A DNA stretch of 32,000 bases from an uncultured Opitutales bacterium (lineage in GTDB: Bacteria; Verrucomicrobiota; Verrucomicrobiia; Opitutales; Intestinicryptomonadaceae), in assembly GCA_934613415.1 (NCBI GenBank), contig CAKTSY010000005.1, positions 60,001 through 92,000 of the forward strand. Reading direction: 5' to 3'. Position numbers and translations under genes: made by a program. The notes beneath the pieces are model-generated. The model had not been told where the DNA came from and searched no databases. It worked only from the letters and a program-made list of their open reading frames with translations. Every line of letters begins with the position of its first letter. Within the stretch, counting starts at the first letter, position 1. Shown piece after piece: positions 1-32,000 of the stretch.

Positions 1-2
1 TA

Positions 3-299
3 ACAAAATCTATACGAGCCGCCCTAGATATTTGCGGCAGACGCCGAGCCCTGCAAAAAGAATATAACCTAAAGCACAACATAACGCCCAAAACGGTTTC
101 GCGCAAAATAGAAGCTTCGCTTGTAAAAGCCGAAAGCAAAAAACCCAACGCCAAGCTAGAAAAAATGGGCGTAAGCGAAAAGGCAGCCCTTATAGAAGAG
201 CTTAAAGCCGAAATGATGAAGGCAGCCCAAGAACTGAAATTCGAAAAGGCGGCCCTTATAAGAGACCAAATAAAGCTCATAAAAAAATCGCAAAAATAG
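3..299 (+). CDS. uvrB: Excinuclease ABC subunit B (UvrB), C-terminal fragment; the 5' end lies outside the window
   Basis: Frame 3 is open from the window edge to TAG at 297-299, and has no start codon so it is absent from the ORF track. My translation reads ...RRRALQKEYNLKHNITPKTVSRKIE...EELKAEMMKAAQELKFEKAALIRDQIKLIKKSQK. This matches the UvrB C-terminal region with the UVR motif (ELxFExAAxxRDxI). Confidence 0.85.
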   Translation, partial: TKSIRAALDICGRRRALQKEYNLKHNITPKTVSRKIEASLVKAESKKPNAKLEKMGVSEKAALIEELKAEMMKAAQELKFEKAALIRDQIKLIKKSQK

Positions 300-339
300 T
301 TCTTGATTTTTAAAAGAAAATCATCTTTTTTATCTGTAA

Positions 340-435
340 ATGGAAAAAACAGCGCACAGCATTAAACAGGAACGACAGACAACAAAGTTTGTTTCGCCCT
401 TCTTTTTTGCCTACTACTATTACTTCAAGAATTAA
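340..435 (+). CDS. Candidate leader peptide, 31 aa: MEKTAHSIKQERQTTKFVSPFFFAYYYYFKN
   Basis: ATG at 340, TAA at 433-435. Codons 400-426 read TTC TTT TTT GCC TAC TAC TAT TAC TTC, so 8 of 9 are Phe or Tyr. An attenuator-like RNA architecture follows immediately. There is no obvious Shine-Dalgarno sequence, but several well-supported genes here also lack one. It is below the 60-aa cutoff of the ORF track. Confidence 0.45.
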   Translation: MEKTAHSIKQERQTTKFVSPFFFAYYYYFKN

Positions 436-517
436 CAAAAGGTTCTCGAACTTAGGCGCATTTTTACACCACAACAATTTTAAAAAGCTCGGGAACAAAA
501 AAGCCCGGGCTTTTTTT
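424..517 (+). promoter_or_regulatory. Candidate transcription attenuator with alternative helices 1:2, 2:3 (antiterminator) and 3:4 (terminator)
   Basis: Pairings were done by hand. Helix 1:2 pairs 424-431 with 443-450 (7/8). Helix 2:3 pairs 442-453 with 485-496 (11/12, one G.U). Helix 3:4 pairs 486-493 with 504-511 (8/8, one G.U) and is followed by T7 at 511-517. Region 1 overlaps the last codons of the mini-ORF. The structure ends 26 nt before the ATG at 544. Confidence 0.5.
486..517 (+). terminator. Intrinsic terminator, the 3:4 helix of the candidate attenuator; also the only terminator-like element after uvrB
   Basis: AGCTCGGG - 10-nt loop - CCCGGGCT, followed by TTTTTTT. Confidence 0.55.
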
Positions 518-543
518 ATATAAAGAAAAACATACAACAAAAA

Positions 544-1542
544 ATGAATACAAAAGCAAAAGCATCTATAGAACAAATCCAACAAAAATGGGTTGGATAT
601 AGGGAAAACCTGAAAGTTCTCGACTGCACAATCCGCGACGGCGGCCTTATGAACGACAGCAATTTCGAAGACGCCATCGTTAAAGTCGTTTACGACACAA
701 TATGCGCAGCAGGCGTAGACTATATGGAATTCGGCTACAAGAATTCCGATAAAATCTACTCGAAAGACAAGTACGGTGCATGGCGCTTTTGCAAGGAAGA
801 CGACATCAAGCGAATTGTGGGCGACAAAGCCCCCAATTCGCCCAAGCTTTGCGCTATGGCAGACGCAGAAAAAAGCGAACGCAAAGACATTCTAAAAAAG
901 AAGGATAGCCCGCTTGATATGATTAGGGTTGCAACCTACATCTACCAAGTGCCCTTGGCGTTGGAAATGATTAAAGACGCACAAGACAAAGGCTACGAAA
1001 CAACGGTAAACCTTATGGCGGTTTCTACCGTAAGGGAACAGGAGCTAGACGACGCCCTTCAGCTTTTGTGCGCAAGCAAGCCCAATGCGATATATTTGGT
1101 AGACAGCTTCGGATCGCTATACGGCGAACAGATTGCGTACCTTCTAAAGAAATACTCTAAATTTGCGAAGCAATACGGAGTTGAAGTTGGCATACATGCC
1201 CACAACAACTTACAGCTGGCGTTTGCAAACACAATAGAAGGCATTATTAGGGGTGCTACTTTGCTAGACGCAACAATTGCTGGATTGGGCCGCGGGGCAG
1301 GCAACTGCCCGTTGGAAGCCCTGCTCGGTTTCCTTCATAACCCAAAATACAACATTCGCCCCGTGCTTGAATGTATAGAAAAACACATAGAGCCTTTAAG
1401 AAAGAAACTTGGCTGGGGCTACGACTACCCGTATATGATTACTGGGTTGTTAAACCGCCACCCGAGAGACGCTATGAAACTTTGCGAAACAGGACATCGC
1501 CATGAAATTGTAGATTTCTACGACTCAATGACAAGCCAATAG
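544..1542 (+). CDS. DRE-TIM metallolyase / HMGL-like (pyruvate carboxyltransferase domain) aldolase, substrate unknown
   Basis: 332-aa ORF with an ATG start. Motifs are LDCTIRDGG (metal-binding Asp) and VGIHAHNNLQLAFANT...AGLGRGAGNCPLE (HxH metal ligands). The pattern is as in the DmpG/MhpE-type and HMG-CoA-lyase-like family. No partner dehydrogenase gene is adjacent. Confidence 0.75.
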   Translation: MNTKAKASIEQIQQKWVGYRENLKVLDCTIRDGGLMNDSNFEDAIVKVVYDTICAAGVDYMEFGYKNSDKIYSKDKYGAWRFCKEDDIKRIVGDKAPNSPKLCAMADAEKSERKDILKKKDSPLDMIRVATYIYQVPLALEMIKDAQDKGYETTVNLMAVSTVREQELDDALQLLCASKPNAIYLVDSFGSLYGEQIAYLLKKYSKFAKQYGVEVGIHAHNNLQLAFANTIEGIIRGATLLDATIAGLGRGAGNCPLEALLGFLHNPKYNIRPVLECIEKHIEPLRKKLGWGYDYPYMITGLLNRHPRDAMKLCETGHRHEIVDFYDSMTSQ

Positions 1543-1552
1543 CAAACACAAA

Positions 1553-1576
1553 GCCCCGCAATTGCGGGGCTTTTTT
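1553..1576. terminator. Intrinsic terminator between convergent genes
   Basis: Perfect palindrome GCCCCGCAATTGCGGGGC followed by TTTTTT. It lies between the aldolase stop (1542) and the stop of the minus-strand GH gene (1602). The T-run is strong only for the + strand. Confidence 0.7.
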
Positions 1577-1601
1577 GCGCATAAAACAAAATTCTTTTAC
1601 T

Positions 1602-3731
1602 CTACTTTGCCAAACGCACATTATACATTTTTTCGCCTATTTGCTTAAAGACATATGTCAATTCGTTTTTCGGCGCATCGCAAATATCCACCAAGCCTAT
1701 GTTGTAGTTTTCGCCGTCGCTTCTGCCGCTAACGGGCTCGTTTGCGTATTGAAACCAGTGCGCCCCCACAATTTGAGGGTTTTTAACCGCACAACTTAGA
1801 TAGTTTTCCAGCATTTTTGCGCAGTCTGCCAACGAAGCTCCTTCTACCAACCCGCCGCCAAAAACCCCGCAGTCGGCGGAACCAAAATGAAATTCGCCGA
1901 TAATTACGGGCTTGTCGGGGCAGTCTTTCGGCAACGCAAAATCCGCCACACTTTTGCGGTATAAATTAAAGCTTACAACGTCGCAATATTTTGCGGCCGA
2001 CATTATAACCGTGTCGTTTACCCATTTAGCATCGTATGCAAAGCGGCAACCCATATATAAAACCTGCGGGTCTTGCGCCTTTATGGCAGTTTTGCAAACT
2101 TCAAAATATTTGTCGTAAAAAATGCTTTCAAACGCCAATAAATCGCTTTGCGAAACCTTTGTTTTCGGCACAAAATCGCGTTCGGATAAAAATTCGTTCC
2201 AATTTTTATAGTTGGCTGCCCACGCCTTGTTCAATGCCGAAATTGCGGCATATTTTTTCTTTAAAAACTCCATAAATGCAATTTTTGCGGGCTGCGTTTT
2301 GGGACACCCTAGCACAGCCTTTGGCAGCAAAAGTTCTTGCGACTGCCAAGGCAGCTCGTTGTCGAAAAACACGCCAAGGCAATAGGGAGATTTCATTAAG
2401 GCGGCATTGTTTTTACATTCGGTTAAAACCGCCTTTTCAAATTCCTTGTCAAAAAAGTCGCGCGGCTTCGACCAATAGCCTGTCAGCTCTGCGTTTGTGT
2501 CTAAAACTGCGCCCGCAGTAGTGGTAAGTATTAAAGCATATGGCATTTTCGCCTTTTGGGCTGTCTCGTAGCAGCTCCACGCGCCAAATGTATTCATATT
2601 CCAAGCCATAAGCCTTTTTCTTGCAACCGCCGCTTTCTTTGCTTTCGAACAATTGCCGTATTTTTTGGCAAAATTTTTGTCGTAAAAATTAAACTCGTCG
2701 TGAGGAGTGGCATATTCGCCCATTCCCCAATGGGCGGTATAAATATATTTTTTGTCGGAAATATCTTCAAAAAATGCTTCCCTATTTTTTATGGGGCTAG
2801 ACACATTAGCCCCTACGCAGTCTACGCCCAACGACCAAAACAAATTGCCTTTGGGTGTTATAAAAAACCATTTTCCGTTTATTTTTTCTGCTCTAAAGTG
2901 TTTCGAATTTCCGTAGTTTTTGCCCTTTATAACGCCAAAAAATTCGTCGAATTTATGCGGACTTTGCGCAATCCATTTAGAATATAAACTGTTTTCGGAG
3001 CTTGCGGCTTGTTTTAGCTGCTTGTCTTCAAAAATCTTACCGTTCCAGTTGCCGTGTTTAAATTGCCCGTATTTATCCACAAAAGGCAAAAATTCGCCGC
3101 TTTGCATTTGCGCCAAATCCATATTATATGCCAAAAAATCGGGGGCGTTGGGCAGCACTTTCATTGCCCGAAAACAATCCGTATTAAGCAAAATGCTGTC
3201 GGTGTCTAGCTTTATGCGGTCTACAGACAAATTATCTATTACTATTTTGGCAGATTCCATAGAAGTTATCGAAACCGTTGCCTTTATAAATTCTTTTGGG
3301 ACTGCAACCGCAACATTTACCGAAAGTTCTTCGTTTTCGGCTGTGCCAAAAACTTTTGTGCAAAGCCTTTTATTTTTGCCGCCCTCTGTTATGCCGTCTA
3401 CAACAAGAAAATTGCAGCCGTTTTTTATCCCCAAATTTTCAACCCTATATTTAAACGAAAATCTGTAGACATAGCCCGACGGCAAACCGTCTTTAAACAT
3501 ATTAACTGCCACAGGCCAGCCGCTTTGCCCAAGCGTGTTTAGCCTAAGCGAAGCGGAACCCTCTATAGCGTTTTTGCCGCCAACTTTCTCCTTTTTAGCG
3601 TTTGCAAAATCGGCACACGCAAACAATTTCGACGTTTTATAGTTTTCGAAGTCATCGAAAAGCACACGCTCTATATTGCCGGCAAAACATACCGCACTTA
3701 CAAAAAGAAACAATGTATAGATAATCTTCAT
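1602..3731 (-). CDS. Secreted clan GH-A type glycoside hydrolase, GH50 (beta-agarase-like) / GH42-like, with an N-terminal beta-sandwich (CBM-like) region
   Basis: 709 aa, ATG at 3731, signal peptide MKIIYTLFLFVSAVCFAG. FFDNELPW (candidate acid/base NE) and VIIGEFHFG (candidate nucleophile E) lie about 155 aa apart. They are followed by HWFQYANEPVSGRSDGENYNIGLVD. The family assignment comes from recalled motifs, not from a search. Confidence 0.6.
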   Translation of the reverse strand: MKIIYTLFLFVSAVCFAGNIERVLFDDFENYKTSKLFACADFANAKKEKVGGKNAIEGSASLRLNTLGQSGWPVAVNMFKDGLPSGYVYRFSFKYRVENLGIKNGCNFLVVDGITEGGKNKRLCTKVFGTAENEELSVNVAVAVPKEFIKATVSITSMESAKIVIDNLSVDRIKLDTDSILLNTDCFRAMKVLPNAPDFLAYNMDLAQMQSGEFLPFVDKYGQFKHGNWNGKIFEDKQLKQAASSENSLYSKWIAQSPHKFDEFFGVIKGKNYGNSKHFRAEKINGKWFFITPKGNLFWSLGVDCVGANVSSPIKNREAFFEDISDKKYIYTAHWGMGEYATPHDEFNFYDKNFAKKYGNCSKAKKAAVARKRLMAWNMNTFGAWSCYETAQKAKMPYALILTTTAGAVLDTNAELTGYWSKPRDFFDKEFEKAVLTECKNNAALMKSPYCLGVFFDNELPWQSQELLLPKAVLGCPKTQPAKIAFMEFLKKKYAAISALNKAWAANYKNWNEFLSERDFVPKTKVSQSDLLAFESIFYDKYFEVCKTAIKAQDPQVLYMGCRFAYDAKWVNDTVIMSAAKYCDVVSFNLYRKSVADFALPKDCPDKPVIIGEFHFGSADCGVFGGGLVEGASLADCAKMLENYLSCAVKNPQIVGAHWFQYANEPVSGRSDGENYNIGLVDICDAPKNELTYVFKQIGEKMYNVRLAK

Positions 3732-4032
3732 TTGCGCTTAAAACTAATAATTAAAAACAGCAAATGCAAAGCCAAAATTTGTAAGACTAAAAATGCCTGC
3801 GTTTTAATGGTTAATATCTGCCATACATTGTCTTACAACAAAACTCACAAAATAAATGCACCATACAAAGCACAAATTAAACATAAAAACAAAATGCTAC
3901 AAACGCACAAAAACACTCGCTATAAAAAAACAATCTTTCCTAAAATTTCAAAAAAAACATTACACAACAAGCACACGACCTAAAAAAAACAAACAACCTA
4001 CTAACATATAGCAGAACCCCTACCCATCATAC

Positions 4033-4089
4033 CGTATACCTCCCCCTAAGAAAGTCTATAAACTAAACGTACAATACCCCCCTAAGAAA
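4033..4089. repeat. Two ~21-nt imperfect direct repeats (CGTAyA..CCCCCTAAGAAA) inside a G-poor spacer
   Basis: CGTATACCTCCCCCTAAGAAA at 4033-4053 and CGTACAATACCCCCCTAAGAAA at 4068-4089. The shared core CCCCCTAAGAAA is at 4042-4053 and 4078-4089. On the minus strand they read TTTCTTAGGGGG, which is SD-like. Confidence 0.6.
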
Positions 4090-4128
4090 AACAATGCACG
4101 CCAAAAATCCACGCATTCATATAGGCAA

Positions 4129-4161
4129 CAAAAAAGCCCGATTTTTCAATCGGGCTTTTTT
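4129..4161 (-). terminator. Intrinsic, structurally bidirectional terminator downstream of the porin-like gene
   Basis: A-run, then GCCCGATT - TTTC - AATCGGGC, then TTTTTT. It lies 20 nt beyond the stop of the 4181-5368 minus-strand CDS. Confidence 0.8.
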
Positions 4162-4180
4162 GCGAAGTGTTTCTTTTAAA

Positions 4181-5368
4181 TTAGTATTTAACCGAAACGT
4201 CCAACGATACCAAGTGGCGGTTGTATGTTGCTGCCGCTACCGAAGAAGAGTTCATATAGTAGCTGTAGTTTGCGCCAACTGTGATGTATTTGCAGGGAGT
4301 GTATGTCAAGCCCATGCTTAGAGAATATTCGTCGTCTGTACGATCGCCATACGATTCATACTTCGAGTTTTCGTATCTTAACGAAGCATTTGCCGAAACA
4401 AATTCGGTTATTGCGTAGCGAGAACCCAAAACAACACCTGTGTTTACAATGTTCTGACGAGATGCACCGCTGTTGTAGTCTCTGTAGAAGTCGAGAGTTG
4501 CTACCAACTTTTCGGTTGCCTGATATGCCAAGTTGGCATTCATTGTAAAGTTCCAGTCGCTCGAATTGTCGGCAATAACAGCATTGTCCAACTGGCGGTG
4601 AGTTGCGCCAAAGTATAGGGAACCTATCAACTTTTCAAAGATTTCGCCGCGAACGTTTACACCGATAAAGTGGTCGTCACGAGCGTCGCCATACATAGCC
4701 GACCAAGGATCGCCACCCGAAAATGTTGTTCTACGATATTGGTAGGAAAGACCTGCATTGATCTTTTCGGTTACCTGATAGAGAATGTTCAAGGGAACGG
4801 AAATGCAGTTGTTGTCGGAATAGATGTTAGAGTATTCAAGGAAGTGCTGACGATAGTACCTGATGGACAATTCGCCGGTAATTTTGTCGGTGAACAAGTA
4901 GGTGTTCATTAAGCCGGCATTGTAGGTATCGTAGCGAACCTGGTCGCCAGGATTTCCACCCGCGCCCAACATGGTAGAGTTGTTTTGTTGCAACTGACTG
5001 TACGAGAAGTCTGCATCGCCACGGTAGCGTTCGTCTACATAGCTAACTTTTGCGATTACGTTTGCCAACTCGTTGTTCAAGTGCGACAAATTCGAATAGC
5101 GGTTGATGTCTTCAAAGAACTTTATGTTAGCCTTAACCTTGCTGTTCTTGCCGTAGTCTAATTCGGCACCCAAGCGAACAGTCAAAATATAGTCGTCTAC
5201 CTTGGGGCTGCTTGCAGCACCTGTGCCGAGATATACGTTGCTATCCCACTTGCCGATTACTGCGCCTTTGAAAAAGACGTCTACTTCATCGCCGATAGTT
5301 ACGAGAGGAGCCGCATTTGCGGACGCCGCCAAGCCTAATACGGCCATATACATTGCTATTTTTTTCAT
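4181..5368 (-). CDS. Outer-membrane beta-barrel protein (porin-like)
   Basis: 395 aa with signal peptide MKKIAMYMAVLGLAASANA. It shows alternating hydrophobic beta-strand periodicity with Y/G/N/D-rich turns, and the C-terminus ...HLVSLDVSVKY ends in an aromatic residue. An SD-like AAGGGA lies 9 nt upstream of the ATG. Codon usage looks like that of a highly expressed gene. Confidence 0.7.
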   Translation of the reverse strand: MKKIAMYMAVLGLAASANAAPLVTIGDEVDVFFKGAVIGKWDSNVYLGTGAASSPKVDDYILTVRLGAELDYGKNSKVKANIKFFEDINRYSNLSHLNNELANVIAKVSYVDERYRGDADFSYSQLQQNNSTMLGAGGNPGDQVRYDTYNAGLMNTYLFTDKITGELSIRYYRQHFLEYSNIYSDNNCISVPLNILYQVTEKINAGLSYQYRRTTFSGGDPWSAMYGDARDDHFIGVNVRGEIFEKLIGSLYFGATHRQLDNAVIADNSSDWNFTMNANLAYQATEKLVATLDFYRDYNSGASRQNIVNTGVVLGSRYAITEFVSANASLRYENSKYESYGDRTDDEYSLSMGLTYTPCKYITVGANYSYYMNSSSVAAATYNRHLVSLDVSVKY

Positions 5369-5485
5369 TCGATAATTCCCTTTAAGGTTATTGTTATTAT
5401 GAAATTTGTTGATAAAAGTGTTGTTAAAGCTTTGTTAAATCGGCAGTTATTGTCTTATTTTTTAGACCGTATTGTCAAGCGAAAT

Positions 5486-6286
5486 TTAAACTTTTATGCA
5501 TTTTACCGCATTTGCCTTGCAAACATAGTCTATATCCGAATCGTCTAAAATCATAAATGCGGTAGAAAATGCATCGGCCAAAAAGCCCGAAGAAGCCACT
5601 GCATATATAAATTCGGCGTCTTTTTTCGGAGCACAACCCGCCAAGGGGTCTATAATATGGTGCCCTTGCACCCTAATTCCCGAACCCGCCAAAGCTTGGC
5701 CGTCTTTTAAAACAAAGTTTTTGTCTTCGCTGTTTAAAAGAACTTTCCAGCCGTCCAACCCTTCGCAAGCCCCTATTGCCAGCATTGTGCTAGAGCCAAA
5801 ATCTATAAGCGCGTTTTCTATAGACCACTCGTCTTTTAAAAGTTCTGCAATTTTATCTACCGCATAGCCTTTGCCCACCGCGCCAAAATCCAAACAGCCC
5901 TCGCTTGTTTTTTGGGCAATAAAATTATAGTCGTCTATCTTAAGGGTAATTCTGGAAGGTTTCGCGTATTTCGTCTGGTTTTTTGCGTTTGTAAAAAATT
6001 GCCCCATACAAACATCTACTGCCCCCAAAGTTTTTTCGTATACTTGCCCCGAAAGCGCGAGGCATTCGGTGGAATATTCGCCCAACCTAACATAGTCGCC
6101 AACTTTTGCGTTGTTTATCGCGTAAATATCGGAGCCTGCCTTATACATACTAATTTGCTCTTCTATGCGCTCGGCCAAAAAGAATGCGGCTTGCGCCGCG
6201 CTTTCGGCATATTTGTGCGAATCTGCGCAAATAGTCAAAACCAAACTGGTATTCATTAAATCTTTGTCGAAATTATAGGAAGGCAT
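5486..6286 (-). CDS. apbE: FAD:protein FMN transferase (ApbE family), with no signal peptide
   Basis: 266 aa. ApbE motifs are LDFGAVGKGYAVDK, LAGSGIRVQGHHIIDPLAG and ADAFSTAFMIL. An in-frame stop (6290-6292) lies one codon upstream of the ATG, so no N-terminal extension is possible. Confidence 0.8.
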   Translation of the reverse strand: MPSYNFDKDLMNTSLVLTICADSHKYAESAAQAAFFLAERIEEQISMYKAGSDIYAINNAKVGDYVRLGEYSTECLALSGQVYEKTLGAVDVCMGQFFTNAKNQTKYAKPSRITLKIDDYNFIAQKTSEGCLDFGAVGKGYAVDKIAELLKDEWSIENALIDFGSSTMLAIGACEGLDGWKVLLNSEDKNFVLKDGQALAGSGIRVQGHHIIDPLAGCAPKKDAEFIYAVASSGFLADAFSTAFMILDDSDIDYVCKANAVKCIKV

Positions 6287-6314
6287 ATATTAAGCACCCA
6301 TAAAATCACGGACA

Positions 6315-6349
6315 CAAAAAAACCGCAAACATAAAATTATGCCTGCGGC
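6315..6349 (-). terminator. Probable terminator after tRNA-Phe
   Basis: The minus strand reads GCCGCAGGCAT-AATTTT-ATGTTTGCGG followed by TTTTTTT. The stem has two mismatches. Confidence 0.5.
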
Positions 6350-6360
6350 TAAAACCGAGA

Positions 6361-6436
6361 TGGTGGTCAGGGGCGGAATCGAACCGCCGACACAAGGATT
6401 TTCAGTCCTCCGCTCTACCGACTGAGCTACCTAACC
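6361..6436 (-). tRNA. tRNA-Phe (anticodon GAA), CCA encoded
   Basis: A 76-nt cloverleaf was folded by hand from GGTTAGGTAGCTCAGTCGGTAGAGCGGAGGACTGAAAATCCTTGTGTCGGCGGTTCGATTCCGCCCCTGACCACCA. The acceptor stem is 7 bp (one G.U). The D arm is GCTC/GAGC, the anticodon loop is CTGAAAA, and the T arm is GGCGG-TTCGATT-CCGCC. Confidence 0.95.
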
Positions 6437-6601
6437 GTTCTCTCAATTAAAGTTGCCCATTCTCCATATTCGTTTTATTTAGTCAATACAAAAAATAAAT
6501 TTTTTGAAATTATTTTTTTATGCCGTTATTATCTATGGCAAAATTAGGTTTGTTTTATGTTTGACCAAACACCCACCAAGGGGGCTAATATCTCATTTGT
6601 T

Positions 6602-7162
6602 ATGATTCGTATTCTACAAATTTTTATTGCGGCAATATTTGCAGTGCTTACGGCTTCGTGCAACGCTACAAAACAAGCAAACGCCCCTGCCGCACAAAAT
6701 ATAGCAAAAACTACCACAACCGACAACATAACAGGCTATTGGACAATTCCCGACCCCGACACAAAAAAGCCCGACGCCATTGTTATAGGCTACAAAAAAG
6801 ACGGCGTTTACTATTATAGAATGGTTGCCGTTTACGACGATTCGGGCAAGCTTACCGACACAATAGCCAACTGCACGCAGAGGGCAAAAGGCATAAAGGG
6901 CAATCCTAAAATGTGCGATTTTGATATGATTTGGGGCTTAAAATTCGACGGCAAAAAATATTCGAATGGACACATAATAGACCCCGATTCGGGCAAAATA
7001 TACAACTGCCAAGTTTGGTACGACGAGGCCACGCAAAACCTTATAGTGCGCGGCGAGCTTTGGATATTCGGCGAAAATATGGACTGGCATAAGCCCGAAA
7101 GTATTCCCGAATCAGCCAAAGTCAACCCATCGAAATTAAGCCCAAAAATTTTCGAAAAATAA
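6602..7162 (+). CDS. DUF2147-family lipoprotein
   Basis: The ORF is open from ATG 6557. The internal ATG at 6602 gives MIRILQIFIAAIFAVLTASC, a lipoprotein-type signal with Cys. The body (GYWTIPD..., IIDPDSGKIYNCQVWYDE..LIVRGELWIFGENMDW) matches the recalled DUF2147 pattern. The start choice is uncertain. Confidence 0.7.
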   Translation: MIRILQIFIAAIFAVLTASCNATKQANAPAAQNIAKTTTTDNITGYWTIPDPDTKKPDAIVIGYKKDGVYYYRMVAVYDDSGKLTDTIANCTQRAKGIKGNPKMCDFDMIWGLKFDGKKYSNGHIIDPDSGKIYNCQVWYDEATQNLIVRGELWIFGENMDWHKPESIPESAKVNPSKLSPKIFEK

Positions 7163-7165
7163 AAA

Positions 7166-7663
7166 ATGCTTACATTTAAAACCGCAACTGTTGCCGACAT
7201 AAAAACAATACAAAGCGTTGCCTACCCCGCCTTTACCGACGCATACCTAAACATATTAACGCCCGAACAAACGGCTTATATGCTAGATATGATGTATTCC
7301 GAAAAATCTCTTACCGAACAGATGCAAAACGGACACGTTTTCTTTATAGCTTTCGACGGCGAAAAGCCCTGCGGCTATGTCTCGGTAGAAAAGCAAGGCG
7401 AACATCTTTTTTATCTGCAAAAAATATATCTATTAAAAGAATGCCGCGGCAAAGGCTTTGGCAAAATTCTTTTTGAAAAGGCGCAAAGCTACGCCCTAAG
7501 CCAATGCAGCGGCGAATGCGTTATGGAGTTAAACGTAAACCGCAACAACAAGGCATTGGAATTCTACAAAAAAATGGGTATGCACATTGCCGAAAGCGGC
7601 GACTTTAACATAGGCGGCGGCTTTTATATGAACGACTATATTATGCGCAAAAAACTGCGCTAA
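7166..7663 (+). CDS. GNAT-family N-acetyltransferase
   Basis: 165 aa. The acetyl-CoA binding motif is LLKECRGKGFGKILFEKA (R/QxxGxG/A). It starts 3 nt after the upstream stop, so it is probably co-transcribed. Confidence 0.8.
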   Translation: MLTFKTATVADIKTIQSVAYPAFTDAYLNILTPEQTAYMLDMMYSEKSLTEQMQNGHVFFIAFDGEKPCGYVSVEKQGEHLFYLQKIYLLKECRGKGFGKILFEKAQSYALSQCSGECVMELNVNRNNKALEFYKKMGMHIAESGDFNIGGGFYMNDYIMRKKLR

Positions 7664-7672
7664 AAATTTCAC

Positions 7673-7708
7673 AAAAAAAGGCGCAATTTACTACGTTGCG
7701 CCCTTTTT
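7673..7708. terminator. Bidirectional intrinsic terminator between convergent genes
   Basis: AAAAAAA GGCGCAA - 9-nt loop - TTGCGCC CTTTTT. Confidence 0.7.
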
Positions 7709-7723
7709 GCATTTGCTAAAAAA

Positions 7724-9652
7724 TCAATACCAATATTCGCTTAAAAGATTTTTAAAAAAGCCTTTGTCTTTATAAAACTGCACCAAAACTTTTGCCTTAG
7801 TGTTTGGCTTTACTTTAACTGCAAAGCCGCAAAACGAATACCCTTTAAGCGGTAAATCTTTTTTGTTTGTAATTTTGTTTTCAAAAATTTCGGCACTATG
7901 CGGCAAATTGCTTTTAATTTTTGCAAAGACTTTTTCGTTGCCAAAACTTAGCTCTATTAGCGAGTTCGAAACTATTTTAACCTTTGCCTGAGTGGGTATG
8001 TTAAATACATATTCAACTTCGTCTGCCAAAGTTTCAAATTCGTCTAAAACTTCAACTTTTCTTTCGTTTTTAATATATACGCTTCTGGCGGCATTCTTTA
8101 ATTTTGCATTATACAATTCCGACAAGTCGAACTTTGCGCCGCTTTTTTCGGAGCTGTCGAATTTTTCCACCATTGTCCCAAAGCCGTCTACATTGGGCTG
8201 AACACCCTTTATGTAAAACGAGCTGTGCGAAGTATCTTTGTAGCACAAAAGAGACCATCTTTCGCTGTCTTGCGTCAAAAAGAAAAGCTTTTTTACCCCT
8301 CTGCTTTCCAACTCGGCATAGCCTACAATGTTCGGATCGCATACAAAGCGGTTGCTGTCGAAATCCAATACAAACGAGCCAACGTCCATATGCCCGTGCG
8401 AGTTCGACGCCTTTCCGCCTTTTGCCGCCAAGTAAATGCCCTTGCCTTTTTCCCAGTTGGTTCTGCCCATAAAAATGTGTTGTTTGCCTTTTGCAAAATA
8501 GTTTTTTTGCTTGGGCTGCATAAGGTTTTTGCAATCTATATTGGCAATGCTTTTCATAAGCATCGGCAAATTAAGGTTAAACTTGGGCTTAATCTTTCCG
8601 CTTTGAATATCGTTAAAATAGTCTTTGTATTGATATAAAAGCGTGTTGTCTTTTAGGCTGTCGGCAAACCAAAATTGCGGAAGCTGCGGGGCTTTCAACA
8701 CGCTGTCGTAGCAGTCGCCGTAATTAAAGGCAAGCATACTGCAGCCCGTCGAAAACTGCATAAATTTTGCCGAGGCAAAAATTTCGCCGTGTTTTTCCAT
8801 ACCCAAAAGCGAGCCATACGCCGTCTTTGCCGACTGCATTAGCAGAACTTCGTAGCCCGTGCCAAACTCCCAATAGCCTGCGGCTTCGGGATACGCTCCG
8901 TCGGGCTTGTACAAATCAAACGACTTTGCGTTCATATCCAAACAGCGCAAAATTATTTTTTTCGAAAGCTCGGGGTATTTGTCGAACAGCGCAAGACCGC
9001 CCATAAAAATGCCGGCATTGCAAACCTGATTCCAATTATTGTGAATGCTAAGCCATCTCCACCAATATTCGGGGTGTTTTTTGTCGTATGTAATTATAAG
9101 GGCTTTTTCGTAAATTGCCTTTTCTACAATAGCCAAAGTAGATTCGGGCAGGTCGTAGTAAAGCCAATCGTAGCCAATTGCAATGCCCGTTGTCATCGCC
9201 GAAACGTCCAAAAAATGTCCGGGGTTCCAAGTCTTAAAAGAGGCGGCCTTTAGCATATATTTTTCGGCTGCCTGCAAATATTTTTTGTCTTTTGTAATCC
9301 TGTAGGCATATGCAAGAGTGGGTATAGACCACCTGTATTCGTAGCAGGTTGCAAGCCTGTATACCACCATTTTGGCTGCGGGCGGCTCGACACTTGCAAG
9401 CTCGTTTGCCTTGTCTATAAGAGTGTTGTGGTATGCCTTTAACAATGCATTGCTTTTTAAGCCCTCTTTTATGACGGCTTCGTCTGCTATGGTCATAAGC
9501 AAGCGCGGGTGTTTTGCAATGTTGTCTAGCCAACCGCTTTCGGCAATTTTTTGCTCAGAAGCCGTGGCTATGGCGTATTTTTCGTCTACCGAATTTGCGG
9601 CGAACAACGCCGCTGCAAAAAGTGCAAAACCAATCGTAAAAATCTTTTTCAT
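7724..9652 (-). CDS. Secreted heparinase II/III-like polysaccharide lyase family protein
   Basis: The ORF is open to ATG 9679. The likely start is Met8 or Met10 (9658/9652), giving MKKIFTIGFALFAAALFAANS. The C-terminal half carries SNSHGHMDVGSFVLD, typical of the heparinase II/III domain. The N-terminal half is alpha-helical and resembles alginate-lyase/DUF4962. Confidence 0.7.
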   Translation of the reverse strand: MKKIFTIGFALFAAALFAANSVDEKYAIATASEQKIAESGWLDNIAKHPRLLMTIADEAVIKEGLKSNALLKAYHNTLIDKANELASVEPPAAKMVVYRLATCYEYRWSIPTLAYAYRITKDKKYLQAAEKYMLKAASFKTWNPGHFLDVSAMTTGIAIGYDWLYYDLPESTLAIVEKAIYEKALIITYDKKHPEYWWRWLSIHNNWNQVCNAGIFMGGLALFDKYPELSKKIILRCLDMNAKSFDLYKPDGAYPEAAGYWEFGTGYEVLLMQSAKTAYGSLLGMEKHGEIFASAKFMQFSTGCSMLAFNYGDCYDSVLKAPQLPQFWFADSLKDNTLLYQYKDYFNDIQSGKIKPKFNLNLPMLMKSIANIDCKNLMQPKQKNYFAKGKQHIFMGRTNWEKGKGIYLAAKGGKASNSHGHMDVGSFVLDFDSNRFVCDPNIVGYAELESRGVKKLFFLTQDSERWSLLCYKDTSHSSFYIKGVQPNVDGFGTMVEKFDSSEKSGAKFDLSELYNAKLKNAARSVYIKNERKVEVLDEFETLADEVEYVFNIPTQAKVKIVSNSLIELSFGNEKVFAKIKSNLPHSAEIFENKITNKKDLPLKGYSFCGFAVKVKPNTKAKVLVQFYKDKGFFKNLLSEYWY

Positions 9653-9721
9653 ATACATCTTTGATGAAATTTTTTGCATATTAAAATTATTGTCAAAACA
9701 ATATTAGAGACACACATTAAC

Positions 9722-9752
9722 AAAAAAGGCCGGCGCACCAAATGCGTCGACC
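9722..9752 (-). terminator. Probable intrinsic terminator of glnN
   Basis: The minus strand reads GGTCGACGCA-TTTGG-TGCGCCGGCC followed by TTTTTT. The 10-bp stem has one mismatch and one G.U. Confidence 0.55.
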
Positions 9753-9798
9753 CTAAAAAAAATTAAATATTGTACGAATAAAAATGCCTAGTGTCGCT

Positions 9799-11931
9799 TT
9801 AGTAGATAAACAACATTTCGCAATATTTGGGCAAAGGCCAAACTTCGCTGTCTACCAAAATTTCGGCGGTATCGGCATTCTTGCGCACTTTTGCCATAGA
9901 TTCAAGCAAAGCCGAATGTGCCGCCGAATTGTGCAACAATTCTTCAAGCTCGTCGGCCGATGCTATTGTTTCGTCTAGCAAAGTTGCCATTCGCAAAACA
10001 AAGGCTTCAAGCTTTGTCTTTTTTAGACCAAGCTCGCGCTGCGCTTTTAACGCCCCGTTTAAGTTTGCAACATACTCGCTTATTGCGGGTATTATGTGCG
10101 TTCTTGCAAGCTTAAGGGTTAGCCCCGCCTCAATTTCTATCTTTCTTTCGTATTCTTCCAAGAACACTTCGTATCTCGAAACAAGCTCTGCCCTGTTAAA
10201 CACCTTATATTTTTCGAACATTGCAATGTTCTTTTCGTCGGTATAGGGTTTTAGGGCTTCGGGCGTGGTTCTCAAATTTGGCAAGCCCCTCTTTTGGGCC
10301 TCTTTTACCCATTCGGCATTGTAGTTATTGCCGTTAAATATAATTCTTTTGTGCTTTTTAATTATATCGCTTAAAACGCCCTGCAATGTTTCGTGAAAAT
10401 TCTTGCCCTTTGCGTTTTCAAGCTTTGTTGCAATTTCGTCGAAAGCTTCGGCAACGGCGGTGTTCAATATAATGTTGGGGCCCGCGCAGCTTTGCGAAGA
10501 ACCCGCCGCCCTAAATTCGAACTTGTTGCCGGTAAAGGCAAATGGGCTTGTTCTGTTTCGGTCGGTTGCATCGCACGGCAAAGTGGGCAATGTGTCTACG
10601 CCGATTTTCAGCACGTTCGACTTTTTGCTTGTTTTTGCGTCGCCCTTTTCAAGCTGGCGCACAATGTCGGTAAGCTGTTCGCCCAAGAATATCGAAATTA
10701 TCGAAGGCGGTGCTTCGTTTGCGCCCAAGCGGTGGTCGTTGCCCGCGCCTGCGGTAGAAGCCCTAAGCAGGTCGCTATGCCTGTCTACAGCCTGAATTAC
10801 CGCGCAAAGCGTTGTAAGGAATATCGCATTTTGGTGAGGGTCGCTGCCTGGGTTTAAAAGGTTTACATCGCCAACCGAAATAGACCAGTTGTTGTGCTTG
10901 CCCGAACCGTTTACGCTTGCAAAGGGCTTTTCGTGAAGCAGGCACGCAAAACCGTGCTTGTCGGCAATCTGGCGCAGGGCGTCCATAACAAGCATATTGT
11001 GGTCTACGGCCAAATTAAGCTCTTCAAAAATGGGGGCAACTTCAAACTGCGCAGGGGCAACTTCGTTGTGTCGCGTTTTAGAGGGAATGCCCATTCGCCA
11101 CAGCTCTTTGTCTACATCGCTCATAAACGCCAAAATTCTGGGCTTAATTGTGCCGAAATAGTGGTCGTCTAGCTGCTGGTGTTTTTGCGGAGGCGCGCCA
11201 AAAAGCGTTCTGCCCGTTTGCATTAGGTCGGGGCGTTGAACGTAAAGGGCTTTGTCTATAAGGAAATATTCTTGTTCTGCGCCAAGAGTTACCGAAGGCT
11301 CGGCGTTTTCTATGCCGAAGCATTTCGCCAAACGCTTTGCCTGAAAGCCCAAAACCTGCATCGAACGCAAAAGCGGCGTTTTTTTGTCGAGAACTTCGCC
11401 CGTATACGAGCAAAAAGCGGTTGGTATGCACAAGGTAGCAACGTCGCCTCTGCGCTTAATAAAGGCGGGGCTGGTTGGGTCCCACGCAGTATAGCCGCGG
11501 GCTTCAAATGTGGACCTAAGCCCGCCCGATGGAAAACTCGATGCGTCGGGCTCGCCCATAATAAGGTTCTTACCCGAAAATCTTGTAATTACATTGCCAA
11601 GTTTGTCGAATTCCAAAAACGAGTCGTGCTTTTCGGCGGTAGAACCCGTAAGGGGCAAAAACCAGTGCGTATAGTGGGTTGCTCCCCTTTCTATAGCCCA
11701 CGATTTCATTGCATGGGCAACCGAGTCGGCAATGGACGAGTCCAAAGCCATCTTGTTGTTTATAGTTTCAAGCAGCTTTCTGTATACAGGACGCGGAAGG
11801 TATTCTTCCATGGCCTTTTTGCCGAAAACGTCGCAACCGAATTCCTCTACAATGCTATAGTTTTTCGAAACGCAATCCTTTTCGGGAAGCCTTTCGGCTA
11901 TTTTGGCAATCGCCTCATTTCTTATATTCAT
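9799..11931 (-). CDS. glnN: Glutamine synthetase type III
   Basis: 710 aa, the typical GSIII length. GS motifs are GAEQEYFLID, RHNEVAPAQFEVAP, NGSGKHNNWS and NRTSPFAFTGNKFEFRA. Confidence 0.9.
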   Translation of the reverse strand: MNIRNEAIAKIAERLPEKDCVSKNYSIVEEFGCDVFGKKAMEEYLPRPVYRKLLETINNKMALDSSIADSVAHAMKSWAIERGATHYTHWFLPLTGSTAEKHDSFLEFDKLGNVITRFSGKNLIMGEPDASSFPSGGLRSTFEARGYTAWDPTSPAFIKRRGDVATLCIPTAFCSYTGEVLDKKTPLLRSMQVLGFQAKRLAKCFGIENAEPSVTLGAEQEYFLIDKALYVQRPDLMQTGRTLFGAPPQKHQQLDDHYFGTIKPRILAFMSDVDKELWRMGIPSKTRHNEVAPAQFEVAPIFEELNLAVDHNMLVMDALRQIADKHGFACLLHEKPFASVNGSGKHNNWSISVGDVNLLNPGSDPHQNAIFLTTLCAVIQAVDRHSDLLRASTAGAGNDHRLGANEAPPSIISIFLGEQLTDIVRQLEKGDAKTSKKSNVLKIGVDTLPTLPCDATDRNRTSPFAFTGNKFEFRAAGSSQSCAGPNIILNTAVAEAFDEIATKLENAKGKNFHETLQGVLSDIIKKHKRIIFNGNNYNAEWVKEAQKRGLPNLRTTPEALKPYTDEKNIAMFEKYKVFNRAELVSRYEVFLEEYERKIEIEAGLTLKLARTHIIPAISEYVANLNGALKAQRELGLKKTKLEAFVLRMATLLDETIASADELEELLHNSAAHSALLESMAKVRKNADTAEILVDSEVWPLPKYCEMLFIY

Positions 11932-11942
11932 AAATATCCTTT

Positions 11943-11970
11943 TTTGCGCTAAAAATTATCTTTGCGCTAA
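11943..11970 (-). promoter_or_regulatory. Two copies of TTAGCGCAAA (minus-strand sense), 18 bp start to start, directly upstream of glnN
   Basis: The + strand has TTTGCGCTAA at 11943-11952 and 11961-11970. The proximal copy ends 11 nt before the glnN ATG (11931), next to an AAGGA SD. Confidence 0.3.
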
Positions 11971-12098
11971 TAGAGTTTTATTTGAAAGACAATTTTGTAG
12001 CATACAAATTAGCTTGCAAGTACAATTTTGAAGAAAAAAACTTGCCGCATTTTTCAAAAAATATAGCCAAGGCAAAAAAGTACGATGCCATAAATATT

Positions 12099-12992
12099 AT
12101 GGAATGGTTTTTATTGGCTATAGCTTTTGCATTTTTCAACGCCCTTACAATGCTTATAAGCCAGCATTTTAAGCTAAACGGGCACCTTATGTCGGGTCTA
12201 AGGGGCATAGGGGTTGGCATTATATATTTCCCTTTGCTGTTTTTTTGCGAAATTCCAAAAAGCGCGGGCTTTTGGGCATTGATAGCATTGGAAGGGGCAA
12301 TAAGCACTGTATATAATGAAAAACTGTATGCGGCTTCCGCAAAATACGGGGCAAGTTCCACTTCTATAATAATGGTGCTTTCGGTTGCGCTGGGTATGGT
12401 TTTTTGGTGGGTTGTAGACTTAAACAGGTTTTTAGCCCTTATACACAATCCTTTAATTCTTTGCGGCATAATAGGTTCCGTAATTTTTATTGCATTGGGC
12501 TTTTTTATTACAATAAAAAACAGCTTTGCAAATTTGCGGCTCGAGCAACTTAAATTTACAATGCCCGCCGTTTTCCTGCTTTCGGTAATGATGATATGCC
12601 GAAAGGAAATTATGCTTGGCGAAAATTTCGTTACCGCAATGACCTACTATTGCACGGTTTCTATTTTCCTTAGCGGAGTAGTAAACATTGCGTGGTTTAG
12701 ATTTATAAAGAAAAAGGCAGGTAAAAATACAAAGACAATTTTGTCGGCTGGCGTACTTATGGCTCTGGCAAGCGCAATTACAATTTTGTGCGGCAATGCA
12801 TCTTCGCTATATTGCCCAAACCCCGCCTATATAAATGCGGTTTGCCTTACAAGCCCCCTTTGGATTGTGCTGTTCGACAAATTTATAGGCAAAAAAGACG
12901 ACATAAACTATGCGGGGCTTGCTCTTATGCTCTCTGCAATGCTTGCCCTTATATACTTTGCAAATTCGCCAATTTTGCCGCCATACCACTAA
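12099..12992 (+). CDS. Polytopic inner-membrane protein, DMT/EamA-like transporter (family uncertain)
   Basis: The ORF-track start at 11982 is TTG, and the first ATG is at 12099 (MEWFLLAIAFAFFNALTML...). About 10 hydrophobic segments are visible by eye. No diagnostic motif was recognised. Confidence 0.5.
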   Translation: MEWFLLAIAFAFFNALTMLISQHFKLNGHLMSGLRGIGVGIIYFPLLFFCEIPKSAGFWALIALEGAISTVYNEKLYAASAKYGASSTSIIMVLSVALGMVFWWVVDLNRFLALIHNPLILCGIIGSVIFIALGFFITIKNSFANLRLEQLKFTMPAVFLLSVMMICRKEIMLGENFVTAMTYYCTVSIFLSGVVNIAWFRFIKKKAGKNTKTILSAGVLMALASAITILCGNASSLYCPNPAYINAVCLTSPLWIVLFDKFIGKKDDINYAGLALMLSAMLALIYFANSPILPPYH

Positions 12993-13059
12993 AAGAAGCA
13001 AAACGCGCAAAGAACAAATCTCCTTTACAAAGGCAAAATGTCGGGGAAAAATATCCCAC

Positions 13060-14268
13060 ATGAAAACATTCTTATTTACCCTAACGGCATTCTTTGCAAT
13101 AGGCACCTTGTGCGCCGAATTTAACATTACATCAAAACCCTTCGGCAAAACCAAAGACGGCAAAGATGTTATTGAATATACCATAAGCAACTCCGACATG
13201 TCGGTTTCGGCGCTAAACTACGGCGGCGTTATTACCGAAATTAACGTGCCCGACAGCAGCGGAAATATAGAAAACATAACGCCAAACTTTAAAACCGTTG
13301 CAGAATACGAAAATTCCACAACATATTTCGGCGCATTTATTGGCCGCTACGGCAACAGAATTGCAAACGCCAAATTCGAGCTAAACGGCAAAACCTATAA
13401 ACTGGGCGCAAACGAAAACGGCAAGTGCCTGCACGGCGGCGTAAGCGGCTTTAACGACAAAATCTACAAGGTAGATTCCGAACGCGGCAAAAACTACATT
13501 GCCCTTGTCTTTACAAGAATTTCGCCCGACGGCGAGGAGGGTTTCCCCGGCAACTTGGCAGTTTCGGTTAAATATGTTCTAACCGACAAAAACCAGCTTG
13601 TTTTTATATACAGCGCAAAAAGCGACGCCGACACCGTTTGCAACCTTACGCAGCACACCTACTTTAACCTTACAGGCAAATTACAACCCATAACCAAACA
13701 CACACTGCAAATAGATGCCGACTTTATAACCCCCGTAGACAAAAATTTGATTCCCACAGGAGCCTTTAAAGGAGTAGAAAACACTGCCTTCGATTTTAGA
13801 ACCGCAAAGGAAATAGGCAAAGATATAATGCAAAACGACGAGCAGCTTGCCCTTGGCGGCGGCTACGATCACAACTTTGTTTTAAGCAAAGGTCAAACAG
13901 GCGATATGCAGTTTGCGGCCGCCCTAAGCGACCCGCAAAGCGGCAGAATTATGAACATATATACAACAGAGCCGGGGCTGCAGTTCTACTCGGGCAACTT
14001 TTTAGACGGCAAAATTAAAGATGCAAAAGGCCGTGCAATAAACTACCGCTGCGGACTTGCGCTGGAAACCCAGCACTTCCCCGATTCGCCAAACCGCAAG
14101 AATTTTCCCAGCACCGTGCTAAAGAAGGGGCAAGAATACGTTTCGGCAACAATGTACGAATTTAAAGCAAAATCGTTTTGGGACAAACTGGATATTTTCG
14201 GGGTATTCGGATTTACCGAAAAAAAATCTCCGAAAAGTCTTGATATTTTAAAAAAATCTGTAGAATAA
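13060..14268 (+). CDS. galM: Aldose 1-epimerase (galactose mutarotase) with an N-terminal signal peptide
   Basis: The track ORF starts at 12910 and overlaps the upstream gene. The ATG at 13060 gives MKTFLFTLTAFFAIGTLCAEF. Motifs are GNRIANAKFELNGKTYKL, LHGGVSGF, NLTQHTYFNL and LALETQHFPDSPN. A tail of about 30 aa follows the conserved core. Confidence 0.85.
   Translation: MKTFLFTLTAFFAIGTLCAEFNITSKPFGKTKDGKDVIEYTISNSDMSVSALNYGGVITEINVPDSSGNIENITPNFKTVAEYENSTTYFGAFIGRYGNRIANAKFELNGKTYKLGANENGKCLHGGVSGFNDKIYKVDSERGKNYIALVFTRISPDGEEGFPGNLAVSVKYVLTDKNQLVFIYSAKSDADTVCNLTQHTYFNLTGKLQPITKHTLQIDADFITPVDKNLIPTGAFKGVENTAFDFRTAKEIGKDIMQNDEQLALGGGYDHNFVLSKGQTGDMQFAAALSDPQSGRIMNIYTTEPGLQFYSGNFLDGKIKDAKGRAINYRCGLALETQHFPDSPNRKNFPSTVLKKGQEYVSATMYEFKAKSFWDKLDIFGVFGFTEKKSPKSLDILKKSVE
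14240..14266 (+). promoter_or_regulatory. Candidate sigma70-type promoter for the rubrerythrin gene
   Basis: TTGATA (14240-14245) - 15 nt - TAGAAT (14261-14266). The spacer is short, and the element lies inside the galM 3' end. Confidence 0.3.
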
Positions 14269-14276
14269 GAATCTAG

Positions 14277-14293
14277 TTAATATGAATCATTAA
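14277..14293. promoter_or_regulatory. AT-rich imperfect palindrome, candidate Fur/PerR-family operator
   Basis: TTAATATGAATCATTAA has TTAAT/ATTAA arms and an inner TGA-A-TCA. It lies between the candidate -10 element and the SD (AAAGGAAAG) of the rubrerythrin gene. Confidence 0.3.
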
Positions 14294-14319
14294 CAATTAG
14301 AAAAGGAAAGACGAAGATT

Positions 14320-14874
14320 ATGAAACAGATAGTATGCCCCGTTTGCGGCTATGTTATGGACCCAAACAACGTTCCCGATTTTTGCCCCCAGTGCAAAGCA
14401 CCCAAGGCAAAGTTTATAGAAAGGGAAGTTTCCGACGAAAAGCCCGCCTGGGCCGACGAACACCGCATTGGCGTTGCCAAAGATGTAGACCCCGAAGTTT
14501 TGGAAGGCCTTAGGGCGAACTTTACGGGCGAATGCACAGAAGTTGGAATGTATTTGGCAATGAGCCGCCAAGCCGACAGAGAAGGCTACCCCGAAGTTGC
14601 CGAAGCCTACAAGCGCATTGCTTTTGAAGAAGCAGAACACGCCGCAAAGTTTGCCGAATTGTTGGGCGAAGTTGTAGTGCCCTGCACAAAGACGAACCTT
14701 ATTGCAAGGGTAGAAGCCGAAAGAGGCGCAACCGAAGGCAAATTGGCAATTGCAAAGCGCGCAAAACAGCTCGGCTACGATGCAATTCACGACACCGTTC
14801 ACGAAATGTGCAAAGACGAAGCACGCCACGGCTGCGCGTTCTCGGGCCTGCTAAAACGCTACTTTAACAAATAG
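14320..14874 (+). CDS. rbr: Reverse rubrerythrin (N-terminal rubredoxin-like domain plus C-terminal di-iron four-helix bundle)
   Basis: 184 aa. CPVCGY...CPQCK lies at the N-terminus. Di-iron ligand motifs [24 protein letters not shown] and KDEARH follow. Confidence 0.85.
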
Positions 14875-14893
14875 CATTTGCGCATAGCAAAAA

Positions 14894-14936
14894 CAAAAAA
14901 GCTTCCAAGCATACTTTGTTTGGAAGCTTTTTTTGC
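14894..14936. terminator. Bidirectional intrinsic terminator between rbr and the minus-strand operon
   Basis: A-run, then AAGCTTCCAA - loop - TTGGAAGCTT (perfect 10 bp), then TTTTTT. Confidence 0.8.
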
Positions 14937-14951
14937 GTTATAAAAAATCGC

Positions 14952-16787
14952 CTACAAGCTTAGCACAAAAATTTCCAAGTCGCGCAATTCGCTGTCGCTA
15001 AGTTGCGAAGTTTCGCCGTGGGCGTTGTCTTTGTTTTGCTTTAGCATATCGAATATGGTTGGAGCTTTGCCGTTGTATAAATAGGGAGCCGTTCTCCAAA
15101 CTTCGCGCAATGTTGGCGTGTCGAACTTTGCATTTTCGTAAAGGCCTGTTCCGGTTTTTACATTGTGCATTTTCATATCGGTATAATATTCGCCCGTATG
15201 ACACATATTGCACTTTGCCATTTCAAAATAGGCGGCTCCGTTTTCTATGCGCTGTAAATATTTTTCGTCGTACAAATAGGGGCTTGGAATTTCCCTTAAA
15301 GACGACAAATATTTATCTATGCAAACGGCGTCTTTTTCCGGACGCGAGGCAAACTGTATGTATCTTATGCCCTTTCTAACCGCAATAAAAGCGTCTTTGC
15401 GTATGCCCGTTATCATGGAAGGCGGCGTAAAATGCGAATATAGCATAGATTTAGACTGCTTCGGGTTGCCTATGCCGTCGTTAAGCAAGTCCCAATTAAG
15501 GCCGTCGGAGCGCACCTGAGTGTGGCACGTTACGCACGAAAGCCAGTTTTGGAAACACAGCGAAGCATCGTGAAAATACAAATCGCCACGGCGCACATCG
15601 TTCATTTTCTCGTTGCCGCCAATCGAAATTTTTTCGACTTTCATTTCGGGAATGGAAACTTTGTTTAGAGTGTCCGAATAATACATTGCCACAATAAGGT
15701 TTCCCTTTTCGTCGAAATCCATATGGCGCGGGCCAAAGCCTTTTAGGGTAATACGCTTTTTTAAGCCGTCGGCAAACGACAAATCGTTTTGCGGGGCAAT
15801 TTTGCCTTTAGGATTTTTCGCGTACGCCGCATATTTTTTTAAAATGCCTGCAATATCAACCGCCGCCAATTCGTGATTGCCCGCCGAAAGTGCATACAAG
15901 GTTTTGCCGTCTGGCGAAACCTTAAGCGCATATGGGTTTGCAAAACCCTTGTCGGCGTCGTCCAACAAAAATGCAAACATAAATTCCTTTTTTTGGGCGT
16001 CTATAACCGAAACCGCGTTTGTGCCAACCCACCCTTTTTCTACCTGCGTTGTAGGCACATTAAAGCGGCCTATAACGTGCGAGCAAAAAAGATATTTGCC
16101 GTCGGGCGAAGCGCAAACATACTTGCCGTTTATAGAGCCTGCAGGCAAGGATATGTTTTTTATATTCTGCATTTTTGGGGCATCTATAACCGAAAGGCTA
16201 AGTGCAATGTTTGCCTCTTTCGAAGCGTCTTTTGCCATTGGTATTTGGTTTAGCACAAAAATCGTATCGTTTAAAACGAGCATCGAAAAGGGGTCTCGTA
16301 CCGCCATTGCATTGCCTTCGGCCTTTAGGGTTTTCAGGTTAAACTTCAATATCTCGTTTGTAAATTGCCGCGACACATACAAAAATTTTGCGTCTGGCGA
16401 AATTGCTATGGCTTTGGGCATATGCCCCACAAAAAATTCGCGCTCTACTTTGGCGGTTTGCACGTCTACAACCGCGCATTTGCCCAAAGGAGCGTTTATT
16501 AAAACATACAGTTTTTTAGAATCGGGCGAAAACACACAGTCGCCAGTATAGCCCGAAAGTTTTACTTTGCCCGCAATTTTGCCGTCTTTAAAAAACATTA
16601 TGCCCTTGCCCGTTCTGCAAGTTATGCAAAGCGTACCGTTGGGGGCCTTTGCAACATAGTCGGGGCTAAGGTAAAATTCGCCGTAGTCGGGAATATCGCC
16701 ATAAATATCGGTCGCCCCGCCCTGCTGGTCGGCGAACAGTAAAAGCGAACTAAAACAAAAAAACGCGGCAAACAAAAACTTTTTCAT
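14952..16787 (-). CDS. Secreted beta-propeller (YVTN/YncE-like repeats) fused to a di-haem cytochrome c peroxidase / MauG-family domain
   Basis: 611 aa with signal peptide MKKFLFAAFFCFSSLLLFA. Repeated ..SPDGK.LY.. propeller-blade motifs fill the N-terminal ~400 aa. Two CxxCH sites (CVTCH and CNMCH) lie 108 aa apart. The CCP-like FDTPTLREVWRTAPYLYNG follows. A strong SD, AGGGGGA, sits 6 nt upstream of the ATG. Confidence 0.7.
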   Translation of the reverse strand: MKKFLFAAFFCFSSLLLFADQQGGATDIYGDIPDYGEFYLSPDYVAKAPNGTLCITCRTGKGIMFFKDGKIAGKVKLSGYTGDCVFSPDSKKLYVLINAPLGKCAVVDVQTAKVEREFFVGHMPKAIAISPDAKFLYVSRQFTNEILKFNLKTLKAEGNAMAVRDPFSMLVLNDTIFVLNQIPMAKDASKEANIALSLSVIDAPKMQNIKNISLPAGSINGKYVCASPDGKYLFCSHVIGRFNVPTTQVEKGWVGTNAVSVIDAQKKEFMFAFLLDDADKGFANPYALKVSPDGKTLYALSAGNHELAAVDIAGILKKYAAYAKNPKGKIAPQNDLSFADGLKKRITLKGFGPRHMDFDEKGNLIVAMYYSDTLNKVSIPEMKVEKISIGGNEKMNDVRRGDLYFHDASLCFQNWLSCVTCHTQVRSDGLNWDLLNDGIGNPKQSKSMLYSHFTPPSMITGIRKDAFIAVRKGIRYIQFASRPEKDAVCIDKYLSSLREIPSPYLYDEKYLQRIENGAAYFEMAKCNMCHTGEYYTDMKMHNVKTGTGLYENAKFDTPTLREVWRTAPYLYNGKAPTIFDMLKQNKDNAHGETSQLSDSELRDLEIFVLSL

Positions 16788-16809
16788 AATTTATCCCCCT
16801 TTTGTTTTG

Positions 16810-19737
16810 TCAGAAAATAAAGGCCCCCTTAAACAAAGTTTGGTAGTTGTTTTTCGCTTTGGGCGCAATTACTGTTCCAACACTTCCGAAAACCTTTATT
16901 GGCAATATACTACCATTTTCCAACCTAACTGCAACTGCATTTTTAGGCAAATTAAACAAAACCTTTTCGTTCGGCTTTGCAAAGAAATAAAACTTAACCT
17001 CTTTGCCGCAATTTTCTATTATGTAGTTAGAAGGCGTTTCGGCTTTTATATTGCCGATTTTAACAAGGTTAAAGGCGCATTCTACGTTTTTACCCTTTGC
17101 AAAAAAGCCGTTGTTTGCAACCGTGTTGCCGTCTGTTTTAAGCGTTGCGTTGCCAATTGCTGCCGCAATTTTTATATCGCCATACTGCGAAAATATTGTG
17201 GCGGAATCGTCGCCGTCCAAATCGGCGTTTGCCCATTTGTGCTCAAAGTTTTGCATTGGCTTGCCCACTAGTTTAGACAAAAGCGAAATTTGAATTTGCG
17301 CCGTCCAACGCCGCCATTGCACCATTTGCGGGATTTTTGCAAATTTGGCGTTTAAGTGGTTTATCATAGAAAATCCGTAGGCAACGGTATACGCAAGCTT
17401 TACGGGGTTTTCTACGTCCATTCCCAAATTATGATGAGTAAGCACCACTTTGTCGTGAAAAAACGCACCTGCCATATTGCCCAAATTAAAACCGTCTTTG
17501 GGGAATGCGTCCCACGCGTTTTTATACCACGCCCCCGAATGCATAAACGAAAACGAAAATCCGCAAAATTGGATTTCGCTGTCGCAAAGTGCCCACCAAC
17601 CGTCTTCGGTAGACAAATATGCCTTTTTAGAATCCTCTATTACGGTAGACAATATTCCGTCGGGATACGCGCTGGGGCTAGGGGCGGCCTTGTTATAGTC
17701 GTACTTAAACGACCTTGAGCCGCACTGATCCTGAAAAACCATATCGCTATTATAGTCTTGGGCTGCAAGCTTTATCATATTTTTGTTGGCGTCTCTTACG
17801 TTTTTATGCCACATACAGGTTGTCCACCCCTTTGCGTGCCCGTAGCTTTCAAAATATTTTTTGCCGTTTGCATCTAGTGCCAATGCAGCTTCGCCTTTGG
17901 CGGCAAAAGTTGGCCCACGCGGGAAATCGCACCACCAAGTTGTATTTGTATACGGCATATATAAATGCCCTTTGGCTTTGCAAAAGTCGATAAACGCCAA
18001 ATATTCTTCGTTTGTGCCATACGACGCCCTTGGCGGATATAAATCGGGATACAACCCGTCTAACCCCGCCCTAAGGTGTGCGGTAGTGTGTATTAGCGCG
18101 GGGTAGTCCATAATAGACACCGTATTTGTTGCCGCCTTTACGTTGGAATCGCTAATTTTTGTAAAAGTGGCTTTCTTTAACTTTTCAAGAAACGCCTTTG
18201 GCAATTTTTGCTCTAGAGTTTTTAAAACATTGTTGTCGGCGCAAAAACTTTTTGCGCTTTCTATTTCGCTTTTTCCGAAAAGTATTTTCACCGATGGGGC
18301 TTTAAAGCTTTCGCCCTTGTTTACATAGGCTAAAAAACACCTGTCTACATAGCCGCCCATTTCGCCGCCGCCAAAGGAAAATTCCGAAGGCGTAAACATT
18401 TTTGCCTTGTCGCTTAAGCCTTCGAATGGCTGCCAAGTTATGGGCTGTGCCGAATATAACGCAATGGGAACATTCTTTATATTAAAATGTATAAAATCTG
18501 CTATGCTAGAGGGAACTCGCGCTTGAACCGAATAGTATTTTTTTGGAACCATTTGGCGCGAAAAGCTTTCGCCGCCCGTTTCAAACCAATAGCCGCCGTT
18601 TTCGGCAAAGTCTCTTATAGGCTCTGCAAGTTCCGCAATAGAAGCGTTCGGCATAGGCATGCAAAAATCCTGCAACGGGTTTATAATTGCCGCCACATTG
18701 TCGGCACTAAGGGCATTAAGCAATTCCTGCGGAGTTCTTATAATGCAAACATTGCCGTTTTTGCCGAAACTTTCGGCATATTCCAACGGGGCTGGGATTG
18801 GATTTTGGTTTGTGTTGGGGGCTATAACGCAAATTTTGTTGCGGTTGTTTTTCGCCGCAAGTTCCGCCGCATGCAAAGCCATTGCTTTTACATATTTTAC
18901 TTGCGATTCTCCGTTTAAAAAGTAGCCGCCTATTCTGAAAACCGCACCCAAGCCAAACTTTTTGCCGCCTATAAACACGCCGTTTTTGGAGTTTGCAATT
19001 ACAATGTCGGAGGAATTTTTGCCGAATGTTCTTGCCGGAATTTTCTCGGTTTTTACAAGCTCTTTGCAAAGCTTTTCGCCAAGCCATTCAGTGGCGTCTT
19101 CGCCCAAGGTTATGGGGCTTGGCTTTTTCTCGCAAAAGCGCATGGGGCTTTCAAAAATTTGCCTATATATTTTTTGCCCGAAACTTTTGCCTTTAATCCA
19201 AAACAAATTTTTTGAATCGGGCGATTTTGGCATAAAAAAGTTTTTGTTAAACACAAAACCGGAATTGCGCGGGTAATTTGTCTGCGCCGAAAGCGACACC
19301 AAATTTTCGGGCTTAAACGTAAATTGCGACGGAATGGAAAACCCCACCAAGTCCGCCTTTTTGGGTGTGTATTTGCTTTCAATTTCAATAAAGTCGCCGC
19401 CGTCTTTTACGAAGACTAAAACATCTATTTCTTCGCTTTGGTAGCTTAAGCTTAGCCTTTCGTCTTCTATTTCGCCAAAAAATTTGGCGTTTTTAGAAAC
19501 CGCTTGGCTTTTGTCGGCAAACTTTGCCGTCCACAAATTGCCGCTAAAATCAAGAGCTAGGTCTTTGCCCAAAGCTTCTATTTTTGTTATAGACCCGTTG
19601 GCTTTGCTAAATTCTACAACATAATTTTTGCCCGAAACTAAAAACGCCTTTTCGCTTTCGGATATTTTTGCAAAAACAACTTGGCAAAGCAAAAAAAATG
19701 GGAACAAGAAAAACGCTACAAATTTCATTTTACGCAT
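16810..19737 (-). CDS. Large secreted protein of unknown family, paralog A (975 aa)
   Basis: ATG at 19737, signal peptide MRKMKFVAFFLFPFFLLCQVVFA|K. A long uninterrupted ORF with a paralog immediately upstream. The central segment KICVI..AAIINP..ENGGYWFETGG looks flavodoxin/GATase1-like. The C-terminal half (MPYTNTTWW, VFQDQCGSRSF, LSTEDGWW) looks like the strand ends of a TIM-barrel glycosidase. No family name was recognised. Confidence 0.85.
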   Translation of the reverse strand: MRKMKFVAFFLFPFFLLCQVVFAKISESEKAFLVSGKNYVVEFSKANGSITKIEALGKDLALDFSGNLWTAKFADKSQAVSKNAKFFGEIEDERLSLSYQSEEIDVLVFVKDGGDFIEIESKYTPKKADLVGFSIPSQFTFKPENLVSLSAQTNYPRNSGFVFNKNFFMPKSPDSKNLFWIKGKSFGQKIYRQIFESPMRFCEKKPSPITLGEDATEWLGEKLCKELVKTEKIPARTFGKNSSDIVIANSKNGVFIGGKKFGLGAVFRIGGYFLNGESQVKYVKAMALHAAELAAKNNRNKICVIAPNTNQNPIPAPLEYAESFGKNGNVCIIRTPQELLNALSADNVAAIINPLQDFCMPMPNASIAELAEPIRDFAENGGYWFETGGESFSRQMVPKKYYSVQARVPSSIADFIHFNIKNVPIALYSAQPITWQPFEGLSDKAKMFTPSEFSFGGGEMGGYVDRCFLAYVNKGESFKAPSVKILFGKSEIESAKSFCADNNVLKTLEQKLPKAFLEKLKKATFTKISDSNVKAATNTVSIMDYPALIHTTAHLRAGLDGLYPDLYPPRASYGTNEEYLAFIDFCKAKGHLYMPYTNTTWWCDFPRGPTFAAKGEAALALDANGKKYFESYGHAKGWTTCMWHKNVRDANKNMIKLAAQDYNSDMVFQDQCGSRSFKYDYNKAAPSPSAYPDGILSTVIEDSKKAYLSTEDGWWALCDSEIQFCGFSFSFMHSGAWYKNAWDAFPKDGFNLGNMAGAFFHDKVVLTHHNLGMDVENPVKLAYTVAYGFSMINHLNAKFAKIPQMVQWRRWTAQIQISLLSKLVGKPMQNFEHKWANADLDGDDSATIFSQYGDIKIAAAIGNATLKTDGNTVANNGFFAKGKNVECAFNLVKIGNIKAETPSNYIIENCGKEVKFYFFAKPNEKVLFNLPKNAVAVRLENGSILPIKVFGSVGTVIAPKAKNNYQTLFKGAFIF

Positions 19738-19743
19738 TATATT

Positions 19744-22677
19744 TTAAAAGATAAAGCTGCCCTTAAATAGCGTATGGCAATTTGCGTCGGACTCGGGCGC
19801 GGTTATAACGCCCGCATTGCCGAAGCTTTCTATAGGCAACTCTCTGCCATCTTGCAATTTTACGGCAACGGCCTTTTTTGGCACGGCAAATAAAACCTTT
19901 TCGTTCGGCTTTGCAAAGAAATAAAACTTAAGCTCTTTGCCGCAATTTTCTATTATGTAGCTGGAAGGTTTTTCGGCATTTACATTGCCGAGTTTAACAA
20001 GGTTAAATGCGCATTCAACGTTTTTGCCCTTTGCAAAAAAGCCGTCGTTTGCAATTGTGTAATTGCCTATTTTTAGCGTTGTGTCGCCAATGGCTGCCGC
20101 AGTTTTTATATCGCCATATTGCGAGAATATTGTGGCAGAATCGTCGCCGTCTAAATCTGGATTTGTCCATTTATGCGCAAAGCCATGCATCGGCTTGCCT
20201 ATTAGTTTCGACAAAAGAGACATTTGAAGCTGCGCTGTCCAACGCCTCCACTCAATTAAATGGGCAAAGTTTATCTGCCTAATATATAACTGGTTTACCA
20301 TAGAATAGCCGTAGGCAATAGTATATGCAAGCTTGCGCGGAGTGTTTACATCGGTTCCCAAATCGTGGTGGGTAAGCGAAACTTTGTCGTGAAAAAACGC
20401 CCCCGTTAGGTTGCCCAATGTAAAGCTGTCTTTGGGGAAAGTGTCCCAAATGCACTTATACCATTTGCCCTGCTGCATAAACGAAAACGACATTCCGCAA
20501 AACTGAATTTCGCCGTCGCAAATGCCCCACCAACCGTCTTCGGTAGACAAATACGCCTTTTTGGAATCGCGCATTACGGTAGAGACAAAGCCCTCGGAAT
20601 ATGCACTTGGGCTTGGAGACGCCTTGTTGTAGTCGTACCTAAAAGCCCTTGCCCCGCTTTGGTCTTGGAACACTATGTCGCTTTTATAGTCTACCAAAGA
20701 TTCTTTAAGAAGTTTGTCGTTGGCGTCTCTTACGTCTTTATGCCACATACAGGTTGTCCAGCCTTCGGCGCTTCCGTATTTTTCAAAAATTTCCTTTCCG
20801 TTTTCGTCTAGCGAAAGCGCGCCGCGCCCCTTTGCCTCGAAGGTTGGTCCTTTGGGAGAGTCGCACCACCAGGTGTTGTTGGTATAAGGCATATACATAT
20901 GCCCTTTAGATTTGCAAAAGTCGATAAACGCCAAATATTCTTCGTTTGTTCCGTACGACGCCCTTGGCGGATAGTGGTCGGGATACTGTTTGTCGAAGCC
21001 GCCCCTTAGATAACCCGAAACGTGAACTACCATCGGAAAATCTAAGGCCGCCACAGTCTGCATAGCGTCTTTTGCGTTAGAATCGTTTATTTTCATCATA
21101 ACCGATTTTTTGAACTTTTCCAAAAACGCCTTGGGCATTTTTTGGTCTAGGGTTTTTAGAACCTTGTTGTCGGCGCAAAAACTTTTTGCGCTTTCTATTT
21201 CGCTTTTGCCGAAAAGTATTTTTACAGATGGGGCTTTAAAAGTTTCGCCCTTGTTTACATAGGCTAAAAAACACCTGTCTACATAGCCGCCCTTTTCGCC
21301 GCCGCCAAAGGAAAATTCCGAAGGCGTAAACATCTTTGCCTTGTCGCTTAAGCCTTCAAACGGCTGCCAAGTTATGGGCTGCACCGAATATAGCGCAAGG
21401 TTTTTGCCTAGCATATTAAAATGCAAAAAATCGGCTATAGCCGAAGGAACGCGGTTTTTAACCGAAAAGTATTTTTTCGGCTCCATTTGGCGCATAAAAC
21501 TAAAACCGCCAGTTTCAAACCAATAGCCGCCGTTTTCGGCAAACTCTCTTATGGGTTCAACCAAGTCCATAAGCGTGCCGTCGGGCATCGGCAAACAGCA
21601 TTCCTGCAGGGGGTTTATTATTGCGGCAACATCGTCGGCTTCCAAAGCCTGCTGCAGCTGGTTTGCATTTCTTATAACGCAAAAGTTTTTTACGTTGTCG
21701 AAAGCCGCAACATATTCCGAAGGGCGCGGGGTTTCCCACTGGTTTGTATTGCAATCTATAACGCAAATTTTGTTGCGCTTTGTTTTCGACAAAAGCTTTG
21801 CCGAATGCAACGCCATTGCCTTTATATATTTTACCTGCGATTCGTCTTTTAAAAACCAGCCGCCTATTCTGAAAATTGCGCCTTCGCCTATCTTTTTGCC
21901 GCCTATAAACACGCCGTTTTTAGAATTGGCAATTACAATGTCGGCAGAGTTTTTGCCGAATGTTCTTGTGGGGATTTTATCGGTTTTTACAAGCTCTTTA
22001 GAAAGCTTTTCGCCAAGCCATTCTGAAGCGTCTTTGCCCAATGTTATGGGGCTTGGCTCCCTATAAGGCTCGTAGCAACTCATTGCAGTGCCAAATATTT
22101 TTTTGTAAACGCCCATTCCGTAGTTTTTGCCGCGCACCCAAAATATATTTTTGCTCGACATACTTTTGGGCATAAAAAAGTTCTTGTTAAACACAACTCC
22201 CGAATTGCGCGGGTAGTTAAACTCTGCCGAAAGCGATACCAAATTTTGCGGCTTAAACGTAAATTGCGACGGAATGGAAAACTCCAGCAAGTCTGCCTTT
22301 TTCGGCGTATATTTGCTTTCAATTTCAATAAAATCGCCGCCGTATTTTACGAAAACTAAAACATCTATTTCTTCGCTTTGGTAGCTTAAGCTTAGCCTTT
22401 CGTCTTCTATTTTGCCAAAAAATTTGGCGTTTTTAGAAACCGTTTGGCTTTTGTCGGCAAACTTTGCCGCCCACAAATTGCCGCCAAAATCAAGAGCTAG
22501 GTCTTTGCCCAAAGCTTCTATTTTTGTTATAGACCCGTTGGCTTTGCTAAATTCTACAACATAGTTTTTGCCCGAAACTAAAAATGTTTTTTCAGTTTCG
22601 GATATTTTTGCAAAAACAACTTGGCAAAGCGCAAACGCCAAAGCCAATACCGCAAGTCTAATAAATCTCATTTTCAT
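19744..22677 (-). CDS. Large secreted protein of unknown family, paralog B (~977 aa)
   Basis: The track start at 22683 is TTG. The ATG at 22677 gives MKMRFIRLAVLALAFALCQVVFA|K. It is collinear with paralog A over its full length. The stop at 19744-19746 lies 6 nt before the ATG of paralog A. Confidence 0.85.
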   Translation of the reverse strand: MKMRFIRLAVLALAFALCQVVFAKISETEKTFLVSGKNYVVEFSKANGSITKIEALGKDLALDFGGNLWAAKFADKSQTVSKNAKFFGKIEDERLSLSYQSEEIDVLVFVKYGGDFIEIESKYTPKKADLLEFSIPSQFTFKPQNLVSLSAEFNYPRNSGVVFNKNFFMPKSMSSKNIFWVRGKNYGMGVYKKIFGTAMSCYEPYREPSPITLGKDASEWLGEKLSKELVKTDKIPTRTFGKNSADIVIANSKNGVFIGGKKIGEGAIFRIGGWFLKDESQVKYIKAMALHSAKLLSKTKRNKICVIDCNTNQWETPRPSEYVAAFDNVKNFCVIRNANQLQQALEADDVAAIINPLQECCLPMPDGTLMDLVEPIREFAENGGYWFETGGFSFMRQMEPKKYFSVKNRVPSAIADFLHFNMLGKNLALYSVQPITWQPFEGLSDKAKMFTPSEFSFGGGEKGGYVDRCFLAYVNKGETFKAPSVKILFGKSEIESAKSFCADNKVLKTLDQKMPKAFLEKFKKSVMMKINDSNAKDAMQTVAALDFPMVVHVSGYLRGGFDKQYPDHYPPRASYGTNEEYLAFIDFCKSKGHMYMPYTNNTWWCDSPKGPTFEAKGRGALSLDENGKEIFEKYGSAEGWTTCMWHKDVRDANDKLLKESLVDYKSDIVFQDQSGARAFRYDYNKASPSPSAYSEGFVSTVMRDSKKAYLSTEDGWWGICDGEIQFCGMSFSFMQQGKWYKCIWDTFPKDSFTLGNLTGAFFHDKVSLTHHDLGTDVNTPRKLAYTIAYGYSMVNQLYIRQINFAHLIEWRRWTAQLQMSLLSKLIGKPMHGFAHKWTNPDLDGDDSATIFSQYGDIKTAAAIGDTTLKIGNYTIANDGFFAKGKNVECAFNLVKLGNVNAEKPSSYIIENCGKELKFYFFAKPNEKVLFAVPKKAVAVKLQDGRELPIESFGNAGVITAPESDANCHTLFKGSFIF

Positions 22678-22690
22678 TCGCAAAAAAACT

Positions 22691-22718
22691 ACTATAACGC
22701 AAATTTCTTTGCAAACAA
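22691..22718 (-). promoter_or_regulatory. Candidate sigma70-type promoter for the paralog B / paralog A / CCP-like operon
   Basis: The minus strand reads TTGTTT (22718-22713) - 16 nt - TATAGT (22696-22691), 13 nt upstream of ATG 22677. No terminator is seen between dprA and this site. Confidence 0.3.
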
Positions 22719-22760
22719 AAAGATGCCTTAAGCGCGCGCAAAATGCACAGAATAAAAAGC

Positions 22761-23897
22761 CTACATACGCTCGTATTTGTCGCCGATGGTGCGCTTTAAA
22801 AACTTTTTAATTTCAAGCATAGAAAGGCACACCGCAATTTTTGCGGGCGGCATTTCGCATTTAAGCGAAATTTCATTTGCCGAAAGTTTTGCCCCGTCTT
22901 TAAAAAATTCAAAAACAAATTTTTCGTCGCTGCCAAGCGAGTCTAAATTTAGTTGTGAAATTTTCGGCGTCGGCAAATTCAACTCGCCTTGTACTGCGCA
23001 ACCATTTTTTGGCATAGCTGCCCTGCCGCAAAACCTAAGTTGCTCTATAACGTCTCGGGCACTTGTTGCAAGCAAAGCCCCGTCTTTTATAAGCGCGTGG
23101 CAACCCGCCGAGCTTTCGCTGTCTATGCGGCCTGGAACCGCAAAAACGTCTTTGCCCTGCTCGGCGGCTATCGAGGCGGTAATCATACTGCCTCCCTTTA
23201 GCCCCGATTCTATAACAACAACCGCAAGCGACAAACCCGCAACTATTCTGTTTCGCATTGGGAAAGACGCCCTGTCGGCTCTTTGCCCCAATTTAAATTC
23301 CGAAACCACCGCGCCTTTTTGCGAAATGTCTTCGTATAATTTTGAATTTTCTGGCGGATACACAACATCTACGCCGTTGCCCAAAACAGCAATCGTTTTG
23401 CCGTTTGCCTCCAAAGCTCCCATATGGGCATACGAATCTATTCCGCGCGCCATTCCGCTAACAACGCAAAAGCCGGCTTCTGCAAAATCTCTTGCAAAAG
23501 CCCTTGCGCACATTTGCCCGTAAACCGAGCAAAAGCGCGTACCTACAATGGCAATACACGGCATATTCAATATATCTGCATTGCCCCTAACATATAGACC
23601 AACTGGCATTGAATCGAAAGAGCGCAAACTTTGCGGATATTTTTCGTTTTCAACGCCAACATATTCGATTTTTAATTTTGCCATTCTTTCCAGATAGGTT
23701 TTGCCTATAAGATTTGCGCTTGCCAAAATGCTATCGGCACACTTTTGGCGCATTCTTTCGACCTGCATAAGCTCGCTTTTAGAAGCCGAAAAAATATTCT
23801 CTACCGAACCGAATTTTTCCAGCAGCCTTGCCGCCATTTTCGCGCCCACTTCGGGCACTGCCGCCAACCGCATATATTGAAAATCGCTATCGTTCAT
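22761..23897 (-). CDS. dprA: DNA processing protein DprA
   Basis: 378 aa. The Rossmann-like DprA core includes IAIVGTRFCS, VSGMARGIDSYAHMGAL and VFAVPGRID. A C-terminal wHTH-like tail is present. Its start overlaps the nnr stop as ATGA (23894-23897). Confidence 0.9.
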   Translation of the reverse strand: MNDSDFQYMRLAAVPEVGAKMAARLLEKFGSVENIFSASKSELMQVERMRQKCADSILASANLIGKTYLERMAKLKIEYVGVENEKYPQSLRSFDSMPVGLYVRGNADILNMPCIAIVGTRFCSVYGQMCARAFARDFAEAGFCVVSGMARGIDSYAHMGALEANGKTIAVLGNGVDVVYPPENSKLYEDISQKGAVVSEFKLGQRADRASFPMRNRIVAGLSLAVVVIESGLKGGSMITASIAAEQGKDVFAVPGRIDSESSAGCHALIKDGALLATSARDVIEQLRFCGRAAMPKNGCAVQGELNLPTPKISQLNLDSLGSDEKFVFEFFKDGAKLSANEISLKCEMPPAKIAVCLSMLEIKKFLKRTIGDKYERM

Positions 23898-25384
23898 CTT
23901 TTAATATATTGCAGAATTTCGGAGGCTATTATTGCGTTTTCGCCGCATTTTTTTGCGGCCTTGTTTGCCGCCTTGCCCAAAATGGAATATGCTGCCAAAG
24001 CAGCCTCGGGCAGCGAAAGGTTAAATTCTTTATTTGCAAGCAAAGACGCCGCAATGCCCGCTAGCATATCGCCCGTAGAACCTCTTGCCAGAGCGGGAGT
24101 GCCCTCGGTGTTAACGACAATGTTTTTGCCGTCGCAAACCCTAACAAAACGCCCCTTAAGCATAACGGTTGCGTTATACTGTTTTGCTACCTGCATTAGG
24201 CTTTGGTCGGAACTGTCTTTTGCCAGACGCAAAAATTCGCCGTTGTGCGGGCAAATTAAAACGTGTCTGTTTGCGTCTTTGCAGGCCTGCAAACATTCGG
24301 GGCAAATTGCGTCGGCGTCTAAAACAATTGGGCAGTTAAAGTTCTTTATCAGTTCAATAAAAAGAGCCCTTGTTTCAAAAGTTCTGCCAGCTCCCGAACC
24401 CAGCAAAAGCGCGGTAGATTTTCCCGCATATTTTGCAATGTCTTTTAAGCCCTCCAACGCCAAAAAGCCGTTCTCGCAAACGGGGCAAGGCGTCCACATA
24501 GCCGAGGGCTCGTTAACGGCAAAGGCAATATCCAAGCCTTCCGACACGCACACGCGCAAAAGCCCTATTCCGCTTTTTAGCGCGCCCTTTGCGTTAAGCA
24601 AAACGGCACCCTTATATTCGCGCGAGCCGCCTACTATAGTTAAAAATCCGTAGCTGCGCTTGTCGGTGTCGCTGCGCCTTAACTTTTTAAAGAAGTGCAA
24701 GCTTTGCTTTGCGTTGTAGATATATTGGCTAGCCTTCTCTTTTTCGCCGTCAAAAAAGCCTATGTCTACATATCTTATGCGCCCTACATATTTCGCGTTA
24801 AAATCGCAAAAAAGCGGCTTTTTTGCAATGCCTGTTGCGTATGTATAGTCGGCAACAAAGGCGGTACTTGCTGGCTTTTCGCCTATGCCGAAAGGCAGGT
24901 CTACCGCAATTTTATAGTCGCTTTGCAGACTGTTTGCGGCGTTTACATATCCGCAAAATTCGGGAGAAATCGCGCCGCTAAAGCGCATGGCTGCAATGCC
25001 CTCTACTACAATGCTGTAGCCGAACTTTGCCATTTGCTGCAAATTTTTAAAGTCCGCCCCAAAGGCGTTTTTAAGCTCGCCTAACAACACGCGCAAATTT
25101 GCCCCAAGTTTCGATTCGTCAAAAAGCAAAGCTATGTCGATTTTGCATTTTGGGAATTTTTTGCAGGCACTTAATGCAAACGCCACGGCGTCAGCGGCGT
25201 TGTTGCCCTTGCCCAGCAAAAGCGCAATGCGCTTGGGTTTGCAGGCTGTTTGTTTAAAAAAATCCTTCGCAATTTTTTTGCCGACTTTCCTTATAACCGA
25301 AAGCGAATCGGCAGCGGTATTTTCAAAATACCGCTTTTCAAACTCGGCAGACGCTTGCAAATCCATTATAGGGTCTATCTTCAT
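23894..25384 (-). CDS. nnr: Bifunctional NAD(P)H-hydrate repair enzyme (epimerase plus ADP-dependent dehydratase)
   Basis: 496 aa. The YjeF-N motif is LLGKGNNAADAVAFA. The carbohydrate-kinase-like C-terminal domain carries LLGSGAG, PHNGEF, VMLKG and GSTGDMLAGIAASLLA. Confidence 0.85.
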   Translation of the reverse strand: MKIDPIMDLQASAEFEKRYFENTAADSLSVIRKVGKKIAKDFFKQTACKPKRIALLLGKGNNAADAVAFALSACKKFPKCKIDIALLFDESKLGANLRVLLGELKNAFGADFKNLQQMAKFGYSIVVEGIAAMRFSGAISPEFCGYVNAANSLQSDYKIAVDLPFGIGEKPASTAFVADYTYATGIAKKPLFCDFNAKYVGRIRYVDIGFFDGEKEKASQYIYNAKQSLHFFKKLRRSDTDKRSYGFLTIVGGSREYKGAVLLNAKGALKSGIGLLRVCVSEGLDIAFAVNEPSAMWTPCPVCENGFLALEGLKDIAKYAGKSTALLLGSGAGRTFETRALFIELIKNFNCPIVLDADAICPECLQACKDANRHVLICPHNGEFLRLAKDSSDQSLMQVAKQYNATVMLKGRFVRVCDGKNIVVNTEGTPALARGSTGDMLAGIAASLLANKEFNLSLPEAALAAYSILGKAANKAAKKCGENAIIASEILQYIKR

Positions 25385-25388
25385 TTTC

Positions 25389-25784
25389 TTACGCTGAAAC
25401 TACCGCAAAGGCAACGGCATAGTCTTTTAAATGGCTAATGCTTATATGCATTTTTTTGCCGCCTATTGCCGCCATTTTATTTTTTGCACAATCGTCTAAC
25501 ACGGCGTAGGGCGCGCCGCTTTCGGAATTTTGCACCGAAAGCGACTTTGGCGAAACGCCGTCGGCAAAACCGCACTGCAACGCCTTTGCCATCGCCTCTT
25601 TTGCGGCAAAACGGGCGGCAAACCTTTCGGCACTGTTTTTAAACTTATTGCAATATGCAATTTCGCTTTCTGTAAATGTCTTTTCGAGAAAAGTGTTGCC
25701 GTAGCGCAAAATCATATTCTGCACTCTTGCCACATCGCAAATATCGGTGCCTACCGCTACAACGCCTCCCAAAACTTCACTCAT
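25389..25784 (-). CDS. acpS: Holo-[acyl-carrier-protein] synthase
   Basis: The track ORF runs to 25847, inside pdxJ. The Met at 25784 gives MSEVLGGVVAVGTDICDVARV and forms an ATGA overlap with the pdxJ stop (25781-25784). Motifs are GTDI, FAAKEAMAKAL and ISISH. Confidence 0.85.
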   Translation of the reverse strand: MSEVLGGVVAVGTDICDVARVQNMILRYGNTFLEKTFTESEIAYCNKFKNSAERFAARFAAKEAMAKALQCGFADGVSPKSLSVQNSESGAPYAVLDDCAKNKMAAIGGKKMHISISHLKDYAVAFAVVSA

Positions 25785-26527
25785 TTGCAGACAAGTTCCT
25801 TCATTTCGCGCACTGCACATTCCATACCAACAAGCAATGCCCTGCAAACAATGGTATGCCCTATGTTTAGCTCGTTAAACTCGCCCAAAGTTTTAAAGTC
25901 GGGCAAATTCTTGTAGTTTAAGCCGTGGCCTGCGTTTACAATTAAATTTTGCTCTTCGCAAAAATTGCGCGCAATCCTTAGCCTCTGTTTTTCGGCCTCG
26001 AACTTTTGGGGATTGTTCCAAGCGTTGGCATACGCCCCCGTATGAAGCTCTACTGCCTGCGCGCCGGCCTTTTTTGCGGCCGCAATTTGCTCTAAATCGG
26101 GGTCTATAAAAAGAGATACCCTAATACCTGCGTCCTGCATCTTCTTTGTGGCGCAAAGTACTTCGTTAAACTTGCCCACAACATTTAGGCCGCCTTCGGT
26201 AGTTACCTCCTTTCGATTTTCGGGAACAACGCATACATAGGCTGGCTTATATTCCAACGCCTTTTGCACCATTTCTTCGGTGCACGCCATTTCCATATTT
26301 ATGGTAGCTCCAAGATTTTTTGTAAGGTTTAAAACGTCGCAATCTCTAATGTGGCGACGGTCTTCTCTAAGGTGGACGGTAATGGAATCTGCCCCGCCCT
26401 TTAACGCCGCTTTTGCGATTTCGAAAATATCGGGTTCTATAACTATGCCCGAATTAAAATCGGTATCGCAATAGCGAGCCTGCCTTAATGTTGCACTATG
26501 GTCTATATTTACTCCGAGTTTTGTCAT
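25781..26527 (-). CDS. pdxJ: Pyridoxine 5'-phosphate synthase
   Basis: 248 aa. Motifs are LGVNIDHSATLRQAR, ITVHLREDRRHI, VPENRKEVTTEGGL, VELHTGAYA, NAGHGLNY and ELNIGH. Confidence 0.92.
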   Translation of the reverse strand: MTKLGVNIDHSATLRQARYCDTDFNSGIVIEPDIFEIAKAALKGGADSITVHLREDRRHIRDCDVLNLTKNLGATINMEMACTEEMVQKALEYKPAYVCVVPENRKEVTTEGGLNVVGKFNEVLCATKKMQDAGIRVSLFIDPDLEQIAAAKKAGAQAVELHTGAYANAWNNPQKFEAEKQRLRIARNFCEEQNLIVNAGHGLNYKNLPDFKTLGEFNELNIGHTIVCRALLVGMECAVREMKELVCK

Positions 26528-26535
26528 TTTTTTAC

Positions 26536-28008
26536 CTACCTAAAAGTTTTCCAGAAAGACGGCGCAAAAAGCGCCAAAATTGCGTAAAGCTCTATCCTGC
26601 CCAAAATCATAACAAACGCCAACGCCAATTTAGACGCCGCCGACAGAGACGAATAGTCGGCAAACGGGCCAAATTCGCCAAAGCCGGGGCCCACGTTCGA
26701 CAAGCTTGCAATTACCGCCGACATTGCTCCCTCGAAACTGGTTTCGGGCTCTAATATTGAAATTACAAGCGTTCCCGCAAAAAAGGCCAGAACATATAAA
26801 ACAATGAATGTTAAAATTTCAACCGAGCCGCTTTCGGTAAGCACCCTGCCGTTTAGTTTTACGGGGTTTACAAGCCTTGGCCTATACGAGCGCGCCAAGT
26901 GCGCCACTGCAAGCTTTACGGCGGCAACAACCCTTGCAACCTTAAGCCCGCCGCTTGTAGACCCCGAACACCCGCCTATGAATATCAGCACAAAAAACAG
27001 AATGTGCGTTATGGGTTTCCAGGTTTGGTAGTCGCAAACGGCGTAGCCCGTGCTCGTCATAATCGAAACGCACTGAAATGCCGAAGTCCTAAAATTTGCA
27101 AGCGCATTGGGAAAGCCCGAATAGTTTTCGCGCGAAATGAACACTACCAAAGTAGAAAACGCCAAAATTGCAACGTAGGCATAAAACTCGGTGTTTCTTT
27201 TTATATATTCAACATTGCCCCTTAAAAGCGAAAGTATGTATATAAAACTTACGCCGCTAACGAACATAAAAAATATCATAGCCCATTCCAATGCCGGGTT
27301 GTTAAACGCCCCAACGTTTTGCTCGAACGTTCCGAACCCGCCAGAAGGCACGGTTGTAAGCATATGGCAAAAGGCGTCGAAACAGCCCAAACCGCAAAGC
27401 TTGTAGCACACGGCGCAGGCCGCCGACAAAAAAATGTATACCGCAAAAATCCTGAAAACCCCGTTGCGGATTTGCCCGCTGTCGTGCTCGTACGACTTTG
27501 CGCTTGATTCGTACGAATACAGTATCCTTGCCGAAGCCCCCAAAAACGACAGTATTGCCACAAACAAAACCACAACGCCCAAACCGCCAATCCACTGGCT
27601 TAACGCCCTCCACAAAATAAGGCTGCGGGGGAAGTTTTCCACCGAAGCAAATACGCTAGAGCCCGTTGTGGTAAAACCGCTTGCGCTTTCAAAAAAAGCG
27701 TCGGCAAAATTCGCGTTTAAAATAAGCACAAAGGGCAGCGCCCCGAAAAACGAGGTAAACAGCCACGAAAGCCCTATAACGCACATCGCCTCGCGCTTAA
27801 AAAGCTTCATTTGCGCGCTTTTGCCGGGTATATAAAATATAACCGAAACCAAAATGCAAACGGCAAAGCAGGTTATCCAATTTGGCAATGCCTCCTGCTC
27901 TAAAATAGAGTTGCCGAAATACGCGCAAAAGCCCGCGCACGCCCCGACGGCAATCGACAGAGTGCCGAACACCATTGAAAGCATTTTAAATACAATCGGG
28001 TAGTTCAT
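26536..28008 (-). CDS. trkH: Trk-type potassium uptake protein, membrane subunit TrkH
   Basis: 490 aa and polytopic. The repeated pore-loop signatures are GFTTTGSSV, TSTGYA and GGCSGSTSGGLKV. The start overlaps the trkA stop (TAATG at 28006-28010). Confidence 0.85.
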   Translation of the reverse strand: MNYPIVFKMLSMVFGTLSIAVGACAGFCAYFGNSILEQEALPNWITCFAVCILVSVIFYIPGKSAQMKLFKREAMCVIGLSWLFTSFFGALPFVLILNANFADAFFESASGFTTTGSSVFASVENFPRSLILWRALSQWIGGLGVVVLFVAILSFLGASARILYSYESSAKSYEHDSGQIRNGVFRIFAVYIFLSAACAVCYKLCGLGCFDAFCHMLTTVPSGGFGTFEQNVGAFNNPALEWAMIFFMFVSGVSFIYILSLLRGNVEYIKRNTEFYAYVAILAFSTLVVFISRENYSGFPNALANFRTSAFQCVSIMTSTGYAVCDYQTWKPITHILFFVLIFIGGCSGSTSGGLKVARVVAAVKLAVAHLARSYRPRLVNPVKLNGRVLTESGSVEILTFIVLYVLAFFAGTLVISILEPETSFEGAMSAVIASLSNVGPGFGEFGPFADYSSLSAASKLALAFVMILGRIELYAILALFAPSFWKTFR

Positions 28009-29360
28009 TAGTGGCCGAACATTTTTGCCGCAGCTTTTGCGTTGTCTTTAGCAACAATTAAAATTACGCTGTCGTGCGCGTTTATTACATCGTTTGCCTG
28101 CGGCACTTTGGCGTCGGAGCCTCTAACTAACGCGGCAACTACGCAACCTTTGGGCAGCCCCGCCTCTCTGAGAGACTTCGAAACAACCTCGGCGTTTTCG
28201 GCAACTTTAAGCTCCATAATTTCTATGGAATTGTTCGAAGAATATACAATTTTTTCGCCCGCATTAAGGCGTATTATGTCTAAGATTACGTTTGCCGTTG
28301 CCTTTCTCGGCGAAACCGAAAGCTCCAAATTCAAAAACGCGCTCATATTGCCCAAAAGCTCTTCGTAGTCGGGCTTGTTTATTACAAGGCAAACATGTTC
28401 AACCCCAAGCTTTTTAGCCTGAAGCGAAGTCATAATATTGTCTTCGTCTTTTTTTGTGCATGAAATGAAGTAGTCTGAACTGCCTATTTGCTCTTCCTCT
28501 AAAAGCTGAAGAGATGTTGCAGACCCGTTTATAACGGTAATGTTGGGGAACTCTTCGGCAAAGATTTTACATTTTTTTAACGAAGGATCTATCAACCTAA
28601 TTTTAAAGCGGTTTGCCCCCAACAATTTTATTATGGAAATTGCAGTTTCCGTTGCGCCGTATATTGCAACGTCTACGATGTCGCCAATAAATTCGCGGTT
28701 AAAAAGCTTGCGGTAGTTATACAAACTTTCGGTGCTGCCGAAAAGCGTTACAATGTCGCCGCCCTTTAAGATAGTGTCAGGGCCAGCTACGTTTGCCGAA
28801 GTTTTATCGCCCACATAGCCTATGCGCAAGTCTTTGGGCAAGTCTAAGTTTTTAAGGGGCTTATTTGCCAAGCGCGAATTTTCGCTTACCTGCAGCTGCT
28901 GCACTTCAATTTTACCCCTTGCAAAGGTTTCTACCGCAACGCGTTCGGGGTTTCGTATAAGCTTTGCCAATTCAACCGCCGAAAGCGCTTCGGGGTTAAG
29001 CAAATAATCTATCTTAAAATATTCCTTGTAGTCTACAATAGAAGAATCCGTATAAACGGTGTCGTGAACCCTTGCAATAGAGTGCTTTGCCCCCATTTGC
29101 TTGGCAATGGAACACGCCAAAATGTTCGACTGGTCATCGGAAGTCATCGACATAAAATAGTCGCAGTCGGCAACACCAGCCTTTTGCAGGCATTTTGCAG
29201 AGGCTGCATTGCCCACAATAACCCTTACGTCTAGGCTGTTTTCCATTTCCTGAGCAATTTCCTCCATAGCCTCTATAAGCGTAACGTCGTATCTGGCCTC
29301 GCTTAAAACTTTGCACAAATAAGAGCCAACATCGCCCGAACCTGCCACTATTATTCTCAT
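28008..29360 (-). CDS. trkA: Trk system potassium uptake protein TrkA (tandem RCK/NAD-binding domains)
   Basis: 450 aa. The N-terminal MRIIVAGSGDVGSYL is a GxGxxG Rossmann motif. A second half begins VAIYGATETAISIIKLL. Length and architecture are typical for TrkA. Confidence 0.88.
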   Translation of the reverse strand: MRIIVAGSGDVGSYLCKVLSEARYDVTLIEAMEEIAQEMENSLDVRVIVGNAASAKCLQKAGVADCDYFMSMTSDDQSNILACSIAKQMGAKHSIARVHDTVYTDSSIVDYKEYFKIDYLLNPEALSAVELAKLIRNPERVAVETFARGKIEVQQLQVSENSRLANKPLKNLDLPKDLRIGYVGDKTSANVAGPDTILKGGDIVTLFGSTESLYNYRKLFNREFIGDIVDVAIYGATETAISIIKLLGANRFKIRLIDPSLKKCKIFAEEFPNITVINGSATSLQLLEEEQIGSSDYFISCTKKDEDNIMTSLQAKKLGVEHVCLVINKPDYEELLGNMSAFLNLELSVSPRKATANVILDIIRLNAGEKIVYSSNNSIEIMELKVAENAEVVSKSLREAGLPKGCVVAALVRGSDAKVPQANDVINAHDSVILIVAKDNAKAAAKMFGH

Positions 29361-29592
29361 ACTAAAAATAAGCTATCATATTCTGAATTTATTAAAAGAA
29401 AAAAACAATACCAAGCTGTTGCGCAAAACCAACCATTTCGTTTAACGGACAAAAAACGCTTTTTTGCGTGCAAAAACGGAAAAAACACAATGTAAATAGG
29501 CGCGTATACGCATTTTTTGCAAAAAAGTGTTGATTTTTTAAAAATATGCTGTTGTATGGAACACTTAATAACTCACAACAAGGTATAAATTT

Positions 29593-29751
29593 ATGTCGCA
29601 ACACAATAGCTTGAAAAGCGGAAGTTCCGCATCGTCTAAGAACCGCAGCGTTCTTAAAAGATTTGAACGTATCGACTTGCTCTCGAAGAGAGGTCAGTGG
29701 AAAGATAACGGCAGAGTTACGGCTCTTCCCAAAACAAAACCTTCGGAATAG
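29593..29751 (+). CDS. Small basic protein, 52 aa: MSQHNSLKSGSSASSKNRSVLKRFERIDLLSKRGQWKDNGRVTALPKTKPSE
   Basis: It is missing from the ORF track because it is under 60 aa. ATG at 29593, TAG at 29749-29751, 12 K/R in 52 aa. A clean intrinsic terminator follows 35 nt downstream. The pattern SLK...R.VLKR.ERI..L...G.W......LPK resembles the 'small basic protein' family I recall from PVC-group genomes. This is unverified. Confidence 0.6.
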   Translation: MSQHNSLKSGSSASSKNRSVLKRFERIDLLSKRGQWKDNGRVTALPKTKPSE

Positions 29752-29785
29752 TTTTTATATTTCGACAAAATTCCCTTTTGTTCAA

Positions 29786-29822
29786 GGCGAAGTTCCATTT
29801 TGGAATTTCGCCCTTTTTATTT
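29786..29822 (+). terminator. Intrinsic terminator of the small basic protein gene
   Basis: GGCGAAGTTCC - ATTTT - GGAATTTCGCC (11 bp, one G.U), followed by CTTTTTATTT. Confidence 0.75.
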
Positions 29823-29870
29823 GTTCAAGCTTCAGGCAAATATACTCGCATTTTTAACAAAAGATACCCC

Positions 29871-29912
29871 TTGCGGAGCAAAATAAGCACTTTCTCCGCA
29901 AAATTTGCGGAG
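29871..29912. repeat. 42-bp repeat, left copy (downstream of the fic stop)
   Basis: TTGCGGAGCAAAATAAGCACTTTCTCCGCAAAATTTGCGGAG. The internal layout is TTGCGGAG-N16-CTCCGCAA-N3-TTGCGGAG. It matches 31058-31099 at 37 of 42 positions. Confidence 0.85.
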
Positions 29913-29926
29913 ATAATAAGCTATAG

Positions 29927-31024
29927 CTAAACCTTGCTATTGTTTATAACATAGTGTGTAGACCGCCCTACACCTTCTTTTAAAAGAACGCCTTTTGCGA
30001 TGAGGTCGTTGATTTCGCGAGAGGCGGTGTCTTGCGAGCAGTCGCGGATATTCGCCCATCGCGACGAAGTCATTTTGCCTTCAAAACCGTCTAGCAATCT
30101 ATTGATAAGTTTTCGCTGCCCTGAGCTTATATCTACATCAACAACGCTTTGCCAAAATCGGGCTTTAAACATAAGCCTTTCGCTGGTTTTTTCGGCATCA
30201 GAAATGGCATTGCATAGCGTATCTAAAAACCACACCAGCCAATTTGTTATGTCCAAACCGCCCTTTTGCGTTTGCTCTATTATGTCGTAGTAGGCTTTCC
30301 TGTTTTTCTCTATTTGCTTCGACATACTGTAGAAGCGCAGCTGCGATTTTTCGCATTTTGCCAGCATATACTCCGTAATCGCGCGGGTTATGCGCCCGTT
30401 GCCGTCTTCAAACGGGTGCAGCGTTATAAACCATAAATGCGCAATTGCAGCCGAAATTAAGTTTGCCTCTACAGAATTTGCCCAACTTAAAAATTTTGCA
30501 ACTTCGGCTGCGATAACTTCGGCTTTGGGGGCTTGGTAGTGTATGGTTTTATGGTTGCCGCGTTCCGAAACAACCTGCATTCGCCCGAATTTATCCGAGC
30601 GGAATTTGCCCACTTCTATCTCCGACATTCCGCTCCAACCCGTCGGGAATAACGCCGCGTGCCACGCAAAAAGCCGCTCGTTTGCAAGGGGCTTGTTGAA
30701 ATTATCTATGGCGTCAACCATCATTTTAACAACGCCGTCTACATAACGGCTAGGCTCTACCAAAGATTTATAGTTTATATTAAGCCTGCGCGCAACCGAC
30801 GAACGCACCTGTTCTAAATTGAGATTTGCCCCCTCTATTTCGGAAGATGTTATAATTTCGGCAGAAAGGCTATTTAATACCTGCTCGTTTTTTATGTCGA
30901 AACCAAGTGCATTCATCTTGCCTAGCAATTTGCCCTGTGCAAACACAGCCCTTGAAAGCGCAGGCTGAATATCCCCCGCATTCCAAACAAAATTAGGCCA
31001 ATTTTCGCACTCGTAAATATACAT
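29927..31024 (-). CDS. Fic-family protein (DUF4172 N-terminus, Fic core, C-terminal wHTH-like domain), probable AMPylase with an intramolecular inhibitory helix
   Basis: The track start at 31030 is TTG. The first ATG at 31024 gives MYIYECENWPNFVW (DUF4172-like). The canonical Fic motif is HPFEDGNGRITRAI. The inhibitory motif [ST]xxxE[GN] is present as SSEIEG. The C-terminal region reads SQDTASREINDLIAKGVLLKEGVGRSTHY. Confidence 0.88.
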   Translation of the reverse strand: MYIYECENWPNFVWNAGDIQPALSRAVFAQGKLLGKMNALGFDIKNEQVLNSLSAEIITSSEIEGANLNLEQVRSSVARRLNINYKSLVEPSRYVDGVVKMMVDAIDNFNKPLANERLFAWHAALFPTGWSGMSEIEVGKFRSDKFGRMQVVSERGNHKTIHYQAPKAEVIAAEVAKFLSWANSVEANLISAAIAHLWFITLHPFEDGNGRITRAITEYMLAKCEKSQLRFYSMSKQIEKNRKAYYDIIEQTQKGGLDITNWLVWFLDTLCNAISDAEKTSERLMFKARFWQSVVDVDISSGQRKLINRLLDGFEGKMTSSRWANIRDCSQDTASREINDLIAKGVLLKEGVGRSTHYVINNSKV

Positions 31025-31057
31025 AAGCAATCTTTTATCGACACAATAAAAGCATAT

Positions 31058-31099
31058 TTGCGGAGAAAAACAAGCATTTTATCCGCAAATTTTGCGGAG
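31058..31099. repeat. 42-bp repeat, right copy (upstream of the fic start)
   Basis: TTGCGGAGAAAAACAAGCATTTTATCCGCAAATTTTGCGGAG. It is in direct orientation relative to 29871-29912 and lies 33 nt from the fic ATG at 31024. A related palindromic element, CCGCAAAGCGCAAATTTGCGG, lies at 31127-31147. Confidence 0.85.
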
Positions 31100-31153
31100 G
31101 TAACTGGCTGGTTTTCTGTTTTTATTCCGCAAAGCGCAAATTTGCGGCGCTAT

Positions 31154-31192
31154 AAAAACAAAAAAAGAGACTGCCAACTTTGTGGCAATCTC
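31154..31192 (-). terminator. Intrinsic terminator of the ACT-domain gene
   Basis: The minus strand reads GAGATTGCCA-CAAAGT-TGGCAGTCTC (10 bp, one G.U) followed by TTTTTTTGTTTTT. It lies 46 nt after the stop at 31238. Confidence 0.75.
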
Positions 31193-31237
31193 TATTTGCG
31201 CCTGTGTAAAAGCTATGCAGGCAAAAAGTCGCAAATA

Positions 31238-31624
31238 TTATTTAAACAGCTTTTCGGCAGCCAAAATATCTTCGAACTTTAATATCATTACCGAGCTTTC
31301 GGGCGTTTGGGCGGGCATGGCATAGGCATATTCTATGTTAAGCTTTTGCGCCTGTGCTCGCTCTAATATTTCCAAAAAGCTGCCGGCTTTGTTTGCAACT
31401 TCAATCGAAAGCACGTCTATAAGCTTGCACGATATTTTTGCGTTCGACAATGCCTCTTTTGCCTTTTCGGGGTCGTCCACAATAAGGCGCATAACCCCGA
31501 AGTCTTTTGTTTCGGCAATAGATATGGTTATAAGGTTTACGTTTGCCTGGGCTAGCACCTTGCAAACCCTGATAAGGTGCCCGGGTTGGTTTTCGAGAAA
31601 TACTGATACTTGTTTTAATCTCAT
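31238..31624 (-). CDS. ACT-domain protein (tandem ACT, amino-acid-binding regulatory type)
   Basis: 128 aa. MRLKQVSVFLENQPGHLIRVCKVLAQANVNLITISIAE is a typical ACT beta-alpha-beta start, and a second copy begins at LSIEVANKAGSFLEIL. It sits downstream of a PaaK-like ligase, a pairing I recall as common. Confidence 0.75.
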   Translation of the reverse strand: MRLKQVSVFLENQPGHLIRVCKVLAQANVNLITISIAETKDFGVMRLIVDDPEKAKEALSNAKISCKLIDVLSIEVANKAGSFLEILERAQAQKLNIEYAYAMPAQTPESSVMILKFEDILAAEKLFK

Positions 31625-31636
31625 AACGCTAGCCTA

Positions 31637-32000
31637 CTATATTTTTCGGTTGTCGTAAACTCTTTTCGCTTTGCCTTCCGAACGCGGCAGGCTGTGCGGC
31701 TCCATAAGTTTTACGTCTATCCTTATATTTGTTATGGCGGCAATGGCCGCCTGTATTTTTTTGCGAATCGCCTCCATTGCGGCAATGCTGTCGCTATAGC
31801 AATTTTCCTTAAGCTCAAGCTCTACCCTTACAGAGTCTAAGTCTTTAACTCTTTCAAGAACAATTCTATAGTTGGGGCTGCATTCTTCAACCCTCATCAT
31901 TGCAGCTTCTATCTGCGAAGGAAATACATTTACGCCCCTTATTATAAACATATCGTCGCACCTGCGGCCTATGCGGCGTATGCGGCGTATTGTTCTGCCG
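31637..32000 (-). CDS. Phenylacetate-CoA ligase family (PaaK-like) protein, C-terminal part; the 5' end lies outside the window
   Basis: The frame stays open upstream of the track's Met (31951) to the window edge: ...GRTIRRIRRIGRRCDDMFIIRGVNVFPSQIEAAMM.... This matches the PaaK GRxDDM..RGVNVFPxQIE motif and C-terminal domain. Confidence 0.8.
   Translation of the reverse strand, partial: GRTIRRIRRIGRRCDDMFIIRGVNVFPSQIEAAMMRVEECSPNYRIVLERVKDLDSVRVELELKENCYSDSIAAMEAIRKKIQAAIAAITNIRIDVKLMEPHSLPRSEGKAKRVYDNRKI

What the first reader, a model, noticed from the sequence alone, without database searches (positions are those of the whole stretch)
340..1542. Phe/Tyr-rich leader peptide plus a three-helix attenuator in front of an orphan DRE-TIM aldolase
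The 244-nt gap between uvrB and the aldolase has the full anatomy of a ribosome-mediated attenuator. (i) The mini-ORF at 340-435 encodes MEKTAHSIKQERQTTKFVSPFFFAYYYYFKN, and 8 of 9 consecutive codons (400-426) are Phe or Tyr. The run resembles E. coli pheL (FFFAFFFTF). (ii) Region 1 (424-431, the last codons of the ORF) pairs with region 2 (443-450). (iii) Region 2 (442-453) pairs 11/12 with region 3 (485-496). (iv) Region 3 (486-493) pairs with region 4 (504-511), followed by T7, ending 26 nt before the aldolase ATG. The spacing of about 60 nt between the regulatory codons and the terminator matches classical trp/phe/his leaders. If this is real, an aldolase of unknown substrate is switched on by a shortage of charged tRNA-Phe/Tyr. 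That would implicate it in aromatic amino-acid supply. No such role is established for this enzyme family. I also do not know of leader-peptide attenuation being described in this kind of genome.
Basis: partly seen in the sequence, partly recalled or inferred. Interest (0 to 1): 0.72.

Follow-up and report, generated by a model that had tools for sequence, protein, structure and literature searches.

The report
Tyrosine/phenylalanine leader-peptide attenuator before orphan aldolase
A 31-codon mini-gene packed with tyrosine and phenylalanine codons, followed by a terminator hairpin, probably switches on an uncharacterised aldolase when charged tRNA-Tyr/Phe runs short; this gives a widespread enzyme family of unknown function a testable link to aromatic amino-acid supply.

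Summary
The window comes from a human-gut Opitutales (Verrucomicrobiota) genome. Between uvrB and a DRE-TIM (HMGL-like) gene lie a promoter-like motif, a 31-codon ORF ending FFFAYYYYFKN, and a strong intrinsic terminator 26 nt before the aldolase ATG. Nine orthologous aldolase lineages (63-98% identity), behind different upstream genes, carry the same arrangement. Their peptides share only the Tyr/Phe run. In six of nine leaders, folding with a ribosome footprint masked shows switch behaviour. The terminator's 5' arm is free with the ribosome at the stop codon and sequestered when it stalls on the Tyr codons; 0-1 of 150 shuffles match this. The terminator covaries. The antiterminator is 97% paired but shows little covariation. 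Independently, 33 of 84 Firmicute orthologue loci (nearly all Lachnospiraceae/Clostridia) have the aldolase directly behind tyrS, downstream of a Tyr-specifier T-box. Other relatives sit next to aroA or aroC, or are fused to anthranilate synthase. The enzyme is not a DmpG-type 4-hydroxy-2-oxovalerate aldolase, and its reaction is unknown. A pyruvate-dependent DAHP-forming role is an attractive, untested idea. I class the element as a new member of classical leader-peptide attenuation: Tyr-dominant, in a new phylum, with a new target.

The parts
303..333 (+). Promoter-like region: TTGATT (303-308), then a poor -10-like T-rich hexamer 16-19 nt later (325-333). The implied transcript start is only a few nt before the mini-ORF ATG, and there is no Shine-Dalgarno sequence.
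   Evidence: TTGmnn-N16-(T/C)CTAAT-like motifs sit 9-21 nt upstream of the leader ATG in all nine leader lineages (read by eye). The sigma-70 scan found nothing on the + strand, so this part is inferred.
340..435 (+). Leader peptide ORF, 31 codons: MEKTAHSIKQERQTTKFVSPFFFAYYYYFKN*
   Evidence: Orthologous ORFs with Tyr/Phe runs occur in 9 lineages. Compared with L001, the frame is kept despite 13 substitutions in codons 7-16.
400..426 (+). Regulatory codon run FFFAYYYYF. The Tyr codons are at 412-423.
   Evidence: 1 observed against 0.015 expected. Stalls at Y25-K30 give P(antiterminator) of 0.8-0.9.
424..433 (+). Region 1: the last codons of the ORF, 5' arm of the weak 1:2 hairpin.
   Evidence: -4.1 kcal/mol.
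441..466 (+). Region 2: the antiterminator strand. Core GGUUCUCGA at 441-449, plus GCGCAUUUUU at 457-466.
   Evidence: 2:3 energy -10.0 kcal/mol.
482..496 (+). Region 3: the terminator 5' arm, which is also the 3' strand of the antiterminator.
504..517 (+). Region 4: the terminator 3' arm (504-515) and the T7 run (511-517).
   Evidence: -16.5 kcal/mol.
544..1542 (+). Regulated gene: a 332-aa DRE-TIM / HMGL-like metallolyase (an aldolase of unknown substrate) with an RDGGL motif and the HAHNN metal site.
1550..1573 (.). Hairpin terminator shared by the aldolase and the convergent GH42-like gene (1602-3731, minus strand). It closes the one-gene unit.

Best explanation
This is a classical ribosome-mediated transcription attenuator, read out mainly through tyrosine codons with phenylalanine as a second input.

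Proposed mechanism:
1. Transcription starts just upstream of 340, and the 31-codon leader is translated while RNA polymerase moves on.
2. When charged tRNA-Tyr/Phe is plentiful, the ribosome runs to the stop codon at 433-435. Its footprint covers the start of region 2 (441-449). Region 3 (482-496) is then free to pair with region 4 (504-515), and the hairpin plus U7 stops transcription 26 nt before the aldolase ATG.
3. When charged tRNA-Tyr (or tRNA-Phe) is scarce, the ribosome stalls at codons 412-426. It covers region 1 but leaves region 2 free. Region 2 pairs with region 3 before region 4 is made, the terminator cannot form, and the aldolase mRNA is completed.

Shown here: the anatomy, its conservation and the in-silico switch. 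Inferred: translation of the ORF, coupling of translation to transcription, and the response to starvation.

The target is a DRE-TIM metallolyase of unknown reaction. On regulatory and gene-neighbourhood grounds it most likely serves aromatic amino-acid supply.
For: 1. The anatomy and the improbability of the codon run are confirmed.

2. Nine orthologous lineages (63-98% aldolase identity) carry an ATG-started ORF of 17-39 codons with 3-5 Tyr plus Phe. Each is followed 60-83 nt later by a GC hairpin and U-run:
- L001: ..FFFAYYYYFKN
- L162: ..AYYFGDFYYSYFMK
- L003: MASIFNSFYYYFTGVTS
- L002: MQKTGLYYVYYFSYLLGVR
- L166: MTKFFTSYYYYALLGVR
- L170: MTTNFAGYYYYFTSLGVR
- L171: MQNIFSSYYYYFFYELLDVR
- L178: MQNFSAAYYFYFSFPNKGVR
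- L181: MQNNWATYYFYFSFPNHSVR
. TAT and TAC alternate, so what is kept is codon identity, not RNA sequence.

3. The upstream gene differs (uvrB, carA, SMC). In L170 carA has its own terminator and a promoter-like motif precedes the leader.

4. Among the other 157 orthologue loci fetched from the two collection scans, the peptide criterion gave 2 chance hits, and neither had a T-run.

5. Folding with a ribosome footprint masked gives P(terminator 5' arm sequestered) as follows:
- Window: 0.11 with no ribosome, 0.89 with a stall at Tyr, 0.12 at the stop codon.
- The same pattern appears in L003, L002, L166, L170 and L171.
- The switch score is 0.68-0.88 and is matched by 0-1 of 150 dinucleotide shuffles per leader.

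6. Terminator covariation: 92.9% of cells are paired, and 6 pairs show changes on both sides; 0-1 of 500 shuffles reach this. RNAalifold finds the terminator independently. The antiterminator register is 97.2% paired against 17-51% in slid registers.

7. Lineages that lost the leader carry remnants. In L164 carA is fused in frame to ..LGVR*, and in L175 GCGTTCGG follows the carA stop. In L164/L165 a new promoter-like motif lies after the old terminator.

8. There is an independent Tyr link. In 33 of 84 Firmicute loci tyrS lies 3-160 nt upstream on the same strand. Thirty of the 33 gaps contain no T5 run, and the 13 gaps of 60 nt or more, when folded, showed no hairpin-plus-U terminator. Thirty of the 33 carry a T-box motif upstream of tyrS, and the specifier is UAC in L031.
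Against: - There are no experimental data of any kind. The organism is known only as a MAG.
- There is no Shine-Dalgarno sequence, and the implied 5' UTR is very short, so translation of the mini-ORF is assumed.
- Helix 1:2 is weak (-4.1 kcal/mol).
- Three of the nine leaders (L162, L178, L181) do not give a clean switch in the equilibrium model.
- The antiterminator has only one double compensatory change. The shuffle control is not significant for the pair-count measures, and a simple duplex-energy test was modest (combined p = 0.02).
- The promoter is read by eye, and the consensus scan found none.
- Five close relatives lack the leader (L161, L164/165, L168, L169, L175-177), so the regulation is dispensable.
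- The link to aromatic metabolism is not exclusive. Two loci have thrS upstream instead, and Latescibacterota orthologues sit between an MR/MLE enzyme and a class-III aminotransferase.
Confidence: 0.8

Rival explanations
1. The hairpin at 482-517 is simply the terminator of the upstream gene (uvrB), the mini-ORF is a chance ORF in an A/T-rich spacer, and the aldolase has its own unrecognised promoter.
For: No other convincing terminator follows uvrB; there is only an all-A/U hairpin at 304-323, at -4.8 kcal/mol. Lineages without the leader do reuse this terminator for carA.
Against: - The ORF plus terminator travels with the aldolase behind three different upstream genes.
- In L170 carA has its own terminator before the leader promoter.
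- The Tyr/Phe run is conserved while the rest of the peptide is not.
- Only 26 nt, with no -35/-10 match, separate the T-run from the ATG.
- The codon run is expected 0.015 times per window by chance.
Confidence: 0.03
2. The mini-ORF encodes a functional small aromatic-rich peptide (for example a membrane micro-protein or a precursor of a modified peptide). The terminator merely sets the ratio of peptide mRNA to aldolase mRNA, without sensing tRNA charge.
For: The ORF is conserved, ATG-started and keeps its frame. Aromatic-rich short peptides do exist.
Against: - Apart from the Tyr/Phe run, nothing is conserved across the two leader types.
- The conserved C-terminal GVR* coincides with the RNA strand GGYGUUCGG, which pairs with the terminator arm.
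- No modifying enzyme or transporter gene accompanies it.
- Ribosome position flips the predicted structure.
Confidence: 0.05
3. The leader acts as a nascent-peptide or ligand-dependent arrest sensor (TnaC-like logic). Excess free tyrosine stalls the ribosome and induces a catabolic aldolase.
For: Members of the DRE-TIM aldolase group to which this enzyme is most similar (DmpG/BphI/HsaF, 4-hydroxy-2-oxovalerate aldolases) are catabolic, from established knowledge. The structural switch depends only on where the ribosome stalls, not on why.
Against: - Known arrest peptides depend on specific single residues, not on tandem runs of one codon type. Tandem cognate codons are the hallmark of charge-sensing leaders (established knowledge of trpL, pheL and hisL).
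- In Lachnospiraceae the gene sits in an operon opened by uncharged tRNA-Tyr through a T-box, which is starvation logic.
- Its neighbours are biosynthetic: aroA, aroC, trpE(G).
Confidence: 0.06
4. A trans-acting RNA-binding protein or small ligand, rather than the ribosome, recognises the UAY/UUY repeats or the leader fold and sets the choice between terminator and antiterminator (TRAP-, PyrR- or riboswitch-like).
For: Triplet repeats are what TRAP and HutP bind (established knowledge). The lack of an Rfam hit does not exclude a new class.
Against: - There are only 3-5 contiguous triplets.
- An ATG, an open frame and a stop codon placed at or inside region 2 are kept in every lineage.
- No structured aptamer-like conserved region exists beyond the two helices.
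Confidence: 0.04

Closest known systems
E. coli pheL-pheA leader-peptide attenuator (Rfam Phe_leader RF01859); more generally the trpL, hisL, leuL and thrL attenuators
   Same: It has a short ORF with a tandem run of cognate codons (pheL, from memory: [15 protein letters not shown]). The 2:3 antiterminator and 3:4 terminator helices are mutually exclusive, and the stop codon is placed so that a terminating ribosome masks region 2. An intrinsic terminator lies just before the structural gene.
   Different: - Tyr codons dominate, with Phe second.
- There is no sequence or covariance-model membership: 23 bits against a gathering score of 55.
- The host is Verrucomicrobiota (Opitutales), not Proteobacteria.
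- The target is not pheA but an uncharacterised DRE-TIM enzyme.
- Helix 1:2 is weak.
- In most relatives region 2 is formed by the last three sense codons plus the stop codon.
T-box(Tyr) leader of tyrS in Firmicutes
   Same: It senses the same signal (uncharged tRNA-Tyr) through a choice between terminator and antiterminator. In Lachnospiraceae it governs an operon that contains the orthologous aldolase.
   Different: A T-box binds the tRNA directly and no ORF is involved. No T-box is present in the window or in the Verrucomicrobial loci.
DmpG/BphI/HsaF 4-hydroxy-2-oxovalerate aldolases
   Same: Same DRE-TIM fold and the same Asp/His/His metal site. These are the best characterised homologues (E 1e-19 to 1e-21).
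   Different: - It scores far below the family cutoffs: 107 against 286 bits.
- The catalytic His after RDGS is Leu here (RDGGL).
- There is no DmpG communication domain.
- No partner dehydrogenase gene is nearby.
PDB 3DXI, putative aldolase BVU_2661 of Bacteroides vulgatus (structural genomics, function unknown)
   Same: It is the closest solved structure (E 1e-34). It shares the C-terminal WG..PYM..G motif region.
   Different: The match is distant (E 1e-34, against 1e-111 to 1e-160 for the orthologues fetched here). It has Tyr where the window protein has Leu (RDGGY against RDGGL). No function has been assigned, and no literature was found.
Tyr/Phe-controlled DAHP synthase isozymes (E. coli aroF and aroG under TyrR)
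   Same: The regulatory logic is the same: an enzyme induced by shortage of Tyr/Phe but not Trp. The product class (a 3-deoxy-2-ulosonic acid) is also what an aldolase joining pyruvate to an aldose would make.
   Different: The protein is not homologous to AroF/G/H, and the activity is untested. The control is by attenuation, not by a repressor.

Membership tests
Classical ribosome-mediated (leader-peptide) transcription attenuator | A short ORF upstream of the gene with a tandem run of codons for one or two amino acids | tested here: met
   340-435, with FFFAYYYYF at 400-426. Observed once against 0.015 expected.
Classical ribosome-mediated (leader-peptide) transcription attenuator | An intrinsic terminator between the leader ORF and the structural gene | tested here: met
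   482-517, -16.5 kcal/mol, U7. It covaries in relatives.
Classical ribosome-mediated (leader-peptide) transcription attenuator | An antiterminator helix that uses the terminator's 5' arm and excludes the terminator | tested here: met
   442-449/458-466 pairs with 482-496, -10.0 kcal/mol. The register is 97% paired in 8 distinct relatives, but only 1 double change was seen.
Classical ribosome-mediated (leader-peptide) transcription attenuator | Regulatory codons placed so that a stalled ribosome frees region 2, while a ribosome at the stop codon masks it | tested here: met
   In-silico footprint masking gives 0.89 (stall) against 0.12 (stop) in the window. Six of nine leaders switch, and 0-1 of 150 shuffles match.
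Classical ribosome-mediated (leader-peptide) transcription attenuator | The ORF and its regulatory codons are conserved in orthologous leaders while other residues drift | tested here: met
   Nine lineages.
Classical ribosome-mediated (leader-peptide) transcription attenuator | A promoter upstream of the leader and none between the terminator and the gene | tested here: inconclusive
   A conserved TTGmnn-N16-yCTAAT-like motif was read by eye. The consensus scan found no + strand promoter. The window's -10 is poor.
Classical ribosome-mediated (leader-peptide) transcription attenuator | The leader is translated, and readthrough rises on starvation for the cognate amino acid | not testable with these tools
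   This needs Term-seq, reporter or in-vitro coupled assays.
Classical ribosome-mediated (leader-peptide) transcription attenuator | The regulated gene belongs to the pathway of the cognate amino acid | tested here: inconclusive
   In favour: tyrS/T-box(Tyr), aroA, aroC and trpE(G) associations. Against: thrS and MR/MLE contexts. The reaction is unknown.
Rfam Phe_leader (RF01859) | Covariance-model score at or above the gathering threshold (55 bits) | tested here: not met
   23.2 bits at 427-519. Thr_leader scores 21.5 and Termite-leu 20.3, both also below threshold.
T-box leader (RF00230) | A match to the T-box model upstream of the gene | tested here: not met
   No hit in the window or in 20 Verrucomicrobial/other loci. 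It is present only in the Lachnospiraceae loci.
DRE-TIM metallolyase superfamily (Pfam HMGL-like PF00682) | A Pfam score above the gathering threshold and the Asp / His-x-His metal ligands | tested here: met
   76.3 against 29 bits. D32 in RDGG and H199-A-H201 align with the DmpG ligands.
4-hydroxy-2-oxovalerate aldolase (DmpG/BphI/HsaF; TIGR03217) | An NCBIfam equivalog score above the cutoff (286 bits) | tested here: not met
   106.8 bits.
4-hydroxy-2-oxovalerate aldolase (DmpG/BphI/HsaF; TIGR03217) | The catalytic His following RDGS (His21 of DmpG) | tested here: not met
   The aligned residue is Leu (RDGGL). It is conserved as Leu across the orthologues.
4-hydroxy-2-oxovalerate aldolase (DmpG/BphI/HsaF; TIGR03217) | A C-terminal DmpG communication domain and an adjacent acylating aldehyde dehydrogenase gene | tested here: not met
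   Only HMGL-like was detected. The neighbours are uvrB and a GH42-like gene.
DAHP synthase (functional class, considered as a hypothesis) | Homology to the AroF/G/H or AroA(G) families | tested here: not met
   The Pfam and NCBIfam hits are to DRE-TIM families only.
DAHP synthase (functional class, considered as a hypothesis) | Catalyses pyruvate or PEP + erythrose-4-phosphate -> DAHP; complements an aroFGH mutant | not testable with these tools
   An enzyme assay or complementation is needed.

The most novel reading that the evidence does not exclude
The attenuated gene encodes a DRE-TIM, pyruvate-dependent aldolase that makes DAH(P) from erythrose-4-phosphate. That would be a non-homologous entry enzyme (or isozyme) of the shikimate pathway, widespread in anaerobes from several phyla. 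Different lineages would then control it by a Tyr/Phe leader peptide, by a Tyr T-box operon, or by fusion to anthranilate synthase.
Probability: 0.22. Interest if true: 0.9.

Novelty: new member of a known kind. Interest (0 to 1): 0.68.

Why it matters
**The mechanism is textbook.** Three things about this instance are new, as far as the searched literature and my own knowledge go:
- The leader is dominated by tyrosine codons. Tyrosine pathways are otherwise known to be controlled by TyrR or by T-boxes (PMC1262725).
- It is the first such element predicted in Verrucomicrobiota (searches found none).
- Its target has no known function.

**The third point matters most.** A charge-sensing leader works as a label written by evolution: make this when Tyr/Phe is short. 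The same label, in the form of a Tyr T-box operon, is attached to the orthologue in Lachnospiraceae. Related genes sit beside aroA and aroC, or are fused to trpE(G).

**The family is large.** The representative library holds 504 hits with E of 1e-30 or better. In public databases the family is annotated only as a generic aldolase, or wrongly as a 4-hydroxy-2-oxovalerate aldolase or even as H-NS.

**What could follow.** The finding turns an orphan enzyme into a directly testable candidate for a missing or alternative step in aromatic amino-acid supply in gut anaerobes.

Tried and rejected
- **Rfam.** No family reaches threshold in 1-2000 or in 20 Verrucomicrobial/other loci. The weak Phe/Thr/Leu-leader and Termite-leu hits are driven by the terminator; the same families also hit the unrelated terminator at 1550-1573.
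- **Simple duplex-energy test of 2:3 against shuffles.** It gave only a modest signal (combined p = 0.02), and my clipping of L002 removed part of region 2. I replaced it with the footprint-masking test.
- **L012 and L093 mini-ORFs with aromatic runs.** Rejected as chance. They lie inside longer ORFs and have no T-run.
- **JGI metagenome scan.** It returned no relative above 63% identity and no new leader.
- **A conserved 1:2 helix in the GVR-type leaders.** Several alternative local hairpins are possible. Only a small one across the stop codon is supported by RNAalifold, and I do not assign it a role.
- **Literature.** Searches for Tyr leader peptides, attenuation in Verrucomicrobia, tyrS-aldolase operons, BVU_2661/3DXI and DRE-TIM plus tyrosine found nothing relevant.
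- **Other genes in the window.** There are no aromatic-pathway genes and no second Tyr/Phe leader.
- **Testing whether these genomes lack a canonical DAHP synthase.** This was not possible.
- **Structure prediction.** I did not run it. The fold is already fixed by sequence matches to solved DRE-TIM aldolases, and a model would not reveal the substrate.
Full report
**What is in the window**

The window belongs to an uncultured Opitutales bacterium (Verrucomicrobiota) from human gut. Locus L001, from a Hadza-gut MAG, has a 98% identical aldolase.

- The 3' end of uvrB stops at 299 (Pfam UvrB and UVR).
- ORF 340-435 encodes MEKTAHSIKQERQTTKFVSPFFFAYYYYFKN.
- A hairpin at 482-515 with U7 at 511-517 is present in the MFE and centroid folds, at -16.5 kcal/mol.
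- The 332-aa HMGL-like gene starts at 544 and ends at 1542. It is followed by a terminator shared with a convergent GH42-like gene.
- A run of at least 8 Phe/Tyr in 9 codons occurs once in the six frames of the window, against 0.015 per dinucleotide shuffle.
Helix 1:2 (424-433 with 441-450) is weak, at -4.1 kcal/mol. Helix 2:3 (442-449 and 458-466 with 482-496) is -10.0. Helix 3:4 is -16.5.

**Is it conserved?**

I collected 160 orthologue loci from genome and metagenome collections. I then fetched the closest relatives protein by protein.

Nine aldolase lineages at 63-98% identity to the window have the same layout. Each has a promoter-like TTGmnn-N16-yCTAAT motif, an ATG-started ORF of 17-39 codons, a GC hairpin plus U-run ending 60-83 nt after the stop codon, and then the aldolase 21-125 nt further on.

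The peptides are: ..FFFAYYYYFKN, ..AYYFGDFYYSYFMK, MASIFNSFYYYFTGVTS, MQKTGLYYVYYFSYLLGVR, MTKFFTSYYYYALLGVR, MTTNFAGYYYYFTSLGVR, MQNIFSSYYYYFFYELLDVR, MQNFSAAYYFYFSFPNKGVR and MQNNWATYYFYFSFPNHSVR.

- Only the Tyr/Phe cluster is common to all of them. Tyr (3-5 per leader) is the constant residue and Phe (1-5) comes second. There is a single Trp among them, in one leader.
- TAT and TAC alternate, so codon meaning is kept rather than RNA sequence.
- The upstream gene is uvrB, carA or SMC, so the unit travels with the aldolase.
- Between the window and L001, 13 substitutions are packed into codons 7-16 without breaking the frame. Everything from codon 17 to the U-run is identical except in the terminator loop.
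- In the other 157 loci of the two collection scans, my peptide criterion gave two chance hits without a T-run.
- Five close relatives have lost the leader. L164 and L175 retain recognisable remnants: carA fused in frame to ..LGVR*, and GCGTTCGG after the carA stop. In L164/L165 a fresh promoter-like motif lies downstream of the old terminator.

**Does it work like an attenuator?**

I folded each leader truncated just before the terminator's 3' arm, which is the moment of decision. A 29-nt ribosome footprint was forced to be single-stranded.

- In the window, the probability that the GC core of the terminator's 5' arm is paired with upstream sequence is 0.11 with no ribosome. It is 0.89 with the A site on a Tyr codon and 0.12 with the A site on the stop codon.
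- L003, L002, L166, L170 and L171 behave the same way.
- Sliding the A site along the ORF shows that the Tyr/Phe run occupies the last positions from which a stalled ribosome still leaves region 2 free.
- The switch score is P(stall) minus the larger of the other two probabilities. It is 0.68-0.88 in these six leaders and is reached by 0-1 of 150 dinucleotide shuffles of the sequence upstream of the terminator.
- L162, L178 and L181 do not switch cleanly in this equilibrium model.

In the GVR-type leaders, region 2 is GGYGUUCGG, which is the last sense codons next to the stop codon. It pairs with CCGRAYGYC of the terminator arm.

On a 9-sequence alignment (A1):
- The terminator is 92.9% paired, with six pairs changed on both sides; 0-1 of 500 shuffles reach this.
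- The antiterminator register is 97.2% paired, against 17-51% for slid registers. Variation there is mostly absorbed by G-U wobble, and there is only one double change.
- RNAalifold recovers the terminator independently. It also finds a small hairpin spanning the stop codon with two covarying pairs, whose role I leave open.

**What is regulated?**

The protein is a DRE-TIM metallolyase (Pfam HMGL-like, 76 bits). It fails each test for a DmpG-type 4-hydroxy-2-oxovalerate aldolase:
- It scores 107 bits against a cutoff of 286.
- Leu replaces the catalytic His (RDGGL against RDGSH).
- It has no communication domain.
- It has no partner dehydrogenase gene.

The nearest solved structure is the function-unknown 3DXI (E 1e-34). 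Public names for the family are generic or wrong: "aldolase catalytic domain-containing protein", "4-hydroxy 2-oxovalerate aldolase", and even "H-NS".

**Independent evidence for an aromatic role**

1. In 33 of 84 Firmicute loci, tyrS (Pfam-confirmed) lies 3-160 nt upstream on the same strand.
   - Thirty of the 33 gaps have no T5 run, and the 13 gaps of 60 nt or more, when folded, showed no hairpin-plus-U terminator.
   - Thirty of the 33 have the T-box sequence upstream of tyrS.
   - Rfam confirms T-boxes in 8 of the 20 loci scanned.
   - The specifier in L031 is UAC, which is Tyr.
2. Chorismate synthase is convergent just downstream in 18 of these loci. EPSP synthase is directly upstream in L054.
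3. A search of every representative protein found P0245, a singleton ORF that fuses a TrpE(G)-type anthranilate synthase to an RDGGL-type aldolase domain.
   - The closest stand-alone relatives of its two halves share contigs. P0140 and P0278 are each on one 8,088-nt contig. P0391 and P0281 are each on one 16,193-nt contig with the same sources.
   - I infer co-location from this. It is not verified.
4. More distant relatives (33-40% identity) are fused to HAD phosphatase, to CMP-sugar-type cytidylyltransferase (CTP_transf_3), or weakly to MptE-like domains (below the Pfam cut-off). This is the company kept by enzymes that make 3-deoxy-2-ulosonic acids.

The counter-examples are real. Two loci have thrS upstream, and Latescibacterota orthologues sit between an MR/MLE-type enzyme and a class-III aminotransferase. 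The tyrS arrangement may also be a single ancestral event.

**Interpretation**

The regulatory element is, with about 0.8 confidence, a ribosome-mediated attenuator that reads tRNA-Tyr (and tRNA-Phe) charging.

That the enzyme serves aromatic amino-acid supply is an inference, which I put at about 0.6. Links to Tyr/Phe, to Tyr alone, to the common pathway genes aroA and aroC, and to trpE(G) in different lineages point to a step before chorismate.

Chemically, the only step in that stretch that fits a metal-dependent pyruvate aldolase is formation of DAH(P) from erythrose-4-phosphate. From memory, Frost and co-workers made this reaction support growth in E. coli using an evolved KDPGal aldolase. 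I could not find that paper in the library. I give this specific reading about 0.2.

**Comparison and novelty**

The element works like pheL-pheA or trpL, but it is not a member of any Rfam leader family. The library searches returned no description of a tyrosine-codon leader or of amino-acid leader attenuation in Verrucomicrobia. A comparative review lists tyrosine as controlled by T-boxes and phenylalanine by attenuators (PMC1262725).

I therefore class it as a new member of a known kind. Its main value is as a functional pointer for an orphan enzyme family.

Noticed in passing
L164 3850-4000, L165, L175-177 (1075-1200): In lineages without the leader, carA ends ...LVQKTLGVR*, so the leader's C-terminal codons are fused in frame to carA. 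The old attenuator terminator now ends carA, and in L164/L165 a new promoter-like TGCTTGAAAC motif precedes the aldolase. In L175-177, GCGTTCGG directly follows the carA stop. This looks like decay of the attenuator by deletion.
   Followed up: partly
L002 1925-3951; L178 1201-3248; L181 1201-3270: Two aldolase genes in tandem lie behind one leader. They are a recent pair in L002 (91% identity). In L178 and L181 the second copy is a divergent paralogue, only 48-54% identical to the window protein and with RDGGA instead of RDGGL.
   Followed up: partly
window 358-389 vs L001 2814-2845: Thirteen substitutions are packed into codons 7-16 of the leader between two otherwise near-identical genomes, and the frame is kept. 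There are no changes from codon 17 to the U-run apart from the terminator loop.
   Followed up: yes
alignment A1 columns 35-51 (e.g. L170 1305-1320): RNAalifold predicts a small hairpin across the leader stop codon (GGYGUU / loop CGGUA / AGYRGY) with two covarying pairs. It could be a pause or anti-antiterminator element. No role is assigned.
   Followed up: partly
window 406-1542 (protein P0001): A public gene call of the same aldolase is 378 aa. The 46 extra N-terminal residues would have to read through the leader and the terminator T-run. In the window that frame stops at 521-523, so the call probably reflects a variant in homopolymer length or a caller artefact.
   Followed up: no
window 303-340 and the equivalent regions of L002, L003, L162, L166, L170, L171, L178, L181: A conserved TTGmnn-N16-(T/C)CTAAT-like motif lies only 9-21 nt upstream of the leader ATG, with no Shine-Dalgarno sequence. 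The leader mRNA would have a very short, A/U-rich 5' UTR and would be almost leaderless in the window.
   Followed up: partly
L049 1025-2929, L152 491-2395: In two Clostridia loci the gene directly upstream of the aldolase is thrS, with a T-box motif about 2.07 kb upstream of the aldolase. This is an exception to the tyrS association.
   Followed up: partly
L013-L019 (about 1600-6100): In Latescibacterota, orthologues (about 61% identity) sit between an MR/MLE-type enolase-superfamily gene and, in some of these loci, a class-III aminotransferase. This context looks like sugar-acid or amino-sugar metabolism rather than aromatic biosynthesis.
   Followed up: partly
proteins P0245, P0140/P0278, P0391/P0281: P0245 is a singleton 1058-aa ORF that fuses TrpE(G)-type anthranilate synthase to an RDGGL aldolase domain. 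The nearest stand-alone relatives of the two halves appear to share contigs of 8,088 nt and 16,193 nt. Adjacency could not be checked because the look-ups were exhausted.
   Followed up: partly
proteins P0227, P0270, P0146, P0159: Relatives at 33-40% identity are fused to HAD phosphatase plus cytidylyltransferase, or to MptE-like domains. This suggests that part of the family makes CMP-activated 3-deoxy-ulosonic or nonulosonic sugars.
   Followed up: partly
proteins P0403, P0409, P0418, P0458, P0499, P0503: Several database sources name members of this aldolase family 'nucleoid-structuring protein H-NS'. This is an evident propagated misannotation.
   Followed up: no
window 1544-1662 and 403-528: Sub-threshold Rfam hits to Phe_leader, Leu_leader, Thr_leader, rimP and Termite-leu cluster on both terminators. 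They show that these models score generic terminator hairpins, and they are not evidence for family membership.
   Followed up: yes

Follow-up and report, generated by a model that had tools for sequence, protein, structure and literature searches.

A tandem pair of exported DUF6259 proteins from an uncultured Opitutales bacterium, predicted to be distant structural relatives of GH129 and GH101 alpha-glycosidases

The tandem gene pair

Two adjacent genes for exported proteins of ~975 aa raise the question of whether they specify a new type of carbohydrate-active enzyme or a divergent version of a familiar one. The window analyzed here, a stretch of 32,000 nucleotides from an uncultured Opitutales bacterium, had been interpreted earlier from its letters alone (the sequence-only reading), and what that reading observed of the gene pair was confirmed: two head-to-tail ORFs lie 6 nt apart on the minus strand, and the signal-peptide ending LCQVVFA/K is seen at both N-termini. 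Its interpretation of the pair was partly supported, as described in the following sections.

19744..22683, minus strand: upstream paralog, ORF of 979 aa from TTG at 22683, or of 977 aa from ATG at 22677
22609-22683, minus strand: signal peptide of the upstream paralog, equivalent of the downstream one
19738..19743, minus strand: spacer AATATA, 6 nt from the stop codon of the upstream copy to the ATG of the downstream copy
16810..19737, minus strand: downstream paralog, ORF of 975 aa with an ATG start
19669..19737, minus strand: signal peptide of the downstream paralog, aa 1-23, MRKMKFVAFFLFPFFLLCQVVFA/K, from sequence

A database protein identical to the upstream copy (P0001) is 977 aa long, a length that agrees with a start at ATG 22677. 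The two paralogs were aligned by BLASTP with 74% identity and 84% positives over 960 aa and only 2 gap positions, and the by-eye estimate of about three-quarters identity with full collinearity was therefore correct. A Cys is located 6 residues before the VFA/K site, so that the signal-peptide class may be either SPase I or SPase II. Scans for promoters and terminators across positions 14700-24000 gave counts that did not differ from those in shuffled sequence.

Family membership

The proteins had been described as having no recognisable family. This description did not hold, as the upstream paralog matched the Pfam domain DUF6259 (PF19773) over residues 510-687 with 39.6 bits (E = 4.4e-10), above the curated gathering threshold of 28.7 bits. 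The orthologue P0002 (40.0 bits) and P0005 (45.3 bits) also exceeded the threshold, as did the relative P0012, and the match covers the first half of the predicted (beta/alpha)8 barrel, in P0012 as well. No DUF6259 match of the downstream paralog reached the threshold in the Pfam scan, and its orthologue P0004 scored 27.4 bits, just under it; the downstream copy was placed in DUF6259 because it is 74% identical to the upstream copy. Both paralogs also gave weak matches to DUF5696 (PF18952) in the region of the active-site motif HLxxYxxGGFDxxYPDxLP. The domain models DUF6259 and DUF5696, with 300 and 612 positions, respectively, are uncharacterised, and neither captures the conserved ~975-aa architecture of the pair.

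An exhaustive search recovered 472 related clusters at 50% identity, mostly from Verrucomicrobiota, Planctomycetota and Armatimonadota with some from Bacteroidota, and from both gut and environmental sources. The whole family was visible only by such a search, since word-indexed homologue searches, with one sequence or with a 6-sequence profile, returned only 5 close relatives. The family alignment and profile were built from 55 members, including both paralogs, with a mean identity of ~28%. In the source databases the members are named only "hypothetical" or "uncharacterized", and nothing relevant was found in the literature on DUF6259/PF19773, DUF5696/PF18952 or new GH129/GH101-related families.

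By the refuting conditions given in the sequence-only reading, the outcome was mixed. No characterised family claimed the pair by sequence: for either paralog nothing was matched in NCBIfam, the Pfam GH101 model (PF12905) was unlisted even at E up to 5, and GH129-named Pfam models gave no match, while single-sequence phmmer against PDB sequences found no related chain, only a chance-level aminotransferase (E = 0.68). The predicted fold and catalytic geometry, in contrast, point to a well-known group of retaining alpha-glycosidases, as set out below.

Predicted fold and domain map

The downstream paralog was modelled with AlphaFold2 (pLDDT 94.2, pTM 0.91), the N-terminal helix at residues 3-20 being of low confidence (pLDDT ~55). 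From the N-terminus onward, DSSP of the model gave a beta-sandwich, an inserted alpha/beta module, a (beta/alpha)8 barrel and, at the C-terminus, a second beta-sandwich, in agreement with the domain order (beta-rich, alpha/beta, barrel, C-terminal beta-sandwich) that had been guessed without a structure.

18928..19665, minus strand: N-terminal beta-sandwich, aa 25-270, from DSSP, with invariant G160, R236 and G264
18277..18924, minus strand: inserted module, aa 272-487, ~210 residues, from DSSP and conservation
17278..18270, minus strand: (beta/alpha)8 barrel, predicted catalytic domain, aa 490-820, from alternating strands and helices and from Foldseek
16813..17256, minus strand: C-terminal beta-sandwich region, aa 828-975, ending TLFKGAFIF, from DSSP

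The inserted module consists of a Rossmann-like alpha/beta part (~280-390) followed by beta-hairpins (~394-487), and carries the conserved motifs N353-P354-x-x-[E/D]357 and G381-G-x-W384-F-E-T-G-G389 together with F392, P409 and D414. Modelled in isolation (pLDDT 82), it had no Foldseek match in the PDB at E <= 1e-3. The best match, at E = 2e-3 and a TM of 0.3 or lower, was not significant, and the weak top matches were Rossmann-like domains of SAM-methyltransferases, periplasmic-binding proteins and PLP enzymes. The module had been likened to GATase1 or flavodoxin; it is alpha/beta by DSSP, but no such structure was among the Foldseek top 50, and this identity was rejected for want of a significant match. 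Among relatives, module fusions to SGNH esterase, BACON, fn3 and laminin-G domains were found.

Comparison with known alpha-glycosidases

Structure prediction had been proposed as a way of finding a catalytic-barrel-like domain. Such a domain was present, and its fold matches were alpha-glycosidases. In the Foldseek search of the PDB, ZgGH129 ranked first (5opq/8rzk, E = 2e-20, TM on target 0.65), followed by FpGalNase (9ayu, the Flavonifractor plautii alpha-galactosaminidase, E = 3e-18), the GH129 enzyme NagBb (5wzn/5wzp, E = 5e-18, TM on target 0.72), the GH101 enzymes EngBF and SpGH101 (E = 1e-15 to 1e-14), and then GH36 and GH31. Structural-alignment identity to the fold matches was 7-10%, and with the TM on query at 0.47 or lower for every solved structure, no close relative had therefore been solved up to April 2026. 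Because the predicted fold matches known GH129/GH101 alpha-glycosidases, the pair probably represents a branch, new and uncharacterised, within a familiar enzyme type. The notion of a new enzyme type was not supported, the predicted fold and catalytic geometry being those of the GH129/GH101/GH36/GH31 group of retaining alpha-glycosidases.

For GH129 the pair was compared with NagBb, the alpha-N-acetylgalactosaminidase from Bifidobacterium bifidum (PDB 5WZN), and with a GH129-like enzyme, the 3,6-anhydro-D-galactosidase ZgGH129/DagB (5OPQ, 8RZK). Common to GH129 and the pair are a (beta/alpha)8 barrel preceded by an N-terminal beta-sandwich and followed by a C-terminal beta domain, and an H..D..PD..P motif after barrel strand 2 (by sequence). 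In each, an Asp comes after a hydrophobic strand and a Glu stands 31-43 residues beyond it, and these acids may be equivalent. This architecture was found in the pair by DSSP, Foldseek and the ZgGH129 domain limits, the N-terminal beta-sandwich corresponding to that of GH129 by fold matches (PMC5698469). The pair differs from GH129 in being ~320 residues longer, with 8-10% structural-alignment identity, in having a C-terminal region roughly twice as large, and in the additional inserted alpha/beta-plus-beta module, which is conserved and without a GH129 counterpart.

At the sequence level, the 55-sequence family profile matched GH129 NagBb with E = 5.7e-4, a motif-level match of 60 residues on HLxxYxxGGFDxxYPDxLP. 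A search with a 61-aa NagBb fragment returned only short fragments, and NagBb-like fragments bear the labels PF18952 (DUF5696) and PF12905 (GH101). Assignment to CAZy GH129 by sequence similarity was rejected, as the profile match was at motif level only, no GH129-named or GH101 Pfam model matched, and single-sequence searches found no GH129 chain in the PDB. The GH101 enzymes (EngBF 2ZXQ, SpGH101 5A55) and the pair have in common a GH13-like barrel and flanking beta-sandwiches, and the Asp nucleophile and Glu acid/base of GH101 (D764 and E796 in SpGH101) may have their counterparts in an Asp and a Glu of the pair. The GH101 enzymes are 1100-1900 aa long with other accessory domains and give a TM on query of ~0.38-0.41. 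Membership of GH101 was likewise rejected, with no PF12905 match and similarity at the fold level only (E = 1e-15). The same three-domain layout is found in GH36 alpha-galactosidases, in GH31 enzymes and in 9AYU, which we take to be a GH36 enzyme (Foldseek E = 1e-18 to 1e-12), and by analogy with GH36/GH31 the modelled pair would use retaining alpha-glycosidase chemistry.

Catalytic residues and active-site loop

Across the 55 sequences, including both paralogs, D560, D670, R675, D680, E711, Y596 and N598 were invariant, and conservation was concentrated at the barrel strand ends (55-sequence alignment and DSSP). The motifs quoted in the sequence-only reading were all present, several of them invariant or nearly so across the family (PYTN, FQDQxGxR, TE with E711, and GGxW), and its proposal of a barrel with conserved acidic residues was borne out by D670 and E711, both invariant and on barrel strand ends. 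Alignment and model together point to D670 as the putative nucleophile and E711 as the putative general acid/base, the barrel strands being numbered from DSSP only.

17728..17730, minus strand: D670 codon (VFQ-D-Q), predicted nucleophile, C-terminal end of strand beta4 (667-670)
20662-20664, minus strand: D674, upstream-copy equivalent of D670
17605..17607, minus strand: E711 codon (LST-E-DGW), predicted acid/base, C-terminal end of strand beta5 (708-711)
20539-20541, minus strand: E715, upstream-copy equivalent of E711
18034..18090, minus strand: active-site loop of the downstream copy, aa 550-568, HTTAHLRAGLDGLYPDLYP, from the profile-versus-PDB alignment
20968-21024, minus strand: active-site loop of the upstream copy, HVSGYLRGGFDKQYPDHYP

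D670 and E711 are 41 residues apart. In NagBb the acid/base is Glu478. The spacing between the two acids is 32 in SpGH101 (D764/E796, residues named with the Foldseek match) and 31 in ZgGH129 (D486/E517), and the nucleophile of NagBb is indirectly given as Asp435 (PMC5698469). The active-site loop aligns to H320..D330..P334-D335..P338 of NagBb; 5 residues of this loop are off the family consensus in the downstream copy, whereas all five agree with it in the upstream copy.

The predicted arrangement of the two acids is that of GH13/GH101/GH129 and not of clan GH-D, because the second invariant acid, E711, is a Glu and lies on the strand right after the predicted nucleophile strand. Clan GH-D enzymes have an Asp acid/base on strand beta6. 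Placement in clan GH-D (GH27/GH31/GH36) was rejected, as the pair lacks the beta4 Asp/beta6 Asp arrangement and GH36 and GH31 rank below GH129 and GH101.

Divergence and homogenisation of the paralogs

Comparison of the paralogs with their orthologues suggested that some paralog segments are under concerted evolution, apparently by gene conversion.

19333..19668, minus strand: putative gene-conversion tract 1, downstream copy, aa 24-135; partner in the upstream copy 22273-22608
18253..18477, minus strand: putative homogenised tract 2, downstream copy, aa 421-495; partner in the upstream copy 21187-21411

In tract 1 the paralogs were 92-94% identical within each genome, compared with only 67-68% for orthologues between genomes, and third-codon-position identity was 0.84-1.0 in 50-aa windows starting at residues 24-99 and ~0.45 elsewhere. 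In tract 2, identity was 89-93% between paralogs versus 81-87% between orthologues. Divergence between the paralogs was concentrated in the active-site loop, a difference that persists despite gene conversion. This pattern is in line with the earlier suggestion of a substrate-diversified pair. With the active-site loop and further segments remaining distinct in spite of gene conversion, the two proteins probably act on linkages that are related but not the same.

Genomic context of the pair and its relatives

The surroundings of the pair had been called rich in secreted polysaccharide-active proteins, which was overstated. Most of the window is occupied by housekeeping genes, including dprA, yjeF, acpS, pdxJ, trkAH, glnA-III and rubrerythrin, and apart from an aldose epimerase, nothing in it relates to glycans but two genes with weak CAZyme-like matches (GH42-like and heparinase II/III-like, at or below Pfam cut-offs). 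The gene follows dprA among housekeeping genes both here and in a 33%-identical single-copy orthologue, and the Opitutales synteny trkAH-pdxJ-acpS-yjeF-dprA-gene is kept across relatives as distant as 33% identity. A conserved functional link to the downstream 611-aa propeller/cytochrome gene was rejected, since this neighbour stays with the pair only among close relatives in Opitutales.

Location in a polysaccharide utilisation locus (PUL), which the sequence-only reading had proposed to map for homologues, was true of the Rikenellaceae homologue, whose PUL contains SusC/D, two GH43 genes and an aldose epimerase, but not of the pair's own locus, where no SusC/D or transporter gene was found near the pair. 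Other relatives were found near GH106 (adjoining the family gene in two lineages), GH5 with a GH63/78-like gene, GH2 with CBM9 and Laminin_G_3 under LacI, GH71 with a trehalase-like gene under GntR-PBP, GH28 and GH78, or CE15, and an Armatimonadota relative (L011) is located head-to-head with FkbM methyltransferase, GT2, GT4 and AsnB genes in a glycosyltransferase/EPS-type cluster. These neighbours are heterogeneous, and therefore no single substrate emerges. The proposed carbohydrate-active role is nevertheless backed by the fold matches and by this genomic context of relatives.

Predicted function and alternative explanations

The reading that we favor, with a probability of roughly 0.7, is that both genes encode exported glycoside hydrolases of the uncharacterised DUF6259 family that are distant structural relatives of GH129/GH101 retaining alpha-glycosidases; hydrolase activity, alpha-retaining stereochemistry and divergence of specificity are what we infer for the pair. 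Once the signal peptide is removed, the (beta/alpha)8 barrel would act on a complex glycan by double displacement and release a sugar held there in an axial (alpha-D-type) linkage. D670 (beta4) would attack the anomeric carbon, giving a glycosyl-enzyme intermediate, and E711 (beta5) would protonate the leaving group and then activate water. The -1 subsite would take its shape from the loop H550..D560..P564-D565, as it does in NagBb from the counterpart of this loop, and the N- and C-terminal beta-sandwiches would be the usual accessory domains of GH129/GH101-type enzymes. The alpha/beta module inserted ahead of the barrel, in contrast, is specific to the family. Both copies may have arisen by a lineage-specific tandem duplication, with patches kept alike by gene conversion. 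For the substrate we would guess, with low confidence, at a residue of alpha-D-galacto configuration in a pectic or arabinogalactan-type glycan of plants.

If this prediction is true, DUF6259 would be a candidate for a new family of glycoside hydrolases, of at least 472 clusters at 50% identity, in phyla with large, poorly annotated glycan-degrading repertoires, and a gene conserved in uncultured human-gut Opitutales gains an enzyme function. The analysis supplies a catalytic hypothesis (D670, E711), a domain map and a diverged natural paralog pair suited to work on specificity; the gain is incremental rather than conceptual, because there is already a good understanding of this fold and of the mechanism that it probably implies.

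A bolder version, which we hold only tentatively, is that the ~975-aa DUF6259 proteins form a new glycoside hydrolase family with an undescribed alpha-glycosidase specificity (e.g. a rhamnose-containing pectic or arabinogalactan linkage), with the inserted module (NPxxE, GGxWFExGG) contributing to the active site or a second site. The paralogs, with their N-terminal domains homogenised by gene conversion, might also form a heterodimer, because the dimer partners of ZgGH129 contribute active-site residues. Conversely, the pair may belong, as divergent members, to a CAZy family that already exists (GH129, GH101 or a recent one), with nothing new at the family level. The fold and active-site motif common to the pair and GH129/GH101 favor this explanation, as does the regular addition of families to CAZy; we consider it improbable given that searches with PF12905, GH129-named Pfam models, NCBIfam and PDB single sequences were all negative. 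Moreover, ZgGH129, which is 16% identical to NagBb, was held too divergent for GH129 by its authors, and the pair is even further from GH129 (PMC5698469).

Somewhat less improbable, yet still unlikely, is that the pair remodels the cell's own exopolysaccharide or envelope glycan (cf. PelA, PslG, Sph3 and Ega3) and does not scavenge nutrients. The stable Opitutales housekeeping synteny with no transporter or regulator nearby is consistent with such a role, and so is the position of the Armatimonadota relative beside an FkbM/GT2/GT4/AsnB cluster, but most sampled relatives are located beside catabolic GH/CE/CBM genes or LacI/GntR-type regulators, or in a SusC/D PUL, and the top fold matches are catabolic exo- or endo-alpha-glycosidases and not EPS hydrolases of the GH114/GH135/GH166 type. 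Least likely of all, in our estimate, is that the barrel is non-hydrolytic (serving in binding or as a scaffold, in transglycosylation, or in GH31-like alpha-glucan-lyase elimination) or that the downstream copy is a pseudoenzyme. The score of the downstream copy under the DUF6259 threshold, its 5 off-consensus loop positions and the large conserved extra module of uncertain role could be taken in this sense; against it, both copies keep all invariant residues, including D560, D670, R675, D680 and E711, and conservation lies at barrel strand ends as a catalytic site would predict. P0004, the orthologue of the downstream copy, moreover has the remodelled loop conserved, which argues for selection and against decay.

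Organization of the gene pair

Two open reading frames (ORFs) were found in tandem at exactly the coordinates and on the strand proposed by the sequence-only reading, separated by a 6-nt spacer (AATATA):

16810..19737, minus strand: downstream paralog, ORF with an ATG start, 975 aa
19744..22683, minus strand: upstream paralog, longest ORF with a TTG start at 22683, 979 aa

The database protein identical to the upstream copy is 977 aa long, which fits an ATG start at 22677, two codons past the TTG (22675-22683). In a BLASTP alignment spanning 960 residues, with two gap positions, the paralogs were 74% identical (84% positives), in agreement with the three-quarters identity estimated by eye, and all of the sequence motifs quoted in that reading were found in the proteins. 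These included the signal peptide ending LCQVVFA|K, which closes the N-terminal segment of both. The tandem paralog observation is confirmed, and a chance effect is impossible.

In both paralogs a Cys is located six residues ahead of the predicted SPase I site, LLC-QVVFA|K (19669-19737 and 22609-22683), and the homologue in Coraliomargarita sp. CAG:312 (locus L006, about 10010-10100) has LLSC-AFA|E, which resembles a lipobox. Judged from these motifs, the pair may be processed by SPase II as lipoproteins.

Family membership and relatives

The window proteins belong to Pfam DUF6259 (PF19773), a family without an assigned function. The upstream paralog scored 39.6 bits against the DUF6259 cut-off of 28.7, with weak matches to DUF5696 (PF18952) and DUF5869, and the earlier description of the pair as having no recognisable family therefore had to be abandoned; the downstream paralog scored under the DUF6259 threshold. 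An NCBIfam scan of both paralogs gave no match, source databases name family members only "hypothetical" or "uncharacterized", and a literature search on DUF6259, DUF5696 and their accessions found no mention of them.

Word-indexed homologue searches returned only five relatives. Exhaustive phmmer analysis of 1.84 billion cluster representatives returned 472 clusters at E <= 1e-3, of which 174 reached E <= 1e-30. Many clusters are collinear with the pair across about 950-1000 residues. Genome matches were found in Opitutales, Verrucomicrobiales, Planctomycetota (Thermoguttaceae and others), Armatimonadota and one member of the Rikenellaceae. The nearest genome loci were from human gut metagenome-assembled genomes (MAGs) labelled Opitutales (Verrucomicrobiota). 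One isolate was 93-95% identical to the pair; a Hadza MAG, in which both the tandem pair and its synteny are kept, showed 88% identity for the upstream and 71% for the downstream copy, and the CAG:312 homologue showed 44%. A more distant orthologue (P0016, 33% identity; L030, 10001-12913) is a single copy within the same trkA-trkH-pdxJ-acpS-yjeF-dprA synteny as in the window, indicating that the duplication occurred within the window's Opitutales lineage.

Predicted structure and predicted catalytic residues

The downstream paralog was modelled by AlphaFold2 from a 55-sequence alignment with a mean column identity of 28%, giving a pLDDT of 94.2 and a pTM of 0.91. Domain limits were taken from DSSP analysis of this model (downstream paralog residues):

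1-23: signal peptide
25-270: beta-sandwich
about 280-390: inserted module, alpha/beta part
about 394-487: inserted module, beta-hairpin part
about 490-820: (beta/alpha)8 barrel
828-975: beta-sandwich region

Retaining alpha-glycosidases ranked top in a Foldseek search of the PDB, each at 7-10% identity.

Foldseek matches of the downstream paralog model in the PDB
ZgGH129, a GH129-like 3,6-anhydro-D-galactosidase (5opq, 8rzk): E 2e-20, TM on target 0.65
F. plautii alpha-galactosaminidase (9ayu): E 3e-18, TM on target 0.61
NagBb, the GH129 alpha-N-acetylgalactosaminidase of Bifidobacterium bifidum (5wzn, 5wzp): E 5e-18, TM on target 0.72
GH101 EngBF and SpGH101: E 1e-15 to 1e-14, TM on target 0.3-0.37
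GH36 and GH31 enzymes: E 3e-14 and weaker, TM on target 0.4-0.5

Because TM on the query never exceeded 0.47, a close relative is absent among the solved structures. In ZgGH129, residues 35-299 form an N-terminal beta-sandwich, 300-620 a TIM barrel and 621-693 an Ig-like domain (PMC5698469). The window proteins have the same domain order, differing by an additional module (about 210 residues) and by a C-terminal region that is larger.

The 55-sequence family profile also matched NagBb directly (E = 5.7e-4), aligning H550..D560..P564-D565..P568 with NagBb H320..D330..P334-D335..P338. Fragments resembling the matched NagBb stretch are labelled GH101 and DUF5696 by Pfam, which links the weak DUF5696 matches of the window proteins to the same superfamily. 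Residues invariant in the 55 sequences include D560, Y596, N598, D670, R675, D680 and E711. In GH13, GH101 and GH129 enzymes, strand beta4 ends in an Asp and strand beta5 in a Glu. In the model, strand 667-670 ends at D670 and the next barrel strand, 708-711, ends at E711. [quoted passage not shown] D670 and E711 are 41 residues apart, compared with 32 for D764/E796 of SpGH101, the residues named in its PDB match. The corresponding NagBb residues, which we take to be D435/E478, are 43 apart. For ZgGH129 D486/E517 the spacing is 31 residues (PMC5698469).

The window proteins are predicted to work like GH129/GH101 retaining alpha-glycosidases, yet they fail the sequence-based membership tests of those families.

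The inserted module

GH129 lacks an equivalent of residues 272-487. When modelled alone (pLDDT 82), this module folded into a Rossmann-like beta-alpha-beta half and then hairpins. No PDB structure matched the isolated module at E <= 1e-3 in Foldseek; the top matches were weak, to unrelated Rossmann-type domains with TM of 0.3 or lower. Neither a GATase1 nor a flavodoxin structure was among them, and the label previously given to the middle module was not borne out. In the family alignment, N353-P354 is kept and E357 is present in 90% of sequences, G381 and W384 are invariant within GGxWFETGG, and F392, P409 and D414 are also conserved, so that the module motifs (aa 353-357, 381-392, 409 and 414; window about 18496-18681) are as conserved as the predicted catalytic ones. 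In long relatives the module is fused with SGNH esterase, BACON, fn3 and laminin-G domains. The inserted module is the strongest distinction between DUF6259 proteins and their known relatives.

The pair is a family-level branch, marked by this conserved module, of a well-understood enzyme superfamily. The branch does not amount to the new enzyme type that had been proposed, and its predicted mechanism is unsurprising. A recent CAZy family assignment may exist for the pair; all proxy searches were negative. The pair is a solid candidate for a new GH family; its predicted active site is testable, and the paralogs form a neat system.

Gene conversion and divergence of the paralogs

Scanned in 50-aa windows, third-codon-position identity of the paralogs was 0.84-1.0 for starts at residues 24-99 and 0.88-0.92 for starts at 422 and 447, but about 0.45 elsewhere. 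In comparison with the Hadza MAG, residues 24-135 were 92-94% identical between paralogs within a genome, versus 67-68% between orthologues of different genomes, whereas the pattern was reversed at residues 271-345 and 496-560 (paralogs 52-60%, orthologues 77-95%). Paralog versus orthologue identity identified two homogenised tract pairs, in both of which paralogs were 89-94% identical within a genome and orthologues only 67-87% (Hadza MAG):

19333-19668 with 22273-22608, minus strand: homogenised tract pair
18253-18477 with 21187-21411, minus strand: homogenised tract pair

This mosaic indicates concerted evolution of the pair, in which gene conversion homogenises some tracts while others stay paralog-specific.

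Five departures from the family consensus in the downstream copy (Y554H, G557A, F559L, K561G and H566L) all fall in the predicted active-site loop aligned with NagBb, where the upstream copy is consensus. The remodelled loop is also present in the orthologue of the downstream copy, and every family-invariant residue is kept in both copies. These features fit two predicted active enzymes that differ in -1/+1 subsite preferences.

In the related Opitutales MAG assemblies CAKUIA01 (L004/L008) and JAXFOH01 (L005/L007), contigs break inside the paralog pair, one stopping within a copy and another beginning within a copy. These ends are probably assembly breakage at near-identical gene-conversion tracts, so that MAG catalogues may under-count the pair or list it in truncated form.

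Gene neighbourhoods

The surroundings had been described as rich in polysaccharide-active proteins, which overstates the case, as the genes around the pair are mostly housekeeping: dprA, yjeF, acpS, pdxJ and trkH/A upstream, and a beta-propeller/di-haem cytochrome c-like gene, rubrerythrin, aldose epimerase and glutamine synthetase III downstream.

Neighbourhoods of relatives were more informative. The Rikenellaceae homologue lies in a polysaccharide utilization locus (aldose epimerase, GH43, homologue, GH43, then SusD and SusC), and a GH106 alpha-L-rhamnosidase adjoins the homologue in two separate lineages. Other relatives have GH5 and a GH63/78-like gene nearby, GH2 with CBM9 and Laminin_G_3 under LacI, GH71 and a trehalase-like gene under GntR-PBP, or GH28 and GH78 within 10 kb; CE15 is also among the neighbours, and one Armatimonadota locus faces a glycosyltransferase cluster instead. 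In four loci, apparently of PVC bacteria (L026, L031, L033 and L035), a recurrent cassette precedes the DUF6259 homologue, consisting of a regulator of LacI or GntR type that carries a periplasmic-binding-protein domain, a prepilin-type N_methyl/SBP_bac_10 protein and an unannotated or Laminin_G_3 protein (roughly 300-930 aa); Laminin_G_3 or CBM9 proteins often follow the homologue. Taken together, these neighbours and the domain fusions of long relatives support a carbohydrate-active role in catabolism. In combination, GH106, GH78, GH28, GH43 and GH2 are reminiscent of enzyme sets for degrading pectin or arabinogalactan, but no single substrate emerges.

One GH106 locus (L026), headed by LacI, also encodes GFO/IDH/MocA oxidoreductases and a glycyl-radical enzyme with its radical-SAM activase (1501-4541). 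The glycyl-radical genes may point to metabolism of deoxy-sugars (rhamnose/fucose) to propanediol.

Three further genes in the window were considered:

14952-16787, minus strand: 611-aa secreted protein, 22 nt downstream of the pair
7724-9679, minus strand: 651-aa protein, DUF4962/heparinase II/III-like, under Pfam cut-offs
1602-3731, minus strand: 709-aa protein, GH42-like, 21.4 bits against a cut-off of 21

The 611-aa protein has a lactonase/SGL-type beta-propeller together with RoxA-like/di-haem cytochrome c peroxidase-like motifs, and its gene travels with the pair in close relatives only. Downstream of the Armatimonadota homologue there is also an SGL-type propeller gene, possibly by coincidence. 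From their sequence matches, the 651-aa and 709-aa proteins may be further poorly classified glycan-active enzymes.
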